NCBI GenBank assembly: GCA_965655095.1
Contig: OZ296650.1
Location: 114,266,001-114,330,000 of the forward strand
From: Haplodiscus bocki
Lineage: Eukaryota
Direction of reading: 5' to 3'
Length of the DNA stretch: 64,000 nt
The position numbers were made by a program, and so were the translations under genes. The notes beneath the pieces are model-generated. The model was given only the letters and a program-made list of their open reading frames with translations, did no database searches and was not told the DNA's origin. Position 1 is the first letter of the stretch, and the number at the start of each line of letters is the position of its first letter. This document shows, one piece after another, positions 1 to 64,000 of the stretch.

Positions 1-800
1 GACGATGGCCTCATTTCTTGACAGCTAATTCTGAGGTCAAACCTTATATTCGGCTCAATCGGCATCACTTTCACAATCAACGTGCTGGGACGACCATCGA
101 CAATTCAATGAATCAGTGAATATGCCGCTTTGGAAGCACCCACAGCAACCACAAGTGTCAAAGCCAAATTTTCGAATTCAAACTTTTCCAGAACGTAACG
201 CAACTCTTAGAGTCTGACAAAACAATAACTGAATCCTTCCACAGCCAGTCTGAGTTCGTGATTGAGCGTTTGCACTGGACCCTATTGCGCAAAGTTTCTA
301 AATTTTTTGATCGAATTCATACAAAATGATCTACTTTAGTTCCATTCGCGTTTTCGACATTATGCCTTTTGAATCACAAGTCAACAGGACTCACATACAT
401 TCTCAATTTGGGACAAACAGTGTGTCTCTTAATTAATCTAAAGTTCTAGTGTACATCCCTCAAGGGCAAAATGTTCTGAAAGGGCATTGATGGAAAAAAC
501 CCAAAGCGCCTCACAAAACATTTGAGCTAGTTAGAACCAAAACGACAGCCAAATGCTTCGTCGCAACTTTTTGTATAACCTGAAAGTCCATGGAGAAGAA
601 CTTAAAGAAAACGACACAGTGTTCCTGTATTACCCATTCAAGCTTTCTTTTTGAAGCCTCAATTTATGTAGCAGTTGGATGGGCCGTACTATTTCAGCAT
701 TTGTCTCCTTGACGGGAAAAACCAAATAGAAGAACTCCGCACTGGCAAACACTTCGTTGTCCACTCTGAACAACTGATGCCATACGGCAGCGTTTGAGCT
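1..800 (+). mobile_element. Decayed Gypsy-type LTR retrotransposon integrase (rve core and GPY/F region)
   Basis: The + strand from ~120 reads ICRFGSTHSNHKCQSQIFEFKLFQNVTQLLESDKTITESFHSQSEFVIERLHWTLL, matching the Gypsy integrase pattern CRFGxPxxIHSDQGxNFESxLF...TTAFHPQSDGxVERFNRTL. At ~600-780 it reads LKENDTVFLYYP...QLDGPYY...HFVVHSEQLMPY (GPY/F motif). Catalytic residues are mutated. Confidence 0.75.
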
Positions 801-2621
801 CCTCCCTTACTAATCCGGGAACGTAATCCAACTCCCAAGAGCACTCCGACCACAAAATAATCTCTTCGGCCTTTCCCTTTAGTGAGTGTTTTTTTTCGAC
901 CAGCTGTCTTCACATCCTTCGCCACTCCTGTTCCTCTTCCCTGCCCAGAGGTTGTCGTCATCCCTTCTCTTACGCCTTCCCGGCTCTGATTAACAACAAT
1001 TTTTTCACCAACAACCCTGAAGTTTTACGCTTCTCAAGGTTTTTCCAATGTTTTCAGGAAACCTCCCAGCTTGTTCTCTATATGGTTTTGGTACTCCAAT
1101 TCCCCTCTTTACATATACTCATGCAGTTCATAACTCCTGTTTGACGATTACTTTTGGAGACAAACCAATCGACGAGCTATTGTTGTAGAAAGTTGGGGAC
1201 CCGCGACTTCAATTCTTAAAAATTCTTCCTTCTTCCCAATACTTATCCTTGTATTCTGCCGCTGAACACAGGGACACGCACGAAATTCCACATTCGAATC
1301 TGTTTTTGCAAAAGTAGTGAGGCACCGCTACGAACGTCTTCTCCGAGAAGCTGTTCCAACTGCCGCACAGAAACACTGGGCGCCGACAATGTGACACAGC
1401 GTATAGCAGAGCATCTCTAGTGGCCGAATTGCCTCAAAAATTTCTCGCAAAGTTCTGGGAAGGGAAATTCAAAAACATAAATTTCATCAAATTCCTCTAA
1501 AAAGCACTAATTTTGTTCAACCAATCGCCGACGCCAAAAGCTCTTTCAATACTTGAAATATCAGAAAACGCAACACGCCACACAAATTGACGATCATTTT
1601 TCTCGATGATTCTATCCCTGACTCTCAGCAGTTTCGTTTCACCCATGTTCACTTAGTCACATAATTGAATGTTGCTTTGGGCCATTTCATCTTCAAGGAA
1701 AGCGCAGCGTTTTTTCTCAAATGCTAATTTTTGACGCCAGAGATTGGGAATGAAGTTGGTGTGTGTTCGCTATTTCCAAGAACACCGAACAATATGGTGG
1801 CAAACGCGATCACTTTTTTGGAACTAAAAACCTTCCAGACTCAGTCAAGGGTATGAATACTGCTAAACGCTGCCAAAGCGAACTAATGACCAACTTGTCA
1901 AAACAACATAAAAAACTTGTCGGCAAGCTTAAAAATAGACTTGAACTGTAAGAAAAAGGGAATGTCGCTACCCAGACTGACCAGGAGCACTCGAAACGGA
2001 CAGGCAGTTCCTTTACCCAGCATCCCCTTTAATAAAAGGAAACTTTGCGAGAATAACAAGCAGTGGGCTGCCATGCAGTAGCCGCCGGAGCTACCCACCG
2101 TTGTAGGAATCTCAACGATCTCCTTTTTGGATGTCTACACCGAAAAAAAAGAAATGGAGAAAAGTGAAAACAACCATGGCGACTTAAACGCAATTCCACG
2201 ATGTATTGCTACGAGTACAGACAAAGAGTGATGAGAAGAGACATGAAAAATTTTGTCTCCGTGTGAACGAACTGGAAAAAAAAACAAAAAAAGGAAGAGG
2301 ACACAAAATATTGATACTCAACTTAAAATACTGGAGACAGACTTACTGGGTTTCAGAGATATGAATTTAGACGTGGTGGGGCGTTCGTTTCTTGTAACAC
2401 ATAGCAGCGTCTTTCTACAACTTATCAGAGATTAAATTAATCACCTGGGACCCTTATACACACACAATGAAACCTACAAAGAAATTTTTTGTACGTTTAC
2501 AAAAATGCGTTTTTCCACACAATCTTGTCATTTGCTGCGGGTGACGTTGCAAGTGACCAGATTATGTGGAAAAATATTAGAAGGGAATTAAATAGAAAAA
2601 TAACTCTTAAGCGACGATATC

Positions 2622-2683
2622 TGTTGTTGTTGTTGTTGTTAATGTGAATTTCCGTAAAGGAGGGATTTCTCCCGGTAGAGTTT
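2622..2683 (-). repeat. LINE 3' end: short stem-loop plus (AAC)6 microsatellite tail
   Basis: The + strand has tgttgttgttgttgttgtt at 2622-2640. The - strand UTR ccgggagaaatccctcctttacgg can form a small stem-loop, as at CR1/L2 3' ends. Confidence 0.8.
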
Positions 2684-5530
2684 TTAAAATATCGTCCACA
2701 GATTTCTACACTTTTGACAGTCGCAACACAATTGCCAGGTGCAGACGTTTGAAGATGAGAACTTCTTCTCCACAACTTCCCACATGAGTTTAATTAATCT
2801 AGCTTTTAAGTTTTTCGCTTCGTGGAACTATATTTTATCGTCAATTTTGTTGGCTAGTCTGCATGTTCGAAAGATAAATTCACTTCGTCTTTTCTCTGTT
2901 CGTGTCTTCTTTAGAGAAAAAATTTCTTTTCTTCTCGTGCTATTCTCGGCTTTACTAAGATTGTGCGGTAGTATTGATTTCAATTCGTTGTCTTCGTCTT
3001 GGCAGATTTTCGAGAGGAAGAGAAGATCGTTTAATTGCCAGAAAATCGGAAGTGGTAAGAGATTTAGTAGACGCAGTTTTTCAACGTAGCTTCTGGTTGA
3101 GTCGCCGCAGATCCATTTGACAACTTTTCTTTGGAACTGTTCGAGAGTGAGTAGGTCAGTCCGAGATACTTTGACGCAATGAAAACCGTACAGCAAAATT
3201 GGTAGAACAATAGACTTGTAGAGACCAAGTTTCACGAAGGTGTTGACTGAGTATGCTATGTTTCTCCTGAGCAAGTAGAGAACTTTGTTGGATTTTTTCA
3301 GTCTCTCGTTTATGTGCTATGTCCAGCTGAGATCGTTCTTGATGAAAACTCCGAGGTCTTTGATGACGTTAACCTTCTCTAGTTTTTGTTTGTAAAGCGA
3401 TAGATTTCCGTCACTGCCTTTTAGTGTGAGCATTCCGCATTTTTCAATGGCAAATTTCATCTGATTTAATTCAACCCGTTTTTCAATTGAGGAGAGGTCC
3501 GATTGTGCGTCTAACTGGTTTTGGCCAGTGTAGAGGAGTTTCAGATCGTCTGCAAAGATGTAAGGTTGGCTGAAACGTAGAGCATCGGGAAGATCATTGA
3601 TGAAGATGCAGTAGAGAAGGGGACCAAGAAGTGATCCTTGAGGGACCCCGCTTGTTACGTCAAGTAGATTAGAACAGTGGTTTCCAATTCTGACATATTG
3701 TTTCCGATTGTCTAAATAGTCGTAAAGCAGATCCAATAAACAGCCTCCGACTTCGATGGAGCAGAGTTTGTTTAACAAGTGCTGATGTGGTACTCGGTCA
3801 AAGGCCTTGGAGAAATCAGCATAGAAAGCTACGATGTAGTCATCGGTGTTCCTGTCCAAAGCTTCATGAATGTCTTTCAGGAACCTTAACATGTTGCTGT
3901 AAACTGATCGTCCACGTACGAAACCATGTTGATGCCTTGATAGGTAGTATGCAAAGTGTTTGTATAGCGGCTCGTACATGCATTTCTCAAAATTTTTTTC
4001 ATCAATATCGAGAAGTGAGATACCTCTGTAATTCTCAACGAGTTTTCTGTCGTCTTTTTTGTAAATGGGTGAAACGGCAGCTGTTTTCCAACTCGATGGC
4101 ATTTTACGTAAACGTTTGATGTTCTTGAACAGTACATTCAGGGTTTTGCTCATTTCACGATTTGTATATTTATAGATCACAGGAGGTTTCCCATTTGGCC
4201 CTCTCGATTTTGATATATCGAGGTCTGATATGAAATTACTGATAGTTTTTACTGATATAGAGAAGTTTGATAGAGAAGAAGTCTGATAATTGAGTTCTGA
4301 TTTGCAGAAGTGCGTTTTTGGCGCGAAAACTGAATTAAAGAACTCGTTGAAAAGTTCTGCTTTCTGTTGATCAGTTTCTGCAGAACGCCCGTTTTATTCG
4401 ACCACCAGTGGGATGATTGCCGATTTGTTGAGGTGTATTAGGTGCTTGAAGATCCTGTGAGTTGACCTGGATCCCAATGATTTGTTTTGGTAGTCACTTC
4501 GATCTTGTTCGCAGAGTTCAGTGACCATGTTTACGAGTTGGCAAACATAAGATTTTCTGTAGCTTGTCGGGCGTGTAGATAATAGTCGTTTCTGTGTTTC
4601 AAGTTTTTTCAATTCGTGCGAGGTGCTCGGTTGAAACCAGGGAGGCAGAGTTTGTCGGTGACTTGTTCTTGTGGGAACGTGTAAGTCGGACAACCAGTCA
4701 AGGTAGTCAATGTACTCAGCATACATGTTGTCAATGTTAGTGAAGCATACAGGTGTAAACGGAGTGCCTTCCATTTCTTCAACCATTGATTTATAGTCAC
4801 CTGACCCGTAGCTTTTGTATTTTTCTCGAACCGGATTGTACTCTGTGAAACGGAAGTCCACAGACGTTTTAATTGCTAAGTGGTCAGAGCAATTGAAAGT
4901 TTTATCGAATTTTTGATCGTTTCCAGAAAATACTGTGCAATTTTGGTAGAAAAACACGTCCAGTGTGTTGGAGTTGCAAGTTGGAAAGTTGATGGATTGC
5001 TTTAGCAGTCTGCTTTCGAACAGTTCAATTAACTCGGCTTCCTCCTCATCAAAAGTTGTCCAAGAGTCCCAGTTTGTGTTCGGGAAGTTTAAATCCCCAC
5101 ATACAAGTACTATGTTCCTCTTTGGCAGCTCGCGTAGAATTTCCTGGAAGTCATTCATTGTGTAACGGTAGGGACTTGTTTTCGGAGGATTGTAGAACGA
5201 GCATATGTAGATTTCAACACCTTCGATTTTTACTTTGCAAAGAACGCAACTATCGACTTCCTTCGTTTTTAAGCGGTGTGAGCTGAGGGTGTTTTTGACT
5301 GCGATTAGCGCTCCCCCGTGCGTGTTGGTAAACTGGTGTTTGCGATCTTGTCTATATATGTTGAAATTACTTAGAAAGAGTTCAGAGTTGTTGATTTGTT
5401 CGTTTAGCCAAGTTTCACACACACACACTATATTGTACGCGCCCGTTTGTATAGCGTTTGCCAGTTTGTGACGTCGTTCAAAATTGACTAAACTTCTTGC
5501 ATTGATTTGAAGGATATTGAGCGGAGATAG
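2684..5530 (-). pseudogene. LINE ORF2: AP endonuclease plus reverse transcriptase, with three in-frame premature stops (4394, 3317, 2828) and no frameshift
   Basis: APE motifs: NILQINARSL, VCETWL, HGGALIAV, GDLNFP, TLDVFF, SDHLAI. RT motifs: YRGISLL, QHGFVRGRS, DFSKAFDRVPH, SGVPQGSLLGPLLY, FADDLKL, KDLGVFI. C-terminus CTWQLCCDCQKCR. ORF-track segments 4394-5428, 3317-4180 and 2828-3274 are all in one frame. Confidence 0.95.
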
Positions 5531-6424
5531 TCATCTGGTAGCGGGCGCTCCCGTCTCCAGTTCAACCTTCACTTCGTTATTGAAGAGCTCAAAATTGCGT
5601 AATTTGAGCTTTTCTCTCGGTACACCTTCTTCTAGAAGTTCTCTTCGTTTTTTCAGACATAGACTCTCTTTAATAGCTTCATCTTTTGATAAGGCTTGTG
5701 AGATGAAAATATTTTGTGATTTTAGCTCATTTCGTCTTTCCACACTTTTGGCTAACACCAATCGTACCTCGTGAGATGTGGCGAGTGTTACGAGCAGGGT
5801 GCGGGGTTTGGTTCTATCCTTGTTGAATTTTCCTAACCGTTTCATTTCAAATACTTGGGGGTTGACGCCTAGGCACTTCAGCACTTCATTTATTTTCTCG
5901 TTTGTTGGGATGAGATTTTCGTTTCGTGATTTTTCCGGATCTTCGCTGATCCCTTGTATTCTAAAACTTCTTTCAGTGTTGTGCGTGTTTTTGATGACAC
6001 TAGCTTTTGTTTCTGTTCCAGGAGGAATAGCTGCTTTTGTTGCGTTTTTGGCTGCGATAGTGCCGTAGTTTTCTTCGACTTTTTGACAAGTTCGCGTGAC
6101 GGCTTCTTGTACCTTTCGGTCTACTAACTTAGCTAGGTTGTTTTCAATCTTGTTCAGTTTCTCGTTTATATCAAGCTTCTCAAGTTTTTCTTCAATCTTC
6201 AAATCACATCTTTTGCGGATGAAATTGTCTCTCTCGTTGTTTTCGACACAAGTATTGCAAAGAAGCATTGCTAGTTGGCCGAGTTCTTTTATTCTGTTTA
6301 TGGCGACCGTGCTTAGACCAGTACATGTCGGGTCTAGATGCATTTGGCAACCGCAAGCGACGTATTTGTAAGATTTTTCATTAGCATTGATGGTTCGTTT
6401 ACAAGTCTTGCAGGGACGAGACAT
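5531..6424 (-). CDS. LINE ORF1 (PHD finger, coiled coil, ORF1 C-terminal nucleic-acid-binding region), 297 aa
   Basis: N-terminal CKTC...VAC...H...C...LLCNTC is PHD-like with one Cys replaced by Tyr. A heptad-rich segment follows, then FRIQGISE...KRLGKF...PRTLLVTL...IFISQALSK, typical of CR1/L2 ORF1. Confidence 0.85.
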   Translation of the reverse strand: MSRPCKTCKRTINANEKSYKYVACGCQMHLDPTCTGLSTVAINRIKELGQLAMLLCNTCVENNERDNFIRKRCDLKIEEKLEKLDINEKLNKIENNLAKLVDRKVQEAVTRTCQKVEENYGTIAAKNATKAAIPPGTETKASVIKNTHNTERSFRIQGISEDPEKSRNENLIPTNEKINEVLKCLGVNPQVFEMKRLGKFNKDRTKPRTLLVTLATSHEVRLVLAKSVERRNELKSQNIFISQALSKDEAIKESLCLKKRRELLEEGVPREKLKLRNFELFNNEVKVELETGAPATR

Positions 6425-6525
6425 TTCTGAAAACCACTCTAATCCTCGAAGCCCGTATTCAAACGGAGCCTGTCAGATCAAAGTGAATTCAAAAATGGTT
6501 TGCAGCGAAAAACTCACAAGCTAGA

Positions 6526-7113
6526 CTAGGCCGATTTTATTGCTTTATTTCGTGACTTCTTTGATGGTCTGGTATGTCGGTTTATCAGTTTTTGTAAATC
6601 GCAACCAAAGTTAAGAATAGTCTGCAGTAGATGAATCTCTAGGAAGGGTTTGATATGAAGCTTACGGTACTGGTTGGGAAGATCGCTCTTCTGTTTCTTC
6701 CTGGTCAATGTGTTTCTGATAACGTCCAGCGTTGGGATGCCGGTGGACTTCAATTCTCTGTATGCGTTTGGTGCAAGAACAAGTGGATTTTTGCTCACCT
6801 CGCGTTGGATATACACAATGCCGATAAGATTTGGAACTGAACTGACCTTCTCGACCAGTTGCTCGGGAGTAAGGGGGGTACGTTTGATTTGAGGATGACT
6901 GGTAATAGAGTTGTTGAGCACGTCGTGCCACTGAATGATACCTTCACCTCTGGGGACTAATCGAAGAATGTGACGAACCTGCTTTTCACGATCGGCTTGA
7001 GGGTTGAAGCTCAATCCAGGAGTTGCTTTGATTCGTCTGCCCAGTCTTCGTTTGATGTTTGGATAGCGATCAATTGAATGGCTCAGACTGCTGGCTCCAA
7101 TAAACACTACCAT
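6526..7113 (-). CDS. Additional upstream LINE ORF ('ORF0'): SGNH/GDSL-hydrolase-like protein, 195 aa from the first ATG
   Basis: Intact ORF. VVFIGASSL resembles block I (GDS), PGLSF block II, IIQWHDVLNNSI block III and RKLHI block V (DxxH without Asp). It is separated from ORF1 by a stop and a 101-bp spacer and lies in a different frame. Confidence 0.65.
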   Translation of the reverse strand: MVVFIGASSLSHSIDRYPNIKRRLGRRIKATPGLSFNPQADREKQVRHILRLVPRGEGIIQWHDVLNNSITSHPQIKRTPLTPEQLVEKVSSVPNLIGIVYIQREVSKNPLVLAPNAYRELKSTGIPTLDVIRNTLTRKKQKSDLPNQYRKLHIKPFLEIHLLQTILNFGCDLQKLINRHTRPSKKSRNKAIKSA

Positions 7114-7199
7114 TTGGGAGCAACCACGGCTACCCCAGAATTCATTCAATAAACTGAAACTATTTAATAATCCCGAGGGACCAAAATCTACAGCAATGC

Positions 7200-9100
7200 G
7201 TGTGGGCTAGGGATCCATTTTTTTCGAACTCCAAATAAGTTTTGGGAGTTTTCTTTTGACTAAGCATCTGTGGTGTCCTTGGCGTTCCCATGAAATTTAA
7301 AAAAAAACTTTTCCACGTCTTACAGGCTTTCCTTTTTAATCAACTTAACGATGACACTGACAGTGATTTTAGTATCCTTTCTCCAACCCTTTCCCCACTG
7401 TTTCAACTAGTTTTGTATTTGGCGCTCAGATAAGATCATCAATCTCTCATCTGTGTTTCATTTATGTTCGTGACGAACGCTGCAGGCTGCGATCTCCACT
7501 ACACCAGAACTCTTCCGTTGTTCACTTTTCTCTACACTTACGATCTTCTTTTCCTGTGAAACTGTTATCTGGAGTCTGTCTTTTTGCCTGAGGGACCTCA
7601 AGCGTTTAACTTAGCCGATGCCATGGAATAAACTAACTCTCGAGACTTCATATACAAATGACAAATGATAATGGTGTTGCTTTTCTCGCAAATTCCACAT
7701 TGTTTTTTAAAACCTGCCTTGTCTCCCCAATTTGTAAAGCAGACAGAGTTTCGATCAAGAGGACCAACAGTTGGTTGTTGACATAGAGTTCTGTAAAAAC
7801 CGACCGGAGTCTTTGCTCGTTTGCATTGACCTGACAACATCCCTTGATCATACTTTCAGGTACCTTCCAACGCTAAACAAAATTTTCACACTAATCTTGT
7901 TGGTGAAGCATGCGTGTTCAATCTGGTTCAATTTTCTAACTATTAAACGTGTTTTTCCCTGCCGTTCTATTTTCAGCTTTCGCCAAAACTACTGGTCCAT
8001 TTCACCAACCTCGTCAGCAGCTCCTTTCTCATATCTCCCCACTCATACTGCAAGTGATTTCTCTCTGGTTCCAATCACGGTATACCCACTTGATTTCTGC
8101 GTTTACTTCACACTTTTCCTGTCCGTCGACAATTGATCCGTCTGTTTGCACAAGTGCAACACTTCTTCCGTGTTTCTTCCGACTATTCCGTAAACAATGC
8201 GAAGTAATATACACCTGCTGATTCTGTTAATCTTTCGTACTTTTCAGTGACCGATTGTAAGGCTCTGCATGTTTTTGCGAAAGAAGCTACTCGTTTTTTT
8301 CAAACCATCGCACTCACCCCTACTAATTCCTTTACCAAAAAAACTGTTTGTTCTACCAAAATTTGGGTTCAGTTTTTGAAACTGTGCCCCCAGAAACCCC
8401 ACATCGTGCGTGTTTAATAACGAACCCCGGAATTTTCAGCGCAAAATTGACCAACTTGTCATCTCCAACCTCTTTTCTGAACAACTTCGATTGTTTCAAT
8501 CACCTCTTCTTTGAGTGCTTTCAATTCCGCTATCGTTTGAACACAGATGGTTTTTTCGTTTCTCTGGTCAGCACATAATCTAGTCTCTGGTTCTCCAAAT
8601 GCCAGGCTTCCATGCACGCATATCTCGCAGGTGCTCAGTTTGTGAGCACGTTTCCCGTGATAAAAACATTCATCAAACAATTCCATTGGACTTTTTTGTT
8701 GCCCTTCTCTCTTTTTTTTCCTAGCTGCAAATTTTCCTGTGTTAGTTTGTGCAAATGGTATGATTATTTGGCCCTCTTTCAAAATCTTTTGGCAGCAGCC
8801 CGCAACTTCTTTGCCAGTAAAGACCAGTTATGGCTGAATGCAATCGTTGCGGTAATCGAAAAAACCCTACTATTGGAGGACTTGCAATACTGGACAAACC
8901 AAAATCTTTCCGTGAAACGATAATGTCTGCTTGTAGAAGAGCAAAAACGAAGATCATCCATTGAAACATTACATGCGACATTCATACCTTCCTCTCCGAA
9001 CTTCAGCTGAACGCTTCTTCAGGGGCGGTCTTTCGCACAACCAACTGCTTTAGCCCTGATACAAAACCTCCTGCATTTCTGCCGGACATCTGTGACTCTG
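7200..9100 (-). mobile_element. Decayed LTR retrotransposon gag-protease remnant
   Basis: Degenerate zinc knuckle ECFYHGKRAHKLSTC (~8630-8680) and retropepsin-like LYVNNQLLVLLIETLSALQI (~7730-7790, cf. LIDTGSA). Many stops. Confidence 0.55.
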
Positions 9101-9149
9101 CTGTATAATTAGATTTTCCGAATATTCACGCTCGCCATGGGGGCGTCAG

Positions 9150-10700
9150 TTTCGAATATGACTTTTTTTCTCCTCTATTGACCAGACCGTGCAGAGATCC
9201 TGCGAAGTACGTGAACAGGCAGAGACGGCTCAAGTGAATCTCCGTGCTAACCACGGATCTGACGACTCTCTCTGCTCAACAGTTGAGTCCCTCACAGCCG
9301 AGATAAAAGCAGCTCCCGTCCAATTTACTAAACCTCAACGGCTTCCACCAGCACTTGATGAAGCACTCAACGGAGCAGTTCAAGACAAAAGAAATGCTCC
9401 TCTTTGAACGATCAGGCACTCCAATGAACACCGATTCATTCCTTGGTCTTCTCCGGCAGCAGCTCCTGGCTCTTTCGATTGCCTGTGAAGTACACGTTAC
9501 TCCAGATGATCCGTAGTATCCATTCCCTGGGGGAGTTAGTTGTCCAAGCGGCATGGCATTTGGTCCTGATCGTCACACTAATCAGGAGAGACTTGACTAC
9601 GCCTCTTTTTAGCCAAGTATGTGATCAGTTTGAGCTGTTCCACTCGAGTTGTTTGTAGCAATAAACCCGGCAGTGCTGAAAATGTTTTCCTTGTGGACCC
9701 AATAGAGTTCCGACGCGTTACGGTTGCTTCGAAAGACCGCAACTGTATCTTTCCTTCACTTCCGGTTGACTCTTTCTTTGTTTGTCTTTGCCGACGGCTT
9801 CAATTGAGTTGGACCTGTATTTTCGGAGCTCACCCCGGTTTTGCAATGTCTTGTGTGCCTTTCGCTCGGCTGTTGTGTGCTGTGACTTCATGCATTAGAA
9901 AGAGTTCTGTTTTCAACCTCTTGGAGTGAGTGAGTAGCTGCTAGTGCATATCATGCGCGGCCTTTGCCCAGCTGCAGCTGTAAACACACAATGGTAGTCG
10001 TTTCAAAGGTGCCCGACTTTTGACAAGCCTCTATTGAGTGAATTTGGAACGTCGTCTTATAGCACTATAGGGCAATCCAATTCCAGCGTGAATAATTTTT
10101 GCGCTCCAGCAAGCGTAAGTGACAACACAGGATTGCTATATGAGATGATGACATCATCTGAAATTCACTCACCACACTTCCATTTTTAAGAATACCGTGA
10201 TTCTCTGAAAATAGTTGGTCAAGAAATCAACTCTTTCCTGTAGCGTACCCGCTGTTTAATGCCAACTGAAGATTTATAGTCAAATTTTCGTTCAGCTACT
10301 TCAATCCTCCTTGGAATATCTTGGCTTTAATGACTTGCAACAGCTGCCGAGGAAAAACTCCCGCCGCAATAACAAGCTCCAAACATTTTGAATCCGTTGT
10401 TCAGAAGCCTTAACACAATTGTCAAGCTCGACATTACCCTCAGCTCAACATTGCTGAAAAAACATCTACAACTACAAGAATACCATTACCACTAGCAATA
10501 CACTTTCAACGTCAATTTTAAACACCTCAGACACTCTCGTCGGCTCTATATCTTTACGAATGCCCCTCAGGGGCTCTTCAGTTGTGGTCTTGAAGGAATC
10601 GCTGGCTGTCCAGCAGAGCACTGCTTTCAATTGCGTGCACGCAGTCTAACCAAGTGAACAGATGATAAAGTGGGTCGTTCCCGCTTTGTTAATCTACTAA
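9150..10700 (+). mobile_element. Highly decayed retroelement-like coding remnant (possible gag/protease)
   Basis: Higher GC, coding-like fragments, and a weak protease-like LIALxGNPIP segment near 10060. No intact diagnostic motif. Confidence 0.3.
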
Positions 10701-12019
10701 TTAAACAGCAAATCCTTGAAATACCAAGCGTTTGTCGCTCTGTTCTTGTACCTAAACCAACAGCTTCAGACTTTTTGTTTTATATTTAGGAGCGCGTCGT
10801 TTTTTGATCTGCAAAAAATTTTTCTTGCGTCTTGGAATATCCTGTAGACAAGGACTTAAAACAGTTTTACTTACAGACAGTTTCGAACAAGATTTCATAC
10901 ATTATTAATCATTTCCCCTGCATTCAACAACTTTCTCAGAAACCACTTTCCTGGGCTTTACGTTTACACATATAAATTGATTGAATACCTTCTATTCTTA
11001 GCAAGATTTTACTTTATAATGGTTTAATTTACTCCGTTGATACCTTCACTCTGACATGTCACAAACCCAGAAACCTGAGCCACCCAAAAGTCAGAGAGAC
11101 CCTTCATAACATCCCACAACCTCCTTGAAAATAAAGGCCATAGAACACTGCAGAATATTCCAGCAACTCCTCTTGACTTCCAATAAAACTTCCAATAAAA
11201 AACTTCCAGTAAAAACTTCCAATAAAGTGTGAAATTTGTTTTTTTTTCGCCCTCAAAACTATTTAAACCGTAATACAATTTTTACTTGAGCAATCCCAAA
11301 AAGGAAGAAATGATCAAACTAAACCTTCGAAACAGCCGTCCGCGCATCCGAAGGATGAAGAGTAACGAACTCTTGTCATGGGTTTAGCAGCAAAATCACA
11401 GTTATTAAAATAGCATCTTTCCCGCTTTTTCTAATATCTGCTAATTTCGGCAAATTCGCTTCCAAGTTTCACTTCTCAATGCTTAACGCTCAATGCCTTG
11501 CGTCCTGGATGTCTATGTTAACTCGCTTGCCCTTCAAGAAAACTGGTGGTATCTGCTTCGAACGTCAACGTGACATTTTGGTCAAAAAAGGGACAACTTT
11601 CGTACTTTGAACAGAGAGTTGTCATAATTAGATTTTGTTGTTCAATCGAGGTGTTAAATACGCTGATTGGCAAACTGAATGAGATGAGTTTAGATACCCT
11701 GAGGTATTTTCAACGAATATCGGTTAATTGGAAAGTTGAAATATTTCACGCATACAGTTTTGTGGATCACTTAGTATTGGGCAGAAATTGCAAGTTTCAG
11801 TTTGAGTTTTAAAATAAGTTAGAATTTTCTATGTTCGCAAGTGAAGTGAGAAGTTTTGAAGGGTTTTGATATCCTGCTAACTACCAGTTCTGGCAAGAGC
11901 AATAAAATTTGAGCATGCATTTATTTGGGGTTACCCAGTACCTCAATGGTCAAAAATTAATGGTTTTGCAATATCGTTTACGTATTGTTTCAATGGGGCA
12001 TAATTGACCGCAATTGTCT

Positions 12020-12150
12020 TGGTATTTAAGAGATTTTATTAACTTCAATAGTAATGAAAAAGGTCGAAATTGCATAGTGCTGAACTTGAAGTGGGTGAAA
12101 AATATGAACGGTTGAAATGGCATGGGTTGAAGGTTCATAGGTTGAAATTT
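12020..12150. mobile_element. Solo fragment resembling the MULE terminal inverted repeat at 53590-53736
   Basis: Shares iterated ggttgaa motifs and cggttgaaatggcat(g/a)gg with the TIR of the element at 52203-53736. Confidence 0.55.
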
Positions 12151-12524
12151 CTTTTAATGCCATGACGTGTAACCATCGAGACAGCGGGTAATTCCATTCA
12201 TTCAATTCTACTTACTTGATCTCTACTTTCATTCATCTCTTTCTACTTTTCGCTATCAAGCTAGAGCGATCAATCGATCACAAAGTACTCTTCGCTGTCA
12301 AGTAGTAATCGATAGCGTTTTTCTCCGAAATTTGTCATTTTTGTTCGCATCTCAGTTATTGCTTTTCCAGAATTGTCAGTCAATATTCGCAAAATTAGCC
12401 CAGTTCCAATATTTTGGGTATGATAATTCTTAAGCGCTTATTGCCTAGCATTCTTGATACCTATGTTAGTATTTTTCGTGACAATTTATGAAGCTTCTGT
12501 TGATACAAGATTCGTTTTCTACAG

Positions 12525-12592
12525 AAGTTTTTGGCAATGATGACTAATGATTGTGTTCGAGTGTGGATTGTATCGTGAGCGATTACTACAAG
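12525..12592 (+). other. Candidate 5' non-coding exon
   Basis: Acceptor ttttctacag at 12515-12524 and strong donor aag|gtaagg at 12592/12593, about 280 bp upstream of the next exon. Confidence 0.45.
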
Positions 12593-12875
12593 GTAAGGTG
12601 TTTGCAGTCCCATATAGATAGTTCTCTACAAAGAAGCATTGCCAGAGGTAGAATATCAGAGTCAAAGAAGAGCTTGGATTGACGGCTGAAAATTTTTGAG
12701 ATATAAAAATGAAATGTGAAACAAAAATGGCCTAGTCGACCGTCGTTTAGTGCTCAGCATAAGCTCTTAGAAGTTATGAAAGTTTTAATTTAGTTAATTG
12801 AGCATTTTAAACTGTCTAAACGCCCATCCAATACCGGACTTGAAGTCTTGCAACTATACTTGTTTGTCATTTCAG

Positions 12876-12917
12876 ATCATTGATCTTGACCATGGCTGCT
12901 GAACTGAATGTTGCGGC
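12876..12917 (+). CDS. Short exon with start codon (ATG 12892; MAAELNVA-A); candidate first coding exon of FIP1
   Basis: Acceptor tgtcatttcag, Kozak-like gaccATGG, consensus donor GC|gtaagt. Its phase-2 end matches the phase-2 start of the FIP1 exon at 60939. Confidence 0.55.
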
Positions 12918-14134
12918 GTAAGTTTGCTCTCAATTGAACTTTCCTTTTTAAAGCTGTAGGTTCTGTTCCTTATTTATGGAGATGAGTTGAAAATCACACA
13001 CAGCCTGTCTCCGTGTAATTATTTATGTTGCAACCACTATACATTTTGACGATTTGGTTTAAAACGAGGTGACTGAAAAATTAGGCATAGTGAAAAGTTG
13101 CAATGTAATCTAGTAGTTAAATGAAAATCCTAGGACCAATATTAGAGACGTTCCAAAGACTATCTTTTTAGGGAAAATTAATTATTTCTCAGAATTTTAA
13201 CATTTTCGCAAACTGAAAAAAGTATTTTCTGGCAAATATTGTGCTCAACAGATTGTACTGAATGCCCTCTGATTGGTGGTTTGATTTGATTATTGGATTC
13301 GGGTCAAAACTTGATGGAAGTTTTCAATTATTTGATACTGAAAAAAGGAAATTTATGTTTAAAGGTGGGAAATAGTAATTTTGATCTCGTTTTTCGACGT
13401 ACTCTTCGAGAGTTCATTTTTCAAAGAACTGTAAGAGTGAATAGTTTTGGGAAGATCCAAATGATCAAAAATGTCTACATGAATTTTTCTCTATCTAGTA
13501 TTATTTTTGAGAAGTTTGCGAAAAACTGCAAAGTTTTGTGCTTATATGCAATACATTCATGGTTAAGATGTGACAGTTTTTAACGGAATTTTCTAATTGT
13601 TTCGATTACTATTTTAAGCAAATAAAATAAGCATCTCAAAGGCTTTTTTATGAGTTTTCTCAGGGTGTCTTTATTTACTCCGATAGTCTATAATTTATTG
13701 ATTCAATCAGACTTACTCAGTCGCATTTCTTTGACACTACTGTATAGTAAATTTTGTAGCGTAAGAGATTTAATTCGCTCAAATTTATCTATGGATGCTT
13801 ATTGTGGCTGCTCATAAACTCAAGTAGATTTGCTCAGAGTCAAATTAATGCTCATTAAACAAATGATATTAAAGAACAAGCCAGGAATGGCCCAATTCGG
13901 GGTCGTCCGTTGTGATCGAACTACATGTACAGTAAATGAACCCGAATCTTAGGTGTGAAAAAGATTCGGACTAGCAAATTTTTGATATATGCTCAAAAAC
14001 ATGTGGAAATCTTAAGATGTGGTCGAAACAAAGGTTTCTTCGAACTTGATCTTAGAATTACAATGTTTGCTTGGAACTTTTAGGAATACTATTTCATTAC
14101 TTTGAAGATTTCGCGTCTACATGTTTTGAGATGG

Positions 14135-14192
14135 GTCACAACTTTTGATGTTTTAAGTGCCTGTGTCACAACTTTTGATGTTTTAAGTGCCT
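14135..14192. repeat. Exact 28-bp direct duplication (period 30)
   Basis: gtcacaacttttgatgttttaagtgcct at 14135 and 14165. Confidence 0.95.
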
Positions 14193-15299
14193 TTAACTCG
14201 GATAATATTTACATTTTGTTTCCTCACGAGATGCCCATCACCTACTGATTGCACTCAAAAGTTAGCAGCTGCCTAATAAAATGGATGGCAGTGCCCATAA
14301 AAATAAACAAACTTGGAGACTCAATTTGATACCTAATCTTGATACATGCAAGGTTAATTATTTTTGAAGGATTGTTATTTTTTATGGGTAGTCATTCATT
14401 TATTCGGTAGCTGCGAACTTTTGAATGCAATCAGTAGGCGATTGGGATCTTGGGAAGTGAATAAAATGCAAATAATATTAGAATTAAAGGGAATTAAAAC
14501 TTCAAAATTTGTGATGCAGGCACTTAAACCACCGAAAGTTGTGATGCAAAACGGAAGTCCTATGTTAATAAATGTAAACGCGAAATTTTTGAGCTAAAAA
14601 TTAGTAATCCTGGAAGTTCAAAACCAAACATCATTGTAAACTAGAGAAAATTATGAGAAACTTTTGATTCTCGTTTGTTTTTGGGCATGTGGCAAAAATG
14701 TACATTGTCCAACATTGCTCTCAAATAATGAGTGTGATCATTCATGACACTACTGTAGTCGTAGGTGTGTATTTTTATCTTTTGTTAGGACGATTATTGA
14801 TTGAGGGAGCCCAACTTTCGGTTCTTCATTTTCGTTAATAGCATTGCCAAAATTTTTCGGAACTTTCATGAAAACCAGTATCAATTTAGTCTGGATATAT
14901 TTGGCTAGGAAGAAAGCTGATGTGAAATGTAAAAATCCAAAAATGAACTCGAAATGGGGAATTTTCGCTATCTTTCAAGCACCTTTTGACCCTTCTTTGA
15001 AAGGAAATGGGCGAAGTTTTATTTAACTTTGATATGGATTATTTTTTTCCGTCGTAATATATTACGACAAAGTCATTTCCTGAGTATGCAGACCATTTCT
15101 CTCCGGAATTTGCCAATTTGGAGTGAACATGTTCATATATTTTTTAAAAAACTGAAATGTTTGTCTGGACACGTAGAATGCAGTTCTAACAACCCTGCCG
15201 AAAGAATTTCAATGAGAGTGCTATTTTTTTGCTCAAAATCCATAATTTTATTCAAATGCTTTCTAAAAAGTTTTCGCAAAATGCTCCTAGATATATGTA

Positions 15300-18200
15300 A
15301 TCGTCAGTTTTGATTTTGTTGAATGTTGAAACTCACTTTTCTTCACAACTACATGGTTCAACGCGAACATTAGCGTCTCAATCGGCAACCTTTTCCTTGA
15401 GGAGGACGTTTCAAAAAAATTATCAATGTTTTTTTTTCGTCCGAATCCTGACAGGCAGAAAATGTCAAGAATGCTATGAATACCTACAGATCTCACTTTT
15501 CAAACTCATAACTATCCAAAACTACCAGCTTGACTTATTGCATCAAAGGTTCAATCGACAGCTCTTTGCTTGAGGTGAACTATTCATTAAAACAATAATC
15601 GATTTTATTCCTTCTATCGGTTTCCTGATAATGCAAAAAGGGCAATTAGTTTTGATACGTCTCAATATTCAAATTTTTGTTTCTCAATTTTGGCTTGACT
15701 TCTTCCATCAAAGTTTCTCTCAGTAGCAGTCTGGAATTGTCATTTTTTGTTCTGCCTCGCTTCTGATCCTCCGAAAATGCCAAAAAGTACTCAAAAAATT
15801 GACGTATCTCGACATTCAAATTCATAATTCTTGCTTGCCTACCTACTTCACTCCTCCTGCAGAGGTCTCAATCAGTAGTGTTTTCTGGAAGATGACTCAT
15901 TAAAAACTTTGCGTTTTCTGCCGAACTTTATGAAAATGAAACGAAACTTTTTCAGACCACCATACTGGAGAATTGGAGGCTTTTTTTTCCACATTCAACT
16001 CATTTTTTTGTTCAAAACTCAATGTTCCTCCATCTACTTGACGGTTTTTTCCGGTTTGTGCAGAACCGTGACGACAAGACTCTTCTTTATCACCTACTGT
16101 TCTTTGGTTGCTGTCTAATATTTATCCTCGGTTTTCCTTGCGATACTGGAAAGCTTGAAAAGCGAGCTCCTTTCATCCAATTTCACCACTTTTGTCATGT
16201 TATAGGGTGTTTTTTTTCATCTCGTGTGGGACTCCAAATTGCTGGCATTTTGCACAGGCTCAACTATTTATGTCTTGTCATCTTATCTTGAATTCCAGCT
16301 CCGGTCCGACAGTTTTTCGATCTGTCTTTCTGCTAAATAAAGGTGGAAATCCAGCTTTTTTTCGAAGTTTTTCTGGAACTTCAAATATTTTATTTTGGCA
16401 CCTGACCCTTCAATTTTGAACAGACATCAGAAAACTCAAATCTTTCGAATCTTTTCTTTGTTGCTGTGGCAATGTTTTTCCATTCGTTTCTTTTCCAAAC
16501 ATATCTTGAGAATCGACATTTTTTTTCAACTTCTGCCGTCAATTTTTAGTCCTTTGTACTCGAAAACAATCCGAGAAAAACCCTCAGTTTGGCAGGGCAC
16601 AGGAAAAAGGCACAAGTTTTCAATCTGCATCGTTTGGTTGCAGAGGGAGTGTTTTCTGTTGGGATTTTTTGCGAAGTGTCCTGAAAATTGAGATGTTTTT
16701 GGTCTTACGGGAATGCATGTCAATCTGAAGTCTTTCATTTTGGCACCGAGGTCTTCAACTTAATTGATTTTTGTATAACTTCAATCAAAAACTCCATTTC
16801 GTGAAATAGTAATTTTTGTTTTTGTTGTCAATACTTCTCGATAGGTTTTTTTCTGCGAATAAATTTCGAAAATCGACTTTCATTACTTCTGTCAGTTTGA
16901 AGTCCTTTATACTGTAAGTTACTCAAAGTAAATCCAATTTTGCACAGGGTCAATGAAAAACCTGAGTCGATTGTCTCTTGCAGTCTGACTGCAGTCACTG
17001 AAAACAGAACTTTTCGATTGGTTCCTCTGGCGAGAAAATTCTCAAAATTAGCTATTTGAACTTTATTGGCAATTTTAGCACAGTGTCTCAATCTCAAAAG
17101 ATGAGCCTGAAAAAGACTCAGATCCTCCTTCGGCATAACAAGAAGACTCTATTCTTTCATCTGTCATTTCGTGTTGGAGAACAGAAGTTTTTGCGAGGGT
17201 CCTCCGGCAACAGAACGTGATAATCAATTTGATTTCACTTTTCGAATATTTGTCTAAATTCGTTTTCTTCTGGCAGTTACATTAAAAAGTACCAAAATTT
17301 TAGAGAACGGCTTTTATCTTGACATTTAGATCTTCAATTCACTTGACTTTTGTCTAGTTCTACTCAGACACTCCTGATTATGAGATGGTAGCTTTCCTTT
17401 TCGGTGCCAGTTTTTTTCGATAGTCTTTTTTTCTGCGAATAAATGGTAAAAATCAAACTTGTCAATTTCTTGTCAATTTCATGTCCTGTATACTGGAAAT
17501 AAATCCAAAAAATCAAAGTTTGGCCCATGATTATTGGGAGACCTTGGACTATTATCTTATACGGTTTGTCTGCAGTCACAATTCTCAGAATCTATCGATA
17601 GGTTGTTTAGCGACAATCAAGCGCTTTCCGGCTACTTTGATCTTTTGCCGTACTGTGTGTCAAAAGATGATCCTGAAAGGGGCCCAAGTTCTCCAGTGGA
17701 ATAACCAGGAATCTCCAGTCTTCTGTTTTTTATCTACTTTCTTGCGGTCGCGGTTAAAAAATTTTGCCAGCTTTTTCTGCGAGAGATTGTGATAATCGAG
17801 CTTTTTGATAGTTTTGAACTTTTGATCAGTTTTCATTCTATTCGGACGGTTGCGTCTAAAAATGATCAGTTTTTTCAATGCATTATCAAGGTTCCAATTT
17901 TTTTCTCTGGTTTGTGAGTTTCGATCAGAATGTTTTTTAACATGTTTTCAATGGAATAAACTTCAAGATGGCGGTTTAATGGCCATTCGCATTTTTGCGA
18001 ATCTTTTGTCCTGTATTCTGAATGCATTGTCTGAAAATGAGGTTGATTTGGCTGTGCATCAATAGGAACACTCCAATATACTCCACACTCTTATTTAGTT
18101 ACAGGTATAAAGTTTTTTTTGATACCTTTCGTCCGGAAAAAATCAAAATCGATCCATATTGATAACTTTTGAAAGTTTAGTTATGTCATGCGTGGAGCAC

Positions 18201-18480
18201 TGATGTTTCATTCAAAAATTGATGGCAGGGTTTCCTGTTTTTTGGGAAGCTTTTGCTCTGAGTTACCGCTGCGCCGTTAGTTCGTATGCTTTATCTTGCT
18301 TCCGCTTTCGTGACAGTCCGAAATTGCCACAAACGTTTGTAATTTTTCATCCAAGTTTTCGAAGTCGTATTTTTCCACAACTAGGAGCGTGATTTCTTTC
18401 ATCGAGAGCTCAAGCGATACCTCTTTAGTTGCGGAGGACGTTTCAGTGGAAAAATGGTGCGCCGGGATCCTTATAGTCCG
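15300..18480 (-). repeat. Cryptic degenerate tandem repeat, period about 150-180 bp (old satellite or decayed repeat-protein gene)
   Basis: Recurring - strand peptides: AFLTFSACQDSDEKK-NIDNFFETSSSRKRLPIETLM (~15360-15480), ETLMEEVKPKLRNKNLNIETYQ (~15655-15720), FSTETSSATKEVSLELSMKEITLLVVEK (~18370-18455). Confidence 0.65.
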
Positions 18481-19749
18481 AAAAAGCCCAACAATGATAA
18501 TATTTTTACATCCCTTTTTTCAATTTCTTGTTTCTCCATAACTTTTAGCTTGGCTTCTGTGATCAAGGTACTAGTTGACCAGAAAGTGCAACTGTTTTTC
18601 TTTTGTCGATATTCAAGCTCATAGTTTTCTGAAGTTTTGCGATATAATTTTGCTTGTGCAGGTGCATTAAATTTTTGTAATGACCTAAATATGTAGAAAA
18701 TTACAACTTGAAGAATCAAACAAAAGACAGAGACCTAAATTTTTCTGAAAAGTTCTCAATCGAAAACCACTTGTTACATGTTCGATCAATCATAACCTTT
18801 TTGACGGAAATTTCCGCAGCGCGATTAGCCAATTGTTAACTATAAACCAAATTTGAGAAGCAGAGAAAAGTCAAAACTCTCATCATTCCTTCTCGAAGAC
18901 GGAAAATCGACTTTGTTGGTTATCTACTCCCGCCACAAAGTATAATTTGGGGAAGGTGGCGAATAATAAATGAATACATGCACAAGCTTAGTGAGTTAAA
19001 GAGTATCGCCAGTCATAGTAGGAGAATGAAGAGTGGAGTAAACACTTGCAGGACAGGTTTCAAGTAATATATATAGAAAAATCACTGCTGTAGTCTGTTT
19101 TGATTAAAAATAAAACGCCGAATAAAAGTCAAACCGCACGACGTCAAGGTCAATTATGAGATACGCTGACAGCGTTCTGGACATTCTGCATTTTACAAGA
19201 AAAGTATGATTCTTTGGAAACAAAAGTGATAATCTCCTGAATCAGTGATTTGACCGCTTCGCGGAAACAAATGCAGCTGTCGCTAATCACCCGAAGAGGT
19301 AGCTAGCGGTAGTGCTGATGATGACCGGAATCGCTATTGTCAATTTGAAATGGTTGTCCATTTTTGCAAGTAGTGGATTTTTTTTCCGTCCAAAAAATTT
19401 TCGAGAGGAAAATGTTCAATTCAGTATGGGAGTTTTTCCTTTTCCTGGAATTACCCATGACACGCAAACTACTCGAAGTTCCGCAGACTTTAGTTAGTCG
19501 CCACGTACAGACTGCACTGCAAGCATGAACTTTTAATGCCTTGCTGAGTTCGAACGTGACTTTTGACCGCTGTTAGGTAGTGCGTTTGAATACCTCTGGA
19601 AGGCGTTCCTTTCAATTTTTTAGATACTGCTATACAATTCTTGAATTTTATCATTCCAAAAAACCACGTTTATCGGATTTATTGAGAATTTTTCACTGGA
19701 TTGCTAATTGTTGTTGGGAAACTTCCATTGAAAGAGACTGCTCTTTAAA

Positions 19750-20650
19750 ATTTTTCCGACGTGTGTCGACTTTTCTGAAAAGCCGAAAATATATAATTCT
19801 TTTTTCTATAAAATTCTTGTAATCTTTTTCTATAAAAAATCGATATAAATATGAGTTTTTCCGGATTTCAGTGTTTCGTTTTTTTTCTGGAGCCTAGTGT
19901 TTGCGGACCCTACGAAAAAACCGTCCACCATGATTGTAGTCGACAGATTTTCTCTTGTATCTAGTTTTTTATTGAGACGTCATTCTTTTTCTTCCTTACG
20001 TTGGACTCTTGATAAAGCCGAAAGTCCAAAAAAGTGATGTTTTTTTTGATATGTCTCAATATTCACACTCATTTCTTCGACGCCACGTTTCAGTTCATCC
20101 ATCAAGTTCTCAGTCTACAGCTTTCTACTTGTTGAGGACTTTTCAATTGAAAGATTGTTGATTCTGTTCCCTGCGTTGGAATTCTGTTCGGCCGAAAATT
20201 TTAAAAAATGCTTTCAGAATTGAAAATTCTCAATTTTCAGACACATTTCTTGAAAATGACCGACTTGGTTTCATCCATCAATGTAGTATTTAACAGCTAT
20301 TTTTTCAGGTGGATATTCGAATTGAAAATCATCGATTTTCTGACAAGCATCAGAATCTTGATAGACCGAAAAAGCTGAAGTGTATTTGTAAATGTCACCT
20401 CTTTTATCCGGTCTCAATTCTCAAAAGCCGCGTGCGTGTTAGCTATCATCAGGGTCTCCCTCGACAACTTTTTACTGTGTGAAGCTGTCTCTGTGAAAAA
20501 TTTTTGATACACATTCGAGGAATCATTTCTCCACCCTTCTGAGGAAAAATATCGCACAGTTACCGCGCCTCTTGTTCCATATATTCCAACGAAAAACTCG
20601 TTGTCTATGATTTTGATCTAGGCGAAAACAACGAACCAAAATGGAACTCC
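19750..20650 (-). repeat. Second block of the same ~170-bp degenerate repeat; its right part forms the start of each 4.1-kb array unit
   Basis: INDFSIEKSSTSRKL.TENLMDELKRGVEEMSVNIETYQ and LMDETKSVI...LKIENF recur at ~20054, 20226 and 20410. Confidence 0.65.
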
Positions 20651-23600
20651 TGGAATGCTCAATGAGTTTTCATTTAGGCTTTTTATTTGGGTATAGGCTC
20701 TAAAAGGATACAACCGCCAGTAAACTACCTAGTTTACAATCAACAACTGTCGTCATTTGAAGACAGTTTTAAAGAACAATGAATTCTTCCAACAGCTCAA
20801 CTCCTTAACCTCAGTCATTCATTTCATTACACTCACTCTAGGGGCTGGAGTGTGCATAAATATGACTGCGTTTATACGCTTGTGTAAATTTTTCATTTGG
20901 GTTTTTATCCTCGCGTGTTCATTTGGCCAGCAAGTTGGCTATTATAATTTTCAGTGCCCTCAGGGCCAACTGAATTGACTGAAAAATACCAGACCGCTAT
21001 ATTTTCAACAGTCCGTAAACAACTTGCTCCAGCTCATTGCAGTACGGCTTTTCAAAAGAACAGCCACTGGAAAATATGATTCACCTCATCTCCGGAATGT
21101 TAGCAGTTTCACAAAAATTTCAGATCAACAAAAACATCCATTTTCTTAGTAGCAATCTGATACAGGTTATGTCAGATCTGCAACGAGCAACAACTTGCCA
21201 ATCCAACTCAAGCAACCCGAAACGACCTTTCGATGTTGGTTCCTCTCCAATTTCATTTCAATGGTTTTTTTTGAAACAAAACTCGTAAACATTGTTTATG
21301 CTATGGAATTGGGGATGGCGCCTCTTCTTCCCCCTACCTACAACGCCTGTTTTCATCCTACCTCATGCCTATGAAGATGTTTGATTTTCTTACCGATTCG
21401 AGACGGTCTGAAAAAAAGTTTTTCGAATGAGTGCTTCACAAAAATAGCTTGAAGTCAGTTTGCATGTAAAATTTAAAAAGCCTAATTAGCTTTGATAGAA
21501 ACGTCCTCAATATATGCTGTTTTACCAATTGTTGCCGACTAGACAAAATCAAAATCATACGCTCCTTTAAAAAAGTTGCAGCGTCAAAAGTTATGAAAGC
21601 GAAAGTTTTTCCAGCAGTGCGAACTATTAGTAAACCACAACCGAATAATACAGGAATTCTGTCATTTTTGTCGCGATCAAAGGCTTTTCTATGTCCATAG
21701 GACCTTGTATAAATTTTGCAGCGTGCAAAATGGCTAACGTGGAAAGATTTCGACTTACGCGAATCCTTCTGCCTCATTAAGAGCTCGTCTGATTGCATGT
21801 TGTCTTTTTCTTGGCCCAGCTAAAGCCAGTTTTGGGTGCAAAGGGACCTGTTAAAAGCACGTAGCGTGCGAATTGTCTGAATTGGAGTTCTTTGCGTCAC
21901 GCGAATCTTCTGACTAATTTAAAGCACAAATGGCTGCATTTTTTTGCCCAGCCAAAGCTAAGTTTGTGTACCTGGGGCACTGTAAAAATTATGTACCGTG
22001 CAGTGGCTGAACTGCAGGAAGCTGGCGTTATGCGAGTTTATGTCCTGCATGATTTAAATCATTCCCTATTGCATCTCATTTTTATTTTTGCCCCAACCGA
22101 AGCCAGTCTTATTCATATAGGGCCCTATAAAAAGTGGGAAGTGCGAATAGTTTCGATTAAAAAAATATTCGCGCTACGAGAACTCTACTCCATCCTCTTT
22201 CGTAAAGCACAAATAGTTGCGTTTTGTCGTTTTTTTGTCTGAACCACAGCCATTTTTGTGTGTTTAGGGCCTTGTAAATTGTGTATAGACAAATTGGCTG
22301 TGGTGGAATTTTCAGAACTGCAAGGGCAGCAGCAAGGGCTGCCTCAACTCTGCAGAGTAACTTTGAAAGAGTTCTAAAACTTGTATTTCCAGTTTCTCCA
22401 CTTCCGCAACGAACGAGACGCCCATCAAGTTCTCTTTGACCACTAAAAACGAGGCCTCCTGTCGCACCGACACAATATCTAGTGAATTCACCTAAAAGGG
22501 TCCGGAACAAAGGTTTTTTTTGTGGCGTGTTTGTCAGGTCAAAAACACAACTATCTTCGACAAGCAATTCCCGTCAGAAGATTCGAATTTGTTCAGTATT
22601 TTTGGACGCTACTGTGGCAGTGGAAACCCATCAGTGGTAAGCGTATGAGACAATGGAGTACTCTTTTAGAAGATCTTTCCAAGACCTTGTTGAAATAGAC
22701 TACGACGAAATTCGTTGCGATGTTCCTGTCTCATCAGACGGGGAATCCGTTGACGATTTTCACCCGTTCAACATTCATGCTGACTGGTACAACTCGAGTT
22801 CGATTTTAAACTATATAGTTACAAACCGTGGAGAAAAGCGAGGAGTTCGAGCCCTCAGAATATCTGTAGAAACTGCTCACTCCCCGTGCATTGTCTTGGG
22901 TGTTTTGAAATTTTCGTACAATTTCCGAGGATTGACGCCCGATGTAACTGGAAGTCACGTACTTCTTTAAAATCGGGACGTAGGAGATAATGTTGTGATA
23001 GAGAACGATGCTTTTATGATCACTCCTGATGAAAGTTTGGACTGAATTGAAAACGCTTGGCTGAGCAACAGTATTGTTGACGAAATGGTAGAATTTTTTA
23101 CTCTTTGTCGACTTTGGTGAGAGCTGCCTGCGTTTTAGCCTCAACTACACTGTTCCGCCAAAGAAAGTCTTTTTTAAACGCGTTGAGCCGCAGCAATTTC
23201 GATTCTGCAAAGACAACCGAAGTTTTCATCTTTGCATAGACCTTCAACTGCCCCAAGAAGTTGAGGGCACAATGTCCCCAGTTTTTGCCCAACATGTACT
23301 ATGAGCAAGCGGAAGATCTATTTGTATCTCAATGGCCCAACCAGTTCACCAAACATTCGGTGGACGATTTCTATTTCTCACATTGATGCGAAGATGGAGA
23401 AGAGAGGGAATCTAATCCATTCACAACGGCACGGAAGTCCCTTCAGATGCAGTCAAACTTACTAGAGAGCCTACAAAACTTTTGTAAATGTTAAGGCCAA
23501 GGCGGTCGGGCCTTCTCTGGAACTTTTTGTGTGTTCGTGTTTAGAAATGTTACAACATAATAGTTCGTGTTTTGCGTTTCAGCAATGAGGTGAACGAGCA

Positions 23601-26600
23601 TTCTTCGTTGGGAAAGAATGACTATTGGAGTTGAGATTCAGTTTATACATCCAAGGAGTGCATTGTAAAGAGTTGTGTTCAATAGGTTTTTTTCCAAGTG
23701 AGTGTGTCTGTTGAAAAAACATGAGCTTGAGTTGGTATGTTGTGTAATTCGAAAGAGTTCAAGAGAAGAGACGAAGAAGGTCAGATTTGCCTGGTTGCTA
23801 ACCTAATAAGCCCTCAACTTTGAATGGAAAATGCCCCCACAAGCTGACGAAAGGAGCCACAATAAATGGCCGGACAATTCGAATCCGCGAAACCATTGGT
23901 TTCGATTGCGGGTGAACTTCTACGAAGTTTTGCAACATACATTGGTCTCGGGTAGTTTAAAGCTCTCTTTGAGTGTGGCCCTTGTTACCGCGAAAGCCAT
24001 TATTTTTTCACAATCTAAGACTTGACCGGTTTCTCGACGCTGTTGGTTTCCGTGAAGACCACGACTGAACCTTCAGGTATCATTATATAGTTTGCCGTTT
24101 GAATTTAACCGAGCATTAGAAGTGGCCTTGATATTGGAGTCCATGGGAGCCTCGATTTCGCCGGGACATCGTCTTTCAACAAAAAAGCAGCCTACTTCTC
24201 AGTCTACAGCTTTCTACTTGTAGAAGATTTTTCTATTGAAAAATCGTTGATTCTGTTCCCTGCATTGGACTTCTGTTCGGCCGAAATTTCTAAAAATGCT
24301 TTCAGAATTGAAAATTCTCGTTTTTCAGACGCCTTCTTTGAAAATGACCGACTTGATTTCATCCATCAATGTAATATTTAACAGCTTTTTATTTTTTCAG
24401 GTGGATATTCGCATCGAAAATCATCGATTTTCTGACAAGCATCAGAATCTTGATAGACCGAAAAAGCTGAAGTGTATTTGTAAATGTCACCTCTTTTATC
24501 CGGTCTCAATTCTCAAAAGCCGGGTGCGTGTTAGCTATCATCAGGGCCTCCCTCGACAACTTTTTACTGTGTCAAAGCTGTCTCTGTGAAAAATTTTTGA
24601 TACACGTTCGAGGAATCATTTCTGGACCCTTCTGAGGAAAAATATCGCACAGGTACCGCGCCTCTCGTTCCATATATTCCAACGAAAAACTCGTTGTCTA
24701 CGATTTTGATCTAGGCGAAAACAACGAACCAAAATGGAACTCCTGGAATGCTCAATGAGTTTTCATTTAGGCTTTTTAGTTGGGTATAGGCTCTAAAAGG
24801 ATACAACCGCCAGTAAACTACCTAGTTTACAATCACCAATTGTCGTCGTTTGAAGACAGTTTTAAAGAACAATGAATTCTTCCAACAGTTCAACTCCTTA
24901 ACCTCAGTCATTCATTTCATTACACTCACTCTAGGGGCTGGAGTTTTTCAACAACGGCTGTGTGCATAAATATGACTGCGTTTATACGCTTGTGTAAATT
25001 TTTCATTTGGGTTTTTATCCTCGCGTGTTCATTTGGCCAGCAAGTTGGCTATTATAATTTTCAGTGCCCTCAGGGCCAACTGAATTGACTGAAAAATACC
25101 AGACCGCTATATTTTCAACAGTCCGTAAACAACTTGCTCCAGCTCATTGCAGTACGGCTTTTCAAAAGAACAGCCACTGGAAAATATGATTCACCTCATC
25201 TCCGGAATGTTAGCAGTTTCACAAAAATTTCAACTTCAGATCAACAAAAACATCCATTTTCTTAGTAGCAATCTGGTACAGGATATGTCAGATCTGCAAC
25301 AAGCAACAACTTGCCAATCCAACTCAAGCAACCCGAAACGACCTTTCGATGTTGGTTCCTCTCCAATTTCATTCCAATGGTTTTTTATAAAACAAAACTC
25401 GTAAACATTGTTAATGCTATGGAATTGGGGATGGCACCTCTTCTTCCCCCTACTTACAACGCCTGTATTCATCCTCGCTCATGCCTATGAAGATGTTTGA
25501 TTTTCTTACCGATTCGCGACAGTCTGAAAAAAAGTTTTTCGAATGAGTGCTTCACAAAAATAGCTTGCAGTCAGTTTGCATGTAAAATTTAAAAAGCCTA
25601 ATTAGCTTTGATAGAAACCTCAATATATGCTGTTTTACCAATTGTTGCTCACTAGACAAAATCAAAATCATACGCTCCTGTAAAAAAATGTGCAGCGTCA
25701 AAAGTTACGAAAGCGAAAGTTTTTCCAGCAGTGCGAACCATTAGTAAACCACAACCGAATAATACAGGAATTCTGTCTTTGTCGCGATCAAAGGCTTTTC
25801 TATGTCCATAGGACCTTGTATAAATTTTGCAGCACGCAAAATGGCTAACGTGGAAAGAGTTCGTGTTACGCGAATCTTTCTCCTGCCTCATTAAGAGCTC
25901 GTCTGATTGCATGTTGTCTTTTTCTTGGCCCAGCTAAAGCCAGTTTTGGGTGCAAAGGGACCTGTTAAAAGTACGTAGCGTGCGAATTGTCTGAATTGGA
26001 GTATTTTGCGTCACGCGAATCTTCTGACTAATTTAAAGCAGAAATGGCTGCATTTTTTTGCCCAGCCAAAGCTAAGTGTGTGTACCTGGGGCACTGTGAA
26101 AATTATGTACCGTGCAGTGGCTGGACTGCAAGAAGCTCGCGTTATGCGATTCTACGTCCTGCATGATTTAAATCATTTCCTATTGCATCTCATCTGTATT
26201 TTTGCCCCAACCGAAGCCAGTCTTATCCATATAGGGCCCTATAAAAAGTGTGAAGTGCGAATAGTTTCGATTAAAAAAATATTCGCGCTACGAGAACTCT
26301 ACTCCATCCTCTTTCGTAAAGCACAAATAGTTGCGTTTTGTCGTTTTTTGTGTGAACCACAGCCATTCTTGTGTGTTTAGGGCCTTGTAAATTGTGTATA
26401 GCCAAATTGGCTGTGGTGGAATTTTCAGAACTTCAAGGGTTGCCTCAACTCTGCAGAGTGACTTTGAAAGAGTTCTAAAACTTGTATTTCCAGTTTCTCC
26501 TTTTCCGCAACGAACGAGACGTCCATCAAGTTCTCTTTGACCACTAAAAACGAGGCCTCCTGTCGCACCGACACAATATCTAGTGAATTCACCTAAAAGG

Positions 26601-29600
26601 GTCCTGAACAAAGGTTTTTTTTGGGGCGTGTTTGTCAGGTCAAAAACACAACTATCTTCGACAAGCAATTCCCGTCAGAAGATTCGAATTTGTTCAGTAT
26701 TTTTGGACGCTACTGTGGCAGTGGAAACCCATCAGTGGTAAGCGTATGAGACAATGGAGTACTCTTTTAGAAGATCTTTCCAAGACCTTGTTGAAATAGA
26801 CTACGACGAAATTCGTTGCGATGTTCCTGTCTCATCAGACGGGGAATCCGTTGACGATTTTCACCCGTTCAACATTCATGCTGACTGGTACAACTCGAGT
26901 TCGATTTTAAACTATATAGTTACAAACCGTGGAGAAAAGCGAGGAGTTCGAGCCCTCAGAATATCTGTAGAAACTGCTCACTCCCCGTGCATTGTCTTGG
27001 GTGTTTTGAAATTTTCGTACAATTTCCGAGGATTGACGCCCGATGTAACTGGAAGTCACGTACTTCTTTAAAATCGGGACGTAGGAGATAATGTTGTGAT
27101 AGAGAACGATGCTTTTATGATCACTCCTGATGAAAGTTTGGACTGAATTGAAAACGCTTGGCTGAGCAACAGTATTGTTGACGAAATGGTAGAATTTTTT
27201 ACTCTTTGTCGACTTTGGTGAGAGCTGCCTGCGTTTTAGCCTCAACTACACTGTTCCGCCAAAGAAAGTCTTTTTTAAACGCGTTGAGCCGCAGCAATTT
27301 CGATTCTGCAAAGACAACCGAAGTTTTCATCTTTGCATAGACCTTCAACTGCCCCAAGAAGTTGAGGGCACAATGTCCCCAGTTTTTGCCCAACATGTAC
27401 TATGAGCAAGCGGAAGATCTATTTGTATCTCAATGGCCCAACCAGTTCACCAAACATTCGGTGGACGATTTCTATTTCTCACATTGATGCGAAGATGGAG
27501 AAGAGAGGGAATCTAATCCATTCACAACGGCACGGAAGTCCCTTCAGATGCAGTCAAACTTACTAGAGAGCCTACAAAACTTTTGTAAATGTTAAGGCCA
27601 AGGCGGTCGGGCCTTCTCTGGAACTTTTTGTGTGTTCGTGTTTAGAAATGTTACAACATAATAGTTCGTGTTTTGCGTTTCAGCAATGAGGTGAACGAGC
27701 ATTCTTCGTTGGGAAAGAATGACTATTGGAGTTGAGATTCAGTTTATACATCCAAGGAGTGCATTGTAAAGAGTTGTGTTCAATAGGTTTTTTTCCAAGT
27801 GAGTGTGTCTGTTGAAAAAACATGAGCTTGAGTTGGTATGTTGTGTAATTCGAAAGAGTTCAAGAGAAGAGACGAAGAAGGTCAGATTTGCCTGGTTGCT
27901 AACCTAATAAGCCCTCAACTTTGAATGGAAAATGCCCCCACAAGCTGACGAAAGGAGCCACAATAAATGGCCGGACAATTCGAATCCGCGAAACCATTGG
28001 TTTCGATTGCGGGTGAACTTCTACGAAGTTTTGCAACATACATTGGTCTCGGGTAGTTTAAAGCTCTCTTTGAGTGTGGCCCTTGTTACCGCGAAAGCCA
28101 TTATTTTTTCACAATCTAAGACTTGACCGGTTTCTCGACGCTGTTGGTTTCCGTGAAGACCACGACTGAACCTTCAGGTATCATTATATAGTTTGCCGTT
28201 TGAATTTAACCGAGCATTAGAAGTGGCCTTGATATTGGAGTCCATGGGAGCCTCGATTTCGCCGGGACATCGTCTTTCAACAAAAAAGCAGCCTACTTCT
28301 CAGTCTACAGCTTTCTACTTGTAGAAGATTTTTCTATTGAAAAATCGTTGATTCTGTTCCCTGCATTGGACTTCTGTTCGGCCGAAATTTCTAAAAATGC
28401 TTTCAGAATTGAAAATTCTCGTTTTTCAGACGCCTTCTTTGAAAATGACCGACTTGATTTCATCCATCAATGTAATATTTAACAGCTTTTTATTTTTTCA
28501 GGTGGATATTCGCATCGAAAATCATCGATTTTCTGACAAGCATCAGAATCTTGATAGACCGAAAAAGCTGAAGTGTATTTGTAAATGTCACCTCTTTTAT
28601 CCGGTCTCAATTCTCAAAAGCCGGGTGCGTGTTAGCTATCATCAGGGCCTCCCTCGACAACTTTTTACTGTGTCAAAGCTGTCTCTGTGAAAAATTTTTG
28701 ATACACGTTCGAGGAATCATTTCTGGACCCTTCTGAGGAAAAATATCGCACAGGTACCGCGCCTCTCGTTCCATATATTCCAACGAAAAACTCGTTGTCT
28801 ACGATTTTGATCTAGGCGAAAACAACGAACCAAAATGGAACTCCTGGAATGCTCAATGAGTTTTCATTTAGGCTTTTTAGTTGGGTATAGGCTCTAAAAG
28901 GATACAACCGCCAGTAAACTACCTAGTTTACAATCACCAATTGTCGTCGTTTGAAGACAGTTTTAAAGAACAATGAATTCTTCCAACAGTTCAACTCCTT
29001 AACCTCAGTCATTCATTTCATTACACTCACTCTAGGGGCTGGAGTTTTTCAACAACGGCTGTGTGCATAAATATGACTGCGTTTATACGCTTGTGTAAAT
29101 TTTTCATTTGGGTTTTTATCCTCGCGTGTTCATTTGGCCAGCAAGTTGGCTATTATAATTTTCAGTGCCCTCAGGGCCAACTGAATTGACTGAAAAATAC
29201 CAGACCGCTATATTTTCAACAGTCCGTAAACAACTTGCTCCAGCTCATTGCAGTACGGCTTTTCAAAAGAACAGCCACTGGAAAATATGATTCACCTCAT
29301 CTCCGGAATGTTAGCAGTTTCACAAAAATTTCAACTTCAGATCAACAAAAACATCCATTTTCTTAGTAGCAATCTGGTACAGGATATGTCAGATCTGCAA
29401 CAAGCAACAACTTGCCAATCCAACTCAAGCAACCCGAAACGACCTTTCGATGTTGGTTCCTCTCCAATTTCATTCCAATGGTTTTTTATAAAACAAAACT
29501 CGTAAACATTGTTAATGCTATGGAATTGGGGATGGCACCTCTTCTTCCCCCTACTTACAACGCCTGTATTCATCCTCGCTCATGCCTATGAAGATGTTTG

Positions 29601-32600
29601 ATTTTCTTACCGATTCGCGACAGTCTGAAAAAAAGTTTTTCGAATGAGTGCTTCACAAAAATAGCTTGCAGTCAGTTTGCATGTAAAATTTAAAAAGCCT
29701 AATTAGCTTTGATAGAAACCTCAATATATGCTGTTTTACCAATTGTTGCTCACTAGACAAAATCAAAATCATACGCTCCTGTAAAAAAATGTGCAGCGTC
29801 AAAAGTTACGAAAGCGAAAGTTTTTCCAGCAGTGCGAACCATTAGTAAACCACAACCGAATAATACAGGAATTCTGTCTTTGTCGCGATCAAAGGCTTTT
29901 CTATGTCCATAGGACCTTGTATAAATTTTGCAGCACGCAAAATGGCTAACGTGGAAAGAGTTCGTGTTACGCGAATCTTTCTCCTGCCTCATTAAGAGCT
30001 CGTCTGATTGCATGTTGTCTTTTTCTTGGCCCAGCTAAAGCCAGTTTTGGGTGCAAAGGGACCTGTTAAAAGTACGTAGCGTGCGAATTGTCTGAATTGG
30101 AGTATTTTGCGTCACGCGAATCTTCTGACTAATTTAAAGCAGAAATGGCTGCATTTTTTTGCCCAGCCAAAGCTAAGTGTGTGTACCTGGGGCACTGTGA
30201 AAATTATGTACCGTGCAGTGGCTGGACTGCAAGAAGCTCGCGTTATGCGATTCTACGTCCTGCATGATTTAAATCATTTCCTATTGCATCTCATCTGTAT
30301 TTTTGCCCCAACCGAAGCCAGTCTTATCCATATAGGGCCCTATAAAAAGTGTGAAGTGCGAATAGTTTCGATTAAAAAAATATTCGCGCTACGAGAACTC
30401 TACTCCATCCTCTTTCGTAAAGCACAAATAGTTGCGTTTTGTCGTTTTTTGTGTGAACCACAGCCATTCTTGTGTGTTTAGGGCCTTGTAAATTGTGTAT
30501 AGCCAAATTGGCTGTGGTGGAATTTTCAGAACTTCAAGGGTTGCCTCAACTCTGCAGAGTGACTTTGAAAGAGTTCTAAAACTTGTATTTCCAGTTTCTC
30601 CTTTTCCGCAACGAACGAGACGTCCATCAAGTTCTCTTTGACCACTAAAAACGAGGCCTCCTGTCGCACCGACACAATATCTAGTGAATTCACCTAAAAG
30701 GGTCCTGAACAAAGGTTTTTTTTGGGGCGTGTTTGTCAGGTCAAAAACACAACTATCTTCGACAAGCAATTCCCGTCAGAAGATTCGAATTTGTTCAGTA
30801 TTTTTGGACGCTACTGTGGCAGTGGAAACCCATCAGTGGTAAGCGTATGAGACAATGGAGTACTCTTTTAGAAGATCTTTCCAAGACGTTGTTGAAATAG
30901 ACTACGACGAAATTCTGTGCGATGTTCCTGTCTCATCAGACGGGGAATCCGTTGACGATTTTCACCCGTTCAACATTCATGCTGACTGGAACAACTCGAG
31001 TTCGATTTTAAACTATATAGTTACAAACCGTGGAGAAAAGCGAGGAGTTCGAGCCCTCAGAATATCTGTAGAAACTGCTCACTCCCCGTGCATTGTCTTG
31101 GGTGTTATGAAATTTTCGTACAATTTCCGAGGATTGACGCCCGATGTAACTGGAAGTCACGTACTTCTTTAAAATCGGGACGTAGGAGATAATGTTGTGA
31201 TAGAGAACGATGCTTTTATGATCACTCCTGATGAAAGTTTGGACTGAATTGAAAACGCTTGGCTGAGCAACAGTATTGTTGACGAAATGTTAGAATTTTT
31301 TACTGTTTGTCGATTTTGGTGAGAGCTGCCTGCGTTTTGGCCTCAACGACACTGTTCCGCCAAAGAAAGTCTTTTCTAAACGCGGCGAGCCGCAGCAGTT
31401 TCGATTCTGCAAAGACAATCGAAGTTTCCGTCTTTACAGAGACCTTCAACTGCCCCAAGCAATTGAGGGCACTATGTCCCCAGTTTTTGCCCAACATGTA
31501 CTATGAGCAAGCGGAAGATCTATTTGTATCTCAATGGCCCAACCAGTTCACCAAACATTCGGTGGACGATTTCTATTTCTCACATTGAGGCGAAGATGGA
31601 GAAGAGAGGGAATCTAATCCATTGATAACGGCACGGAAGGTCCCTTCAGATGCAGTCAAACTTACTAGAGAGCCTACAAAACCCTTGTAAATGTAAAGGC
31701 CAAGGCGGTCGGGCCTTTTCTGGACCTTTTCGTGTGTTTGTGTTTAGAAATGTTGCAACATAATAGTTTGTGCTTTGCATTTCAGCAATGAGGTGAACGA
31801 GCATTCTTCTTTGGGAAAGAATGACTATTGGAGTTGAGATTCAGTTTATACATCCAAGGAGTGCATTTTAAAGTGTTGTGTTCAATAGGTTTTTTTCCAA
31901 GTGAGTGTGTCTGTTGAAAAAACATGAGCTTGAGTTGGTATGTTGTGTAATTCGAAAGAGTTCAAGAGAAGAGACGAAGGTCAGATTTGCCTGGTTGCTA
32001 ACCTAATAAGCCCTCAACTTTGAATGGAAAATGCCCCCACAAGCTGACGAAAGGAGCCACAATAAATGGCCGGACAATTCGAATCCGCGAAACCATTGGT
32101 TTCGATTGCGGGTGAACTTCTACGAAGTTTTGCAACATACATTGGTCTCGGGTAGTTTAAAGCTCTCTTTGAGTGTGGCCCTTGTTACCGCGAAAGCCAT
32201 TATTTTTTCACAATCTAAGACTTGACCGGTTTCTCGACGCTGTTGGTTTCCGTGAAGACCACGACTGAACCTTCAGGTATCATTATATAGTTTGCCGTTT
32301 GAATTTAACCGAGCATTAGAAGTGGCCTTGATATTGGAGTCCATGGGAGCCTCGATTTCGCCGGGACATCGTCTTTCAACAAAAAAGCAGCCTACTTCTC
32401 AGTCTACAGCTTTCTACTTGTAGAAGATTTTTCTATTGAAAAATCGTTGATTCTGTTCCCTGCATTGGACTTCTGTTCGGCCGAAATTTCTAAAAATGCT
32501 TTCAGAATTGAAAATTCTCGTTTTTCAGACGCCTTCTTTGAAAATGACCGACTTGATTTCATCCATCAATGTAATATTTAACAGCTTTTTATTTTTTCAG

Positions 32601-35600
32601 GTGGATATTCGCATCGAAAATCATCGATTTTCTGACAAGCATCAGAATCTTGATAGACCGAAAAAGCTGAAGTGTATTTGTAAATGTCACCTCTTTTATC
32701 CGGTCTCAATTCTCAAAAGCCGGGTGCGTGTTAGCTATCATCAGGGCCTCCCTCGACAACTTTTTACTGTGTCAAAGCTGTCTCTGTGAAAAATTTTTGA
32801 TACACGTTCGAGGAATCATTTCTGGACCCTTCTGAGGAAAAATATCGCACAGGTACCGCGCCTCTCGTTCCATATATTCCAACGAAAAACTCGTTGTCTA
32901 CGATTTTGATCTAGGCGAAAACAACGAACCAAAATGGAACTCCTGGAATGCTCAATGAGTTTTCATTTAGGCTTTTTAGTTGGGTATAGGCTCTAAAAGG
33001 ATACAACCGCCAGTAAACTACCTAGTTTACAATCACCAATTGTCGTCGTTTGAAGACAGTTTTAAAGAACAATGAATTCTTCCAACAGTTCAACTCCTTA
33101 ACCTCAGTCATTCATTTCATTACACTCACTCTAGGGGCTGGAGTTTTTCAACAACGGCTGTGTGCATAAATATGACTGCGTTTATACGCTTGTGTAAATT
33201 TTTCATTTGGGTTTTTATCCTCGCGTGTTCATTTGGCCAGCAAGTTGGCTATTATAATTTTCAGTGCCCTCAGGGCCAACTGAATTGACTGAAAAATACC
33301 AGACCGCTATATTTTCAACAGTCCGTAAACAACTTGCTCCAGCTCATTGCAGTACGGCTTTTCAAAAGAACAGCCACTGGAAAATATGATTCACCTCATC
33401 TCCGGAATGTTAGCAGTTTCACAAAAATTTCAACTTCAGATCAACAAAAACATCCATTTTCTTAGTAGCAATCTGGTACAGGATATGTCAGATCTGCAAC
33501 AAGCAACAACTTGCCAATCCAACTCAAGCAACCCGAAACGACCTTTCGATGTTGGTTCCTCTCCAATTTCATTCCAATGGTTTTTTATAAAACAAAACTC
33601 GTAAACATTGTTAATGCTATGGAATTGGGGATGGCACCTCTTCTTCCCCCTACTTACAACGCCTGTATTCATCCTCGCTCATGCCTATGAAGATGTTTGA
33701 TTTTCTTACCGATTCGCGACAGTCTGAAAAAAAGTTTTTCGAATGAGTGCTTCACAAAAATAGCTTGCAGTCAGTTTGCATGTAAAATTTAAAAAGCCTA
33801 ATTAGCTTTGATAGAAACCTCAATATATGCTGTTTTACCAATTGTTGCTCACTAGACAAAATCAAAATCATACGCTCCTGTAAAAAAATGTGCAGCGTCA
33901 AAAGTTACGAAAGCGAAAGTTTTTCCAGCAGTGCGAACCATTAGTAAACCACAACCGAATAATACAGGAATTCTGTCTTTGTCGCGATCAAAGGCTTTTC
34001 TATGTCCATAGGACCTTGTATAAATTTTGCAGCACGCAAAATGGCTAACGTGGAAAGAGTTCGTGTTACGCGAATCTTTCTCCTGCCTCATTAAGAGCTC
34101 GTCTGATTGCATGTTGTCTTTTTCTTGGCCCAGCTAAAGCCAGTTTTGGGTGCAAAGGGACCTGGTAAAAGTACGTAGCGTGCGAATTGTCTGAATTGGA
34201 GTATTTTTTGTCACGCGAATCTTCTGACTATTTTAAAGCACAAATGGCTGCATTTTTTTGCCCAGCCAAAGCTAAGTTTGTGTACCTGGGGCACTGTAAA
34301 AATTATGTACCGTGCAGTGGCTGGACTGCAAGAAGCTCGCGTTATGCGAGTCTATGTCCTGCATGATTTAAATCCTTTCCTATTGCATCTCATCTTTGTT
34401 TGTGCCCCAACCGAAGCCAGTCTTATCCATATAGGGCCCTATAAAAAGTGTGAAGTGCGAATAGTTTCGATTAAAAAAATATTCGCGCTACGAGAACTCT
34501 ACTCCATCCTCTTTCGTAAAGCACAAATAGTTGCGTTTTGTCGTTTTTTGTCTGAACCACAGCCATTCTTGTGTCTTTAGGGCCTTGTAAATTGTGTATA
34601 GACAAATTGGCTGCGGTGTAATTTTGAGAACTGCAAGGGCTGCCTCAACTCTGCAGAGTAACTTTGAAAGAGTTCTAAAACTTGTATTTCCAGTTTCTCC
34701 ACTTCCGCAACGAACGAGACGCCCATCAAGTTCTCTTTGACCACTAAAAACGAGGCCTACTGTCGCACCGACATAATATCTTGTGAATTCACCTAAGAGG
34801 GTCAGGAACAAAAGTTTTTTTTGGCGTGTTTGTCAGGTCAAAAACACAACTATCTTCGACAAGCAATTCCTGTCAGAATATTCGAATATGTTCAGTGTTT
34901 TTGGACGCTACTGTGGCAGTGGAAACCCATCAGTGGTAAGCGTATGAGACAATGGAGTACTCTTTTAGAAGATCTTTCCAAGACGTTGTTGAAATAGACT
35001 ACGACGAAATTCGTTGCGATGTTCCTGTCTCATCAGACGCGGAATCCGTTGACGATTTTCACCCGTTCAACATTCATGCTGACTGGTACAACTCGAGTTC
35101 GATTTTAAACTATATAGTTACAAACCGTGGAGAAAAGCGAGGAGTTCGAGCCCTCAGAATATCTGTAGAAACTGCTGACTCCCCGTCCATTGTCTTGGGT
35201 GTTGTGAAATTTTCGTACAATTTCCGAGGATTGACGCCCGATGTAACTGGAAGTCACGTACTTCTTTAAAATCGGGACGTAGGAGGTAATGTGGTGATAG
35301 AGAACGATGCTTTTATGATCACTCCTGATGAAAGTTTGGACTGAATTGAAAACGCTTGGCTGAGCAACAGTATTGTTGACGAAATGTTAGAATTTTTTAC
35401 TGTTTGTCGACTTTGGTTAGAGCTGCCTGCGTTTTGGCCTCAACGACACTGTTCCGCCAAAGAAAGTCTTTTTCAAACGCCACGAGCCGCAGCAATTTCG
35501 ATTCTGCAAAAACAATCGAAGTTTTCATCTTTGCAGAGACCTTCAACTGCCCCAAGAAATTGAGAGCACTATGTCCCCAGCTTTTGCCCAACATGTACTA

Positions 35601-36014
35601 TGAGCAAGCGGAAGATCTTTTTGTATCTCAATGGCCCAACCAGTTCACCAAACATTCGGTGGACGATTTCTATTTCTCACATTGTGGCGAAGATGGAGAA
35701 GAGAGGGAATGTAATCCATTGATAACGGCACGGACGTTCCCTTCAGATGCAGTCAAACTTACTAGAGAGCCTACAAAACTTTTGTAAATGTTAAGGCCAA
35801 GGCGGTCGGGCCTTCTCTGGAACTTTTTGTGTGTTCGTGTTTAGAAATGTTACAACATAATAGTTCGTGTTTTGCGTTTCAGCAATGAGGTGAACGAGCA
35901 TTCTTCGTTGGGAAAGAATGACTATTGGAGTTGAGATTCAGTTTATACATCCAAGGAGTGCATTGTAAAGAGTTGTGTTCAATAGGTTTTTTTCCAAGTG
36001 AGTGTGTCTGTTGA
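20107..36014. repeat. Tandem segmental array A-B-A-B-A-B-A (A about 3.6 kb x4, B about 0.48 kb x3; period about 4.1 kb)
   Basis: A copies start with ttctcagtctacagc at 20107, 24196, 28297 and 32396 and end with gtgtctgttga at 23714, 27815, 31917 and 36014. B lies at 23715-24195, 27816-28296 and 31918-32395. Identical ORFs recur at about 4.1-kb offsets in the ORF track. Confidence 0.97.
22653..23490 (+). pseudogene. Decayed unknown coding sequence inside array unit A (copies start at 26754, 30855, 34952)
   Basis: MEYSFRRSFQDLVEIDYDEIRC... continues in frame through isolated stops (NRDVGDNVVIENDAFMITPDESLD*IENAWLSNSIVDEM...). No recognisable domain. It is contiguous with the Polinton remnants to the right. 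Confidence 0.4.
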
Positions 36015-37699
36015 GTGTGTAGATGACTTGTACAAAGTCTGCTGCTTTGACGGAATTAGAGGAGGGCAGAAAGCACACTATCTTTTGAAACTTTTGAATC
36101 TGATTTCCACGGGTGTCCATCCTCCTATCCCGATCGGAGTGAGATCAACTGAAAGTGTACTGGTTGCACAATGCGTGATTTGCATGCGACTACAGTTTTG
36201 GACCGAATGAATTTGTTCACAATGCAACTTAAAATTGAAAACGTTGTCACTACAACCGACACTTCGAAGTTTGCGGTTGATGAGTATTTTTACGTTTGGG
36301 AATGCGACTTCAGCAGACTTGTTGATTTAGTTAACATTGAGTCACAAACAGTGCACAATCATTGAGACTTTGTGAAAATGAGTTCACCCTCTACATCGGC
36401 CAAAAGACTGAAAGCAGCGATTAAGGACGCAACGACCATCGAAAAGATTTTTTAAGCAGCGTGGTAGTTGGGGGAAAGTGACTCAGTGTAAAGCTAACAA
36501 TCTTTTCAGACTGCAACAAATTGTAGAGGATGTTAAACTACTGTTAACTTGAACCACGGGAAGCATTTATCGGAGGGAAAACAAAATTTTCTGATGGATT
36601 GGTCGCCAAAAAAGCAATCACAATCCAGAATTTTTTGGCTGTTTGTTCTTTGTAACCCTGCGTAACTTCACGGTCCGTGTACCCTCTGGGTCGTCCGGAT
36701 CTGAGACTGGTTGCCGCAGAGCAACTAAATCAGGCCAGAAGGAACTCCCAACTAGACAACCTGGAAGTTCCCTCCCCAACCAAGGAACTTTTATTCTAGT
36801 GACAATCCAGTTGAACTAGTTCGATTCGAATTCATGACTCGAGAGGAACGATTTCTTAAGTTACCGCGCTCTTTTCCTTTTACCCTTGAAGCAGATGAGA
36901 CAGCTGAAACCTAAATCCACGGCTCAACAGAAATATTGAAATTTTTATCTCAATTTTTCCTTCTACTTTTGTTGAATCCCAATTGTTGAAAGAAGATCTG
37001 CTTTGTCTAATCAAATGAGAAGTGTGTTTCCTTGGACTTACTATACGTCTTCTTCCACTCTAATATCACTTTAAGATGTTTTTTGCCGCCCATGCGTAGA
37101 AGAAAGGAGTTTGGTCTATCGTAATCTGCAACTGACTTCAAAGAAGTGTTTCCACTCGCAGTAGAATGAACGGATTTTTTGGGGGTGCGTTTACGACACC
37201 ACAAATGAAAGTTGCTTTGGAAAACAGAAGTTTTTTTGGCAATGTTGCTGAAATTTGAAGCTGGTCGATAAACATAAGGTACATGTCTTTGTTCACAGTG
37301 TATATAAACACCTTTCTGAAAAATAGAATTAAGGTGTCTGAAAGGTTTAAGTTGAATTGTTGTGGTTCCCAAAACAACGATGCGCGTGACAATCATCTAT
37401 GCGACCATAAATGGGCGTGTTCGATGGAACTGAAGGCATCTTTCTCCAACCTCTGAAGCAGTAATCAGTCTCGACCCTCTCAGGTCTACAAAAATTGAGG
37501 GTTTAAAGTGTGTTGCAAAAGTTCTACCGAATAGCTTCTGGAGTTATAACAGGATGCGGCATAATATGCCTAAAACGATTTATGTAGTTAACTATCGCGA
37601 ACTTTGTGAATACTTCACGTCTAGGTTGAAACACGAGACAGATGCAACTCTAGTTGGTGATGATCTCATGCTTTTACAGTATCAGCTGATGGGCGATGC

Positions 37700-38620
37700 T
37701 GCCGACGATCCTCAAAAAAACAAATGTTGCTCCGGCAGATTTCACAACATCACATACCAGAATAAATGTCAACATGCAAATTGAGAAGAATTCGAGAAAT
37801 ATACTACTGCGATACTAACGGTAATATGTGTTTCAACGATAACGATGCGTCCGAGTGCCCCGATATTCCTGTTGGTAGTGGTCTGGGCGAGATAATGATT
37901 CCACATTTGACGTATTGACTGACAATACTTCGAGCGCTGCGCCCAACTTTTTTGTCTATCGGTACACATTGTTCATTCGTGGAATGCTTTTTCAAAGTGA
38001 AGGGCGTTGCGCTAAGCAGAGCTACTTGAAGAACTTCAGTCGCTGCTTGGGGACCGGTTGGATTAAAACAAGATATTGCTAGAGCGCAGTGTGACCAGCA
38101 GCAAATGTGATTTTGAAATCGCCTCTTGTAGCTCAAGGCCTTTTCGTTTTGTAAACCAGCTCTGTTAATATTTAATTTTCCATTACCGACTACTTGTCAA
38201 GTCGAGCTGAATATTCAAGGTTTCTATTGACCTTAGTTTGAGAGAAAATCACAGTGCTTAATTTAGATGAAGTTAATCGCAGAGACAAACTAGTTGTCTC
38301 GTCTTTTTTATTATGGAGAAAATTATGTGGACTTGCGGCGCAATTGTTTCTCCATTCATGCAACTTTTGTGTTTTATCCGAAGAAAAATTTTGAAGGAAA
38401 AGCTGTCGAACACTGTTCGTGCGTTCGACAGAAACTACAGGCTATTTTGGTAGGAAAAACGTGAATTTTCCGATACTGCAAGCAGTGCAAATACAAAAAT
38501 GGTGGTGTTATTTTGTATTGGAAGCTTCCCTGGACAATCAGAATGGCCGATTTGCCGCTGATAAGTGTTATATTCTTCCTGATCCCCGCGGTTGGTCCGC
38601 GACTGATAATCACATTCATA
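37700..38620 (-). pseudogene. Polinton packaging ATPase remnant (copy 1)
   Basis: Frameshifted Walker A-like IISRGP..GSG, then NVYR.TKKLG, LSVNTSNV, NIGALGRI and LHVDIYSG...RSNI, following the A32-like motif order. Confidence 0.55.
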
Positions 38621-39929
38621 TTCTTGTCATCGCCCCACAAACAGTTGGTTTTTCTTGATACTGATCCAAAAATTGGCCTTCATACTAGGAATGTAGAGGA
38701 GTTAGAAATCACTCCGTTTGAAGAAGCTGGTGTGGAGATGGAGGAGGCTGACATTGACGACGCAAAAGGTGGATAGAATCGTACAAACTCATCTAAAACA
38801 AAGCGGTAAAGTTTGAGGAGACCATTCAGTCAGGAATAACGGGTCCCAGGAAAAATATGACTGCATGCGGAGTAAGCAGAAGGCAGTGGCGACAATGACG
38901 TTTTCTTAACTGGAGAACTGTCATTAGGCGACTCGAAGGATTAGTTCGGGTAGTCCAACGTTTTTTTCGTGTGAAGACTTGGGAGATTTCCAATTCATCC
39001 AACAAAGGTATGGTGTCCATACTCAATCCTTAGTAGTTTCCTGTCCTGTATGAATGATGGCTTCACTTCGCTAGAAGGCGACACTTTCCAAAGTAATGAT
39101 GGAGTAGAGCTGGGAGCACAGCCGACTATATAGATAGGGACTTGTACCCAATGCGTTCTCCTAGGTTAAGAGCAAATGCTTTGTGGGACTTTCATTGTGT
39201 AGTGTCACGAGCAACCGTAGAGTGATTATGTCGAGAGAATACCCGATGATGTATGAAAAAAAACTCGTGTCAGGGCTTAATGTATCGCTTTAATTTTTTC
39301 AATTTTATGTTTGATGCTGTGGTTTGATTTGATGTGGTTTGTTTAATATAAATAGGGGACTGCAGTCGTTAGTTTCTTAACATCTTGTTTCTTGCCCATT
39401 CTTTTCGTTTTTTTTCTCGTTCCGGAAGTATGCTGTACCTCTCAATCACAAACATTGAAACGTTTTTTGAAATAGCTCGAAATTTCATAAACATATTACT
39501 GAAGATAGCTTTGACTTTTTAGTTGAACTCAATTGACTACTAGTTGAACGAGACGTGATATTTGGAGGGACCTCAAGCAATCGCGATGAAACGCTGATCT
39601 TTAACAAAATTCCCTACCGACAATTTGCGCTATCCTGAGCCATTTATAGTTCAGTCATCGACCTTTTTGGGTCTTCTTCTCGTGGAGTCAAACAGTTGTT
39701 CTTGCATTTGGCTTTGTGAGGATTGTGCAGGTAACAAGGTACTTAAGTGTTTTGAGTTGTCCCACACGGTCTCGTTGCGGTGGAATAATGGGACCCGGAT
39801 TGGCGTCGATTATGCATTCTGTCTTTTCTTCAATATATTAATTTACATGCTGTGTTTCATGATGCCTCTGGTCACTTCTGTCGGACCCACAATTGTACCA
39901 GGTTATAATTATGTGATAAACTTACCGTT

Positions 39930-41120
39930 TCCTCCGAATTAACTCTGGCTGGGACATGTAATAGACGTAGTCTTCTTCCTCTGATGAGAATCAGAATTTT
40001 TCAATGGCAGGGAAATTTTGTGCCGGCATTGAAGTGACAATCAACGGAAACAGCGTTCTTTTTGAAAAGGTTTCTTACGAATTTACTGCTAGTGTTCCCT
40101 TATCCGTTTCTTTGAGAGTCAATTCTCAAGTCACCAAAATCGTTTTGGCAAACATGAAACAATTCTGGCAAACTTATCTTCAATCCTCTTATCCTAAAGT
40201 TAGCTTGGTAAGAGAATGCTCATAAGTGGGTTTCTGAAAGAACTCCAATAGATGATTCAGGACAGGTCACTTCTTGAACTGGGACGAGTATTGCAGCCTA
40301 GTGAAAAGCAAACCATTAGCCCTAATTGAGATAATATTTCGGAAGTACATTGATTTACAGTCATGAGAAAGCCGCTGAAACCAGCGCAACTTCTGTCATC
40401 ATGGCCGACCTTCCCAAGTTTTGATGTCCAGTTTTTGTATATGACAGCCTTTTAACCAGCGTGTATCTGGGAACCCTCAATAACATAATAATCTGCCCGC
40501 TTATGGGAAACAGTATGATTTACCAAGATATCCTTCAGAACCTGAATTAATGTTTTGGACGCGCACGCGACTTGTCATCAAACTGATCTCAAATCTCTAA
40601 CCAATAAATGAAAATCTCGGGGTTTGCTTTAGGCAGCTCCGGCTGTGCTGATGGCATGTTGAGAAGTGATCAGGCATCTTTTTCTAGCCATCTTTGCAAC
40701 AATGAACGGTCTACTGCTTATCAGCAAGTGCTACTGCCAATGGCCTAAAGCGATTTCAACTTAACGCGGGATCTCGATCGCTCCAGCCAAGTTTGATCCG
40801 ACAACTTATTCACTTTTGCTGGAGGTCGATCATTATCATCTGGCGCTCTAAACACCAATAACGCTCACATCCTACCGAGACCAATCCGAGGTGAATGTAT
40901 ATGATACCTTCATAGATGAAAACATGAGGGGCTCTGATGCAGAAAGCGATGCTCGTAACACAAGCGCACAATTAGAACCTTTCGAATGGTGGGTGAAAAA
41001 TGGGTTGAATTCAATAGTGGTTAGAATTGTGGGACCATTTCCCACGCACTTAGCAACCAGGAATGTAATTGCACACCCGAGATTTAGTATGCAGCCAACA
41101 ATGTTCCACGAAAACAACTT
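39930..41120 (-). pseudogene. Polinton-type (c-integrase) integrase remnant
   Basis: GCILNL...SYTFT, MIDL-AKVNKLSDQ (cf. DLAxVDKLxxxN), GDLRI...DKG, and terminal YMSQPELIR (cf. FYxxELxKV). Confidence 0.6.
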
Positions 41121-41899
41121 CTGGCTTTGTTCAGATTTTCTTCTTCCGCTTGAAACTTCATATGACGTGATTTTTTACACTTTCATCTTACCTGTGATTT
41201 GGGCGTTTTTTGTGAAAATATGTATCCCTTTCAGATGTTTCGGTGACTGGAATAAAATTAAAACAAGTAAGTCTAGTGCGAATGTTCTTTTCAGATGAAC
41301 GTGTCGGAGTTTTCCCGCTTAGTGATCGGAAATAGCAAAGGAGGGAGGTAACCAGTTGTGTCGGCAACCCTGGGAAATCCATTTAGTTGGGACCAGCGGA
41401 ACAGGTCTGCTGTTTAACAAAATCATCAAAAGAACGACCGGAGAATCAAGATCAACGAGAGCGTCATTTCCTCGAGGGAACGTCTAAGTCTTGAACAGCG
41501 AGAAACAGTAGATACGCACATTTAGCCCAACTTTTTTTTTCGACACACTTATACTTTATCGTCATTTTAGACACTTTTCTGAGACTGAGATTCTGCATAT
41601 TCATTTTGGTTACTTCACTGACAGAGAGTCTGGCTCAGCAGCGCAGTACGAGATTTAGAAGTGAATCACATGAGATGAGTGGAGAGAAGTCTGTGTATGT
41701 GAGCATTTTGAACTCCCTTTTGACCCGTTTGATTCTGGCTCCTAGCATCCCGGAGAAAGTAAGCAGAATGAGCAACAGTCCTCTTATGGCAACTTGGAGC
41801 TCCGCAAAACCCTTCTCGAACCAAATGTTCTAACCGCGTCTTGAAAAATTGTCTACTTTCATCGCTTTTAGCAGCCTGTTTATGAAAGACCTGTTTGTG

Positions 41900-42500
41900 T
41901 TTGTTGAAAGACCCCGAAGTGTTTTCATGGAATAGTAGTGACCTTCAAAAGTTCAGCATTGAAGGCATTTCGAAGTTCAATTGGTCGCGAGTCTTCTATG
42001 TCATCCCATAAATTGGGCTTCGTTTCCATGCACGACCATTTCTATTGATTCCTTCCTTAATAAGCTTTTCAATGAACAATTCAATTAATTTGAGTCCTCA
42101 ATTCATAGAAACGGTTGACTTGAAATCGTCATAGGTGAAGACAAAGTTTTGGCATGTTTTGATGAATCCTGTGGTGAAGTAATAAAAAATGCCATTTCTG
42201 CTACTTAGGCAACAGCTGTTCGGCTTGAAAGTCATGTCTTTTTCATCAAGCACAATTTGTTGCAACAAGGAAAGTGTGTTGCGTTACCGTGAACAAAACG
42301 CAACCCATATTGATATCTTAAAAAAGGAATAGGTGGGCTGTTGAAAATTTTCGACAGGGATGTCCAGTTTGCGGATGCTGCTTTCATGCAAGAAGCCTAG
42401 GAGCAGCCAGCACGTGTCCTCTTTGGACGTTTGCTTACTGATCTCACTACTACATGCCACCATTCGAGGTCTTGTGCTCTGATTTGTAATTTTGACGACT
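41900..42500 (+). pseudogene. Polinton packaging ATPase remnant (copy 2)
   Basis: In frame from 42149: LACFDESCGEVIKNAISAT*ATAVRLESHVFFIKHNLLQQGK (Walker B FDD, the GRH position and KHNLFxQ). Then EQNATHIDILK and FMQEA*EQPARVLFGRLLTDLT (cf. PFGHLLIDL). Confidence 0.8.
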
Positions 42501-45500
42501 ACATAGGACGCAGTCTTGACTTTAATCCGACAAACAGGAACCGCTGTAAGAAAAGAGCCAAATTCTGCAAAAACAAACCGAAAAGTAATTCTCTACCACA
42601 CAGTCGTGCATCGTCTAATGAAGTACAACTGCCGATAGCTGTCCTCGTTTCAAAGATTTGTTCCAGTACGATCCTGAAATACTGTCAGATCACACAGAAA
42701 GAAGTCAATACCAGCAATCTATAACAGGGGGAAATCTGCCAATTATACCATTTTCTGCCTTATCGCCAACGGCTTGAAACTGGCGGTGAACTTCAAACTT
42801 TTTGTCGGAGTAATTAAAGCCAGTGTTCCACACTAAAAAATCGTAACAAACGACTTTGACCATGTGGTTCAATGAACCAAATTCAAATCTTCAACAATAA
42901 TTGTCGAACTTATACTTGTTCCCCTAAAGTTCTATACAGCGTCGAAGTTGCACGTCTTTCCTTCCAATAGCACCTCAATTGACAACTGATTCTCACAAAC
43001 AAAAACCCAATCAGCCTACACAACAGTTATCGGGTAACTTCGAAACATATTTGGAGCGATGTGCTGCTTCGGACATTATTGTCGCAAAGCAGAACCATGA
43101 CCAAGCGGGAGAGACAAACGTGGAGACAGCAGTCAAATTTGAGACAGATCCGAAATTGCTCATTGAAACGAGGCAGCTGTTGTTGATTCTTGAATTACTT
43201 TTGAATAGTGACATACTACTTCAGTGCAGCTGAGAGCGCTGTCATGGATAAGGCAACGTCTTTTGATAATAGAAGAATAATAGAGACTGATTTTCGCAAT
43301 TTGCATTTGCATGGTATATGTATTTAATCATATGTTTAATTTTTTTGTTTTGCTTTCTATATTTTCCGAGGCAGATTTTTTTGAATGGTAGCATTCAACT
43401 GTAGAACTTTTTCATTTGCTTCCGTTTTTCAGTTCATATTTCGCGTGTAAATCAATTCACAACAGCAACCCAACTATTTTTAATCACTATATAAATAAAT
43501 CTCCAAACCTTCTATATTGTAGTGGTTTTAGAGCAGCTATCAAGGCTGGTTCGAGGGGCTTCGTGACGTGAGAAGCTGTGGCATTCTCCTCGGAAAATGT
43601 TTTTTGCAGCAAGCCGCTCCGAATTCGTCAACATTTTAGAGAGTAGCACCAAGTCAAATGCTGCATTGCCAAATGCAAGAAGACAATCCGAAAGCAAATT
43701 AGTGGTGGAAGTCGTCAAGCTCCGAGGAGTTGCGCTTTGCGGAGAACGAAGACTACAAAATTCTTCCCCAAAAGAGTGACCAAAACGAAGAACAGTAGAG
43801 AAAACAAGAATCAATGTCGTAGTTAAATAAGAAAACCATAAACAAAAGCCGAGAGTTGGCCACGTTCCAAGCCACGTGAAGAAACAAAAAGAAGAAATCG
43901 AAAAGACTTCTCAGTTCTTTAGTTGATCGCGTTTGATCATTTATCGTAAAAATTTCACCCTTGCAACTGATTTTGCTTTCTGTACTCCAAAAAGGTGATT
44001 TCTTTACATCGCAGTCGTTCATCTAGCTACTGAGTCATACCAAATTTTTCTGTTTTTTTTTCTGAGCCGCCGGGGGCCAGCTTGGATTCAGGTTGATCGT
44101 TTTTTTGGTGATCCGATGTTCTTGTTGAATTCGGACGAAGATTTCATGAAGGAGTTTTCACACCAGCAAGTGCTGGTCGACCAGTAGTGGATTTCGATTT
44201 GCAGAGTTCAAAAACTGACAGTGATGGTACCGCTTTAATCGTGGTCAATCCATTTGTGAAATTAGAAGTCAGGGAGGATGAAGTCAAAGAAAGGCGTTTG
44301 GCTGGCTTGGAGGAGCTTCCACCCACCGCGGAGCCTCAAATCGAGGTGGAGCGTTCCAACACGACATTGAGCGTGGTCGAAGTGTGTCAAATGAAAAACT
44401 CCCAAAATCCTGGGCTGATTGAGCGAGACTTTTGCATCGGCAGAATCATTTTAGAGTTAATTTAGCATAGACTAAACGAAAAGAAGAGTTCCGAGCTCTC
44501 TGAAGAACTCCAAAACTGTTCGATGTTTTTGGGAAGGACGTAGGTGGCGGAAGCTAGAAAAAAAGTTTACGAACTTCGTCTTGAGTTTCCCAAACTCCCG
44601 AGAGTTGGCTCGGTTTTTTCACCGATTTAGCTGACTCAGGCATTGCAACCTAATAAAAATGTCTGTGGTGCCGAGCGGGCTTTTTGGGGCGATGTTCGAA
44701 ATCTATGCTGTTTTTGTGTTTTGTATTATATTTATACTTACTATTCAAAACGATTGGAAATGGGCCTCAATTGGCATCTGATGATCCATTCAAATGAAAT
44801 TTTAATGATTTACTCAGATCGAAGTTGTCCATTCTGAAACCGGAAAAATATGTGAAAACGGCTGATGCCCAATTGCTACTCGTCTTTTTACGCTTTTTGG
44901 TACGACGTTTTGTGGCCTCGTCCGAAATAAGGAATTCCATGCGACATTTGAATTTTTTCCTCAAAACGCAGGAGAGCTGTTTAGGAGTGCAGGAAGTACC
45001 ACACAGAGGATCATACTAGCGGTAAGAGCGCACGAATTGGAAGAACTTTCAAAGTTTTCCGAATTTCTATCCGCCTTGGGCGGCGGCTATGTTTTTTATT
45101 TTGTGACGTCATCTGGTTTAAACGGTCAGAAACGATCCTTCTTGAAACATTTTGGCATGTGCTTGTTCATTTTGGCGTTCTGAAAACTGCAAAATCTTTG
45201 AACATTAGTCTGAAAATGTGTGTTGCCGTAACGTACTGTCAGAAAAGATACGGATTTTATTTGGTGGGAATCCTTTGGGACAGAATTTTAGTTTTTCTAA
45301 TCTAATCTAGAAAGATTTGAGAAAAGTGGCATAGAGGAAGTTTATTCGAGTATTACGTAATTTAAACTTCAATCCATGCCACTTAGAATGCAATGGTATT
45401 CGTTTGAGAATTTTGGGACCAATAATGCTTTACTTAGATTTTTTCATTTTACTCCTGTGTATTAATACCTAAACTTTTATTGCTCCACCTTGAAATACCC

Positions 45501-46402
45501 AAATGTCACCAAACTTTGCTTAGCAGACCCCGCAGCCTACAGAAAACCGTGATAAAGTTTTATCGCTGAAAATAGTCAGAAAAATTAATTTAATCGACAA
45601 TTTAGTTGATTTAGCTGATACAATTATTGAAATTCATTAGAAACTTTTTTCATTATATTTTGTTTGCTCAGTCAGGCAGATTTATCATTTGTGAGCTTTT
45701 GACTTTTTAGTCCAATCAGTAGTTGATTGAGATCTGGCGAGTAAAAGGAATGTAAATATTGTTGTAGTTTGAGGCATTTGAATGAGCAAAATTTGTCATG
45801 CAATTCCGAATTCTTGTTTTGATACATCTGTATCTATGAATTTTTCTACTCCCGTATAAACAATCCTGGAGTTTGCAAACAAATATCATTGTAAACTACG
45901 AAATTCTAAGGTACTTTTGTCCCGACCAAAAGTTATGAATGTTCCAGCACAGTTATGCCCCACCCCGGTTGTCTTCGAATGCTTCTGGTCATATTCTTTT
46001 ATTTTGGCAGTACCACTCTGCACACTAAAGCATAACCGTTGCTACTACATATAGCACAGTTTTTCTTGTCTTCTCGTTTGACTTCGCCACGTTCTCTCTT
46101 CACTCTAAGATTATTAGGTTATTTTATTGCACTAATTGATGACGGCATGTTTTGTTGTAGATTATATGAGTTTTTAGAGGGCTTAGGTTTCAGCCACATT
46201 CGCTCTAGTTTGAAAATTTGGCAAAAAGAATCCAGATTTGTTAGAATGGGCGAAGAGTTGCTTGAATGACATCAATCCAACGCTTCTCTCTATTTTTATC
46301 CTAGATGATGGCTGCAATCGTTATTTGATCCACACGTGTGTCTTCACTGAAGGAGTATCAAAAATATTCAAAATGATATATCTGTATTGTTGAAAATATT
46401 GT

Positions 46403-46602
46403 TTATCTGTATTTGCTTGGAGTGTTACCGCAAAAGGTGTTTTCGTTGCAAAGCACGTTTTTTTGGCAGCACTGCACAATTGAAGAAGCAATGCAACATT
46501 TGTAGTACTCAGAGCAGTAGACACCTGCTAGACAACAGTCATACTCTTGAGGAATGCAAATGTCCCCGCAGCACTTTTTGTTTACCTTGGAGCAGCACGC
46601 AC
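46403..46602 (-). CDS. Cys-rich membrane protein, last coding exon
   Basis: Acceptor ttgtttag|, phase 1. Translates GACCSKVNKKCCGDICIPQEYDCCLAGVYCSEYYKCCIASSIVQCCQKNVLCNENTFCGNTPSKYR*. Confidence 0.85.
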
Positions 46603-47467
46603 CTAAACAATCATGGATTTCTATTATAAACTCACTAATAAAAAATTATCCAATTCCCAATCAATTGATACATTCCGAATTTTGATTGATTTTAATTCTA
46701 CAGCCCTTCTATTATTCTTTGTAATCTAGTTAGTATTTGGCATTTTTTTTCGAAAAAAAATATCCTTTTTGCCATAAATCATAAACTAACATGACTTGAT
46801 AGCAAATTTTGAAGTTTTTGAAGACTTGAAGTCAAAAAGGATCCTATTTTTTTTTTGTTTTGGTAAATATTTCAGATATATGATGGTTGTAAATGAACTT
46901 TTTTGACCAGAGTGATTCAATGTTTATCAGATATGTATCATTAAAAACATCGGATTCATTTGTGTTTGTAATAAATACCAAGATAAAACCCTGTTGCCAA
47001 ATCAAGTTGTCATTATTGAAATTCGTTTTACTATGTTAACAGAGCTCTTTCCATAGCGGCATCGTGATGTGTGGTTACAAGTGTTTCATTTAGCCTTACT
47101 AGCGCTAAGTTCTACATGTACCTTTAATCAGGCTTTTAGCACTGTTATTAGGCGAATTAAAGGCCCAAACTTATTTTAGCGATTCACTTCAGCGGTTTTC
47201 AAGTCCTCTTTCCCACATGAAAACTGTGTAGATTTTGCAGACAGAAAATCTTCTACGGACAACAGAAGGCCATATTATGACATCTTTCCAAAAATTTGGC
47301 GTCTGATTACCTTTTGATGTCTCGATAATGTTTGTCAGAAGCATATTCGCGAAATTTCATCCATTTCAACTTTGAGGAAAAATGATGAATTTTTTTTTGA
47401 ATTTTGATTTAAATTTTCAAAACTTGATCTTGATTTGAATACGATTTGAATGGCAGTAGCGCTTTAC

Positions 47468-47718
47468 CTGCGCAACAAGCGCTGCCAGGGGAGCAACAAG
47501 ACCCATAACCATCTGCATCGGTACAGCAAGTGGCTTCTTTCTTACAGCACTGGTAATCTGCGTCGTATTTGTTCTTTTTTGCGAGCACACACTTGAAGTA
47601 GCCCTCTTGACAGGCCTGCTTTCCCCCCATAAAATGAGGCAAAAACGTGAATGCCATCGCCAGCAGAAATAGAAACAAAATAAAGAGAGCCTCTTTGATT
47701 CTGTAGTGGTACAACAAT
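47468..47718 (-). CDS. Cys-rich membrane protein, transmembrane plus Cys-rich exon
   Basis: Acceptor tccctcag| (alternative same-phase acceptor gives start 47700), donor gcag|gtaaag. Translates RLLYHYRIKEALFILFLFLLAMAFTFLPHFMGGKQACQEGYFKC...QCCKKEATCCTDADGYGSCCSPGSACCA. Confidence 0.85.
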
Positions 47719-48054
47719 CTGAGGGAGGACAATTTCAGGGATGCTCAAATCATTTTGTGAAAGCTGAAACTTCTGCAATTTCTGTGTCATTTCTTTTTGA
47801 AATACTGATAAAAATAAACACATCAGAGCACAAATCTTCTAGTCGAATATCACCATCTTTCCAAAAATTTAGGAATATTAGGAATTTCCAAAAATGTCTA
47901 GTAAAAGTTTCTTCGAATTTTATCTAGTTTACAATATTTTTTATTTGAAAGTACTACGGCCAATATTGAAAAAGTCACGAATTGTCATTTTGAGACAATT
48001 TTGGCTCAAATGGGTGGTTTTTTCAATTTTCAAATTAAAAAGATTAAAAAAATT

Positions 48055-48263
48055 CCCCTGATCATCCTGAAGCCACTGATATGTTTTGAATCAAAAACTT
48101 TTTTTAAATAGTAAAAATAACGAGCTCCGAAATTAAAGAATATCGAATTTGCATGTATTAAATAGGAGTTTGAAGTTTGCCAAAATAAAACTTCCATTTC
48201 ATAAAAAAACTCTAGATATCGTTGATATCAAAAAGTATCAGTGGCTTCAGGAGCCTCAGGAGA
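48055..48263. mobile_element. MITE-like inverted-repeat element
   Basis: tcctgaagccactgata at ~48064 and tatcagtggcttcagga at ~48236 are perfect inverted copies with imperfect extensions. Confidence 0.65.
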
Positions 48264-51178
48264 TTTTTAGGGGACGAAAAGTTTGGCGAAAAGAATTTTA
48301 AATCACACTCAAGTTTACGTAAAAGTGCAAAATCAATAGAAATTGTCTCAAGTGGACTAATAGTATTTGCGTATTTATCTTACTAGTGAAAGAGTTTTCT
48401 CAAATTAGATCTGTTTTGACTGCCTTGATGCGTTTGTTTTATCACTATTGTATATATTGCAATAAGCCTTTTCCCGAAGGTCAAAATTTCTGACTAGCGG
48501 AAACTGGCGAGTGGGTTTTCCGGTGGAGTGGAAGGTTTCACAGAGTGAGCCATGAAATTTTTAATGCAGTTTGAATTCCTGAATTGGATATTGCAAGATC
48601 TTTTCGACGAAAAACGAGCAACAATTTCCAAAACGACAGAGGTTACAAAAATTTTGAGCTTTGTACAAAAATTTTGAACAACCAATCTTGCCATTACGAA
48701 TTTGTTCTGACCAGTTTTTTTTAAAAGGGCATTGAGTAGGAAGCTTAGAATCCAAAAACTGATATATAGGTATTGAGCGATAGCTTTGCGCCTCTTGGTT
48801 TTTCTCTTGGTTTTTTTTCTTCGCTTCAATTTCGGAGGAATGATCGAATACAACGCAACAGCATTGAATTGTGGACAAGTCGAGGGAGGGGGAGAAGAAT
48901 GTAAATCCGATGGAATTGAATAGTCTGTCTATGGTAACCTTATGAGAACTCCCGCTTTTGAATATCTTTCATTCTCCTTAATAGTGAACGTCTGTCAACT
49001 TTCATCCAGTTTCTAGTAATCTTAATCGATTCAATTGACTTTTGTTGTTGCTAAGTGAAAATAACTCAGTCACTGAAAATTTTCCAAACTTTGGGACTTT
49101 TATTCGCTTTGATATCTTTGGCTTTTCCAAAATATTACGTAAAATTGGCTTACTTCATCTCTTTTTGACTGTGCTCATTTGCTAACGCTGAATGCTTAGC
49201 ATCCTTGATGCCTATGTTCTTGCTTATTAACAAACAAGACGGACGATTACCACCGGCATTTTTTTCGCCCTCTGATTTTGTTACAGTCGCTTTTTAGAAA
49301 TGATGAAAACGTTTTTTTTTTCAAAAAATACTCATATTTTCTAATTTTTCTGATTTTAAAATTGTGTATTTTTTTTTGCTGAAAAACTTACAATTAAAGT
49401 GGAAAATACATCAAAAAATAATATCAAGTGATACGCGTTCTTCAGCAAATTTGCAACCTTCACCAATTTTGAAAAAATAGAAATTTTTTTCACAAAACCA
49501 TTTCAAAAAACCCAAGTTTGATTGCATTTGAGAAATCTTACTATTTCAGTCGCATTCTACGGCCAATTTGCTATAATTTGATGATTCAATTTCAGAATCG
49601 TCCTCCGGTCATTCTGACTGGACAATTGCCAATTAAACGTTGAAAAATGCACAGTTTGAGCTGATGATTTTCCTTCCATATTATAAATATGGGCGGAAAA
49701 TAATACAGAACAACGTTTCGCATCCCTGAATGATGTTGGAAGTTCTTGGCTTGGTTTGTTAATTTGGATATGATCTGCGAGAGTACTGGACGAATGATTC
49801 TCCGGAAGCAGGGAGTCTTGTTCGTTGCCCTGAGAAGTGTTAGCTGTACTTTGATAGTTCATTTCCGCATTCTGGGTTTTCGAATTTCCCAGTTCTTTAT
49901 CGGTCCAATCTTCTAGCATATGCCTCCTTGCGAAAGGTTTGCGAAATCAAGGCTGTTTTAATCCAATTAACAGGTTGAGTAGGCGATGATCGATTAAATT
50001 AAAAACTTATTTGGGCAGTGAATTGAATGACTAGAGCCGTAGCGGTTAAAGGTTTTGAACCGGCTACCAAACATGTAACCGATGAAATGAAACATGCTAT
50101 TCTGCTTCGATAATGTTATTTTATTCGCTGTTCGCGTGGCAATACCTCCAGAGTCCTGCAACTTTACCTAGTTCGGAAAGCGTAATTAGCTGTTTTTGAA
50201 TTGTATATTCGGCAATAAAATGCTTTGATAAAGCGTCTTTAGAGACCTTGCATAAGCTTGTTTGTTTTCACATTTGAACAAGTTGTGATATTTCTGCATT
50301 ACCAGAACTTGAAAAATATAGAAGTGCTGGCCCTCTAAATAATGATTTTAAAACTAGTTTTGAATTTTCAAATAACAATTTGATAAAAAAAGCTCGAAAT
50401 TTGAAACTTATTCATTTAAAACGTGATTGAAACCTCTGAACTAAATCAAATTTACCATGCTAGAGATTTTTTCCCGTCTTTCCAGAAGACAGAAATTCGG
50501 CGAAAAATCTGCGCAGGCGTCAAAATATTCACGGTTCTTGTAGTACTGACGCTTTCTTCTTGTCAAAATAGCGACTAACAATGATATGTACTTTCCTTTC
50601 GTTTGATGGTAATATTGATCGACCAGTTTTGTCGAAAAAGTTAAAATTTTATTTGCGGTCCTACAAATTCAAATTTTCCAAAGATTTGAATAATTATTTG
50701 TATCGTTTTTACACTTAGAAATAGGTTGAAACTTTTTAGACGTGCAGCACTGATATACAGTCCTCTAAGACGGAAACGGCCTAAGTCGGGTCATGATTTT
50801 TCGGTACTTGCTTTTGAAAAAAATGTATTGGGATTTTTTGTTTTGGGATTCTTGTATTCTTTTGCAAAATATATTACGTTTCTAGGCTTTGGGTTACCTT
50901 TTCGAGGACGGAGAAGGGAAGACCTAGGACTTCGTCGAATTCGATGGTATTAAAAAATAAAAAAACAAAAGTCGCTAATAGTCGGGAATTTTTTTCCTAT
51001 AAAAAGTGCGGACTGGAAGTTTGTGTTTTTGCTCCGGTTGACCGATTAACTGTTTTAATTTTCAGAAGTTAACGGGTTGAGGATAAAATAAACTGCTGAC
51101 AGCTTTATGAATAACTGAAAATTTCATCTTCTTGCATCAATCAATCTTCACTCGAATTTAGGTATCGCAGACCGTTAC

Positions 51179-51379
51179 CTTTCTTCTGCGCGGTTGTCAC
51201 AAGCGTTTTGGCGAGTTATGCTGTGATGGTTTTTACTGCTACTAAGTGATTTTGTCACTGGAGTTTTCCCGTATGATGCACGTTCATTGTTTCGAGAAGA
51301 GACTTGTCTGGCAGGAGACAGTGGCAATGCGGCAACTGCCTCATAATCAGCGTGTGGCGCTGGGTATATGATAACCGCC
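51179..51379 (-). CDS. Cys-rich membrane protein, internal exon (phase 2-2, 201 bp)
   Basis: Acceptor ttttcttcattttag|, donor aag|gtaacg, open frame AVIIYPAPHADYEAVAALPLSPARQVSSRNNERASYGKTPVTKS...DNRAEE. Confidence 0.75.
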
Positions 51380-52202
51380 CTAAAATGAAGAAAATAAAAT
51401 TCTTAATCAAACACTCATGTTATCATCAAATCATGACACCATAAAGATGTATCATTTTCAGCCCATATTTAAATATGGATGGAAAATCAGTCACTCGCCG
51501 CTTGCGTTTTCTGCTTGCTATTTTTTGGCTACTTTTCGTCAATATTTTTGTCCTCTATTCTGGAAACTATGCCCAAAAAAGACCAATGCTGTAATGAGGG
51601 ATCCCAAGGAGACACTAATAGGTCTTCAACTAAGTTTTCGTTGCATTCAAAAAATATTTTGATGTTTTTTAGCGAAAAAAAAATCAAAAATTGAGCCTAT
51701 TCGAAGATTTTGAAACTATGCTAAAAGCTAAGTTTGAAAGTGACCCAGATGTTGCGGATGCTTAAAGAAGAAACAGTTTTTCACATACTACATTTTGTTG
51801 CACTCAAGAAATTTTTAAATGGTTTGTTTCATCGCAAAAAAAAACTAAATTCGGTGTATTTTTGCTTTTCAAAAAGTTGTTTCATCAAAATTTTTGTTGT
51901 GCATCCTGGAAGATGAGTCTGAAAATGGCCTTTATTTGGCAGAGGCACGAGAAAGAGACTCCAATGTATTACATACTACTTTAGCATTGTGGTCAGAAAA
52001 ATTTTCGATTGTTTTTCTGCGTCAAAAAACTTGGAAAATTTGTTTACTGTCTTAATTTTAAGTCCTTAGATTTATACCTAATCGCTCCAAGTCCACTGAG
52101 GTTTCAAGTAAAAAATAATGGCACAGTTTTCTTGCTTTTTCGAGAAGCTGTCATGACCCTGGCACAAATGTCCTTAGTGCTCTGTTTTTACTTGTGTTCA
52201 CC

Positions 52203-53736
52203 GTTTAAATGCCATTTCGTCCTACGCCATTTCAACCGCTTCAAATTCAACCGTTCACACTTTCAACCGCTTGCAAATTCAACCGCCGCAATTTCAACCT
52301 ATTTATTTGAGTCCAAGGTTATTCAATTTTTTCAGGACGTTCGAAAACAATTAAAGTAATTAAAGAATCAATAGGACGTCATCTATAGGATAGTCTTATT
52401 TGAACATTTTTCGAAAGGGTTAGCCAGCCCGTAGTCCAAATGTACTTCAATCTCATTGTATCTTGGATTAAACTGTACAGCCAGTCTTGTTAATGTTCTG
52501 AGACCCACTCCGGTAGGCTGCAAGGAGGCGTTACGACAAAAAATCAAAGATTCAATCAACTTGATATTTCTTTTTCTGCAAAAAAAAACAAAAAACTGAG
52601 TTTTATTCAGAAGACCGATAAGAATAAAGCAAAGTAAAGGAAAAAAACTTACCAAAAATCTGTATCTTTATCAAATTTACACAATCCATGTAGAGTTGTC
52701 CGGTTTTGCTCCACCTTCTGTATATGTACTGCTACCGAACAAAACAGAAAACACCTATAATAGAATGATTGAATTGCTGAGTGAAGAAACGAACCCCAAC
52801 CCTGGCAAAACACTGGCAGACTTCGAAAAGGCGGCGTTGAATACTTCCAGCAAAAAGTTCCCTCTTTCAGAAATATCGTGCTGTTATCTCCACAGAAGCT
52901 ATCTTTTAACCGCAAAGTCAATGAGATCGGATTGAAAACTTATTACGAAAATTAAATTCGGGGAACCAGTGTTGGGGTTCGTTTCTTCACTCAGCATTTC
53001 AACATTCTATCAAAAGTTTTTTCTGTTTTGTTCGGTAGCAGTACATATACAGAAGGTGGAGCAAAACTGTGCAACTCTACATGGATTGTGTAAATTTGAT
53101 AAAGATAGATTTTTCGTAACTTTGTTTCTTTTATTTTGCTTTAATTATTCTTTTGTCTTCTGAATAAAACTCTAGTTTTTTTTGATTTTTTGCAGAAAAA
53201 AAATTAAGATGAGGGGATCTTTGATATTTGTCGTGACGCCTCCTTGCAGCCTCCCGGAGTGCGTCTTAGAACATTAACATGACTGGCTGTACAGTTTAAT
53301 CCAAGAGACACTGTCTCTTGGGAGATCGGAAGTGCATTTGGACTACGGGCTGGCTAACCCGTTAGAAAAATGTTCAAAGCCGGTGACAAGAAATCAAAAT
53401 CCCCCAAGTTTTTTGTACTAGTGAGATGCAAATTGCATATGATTTCTTTCTGGTGAAGTTCGAAAACATCGTTTGCAAGCTTGGTACATATGGTAGTTTG
53501 TCCAATATGACCTTTGGAATTCATGTAAGACTGTTTTATTGATGACGTCCAATTGATTCTTTAATTACTTTAATTGTTTTCAAACGTCTTGAAAAAATTG
53601 AATAACCTTGAACTTAATTAAATAGGTCGAATTTGGTGCGGTTGAATTTGCAGGTGGTCGAAAGACAGGCGGTTGAAAGTGTAAACGGTTAGAAATGAAG
53701 CGGTTGAAATGGCATAGGACGGAATGTCCTGACACC
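52203..53736. mobile_element. Palindromic non-autonomous Mutator-like element (MULE) with an inverted-duplicated transposase fragment and 9-bp TSD
   Basis: Arms 52203-52805 and 52966-53736 are inverted. Flanks are gtgttcacc (52194-52202) and gtgtttacc (53737-53745). The + strand at ~52670-52893 reads YQIYTIHVELSGFAPPSVYVLLPNKTENTYNRM...LADFEKAALN...FPLSEISCCYLH (MULE transposase core). Confidence 0.9.
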
Positions 53737-54678
53737 GTGTTTACCAATGGTACGATTCTACAAAGCTCTACAAAAATAGTGCAATGCTTGACTTCGAATT
53801 GTTTTTACTGGCAATTTTCAGCAACTTTGCTGTAAATGCTGAGAGAATGCGATTTTTTAAATATGAAAGCTGAAGACATATATCATATGGTCTATGCTGA
53901 CTTTTTTTTTGCGAGACCACCAAATCTATGTCAAAGGGACTTCTCCCTAATTTGACGATTACAAACGCAGTGGCTATATCTTGGGTTGTAAAGCTGTGTC
54001 CCTATCTATAGAAATGACTTTCAACTTCGAAAGTGTCGAACTGTCCAACTTTTTTTATATTTGCTAGTCAAAAGTTAATCATCAAGCGCTAGTTTTGCTC
54101 GTTTCCACCAACTTTTTGCTACGTTCTTTTCTTCGTAGAATTGGACAAAATTATTCGAAAATTTTTGGCTCAAATTTTGCTATTTTTGACACTTTTCGCT
54201 CATTAACCTTGCAAGTCATCTGTATATCTACGCAACATGCATTAATTAAAACAATACCTTGAATTTGGAGAAATTTTCCACTTATTTTAACGTTTCGTCG
54301 AAAGGAGCGTTTTCAGTGAGCCAAAAATAGCTAATTTTGTAATTTGCCCTGAATTTCTGCACATATGCTATTCATATACTGTAGTAGCCTAGTGTTTGCT
54401 TAATCGAAACTTTCGAAATTTTCGAAATTTTTATCAAAACTGATCCTTGACACTTCTGCTGACAAAAATCGGTTACTGTTATTTTCACGAGTCAACTTTT
54501 TTGTGACGTTGTAACTAACGTTAATTGTCAGCCGCATAAAAAAGTTCGGAAAGCCGGACAAAAAGTTTTCAGCGCCGAAGTTTTCATCTAATTAAATTTT
54601 GAATATGGATTCATTGTATCGGTTCAATGCAGTCTAACAGTTTCGAATTCAAGAGTTCCGTTGGCTGCATGGTCTTAC

Positions 54679-54863
54679 TTCTTCGATTTGTTGTCTTGTT
54701 TTTTGAACGAATATTTGCTACTGATGCTGGTGGGTTTCACGGGCTCACTCGACCGTCTGTTCATCTTTGAGGTGGGAGATTGATGCGAACTCGTGCTGGG
54801 AATGATCAAGTCTACAAAGCCGCTGTGTGTAGACGACTCACTTGTGTCTCCCTCTCCTTCCAT
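54679..54863 (-). CDS. Cys-rich membrane protein, first coding exon
   Basis: gcaATGg start, Ser-rich MEGEGDTSESSTHSG...KQDNKSK, donor aa|gtaaga (phase 2) matching the exon at 51379. Confidence 0.75.
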
Positions 54864-55329
54864 TGCGAATGAAGATTTTAATCTCTGCGTTTTCCTTGAC
54901 AGTTAATTATTGGCTGTCAAGAAAGATTGGTAAGAATAATAGGTTTAACTACTTTTGTATTAAGGCTTATTTAGGGCTCTGCGATGGATAACTGGTTTTG
55001 TTATGGTGAATTTTGCAATGGTGTGTATTACATTGGTACTTGAAAAGAGTAGTCACGTATCCATAATTCAAAAGTAAAACAAGGACATTTTTTTTCGAAA
55101 CGTTACTATTTATTTTTAGTCGGCACTTCTAGTTAATGTGGCTGATTGCTGCAGTGGCTTTTTTCACCATATACTCGAGGAACTGTTCAAATTCAAAATA
55201 CATATTTTTTGTGAGCCCTTACTGTAAATACGCGTTCTTTACTGTAGGCCTTTTTCTGGCCACGAACAAGCCCGTGCGCTTTACGTTCTCGAAAAAATAG
55301 TGCACCTATTTTCCGTGATAAACCCCCCT

Positions 55330-56002
55330 TAGTAGTGTTTTAAAAGAATGGAGCTTAAGTGCGTTCACAGACGCTATTCAGCCAATAGGAGCTCGTTATT
55401 TGCTCTTAATTCGCAATCTCATTGGTTAATATTTGCCAATTTTGGTAATTTCTGTCCTTTTTTTTGAAGTTTGACCAAGTTAGAAGAAACTTTTTCGAGA
55501 AATTATGTACCACAAAAATTCCGTACAACTTCTTGAATCCTGTGATATATTTTGGTTGAAGAAATATTTCGAATTTAAATAGGTTTCGCAAATTTTCAAA
55601 ATACAATTCTTAAAACCTATCTTAAAATATGTAACTTCAAAGTTCATTGTATAAATACAGCAATTTTATGTGCATTCTGAAATGTTTTTGAAAGCTAAGT
55701 ATATTAATGGTTTCAAGATATTTAGGGAACATTTACGCACAAATTGTGTGTCAAAAAATTTTCATTGAGGCCTTTAAATATCAAAAATACACGGAATTTA
55801 TTTAAAATCGATCAAAAATGACCATTCTAACGTTTGCTGTACTTGCCGCAAAATTTTGAAACAAAAACGATTGTAAACTAGATGAAAATCTAAGAAACTT
55901 TTCTCTCTACCAAAAGTAACCTATTCGAATAGTTTCAGAGATATCCATGCCTAAAGTCGGTCAATTTATACATAGGAGCTCCATTCTTTCAAAACACTAC
56001 TG
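55330..56002. mobile_element. Tc1/mariner-type MITE
   Basis: TIRs (t)agtagtgttttaaaagaatggagc and gctccattctttcaaaacactactg, with TA on the right. Related cactactgta ends occur at ~13735 and ~14748. Confidence 0.8.
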
Positions 56003-57149
56003 TACATATACCAAATTCTTTCCAGGAAGGTTAGAACAAAAAGTTTGATGTAATGAATTTCTCAGGCGGTAAATATGATGCCAAAGAGTCCACGTTATAT
56101 TTTAAAAATTTTTGGAAGTGTGCGTTGTAGACAAAAAGATGCTCATGACAAATGTATTGTCAAGAAGGAAAGCTACAATTTTTTGAAAAACAAAGGGTCT
56201 TCCGTTGATATTTTGGGCCCTACAGCGGCGCCGACTTCGGCTGTTCCGGCCTTGCTTGTTGATAATTTTTTTATCAAGTTCATTTTTACAGAGCTTTCCC
56301 GTGCGATGGCGTGATTGGGTTCGTTTCTATTTAAATTTAGTTGTAATTCATCTTTCCAAGTACCTCTAATTGAAAGCTACAAGCGTTGAGAATGATTTGA
56401 ATGCTGAACAGATTGAGTCTTTTGAAATGTGGTTATTTGAGAGATCTCACCAATTGATTTCAGTTTTGTCCCTGAGATTTTGTTTGATCAGACAAATTTG
56501 ACGAAACAAGTTGCATTCAGTTATAATCAGTTCAACAAAATTTCCTTAATTATTTGGATAGGTAAATTTCGAAGCTTTAAGGTGGTTGTTGACGTTGCAA
56601 AACCTTCAAGTGAAAACAAAATTCTAATATTGAGTAATGTACAACACATGAAGGTGTTCAATGTTTGAGATAAGTTGCCAAAATCAAGACACTGAGAGCT
56701 TCACGTATGTTGATTGGCTGAGAGTACTAGAACACTGGTTTGTTCATACTTGGTGCTACCTCATGTACTATGACTAATTCGTTCGAACTTGTGATATATT
56801 TTCTCTAGACAGCGTCTTAAGTAAAATATAATTTTGTTAAGTAAGTAGTGAAGAAATATCTAAACTATATCATTCAGCTCAGATTTTCTCTGCAATCGGC
56901 AATAGTCAGACATTGGAAGCATGAGTTTTCTATATCACGTTGCGAAGAGTACCGCAAATTTGACCTTGTTAGCTGCAGTCATTTGTTTGTAGCTGCACTC
57001 TGGAATGCGTCTCAAATTTTAATCTTCAAAACGTCTCTTCGACCAATAGGGTTAAAAAAAAAACAAGAATTACGAAAAAATTTTTGAAACATTTAGGGAT
57101 TTTTTTCGAAGTGGGCAAAAGTAAGAAATGAGATATTGAACTCAAATAG

Positions 57150-60100
57150 TCGTTTATGTTTTTCCTAAAAACGCATTTTTAGCAAAGGGAAAATATCCCG
57201 GTGGTAACCGGGTGTCTTGTTGTGAAAATATAGGGAACTACGGCAAGCCCCTGCGATAGTAGATTTCTGAGTGTACGTGGTAAACGTTTCTCGCCGTCAC
57301 TGGTGATCAGTGTTGCGTATCAATCAAAGATGAAACGCGTTTGCTTGCCAAACATGGTATTGTCTCCAGTCACCCCAGCTGTAAAACCTTTCAGCCAGGT
57401 GTTGTAGGCTGTTTCGAGGTCTTCGAGGATAATAGTTCTGAGGCAAATTGAAAGTTTTTTCACTGTCACCTGTGAGTATGAGCATCTGGTATGTGATGCA
57501 TCTCTTCGTTGTGAATACAGTCAATGATTCATCTAGTACCTTTTCTACATAGGCTGTGAAACCATTAAGAATAATTTCTTCCTGCAATTTTTCCACTGCG
57601 AGGAATGCAGCCTTGGGACCCTAGTTGCTTTGGGCGTTAATGTCATTGTTTGCTTTCGGAAGTCATCGACGATGGTTGTTCGCGATGTTTCTGGTATTAT
57701 AAATCTTGAACGTTTTTGCTAGGCACTTGATTCCTTCACGTCCGATGTTCTTTGGTAACTTGTTTTGCCCTCTTTCAGTGCCAAGCACACTCCTTTGTTT
57801 CAATAGTCTCTGTCAGTACTTCGTCGGTGGTATCAGCTCTTGCTCAATCATTGTCCATGGTTGGGTTTTGAAGCTTTTGTTTAGACTGGGAAATATGTTA
57901 GACTTTTTTGCAGTCATGGGTGTTATTTGCTTCAACTGAGATTTTTTCAGCATTTTTAAGCATATTAACAAGCCGAGAACGGCCAGAAGTCGCATAAGAC
58001 TCAAAATATCTATGGGGACTGTTTTTCAAGAAACTTTGACTTTTGGGACGAAAAGCTTGATTTTAATTCTCTGTGTTATACACTTTTTAAGAAACTGGTT
58101 TACGTGAGGGGGTATCTGGAGAAAAATTTGGACAGAGAGCACAAAACGTTTCTCCACTTCTTGGGTTTGTTGGGCGATTTTTTAGAAATGTTTTGCATTT
58201 TGCCTCCGAGAAAATTTTTGCTCTTACGGTTTAATGTTATCTGGGGGCTTTTGGTACGTTCTGGGGGACGCCAGCAATCAAGCCTTTTTGCTAATTGAAG
58301 ATACGTCGTAAACAGTGTGAGACCTTCCGTCGAAAAAATGTAATAATCGCGTTTTCAAGTAACATTACTGAAGCCTCATCCAAAAAGACTCCAAAGAGGC
58401 TGAGTACAAAATCCATGATAAAAGATCGCTCCTTTTACTACTAGAACGACCTTCCAAATGCGAGAACCGTTCCGAAAAAAACATTGGTTGAGCGGATTTT
58501 AAATTTTTTTCACTGTATCTGAACTCACTATTTTAGAATGTGACACCAATATTTGCTTAAAGAATGTTACTAGCTTGCAATGACAATATAAAAGCAGTAG
58601 AATAATTTTTTTTGAAAAAAAAGTCGAATAAAAGCAGACAAATATTTAATTTCAAGACTTTAAAATACACTTCTTTGTTTTTCCATGTTTAATAACAGGC
58701 ATCAAAAGTCAAAATTTGTATCCCTGAATTTCGGGAGAGACTTTGCTGCATAATTTTGGAAAACGAGATCTTTCTGTGCCTGGAGAAATAATTTGAGCTA
58801 TTCCGTGATCGGTAAAATTGTAGATTGGCTGGCATGGTTTTTAATTTTGATCATTTAGAAAGGAAAATACTTTAGAACCTTTTCTACATAAGTTGTGAAA
58901 CCATCAAGAATGTTTTCCAGCATTTTTTCGACCATGAAGAACTCAGCCGCAGGACCATAGTTGCTTTGACAGTTAGTGTCCTTGTTTGCTTTAACCTTAA
59001 ACGGGCCACTTGGCCATATTTGGAACATATTATTTTTTCGACATTGATAAGGTACTTTCGGATTAAAAAAGCAGACTGGAGCTCCATATTAGTGTGTTGA
59101 GAGCTGGTACACTTCCGGTTGTTGCTTTTTTGTGAACAATTTGGCCATTGATGTCACATACGTGTTTTCTAATAGCTATGAGTTGAGAGAAAATATATCT
59201 TTCACAAATTCAACCAAAAAATTCCTTTACTCATTTCTGACCATATCTTCCAAACACCTTCATTTTACCTGCACTACATGTTGCTCAGAACTCTAATGCT
59301 TTGACAACGCAATAGTATTCTCATGTTACTACAAGCCCCCGCGCAGCGGGCCGCCTGAAGGCCGGAATGGCCGCGAAGCGGTGGTCCCGGAAAAACAAAC
59401 TAAAATTCTGAAGAACGGGCCGCGCGTCGACAGGGCCTCACAAGAACAAACTGAAAGCCTGTTATTAGCTCTTTCAATTGAATTATAGATCGCTCAATTG
59501 GCAATAGTCTTTGAGAAAATTGCGTTTGAAATTTTTTTGCTCAAATTCTAGATTTTCCTCAAAACAGCTTGGTCCGTTTAAGGTTAAGAAGGGAATCAAC
59601 GAAACTCAACTTCTTCAATTCAGAAAAAAAACTACATTTTGCTGTAGAGTGACTTTTATCATGTAAAATGGTTTTAACAAAGCTAGAGGGTGGAAAGTAT
59701 CCTTGTGGTAGACGGGCGTCTTGTTAAAGTACAATTGAATCATTTTTCGACGTTGACCTTCAAGATGACTTCGATCGAATCACTCCCTGCTCGTGGTTGC
59801 TCATCTTTTCAGCTATTCCAACTCCATCTGCAAAATATATTTTAATAGCCAATTCAATCGACCTTAGGAAAAAAATGATCTTTCCATTTTTAAGATTTTT
59901 ATGAGACCCTATCTGAAAAGGAACTTTCCTTTAGGTATATCTTAAACAAAGTGGTTGTTGACTTATGACACTAGGAAACAAAGTAACAACATCCAACTAG
60001 AACAGAAACTGAGCTACGCATTTTTCGGGTCTATGACCTGTAAACCAATTATTGAGTTGGAGCTTTTTTTCATTTTCATCCGGTAGTTTGATTATTGGGT

Positions 60101-60300
60101 CGAAGGTAATGTTTTAACTAGATTAAAGAATTGCTCAAGATCACTGCCAGGAAGTATAACTGACAAACTTCTGCAATATACCTTTTCACTTGGGAGTTGT
60201 TCATTTGTTTGATATTCTAGTTTATCAAATGAAGTCCACTCAGATATAACCCCTTTCAAGTCTGTTTTCAATTGACTTCTATTTGATAACAGTTCGGCAT
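57150..60300 (-). mobile_element. Decayed Gypsy-type pol remnants (RT/RNase H/integrase), probably two fragments
   Basis: Integrase-like LITSDGE...KTPGYHR (~57200-57310) and GIAEKMSNHEQG...KTPVYHK (~59700-59825). RNase H/RT-like fragments at 57900-59200 with many stops. Confidence 0.5.
59325..59440. mobile_element. GC-rich palindromic segment, possibly a Helitron/Helentron-type terminus
   Basis: gcccccgcgcagcgggc hairpin next to actacaag, plus ggccgcgaagcggtggtcc, in otherwise AT-rich DNA. Confidence 0.3.
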
Positions 60301-60545
60301 AAGGATAATGGAATAACCCCTTTCAGTGTTCTTTGTGTTCGGTACTTACGGGAAACATTGTTGTCGCATATAAAAAGCAGCGGCGCGTTGCTCAATTGTT
60401 TGAAAACGTATTATTTCGAGCGAATGCAAACGGTGAATATTTGGCTTTTTAAATTGAAAAACACCTCGCACAATCCTCCGCTAGGCGAGTTCGGTTTCCT
60501 GGAAGTTAGTTTTCGCTGCGCTGCCTTAAACTCACAGGTCATATG

Positions 60546-60730
60546 CTATGCTAGCTTTGGCAGAAAATTCACAGAACCGATAGATAGACTTTTGATTGAA
60601 AGGATATCTCTAGCTTTGTATATCACACCATAAAATTGGCCTAGTTTTTTGATGACGTAATTGATATGTTGACGAAATGTTAGTTTATTGACTGCGAGAT
60701 ACGTACAAATGGTAACTGGCAATTTTCTGC
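60546..60730 (-). mobile_element. Short LINE RT C-terminal fragment
   Basis: LAVNKLTFRQHINYVIKKLGQFYGVIYKARDIL is typical of the post-RT region of Jockey/CR1/L2 ORF2. Confidence 0.7.
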
Positions 60731-60938
60731 TAATCACTTCCAGTTTATGATTCAGAGGGACGACTACGTTCCTGTACAGGTCGTGGCCATCGATCTATTC
60801 TTGACTCAAAAAAATTTCTTTTTGTAAATTTCTATTCGAAAACTTAAATATGAGTTAATAGAAATGGGTGTCACAGCTGAAGAGGTTTAAAGTAGCAACT
60901 GTCTTGGGAATTGTTGCATTTATTTCTTTATGTTTCAG

Positions 60939-61474
60939 AATATCCCAATCCCAGGCAGCACTAGTGCTTCAGCGGCAGCAACAGGAAGAAATAGCTATGG
61001 AAGATTACAATCAGTCTGTAGTTGGCAGCAATGATGCAGAATTAGCCGAGGACCAAAGACCTGGAACTCCTTTGGAAGACGAGGAGCCAACTCCAGCATC
61101 AGCTGCTATGACTGTGAATGGCAAAGATGACAACAACGGAGATACAGGACAACTCGATGACGATGATGACAGCGATGAAGAAGAGAACGTGAATGTTGTC
61201 ATCAAAAGCAATGCCGCCACTGCCCCAATAGGAGTGATGGCAGCTGCCGCCCACCAACATTTAGGTGGCGGAGGTCCTGCTGTCAACAGTGCATCGGCAG
61301 GTGCAAGTGGTACAGTATTCAAGGGCGGAGTTGGGCAACTTACAGGGACAGGTACCCGCGCTGTGCAACACAAAACATCTGGGGTTGAGATAGACATGAT
61401 ACCCACGGTGAATGGAGTTCTTCTGACTGAAATGGATCTGGAAGCTTTGGAAGACAAACCTTGGAGACTTCCCG
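60939..61474 (+). CDS. FIP1L1: Pre-mRNA 3'-end-processing factor FIP1, exon with the acidic N-terminal region and start of the Fip1 motif
   Basis: Acceptor tgtttcag|, DDDDDSDEEENVNVVI, GVEIDMIPTVNGVLLTEMDLEALEDKPWRLPG, donor cccg|gttggt (phase 1). Confidence 0.95.
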
Positions 61475-62144
61475 GTTGGTATCGAATTATTTTAGTCTAA
61501 AGATCATAGAAAGTGAACATTTGCTAGTTTTTTTTCGATAATTAGAAGTAAATTTTTACAAGAAGTAAAGTTCGTCTCTGGCTTTTTAAAGCATCAGTAC
61601 AATTATATAGGAATTCTATTTTCCTCCAGCTGACGTTGTTTTTAGTATCATTCATAGGAACAATTGTTCGAAAGTATTCGGGATGTTTGTTACCAAAGAT
61701 TTATGATGATAATTTCGCATCAAAATTTTCAATCTTTGAAGCCTTATTGGGCGTTATCCAGAATTTCCTGATACATACAAATTTCGACTGGTCTTTGCTT
61801 AGGACGCGATTTCAGAAGACTTGTTTAACTTTTGGTTGTTTTCTCATTTCTTGTTAATTCGAGATAAATTGCTTCATTTTTCTGGGTATTTTTTGACTGA
61901 ATTGATTTGTAATGATTTTTTCATTTAATTTGCTGATTCTATTTTCTATTCAAGTTTTTCTCTACTTATTTTTTTTTCGGTTGGATTTGGTTTATTTTTT
62001 GGTTATTTGCTCGATGGCTTTGTTCGTTCAGCCATTAATCGAAACTTGTTGTACCAGTCGCTGTAGACCATATCATGCGTCTTCCAAAGCCGAAAAACTC
62101 TTCATGTTACTCTTGATTCAGAATTGATTCGGAGATACTCGTTC

Positions 62145-62335
62145 GTGCGGTAAGAGGTCTAGTGGTTAGAATTGAGATTTGTGATCAAAAGGTTTAGAGT
62201 TCGAACCTTTCACTGTCCTACGTCGTTGTTAATTATGAGCTGTTTATCCTCTGAGACGGGAGAATGGCAGTAGTACCTAAAATAAGTCCTGCTATATAAA
62301 ATAGAAGTCCTAATATAAAATACATACACACATAC
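62145..62335 (+). mobile_element. tRNA-derived SINE in a FIP1 intron
   Basis: A box ggtctagtggtt, B box gagttcgaacc, unrelated body and a (TACA)n-like tail. No intact cloverleaf. Confidence 0.7.
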
Positions 62336-62431
62336 AACGGGTCCGTATGCGCAGTAATACCGATAGTTTAATTTAAATACAACGCACGCAATCAAATATG
62401 AATTTTGTCGAAGATTTTTGTGTTTCATTAG

Positions 62432-62541
62432 GTGCCGATATATCTGATTACTTCAATTATGGATTCACCGAAGAGACATGGGCTGCGTATTGTGACAGAC
62501 AAAGAAGACTGCGGGCGGAAGCCACAGCCAAAGGGATGGTG
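62432..62541 (+). CDS. FIP1L1: FIP1 exon with the Fip1 motif; the gene continues beyond this exon
   Basis: Acceptor tttcattag|, (G)[36 protein letters not shown], donor gtg|gtaagt. Splicing restores [18 protein letters not shown]. Confidence 0.97.
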
Positions 62542-62974
62542 GTAAGTAATTCAACCTCAAATGAAATGAGTTGTGAATTGAAAGAATAGGCGACTTTATT
62601 ATTTACATTTCCAATTTCACACGGATTGTTTTATCAAAAATGAAAGAAAATAATGAAAAACTTATGTGTTAGCAACAGGGCTGTAAAAATTACGAAAAAA
62701 TATCGAAGGGAAAATCAATTATTAATATCGAAGCCGAAGGTAAAAATATTGTTAGACGTGTCCGTTTTTTTCCAGACCTGCTCATGTGGAAATCATGTGA
62801 CTCTACACTGATTTGTTCTAGCACTCAGTTCTGGCCTTACATGTAAAGTTTAGTGGCCTTGTGTAGTTATTTCACAATTTCAAAACCGCAACTCGTTTTC
62901 AGTTTTCGCGGTTTAGGACTTAAATTCGCCTAAATTGACAGAACATAATTTCTGTCGACTTTAAACGATTTTAA

Positions 62975-63850
62975 ATATGGAGATGGACGCAATCCGACGA
63001 CCAATCTTCAATAAAATCACTTCGACGAAACACGGAATTGCAAACATTGATTCGACAAGAACAGTTTTTGTTGATTCGACAATTACAAGTTGAAACATTC
63101 CATTGAGGAAGTACGAAATACACCAGCCTCACTACTTCGGAGATGCAATCGGAACAATAGCTAGTCGGAACAATCAATTTCAAACGCAGCAAGTGAACAG
63201 TTTTTCAAATAAGTCATGATTTTTGGTTTGAAATAGTGTTACTTAGACCATCTGCGCTACTTCTCGGATGCTTCGAGAGCCGAACAATCCATTAACTACT
63301 GCATGGATGCCATTGGACTAAAATCTCAAGAAAATCACTTTCACCGAACGACTCAACTGAAAACAACTTTTTGTTTCTAATTACAATTCAGAAGTTTTCG
63401 TCAGAAAATTCAAAACAGTAAATCCCTTTCAATTGAGAGGGCTTCCTGATAGAGACATATCCAACTGGCGCTGGATGGACCCACTCCGATCCATAATTTT
63501 CCAGGGAAGCATTTTGTACAAACGACGCAAGCACAAACATCGTTAATTTCTAATTACTAGTCAAACTTCAGAAATTTAATGAACAGTTAATCCGCGCCAC
63601 ATCGAAGGATCACTGGCTGGCGAGAGTCAGAATTAGCGCTGGATGAACGCAATGCAAACAGTAGTTCTGAAGAAAAACTTCTGACGAACGATGCAAGTAA
63701 AATTATCTCGGGTTTTTTCAAATACTAGCAAACAGTCTTCGTTTGAAACAAAACATCCCTGCTACTTCGTAGATGGTCTTGCTCATGGCTAGTCAACAGA
63801 ACGCTGGGTCAGCGTTTTTAGGCTGAATATCCTCAGAAAAGGTTTTTAAT
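62975..63850. repeat. Degenerate ~165-bp tandem repeat
   Basis: A (g)gatg(g/a)ac(g)ca..c..a...aaaa(t)cactt...acgaacga-like motif recurs at ~62981, 63141, 63306, 63473 and 63641. Confidence 0.55.
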
Positions 63851-64000
63851 GAATGGCGCTTGTAGAATCGCCTTTACATTTTCAGGCTTTTTTTTACCAT
63901 TTTTCATGATATAACTACGAAATAAACCACCTCTGCCAGTCTTTACCGCCGTAGCTACCTAGCTGTGGAATCCTCTCAAAATGGATGAATTAATACCACA

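What the first reader, a model, noticed from the sequence alone, without database searches (positions are those of the whole stretch)
52203..53736. Mu-killer-like hairpin locus: inverted duplication of a MULE end plus transposase sequence inside a host intron
Seen: about 600-bp inverted arms each containing the TIR and the same transposase-core segment, a 160-bp loop (52806-52965) that continues the transposase (DFEKAA...CYLH), and an 8/9-matching 9-bp TSD, so the palindrome inserted as a unit. It lies in intron 1 of the Cys-rich gene and possibly also in the antisense FIP1 intron. Established: maize Mu killer is an inverted duplication of a MuDR end with part of mudrA, and read-through of it gives hairpin RNA that silences MuDR in trans. 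Inference: host transcription from either strand would produce long transposase dsRNA, making this a candidate mobile trans-silencer or ADAR substrate in an animal. The arms are visibly diverged and the right arm has about 150 extra bp (53379-53526).
Basis: partly seen in the sequence, partly recalled or inferred. Interest (0 to 1): 0.8.

Follow-up and report, generated by a model that had tools for sequence, protein, structure and literature searches.

The report
Old palindromic wreck of a MULE transposon
A 1.5-kb jumping-gene remnant really is folded into a palindrome like maize Mu killer, but it is old, decayed and apparently one of a kind, its transposon family looks dead, and no RNA data exist to show it silences anything.

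Summary
Window 52203-53736 is a 1,534-bp palindromic element. Its arms are about 600 bp (603 and 771 bp) and 89.7% alike. It has a 160-bp centre carrying a MULE transposase fragment, and an 8/9-matching 9-bp target-site duplication.

It belongs to a very abundant 2.3-kb FLYWCH-MULE (Phantom/Tm1-like) family of the same genome. I fetched seven ordinary copies, and none is palindromic.

Each arm is about 460-620 bp of the family's non-coding 3' region plus only about 140 bp of transposase core. Both arms carry the same odd junction, base for base: an 11-nt microhomology plus a 3-5-nt filler. So the junction arose once and was then duplicated in inverted orientation at a fold-back point. Later deletions made the "loop" and the 147-bp arm difference; that difference is a loss in the left arm, not extra sequence in the right.

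The arms are as diverged from each other as from an independent copy of their subfamily. There is no sign of conversion or constraint. No sibling palindrome was found, and no family transposase longer than 218 codons. No RNA run exists for this organism, so hairpin RNA, small RNAs and editing are untested.

Verdict: a real, structurally Mu-killer-like but most likely inert relic. The host-intron placement is plausible. The FIP1-intron idea is unsupported.

The parts
52194..52202 (.). Left copy of the 9-bp target-site duplication (GTGTTCACC)
   Evidence: Matches 53737-53745 at 8/9. Six complete family copies have 9-bp TSDs, four perfect and two 8/9.
52203..52666 (-). Left arm, outer part. This is the family's non-coding 3' region ('A') with a 3'-type tip (52203-52228) and about 15-bp tandem subrepeats. 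It runs in the native direction for a minus-oriented element. It carries a 147-bp deletion at 52398/52399.
   Evidence: BLAST to the right ends of L001-L003 in reverse orientation. Tip typing: 3 mismatches to the 3'-type, 7 to the 5'-type. Subrepeats: family D3.
52651..52666 (.). Junction J: the inner end of A (ACCAAAAATCT, 52651-52661) plus a 5-nt filler GTATC (52662-52666), joined to the transposase core in the opposite orientation
   Evidence: Comparison with L001 and L002. Ordinary copies have ACCRGAAATCT just before the core and its near-complement just after the stop codon. None of the 7 copies has this junction.
52667..52953 (+). Transposase core fragment 'B', sense on the plus strand. 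It corresponds to residues about 202-297 of a 479-aa relative, holds the second catalytic D (DFEKA), and is frameshifted after CCYLH. Positions 52806-52953 lie in the unpaired 'loop'.
   Evidence: Pfam MULE E=8.4e-7. 90% identical to L001 6071-6358. tblastn with P0018.
52954..52965 (-). 12-nt orphan segment. It is the reverse complement of the 12 nt (TTCCCCGAATTT) that follow the core fragment in ordinary copies, and it marks the original fold-back point.
   Evidence: L002 and L003 read ...TTCCCCGAATTTAAC after GAAAA.
52966..53103 (-). Inverted partial copy of the core ('b''), antisense on the plus strand. It pairs with 52667-52805.
   Evidence: (pairs I2, I8).
53104..53117 (.). Junction J', the mirror image of J (3-nt filler GAT, then AGATTTTTCGT)
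   Evidence: the same junction to the base on the other strand.
53109..53736 (+). Right arm, outer part. This is the 3' region 'A' in inverted direction relative to the element's own orientation. It retains 53379-53526 and ends in a 5'-type tip (53711-53736).
   Evidence: One 643-column BLAST match (85%) to L001 6822-7463. Tip: 1 mismatch to the 5'-type, 6 to the 3'-type. 57 contigs per run break off into unrelated sequence right behind 53736 (table 7).
53737..53745 (.). Right copy of the target-site duplication (GTGTTTACC)
54675..54863 (-). Putative exon 1 of the Cys-rich host gene (ATG at 54863; GTAAGA donor, the ORF's last three bases and its stop codon)
   Evidence: Model not verified by RNA or homologues; no Pfam hit.
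47409..47719 (-). Putative exon 2 of the host gene (transmembrane helix plus Cys-rich start), with the acceptor after tcctccctcag
   Evidence: The frame continues from exon 1 in phase 2. Unverified.

Best explanation
This is an old, rearranged, non-autonomous copy of a 2.3-kb FLYWCH-MULE (Phantom/Tm1-like) cut-and-paste transposon that is very abundant in this genome.

Shown: the layout is A' - J - B - 12 nt - b' - J' - A between one 3'-type and one 5'-type tip. A is the family's non-coding 3' region. B is about 290 bp of the DDE core.

Inferred origin: a growing DNA strand, during repair or replication of an element, switched strands at an 11-nt inverted microhomology just after the stop codon and just before the core. 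That made junction J. The strand then folded back a few bases after the YYEN codons, copying J and A again in reverse. It finished by annealing in the shared TIR subrepeats. A later deletion of about 148 bp next to the centre made today's 160-bp loop, and a 147-bp deletion shortened the left arm.

Since then both arms have decayed like any dead copy. If the putative host gene's 7-kb intron is transcribed, the RNA would fold into an imperfect duplex of about 600 bp. Dicer or ADAR could act on that duplex, as on countless intronic inverted repeats. I judge a present-day silencing role unlikely.
For: - Family and canonical layout come from seven same-genome copies (L001-L007). L008, reached through a FIP1 exon, is 100% identical to the window over 11,603 bp, so that assembly is this genome.
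- FLYWCH (E=2e-11) and MULE domains are present. A 479-aa intact relative aligns from residue 9/16 to 476 across the ordinary copies.
- 9-bp TSDs and consistent 5'-type and 3'-type tips are seen in all copies.
- J and J' are identical to the base in both arms and absent from all 7 ordinary copies. The 12-nt orphan segment matches the canonical continuation.
- The arms are 89.4-89.7% alike, and each is 86-92% identical to other copies.
- In an ML tree the two arms and L003 form an unresolved clade (100/99) with end branches 0.11, 0.097 and 0.094.
- Arm mismatches are 24 transitions to 37 transversions, so there is no pairing-preserving bias.
- The longest stop-free sense stretch in the 7 copies is 120-218 aa.
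- In a library of 1.8 billion proteins, every hit at 70% identity or more is 210 aa or shorter.
- Depth over the element is 60- to 3000-fold that of the flanks.
Against: - No RNA data exist, so a role cannot be excluded.
- The duplex still has seven perfect runs of 21-49 bp. 314 of its 1,514 21-mers occur exactly in just seven other copies, so small RNAs from it could still hit family members.
- The order of the strand switches is inferred from the end product only.
- The sibling search was weak. It covered seven sampled copies, and a protein word search that depends on ORF calling.
- The 50%-identity clustering of the representative library could hide an intact family member.
Confidence: 0.72

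Rival explanations
1. Animal counterpart of Mu killer. Read-through from the host gene makes a long hairpin RNA. Its small RNAs silence, or once silenced, the FLYWCH-MULE family in trans.
For: The anatomy is the same as Mu killer: TIR plus part of the transposase gene in inverted duplication (PMC3440606). A similar Ac/Ds case was made by aberrant transposition (bioRxiv 10.1101/2020.01.07.897926). There is a plausible intronic position on the host gene's strand, a very stable fold, and perfect duplex runs up to 49 bp with many 21-mers shared with other copies.
Against: There is no RNA of any kind for this organism. The arms diverge as fast as unrelated copies, with no conversion or compensatory pattern. 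A second subfamily has much shorter end branches (0.017-0.078), so it kept amplifying after the arms began to diverge. No intact transposase is left to silence. Only about 140 bp per arm is coding.
Confidence: 0.1
2. The palindrome formed elsewhere and transposed here as a unit, so it is one member of a mobile foldback-type non-autonomous subfamily.
For: It has one 5'-type and one 3'-type tip and a 9-bp TSD, so the family transposase could have moved it.
Against: An in-place rearrangement explains the TSD and the tips equally well. None of 7 sampled copies, and none of 20 further family protein fragments, shows junction J. The J'-spanning ORF has no relative in the protein collection (a weak test).
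Confidence: 0.2
3. Two independent family insertions lie head to head or nested, and only look like one palindrome.
For: The arms are no more alike than random family copies.
Against: Both arms carry the same non-canonical junction with filler, to the base. One TSD flanks the whole element. The centre continues the core and holds the 12-nt orphan.
Confidence: 0.02
4. An assembly artefact (a chimeric fold-back read).
For: The genome has many reported palindromes (earlier notes). The ENA contig is the same assembly, so it gives no independent support.
Against: Artefactual fold-backs have identical arms. These differ by 10% plus indels. Short-read contigs from four runs join both unique flanks to the tips with 0-3 differences (table 8, records 1, 8, 9, 16).
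Confidence: 0.02

Closest known systems
Mu killer (Muk) of maize
   Same: An inverted duplication that includes a Mutator-superfamily TIR and part of the transposase gene, placed where a neighbouring gene's transcription could read through it (PMC3440606).
   Different: Muk's hairpin covers TIRA and the 5' part of mudrA, and it is proven to make siRNAs and to silence MuDR heritably. Here the arms are mostly 3' non-coding sequence plus 140 bp of the core. They are 10% diverged. The target family looks dead. Nothing is known about RNA. The host is an animal without the plant RdDM pathway.
Ac/Ds composite insertions made by alternative transposition
   Same: Inverted duplications of fractured transposon pieces, generated by aberrant transposition or re-replication and transcribed into dsRNA (bioRxiv 10.1101/2020.01.07.897926).
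   Different: Those need two nearby elements and leave composite insertions with flanking duplications. Here a single element with one TSD and microhomology junctions is enough.
Tm1 / Phantom subclass of Mutator (Foldback-like) elements
   Same: A FLYWCH plus MULE transposase of about 480-500 aa, 9-bp TSDs, and composite TIRs with asymmetric outer motifs followed by 13-15-bp tandem repeats (PMC3169594).
   Different: Foldback-type arms are tandem repeats. Here the long arms are unique 3' sequence plus coding sequence, duplicated secondarily.
Animal hairpin-RNA (hpRNA) and inverted-repeat endo-siRNA loci; intronic inverted repeats edited by ADAR
   Same: Long intramolecular duplexes from inverted duplications are substrates for Dicer and ADAR. 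For Dicer I rely on my own recollection of Okamura 2008 and Tam 2008, which I saw here only as entries in a reference list. The ADAR link is from the abstracts of PMC5625713 and PMC9989829.
   Different: No expression, small RNA or editing evidence exists here.

Membership tests
Mutator superfamily, Phantom/Tm1-like (FLYWCH-MULE) | MULE DDE transposase domain | tested here: met
   PF10551 E=8.4e-7 on 52696-52935. Ordinary copies carry DGTF, DFEKA and NSVEGWH.
Mutator superfamily, Phantom/Tm1-like (FLYWCH-MULE) | N-terminal FLYWCH zinc finger in the autonomous form | tested here: met
   L002 3517-3777 hits PF04500 at E=2.1e-11, and L004 and L005 hit it too. It is absent from the palindrome itself.
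Mutator superfamily, Phantom/Tm1-like (FLYWCH-MULE) | 9-bp target-site duplication | tested here: met
   8/9 here. Four perfect and two 8/9 in six complete copies.
Mutator superfamily, Phantom/Tm1-like (FLYWCH-MULE) | Composite TIRs: asymmetric tips followed by short tandem repeats | tested here: met
   5'-type and 3'-type tips differ at 5 of 26 positions in all copies. About 15-bp CATTTCAACCGC-type subrepeats follow.
Mu killer-type hairpin silencer | Inverted duplication of a TIR plus part of the transposase gene | tested here: met
Mu killer-type hairpin silencer | Transcribed into hairpin RNA by read-through from a neighbouring promoter | not testable with these tools
   No RNA run holds the stretch. 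There are only 4 runs, all from one study and all stored as contigs.
Mu killer-type hairpin silencer | Arm-derived small RNAs | not testable with these tools
   No small-RNA data.
Mu killer-type hairpin silencer | Trans-silencing of an active autonomous element | tested here: inconclusive
   No intact family transposase was seen: at most 218 aa stop-free in 7 copies, and at most 210 aa among library hits at 70% identity or more. A younger subfamily amplified after the arms split. Silencing itself cannot be assayed here.
Foldback-type / foldback MITE family | Arms built of tandem repeats that make up nearly the whole element | tested here: not met
   Tandem subrepeats cover only the outer 100 bp or so. 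The rest of each arm is unique 3' and coding sequence.
Foldback-type / foldback MITE family | Several copies of the same structure at different sites | tested here: inconclusive
   None was found among 7 loci and 20 further protein fragments, or with the J'-ORF search. The whole assembly could not be searched by DNA.

The most novel reading that the evidence does not exclude
The locus was, at its birth, an animal equivalent of Mu killer. A single fold-back rearrangement of a Phantom-type MULE inside a transcribed intron produced hairpin RNA that helped shut down its own subfamily. What we see now is the fossil of that event. It may still feed small RNAs against the many remaining copies.
Probability: 0.1. 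Interest if true: 0.65.

Novelty: new member of a known kind. Interest (0 to 1): 0.3.

Why it matters
How a genome first recognises a DNA transposon for silencing is documented mainly in maize (Mu killer, Ac composite insertions). An animal example would be valuable.

This locus shows that the required structure does arise in an animal Mutator-type family. Its junctions preserve a readable record of how it arose: a microhomology strand switch followed by a fold-back.

As it stands, though, it is one decayed copy with no expression data. It is a candidate to include when small-RNA data for this organism appear, not a demonstrated silencer.

Tried and rejected
- RNA evidence: the look-up of sequencing runs returned four runs of one study, none recorded as RNA. 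Read laying could therefore only lay contigs, which say nothing about transcription, small RNAs or editing.
- Sibling search: a protein word search with the ORF that crosses J' (52969-53163) found nothing. This is a weak negative, because that ORF itself is not in the collection.
- Orthologous or alternative haplotype copy: an exact look-up of the putative exon 1 ORF found nothing. The FIP1 exon look-up returned the same sequence, 100% identical, so there is no independent haplotype.
- MAFFT multiple alignment of the arms underestimated identity (79.9%) because of the TIR subrepeats and the 147-bp gap. I used pairwise values instead.
- The shared-derived test against a 5-copy consensus gave 9 shared, 24 left-only and 14 right-only changes. 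It cannot date the duplication, because the shared changes are subfamily markers also present in L003.
- The bacterial promoter/terminator scan is irrelevant for a eukaryote and was ignored.
- The two-insertions and assembly-artefact readings were rejected (see rivals).
- Pfam gave nothing for the putative host exons.

Full report
**1. What is in the sequence**

The stretch 52203-53736 (1,534 bp) is a palindrome.
- The repeat finder lists collinear inverted pairs that tile 52209-52805 against 52966-53726.
- A gapped alignment of the left arm (52203-52805) with the reverse complement of the right arm (52966-53736) has 532 matches and 61 mismatches, 89.7%. It also shows one 147-bp indel, one 15-bp indel in the terminal subrepeats, and a few small gaps.
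- The 160 bp between the arms (52806-52965) continue an ORF (52696-52935, plus strand) that reads ...PPSVYVLLPNKTE...ADFEKAAL...CCYLH. That ORF hits Pfam MULE (PF10551, E=8.4e-7).
- The 9 bp on either side (GTGTTCACC and GTGTTTACC) match at 8 of 9. The chance of that is about 1e-4.
- As RNA the element folds into one long hairpin. The minimum free energy is -813 kcal/mol for 1,481 nt of the minus strand. The inner 491 nt have z=-27 against shuffles.

**2. The family it belongs to**

A word search with the 79-aa ORF found 12 short MULE fragments, all from one ENA assembly. Looking up where seven of them are encoded gave loci L001-L007. A look-up of the window's own FIP1 exon returned a contig of the same assembly that is 100% identical to the window over 11,603 bp. 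All these copies therefore come from the window's own genome.

The ordinary copy is 2.3 kb and has this layout:
- A 5'-type tip (GGTGTCAGGAC...) followed by roughly 15-bp tandem subrepeats.
- A FLYWCH zinc finger (PF04500, E=2e-11).
- A DDE core with DGTF, DFEKA and NSVEGWH.
- A stop codon.
- About 480 bp of non-coding 3' sequence, called A here.
- A 3'-type tip (reverse complement GGTTACATGTC...).

Six complete copies have 9-bp duplications, four perfect and two 8/9. An intact 479-aa FLYWCH-MULE protein from another sample aligns from residue 9/16 to 476 across these copies, in several frames. They are therefore decayed autonomous elements.

This architecture matches the Phantom subclass of Mutator and the Tm1 'Mutator/Foldback' family. 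Those have asymmetric tip motifs, 13-15-bp tandem repeats, 9-bp TSDs and a transposase of about 500 aa (PMC3169594; survey in PMC6446971).

The family is very abundant. With contigs of four runs laid at 80% likeness, summed depth is about 45 on the flanks. It is 30,000-160,000 over the terminal regions and 3,000-7,000 over the core. These depth sums are not copy numbers. In each of three runs, 52 to 57 contigs break into unrelated sequence exactly behind 53736, which fixes that end (table 7).

**3. Anatomy of the palindrome against the ordinary copy**

| Window coordinates | Content |
|---|---|
| 52203-52666 | 3' region A with a 3'-type tip, inverted relative to the core next to it |
| 52651-52666 | Junction J |
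| 52667-52953 | Core fragment B, sense on the plus strand, residues about 202-297 |
| 52954-52965 | 12-nt orphan segment |
| 52966-53103 | Partial core copy b', antisense |
| 53104-53117 | Junction J', the mirror of J |
| 53109-53736 | A again, ending in a 5'-type tip |

- At J, the inner end of A (ACCAAAAATCT) is joined to the core through a GTATC filler. In the mirror junction J' the filler is 3 nt.
- In ordinary copies, a near-identical 11-mer (ACCRGAAATCT) sits just before the core, and its near-complement sits just after the stop codon. The join was therefore a strand switch at an inverted microhomology.
- None of the seven ordinary copies has J. Both arms have it to the base, so J arose once and was then duplicated in inverted orientation.
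- The 12-nt orphan is the reverse complement of the 12 nt that follow the core fragment in ordinary copies. It has no partner inside the element and marks the original fold-back point.
- Today's 160-bp 'loop' is thus core sequence whose partner in the other arm was lost, either by a deletion of about 148 bp or by a second template jump.
- The 147 bp said to be 'extra' in the right arm are present in ordinary copies, so the left arm lost them.
- Only about 140 bp of each arm is coding.
- The element keeps one 5'-type and one 3'-type tip. The original orientation was therefore minus in the window. A pure fold-back would give two like tips. The simplest reading is that synthesis ended by annealing in the subrepeats shared by both TIRs. 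This order of events is inferred from the product.

**4. Age and constraint**

- In the A region the arms are 89.4% alike. Each arm is 86-92% alike to other copies.
- In a maximum-likelihood tree of core plus A, the two arms and the independent copy L003 form a well-supported clade (100/99). The clade is unresolved, with end branches of 0.11, 0.097 and 0.094.
- A second subfamily (L001, L004-L007) has end branches of 0.017-0.078. It went on amplifying after the arms began to diverge.
- Arm mismatches are 24 transitions and 37 transversions, so there is no bias toward pairing-preserving changes and no sign of conversion.
- The duplex still has seven perfect runs of 21-49 bp. 314 of its 1,514 21-mers occur exactly in just seven other copies.

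**5. Is there anything left to silence, and are there siblings?**

- The longest stop-free sense stretch in the seven copies is 120-218 aa.
- An exhaustive HMMER search of 1.8 billion representatives found family-level hits (70% identity or more) only up to 210 aa. Full-length proteins of 450-480 aa start at 54% identity or lower, and the one I looked up (P0018) comes from another sample. Clustering at 50% identity could hide an intact member.
- No sibling of the palindrome was seen in the seven loci or in 20 further protein fragments. The search with the ORF crossing J' also found nothing, but that search depends on ORF calling and is weak.

**6. Host context**

- On the minus strand, an ORF with an ATG at 54863 ends in a GTAAGA donor.
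- An ORF with a transmembrane helix and many cysteines begins after a polypyrimidine-AG near 47719, in the matching phase. The element would then lie in an intron of about 7 kb, on the gene's strand.
- The model has no Pfam hit and no RNA support.
- FIP1 is on the plus strand, with coding exons from 60868 and the Fip1 motif at 62398-62589. The element lies upstream of it, so the FIP1-intron idea has no support.

**7. Function**

Mu killer is defined by structure plus read-through hairpin RNA, siRNAs and heritable silencing (PMC3440606). A similar Ac/Ds case was generated by aberrant transposition (bioRxiv 10.1101/2020.01.07.897926).

Only the structural criterion can be tested here, and it is met. 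No RNA run of this organism could be found. Earlier notes of this scan on other palindromes of the same genome reported the same lack.

Several things point the other way: the age of the arms, the lack of any constraint on pairing, the later amplification of a sister subfamily, and the apparent death of the family. I therefore rate the element as a relic. If the intron is transcribed, it would be an ordinary intronic dsRNA substrate for Dicer or ADAR (abstracts of PMC5625713 and PMC9989829). I put a past or present silencing role at about 10%.

**8. Verdict**

- Observation: confirmed.
- Interpretation: partly supported. The structure matches, the function is untested, and mobility and the FIP1 intron are unsupported.
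- Novelty: a new member of a known kind.
- Interest: 0.3.

The scan had already noted a dead FLYWCH-MULE macrosatellite and several intronic palindromes elsewhere in this genome. I did not check those notes.

Noticed in passing
window 12057-12176: A solitary, degenerate end of the same MULE family (CATTTCAACCG-type subrepeats ending in ...GACGTGTAACC), with no partner end nearby.
   Followed up: partly
window 51450-51496: A short segment with summed contig depth near 14,000, against about 45 on either side. Dozens of contigs break off at 51450/51454 and at 51496, so it is a piece of another very high-copy repeat.
   Followed up: no
window 21400-30800: Near-identical ORF sets recur with a period of about 4.1 kb (for example 21892, 26006 and 30107 on the plus strand). 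This is a tandem array of at least three long units.
   Followed up: no
window 2800-7150, minus strand: A non-LTR retrotransposon with long open frames (endonuclease-like 344 aa, reverse-transcriptase-like 287 aa) and a 297-aa upstream ORF.
   Followed up: no
L009 (ENA ERZ27286549, 2,283-bp contig): An intact 479-aa FLYWCH-MULE transposase gene from another sample, on a contig the size of one element, with 13-14-bp tandem subrepeats near one end. It is 54% identical to this family in the core. It may be a live relative.
   Followed up: partly
L001-L007: The family splits into at least two subfamilies. One has PPSVYVLL (the palindrome and L003). The other has a cysteine or another residue where the first has the serine (PPCVYVLL in L005 and L007). 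The second has much shorter branches.
   Followed up: partly
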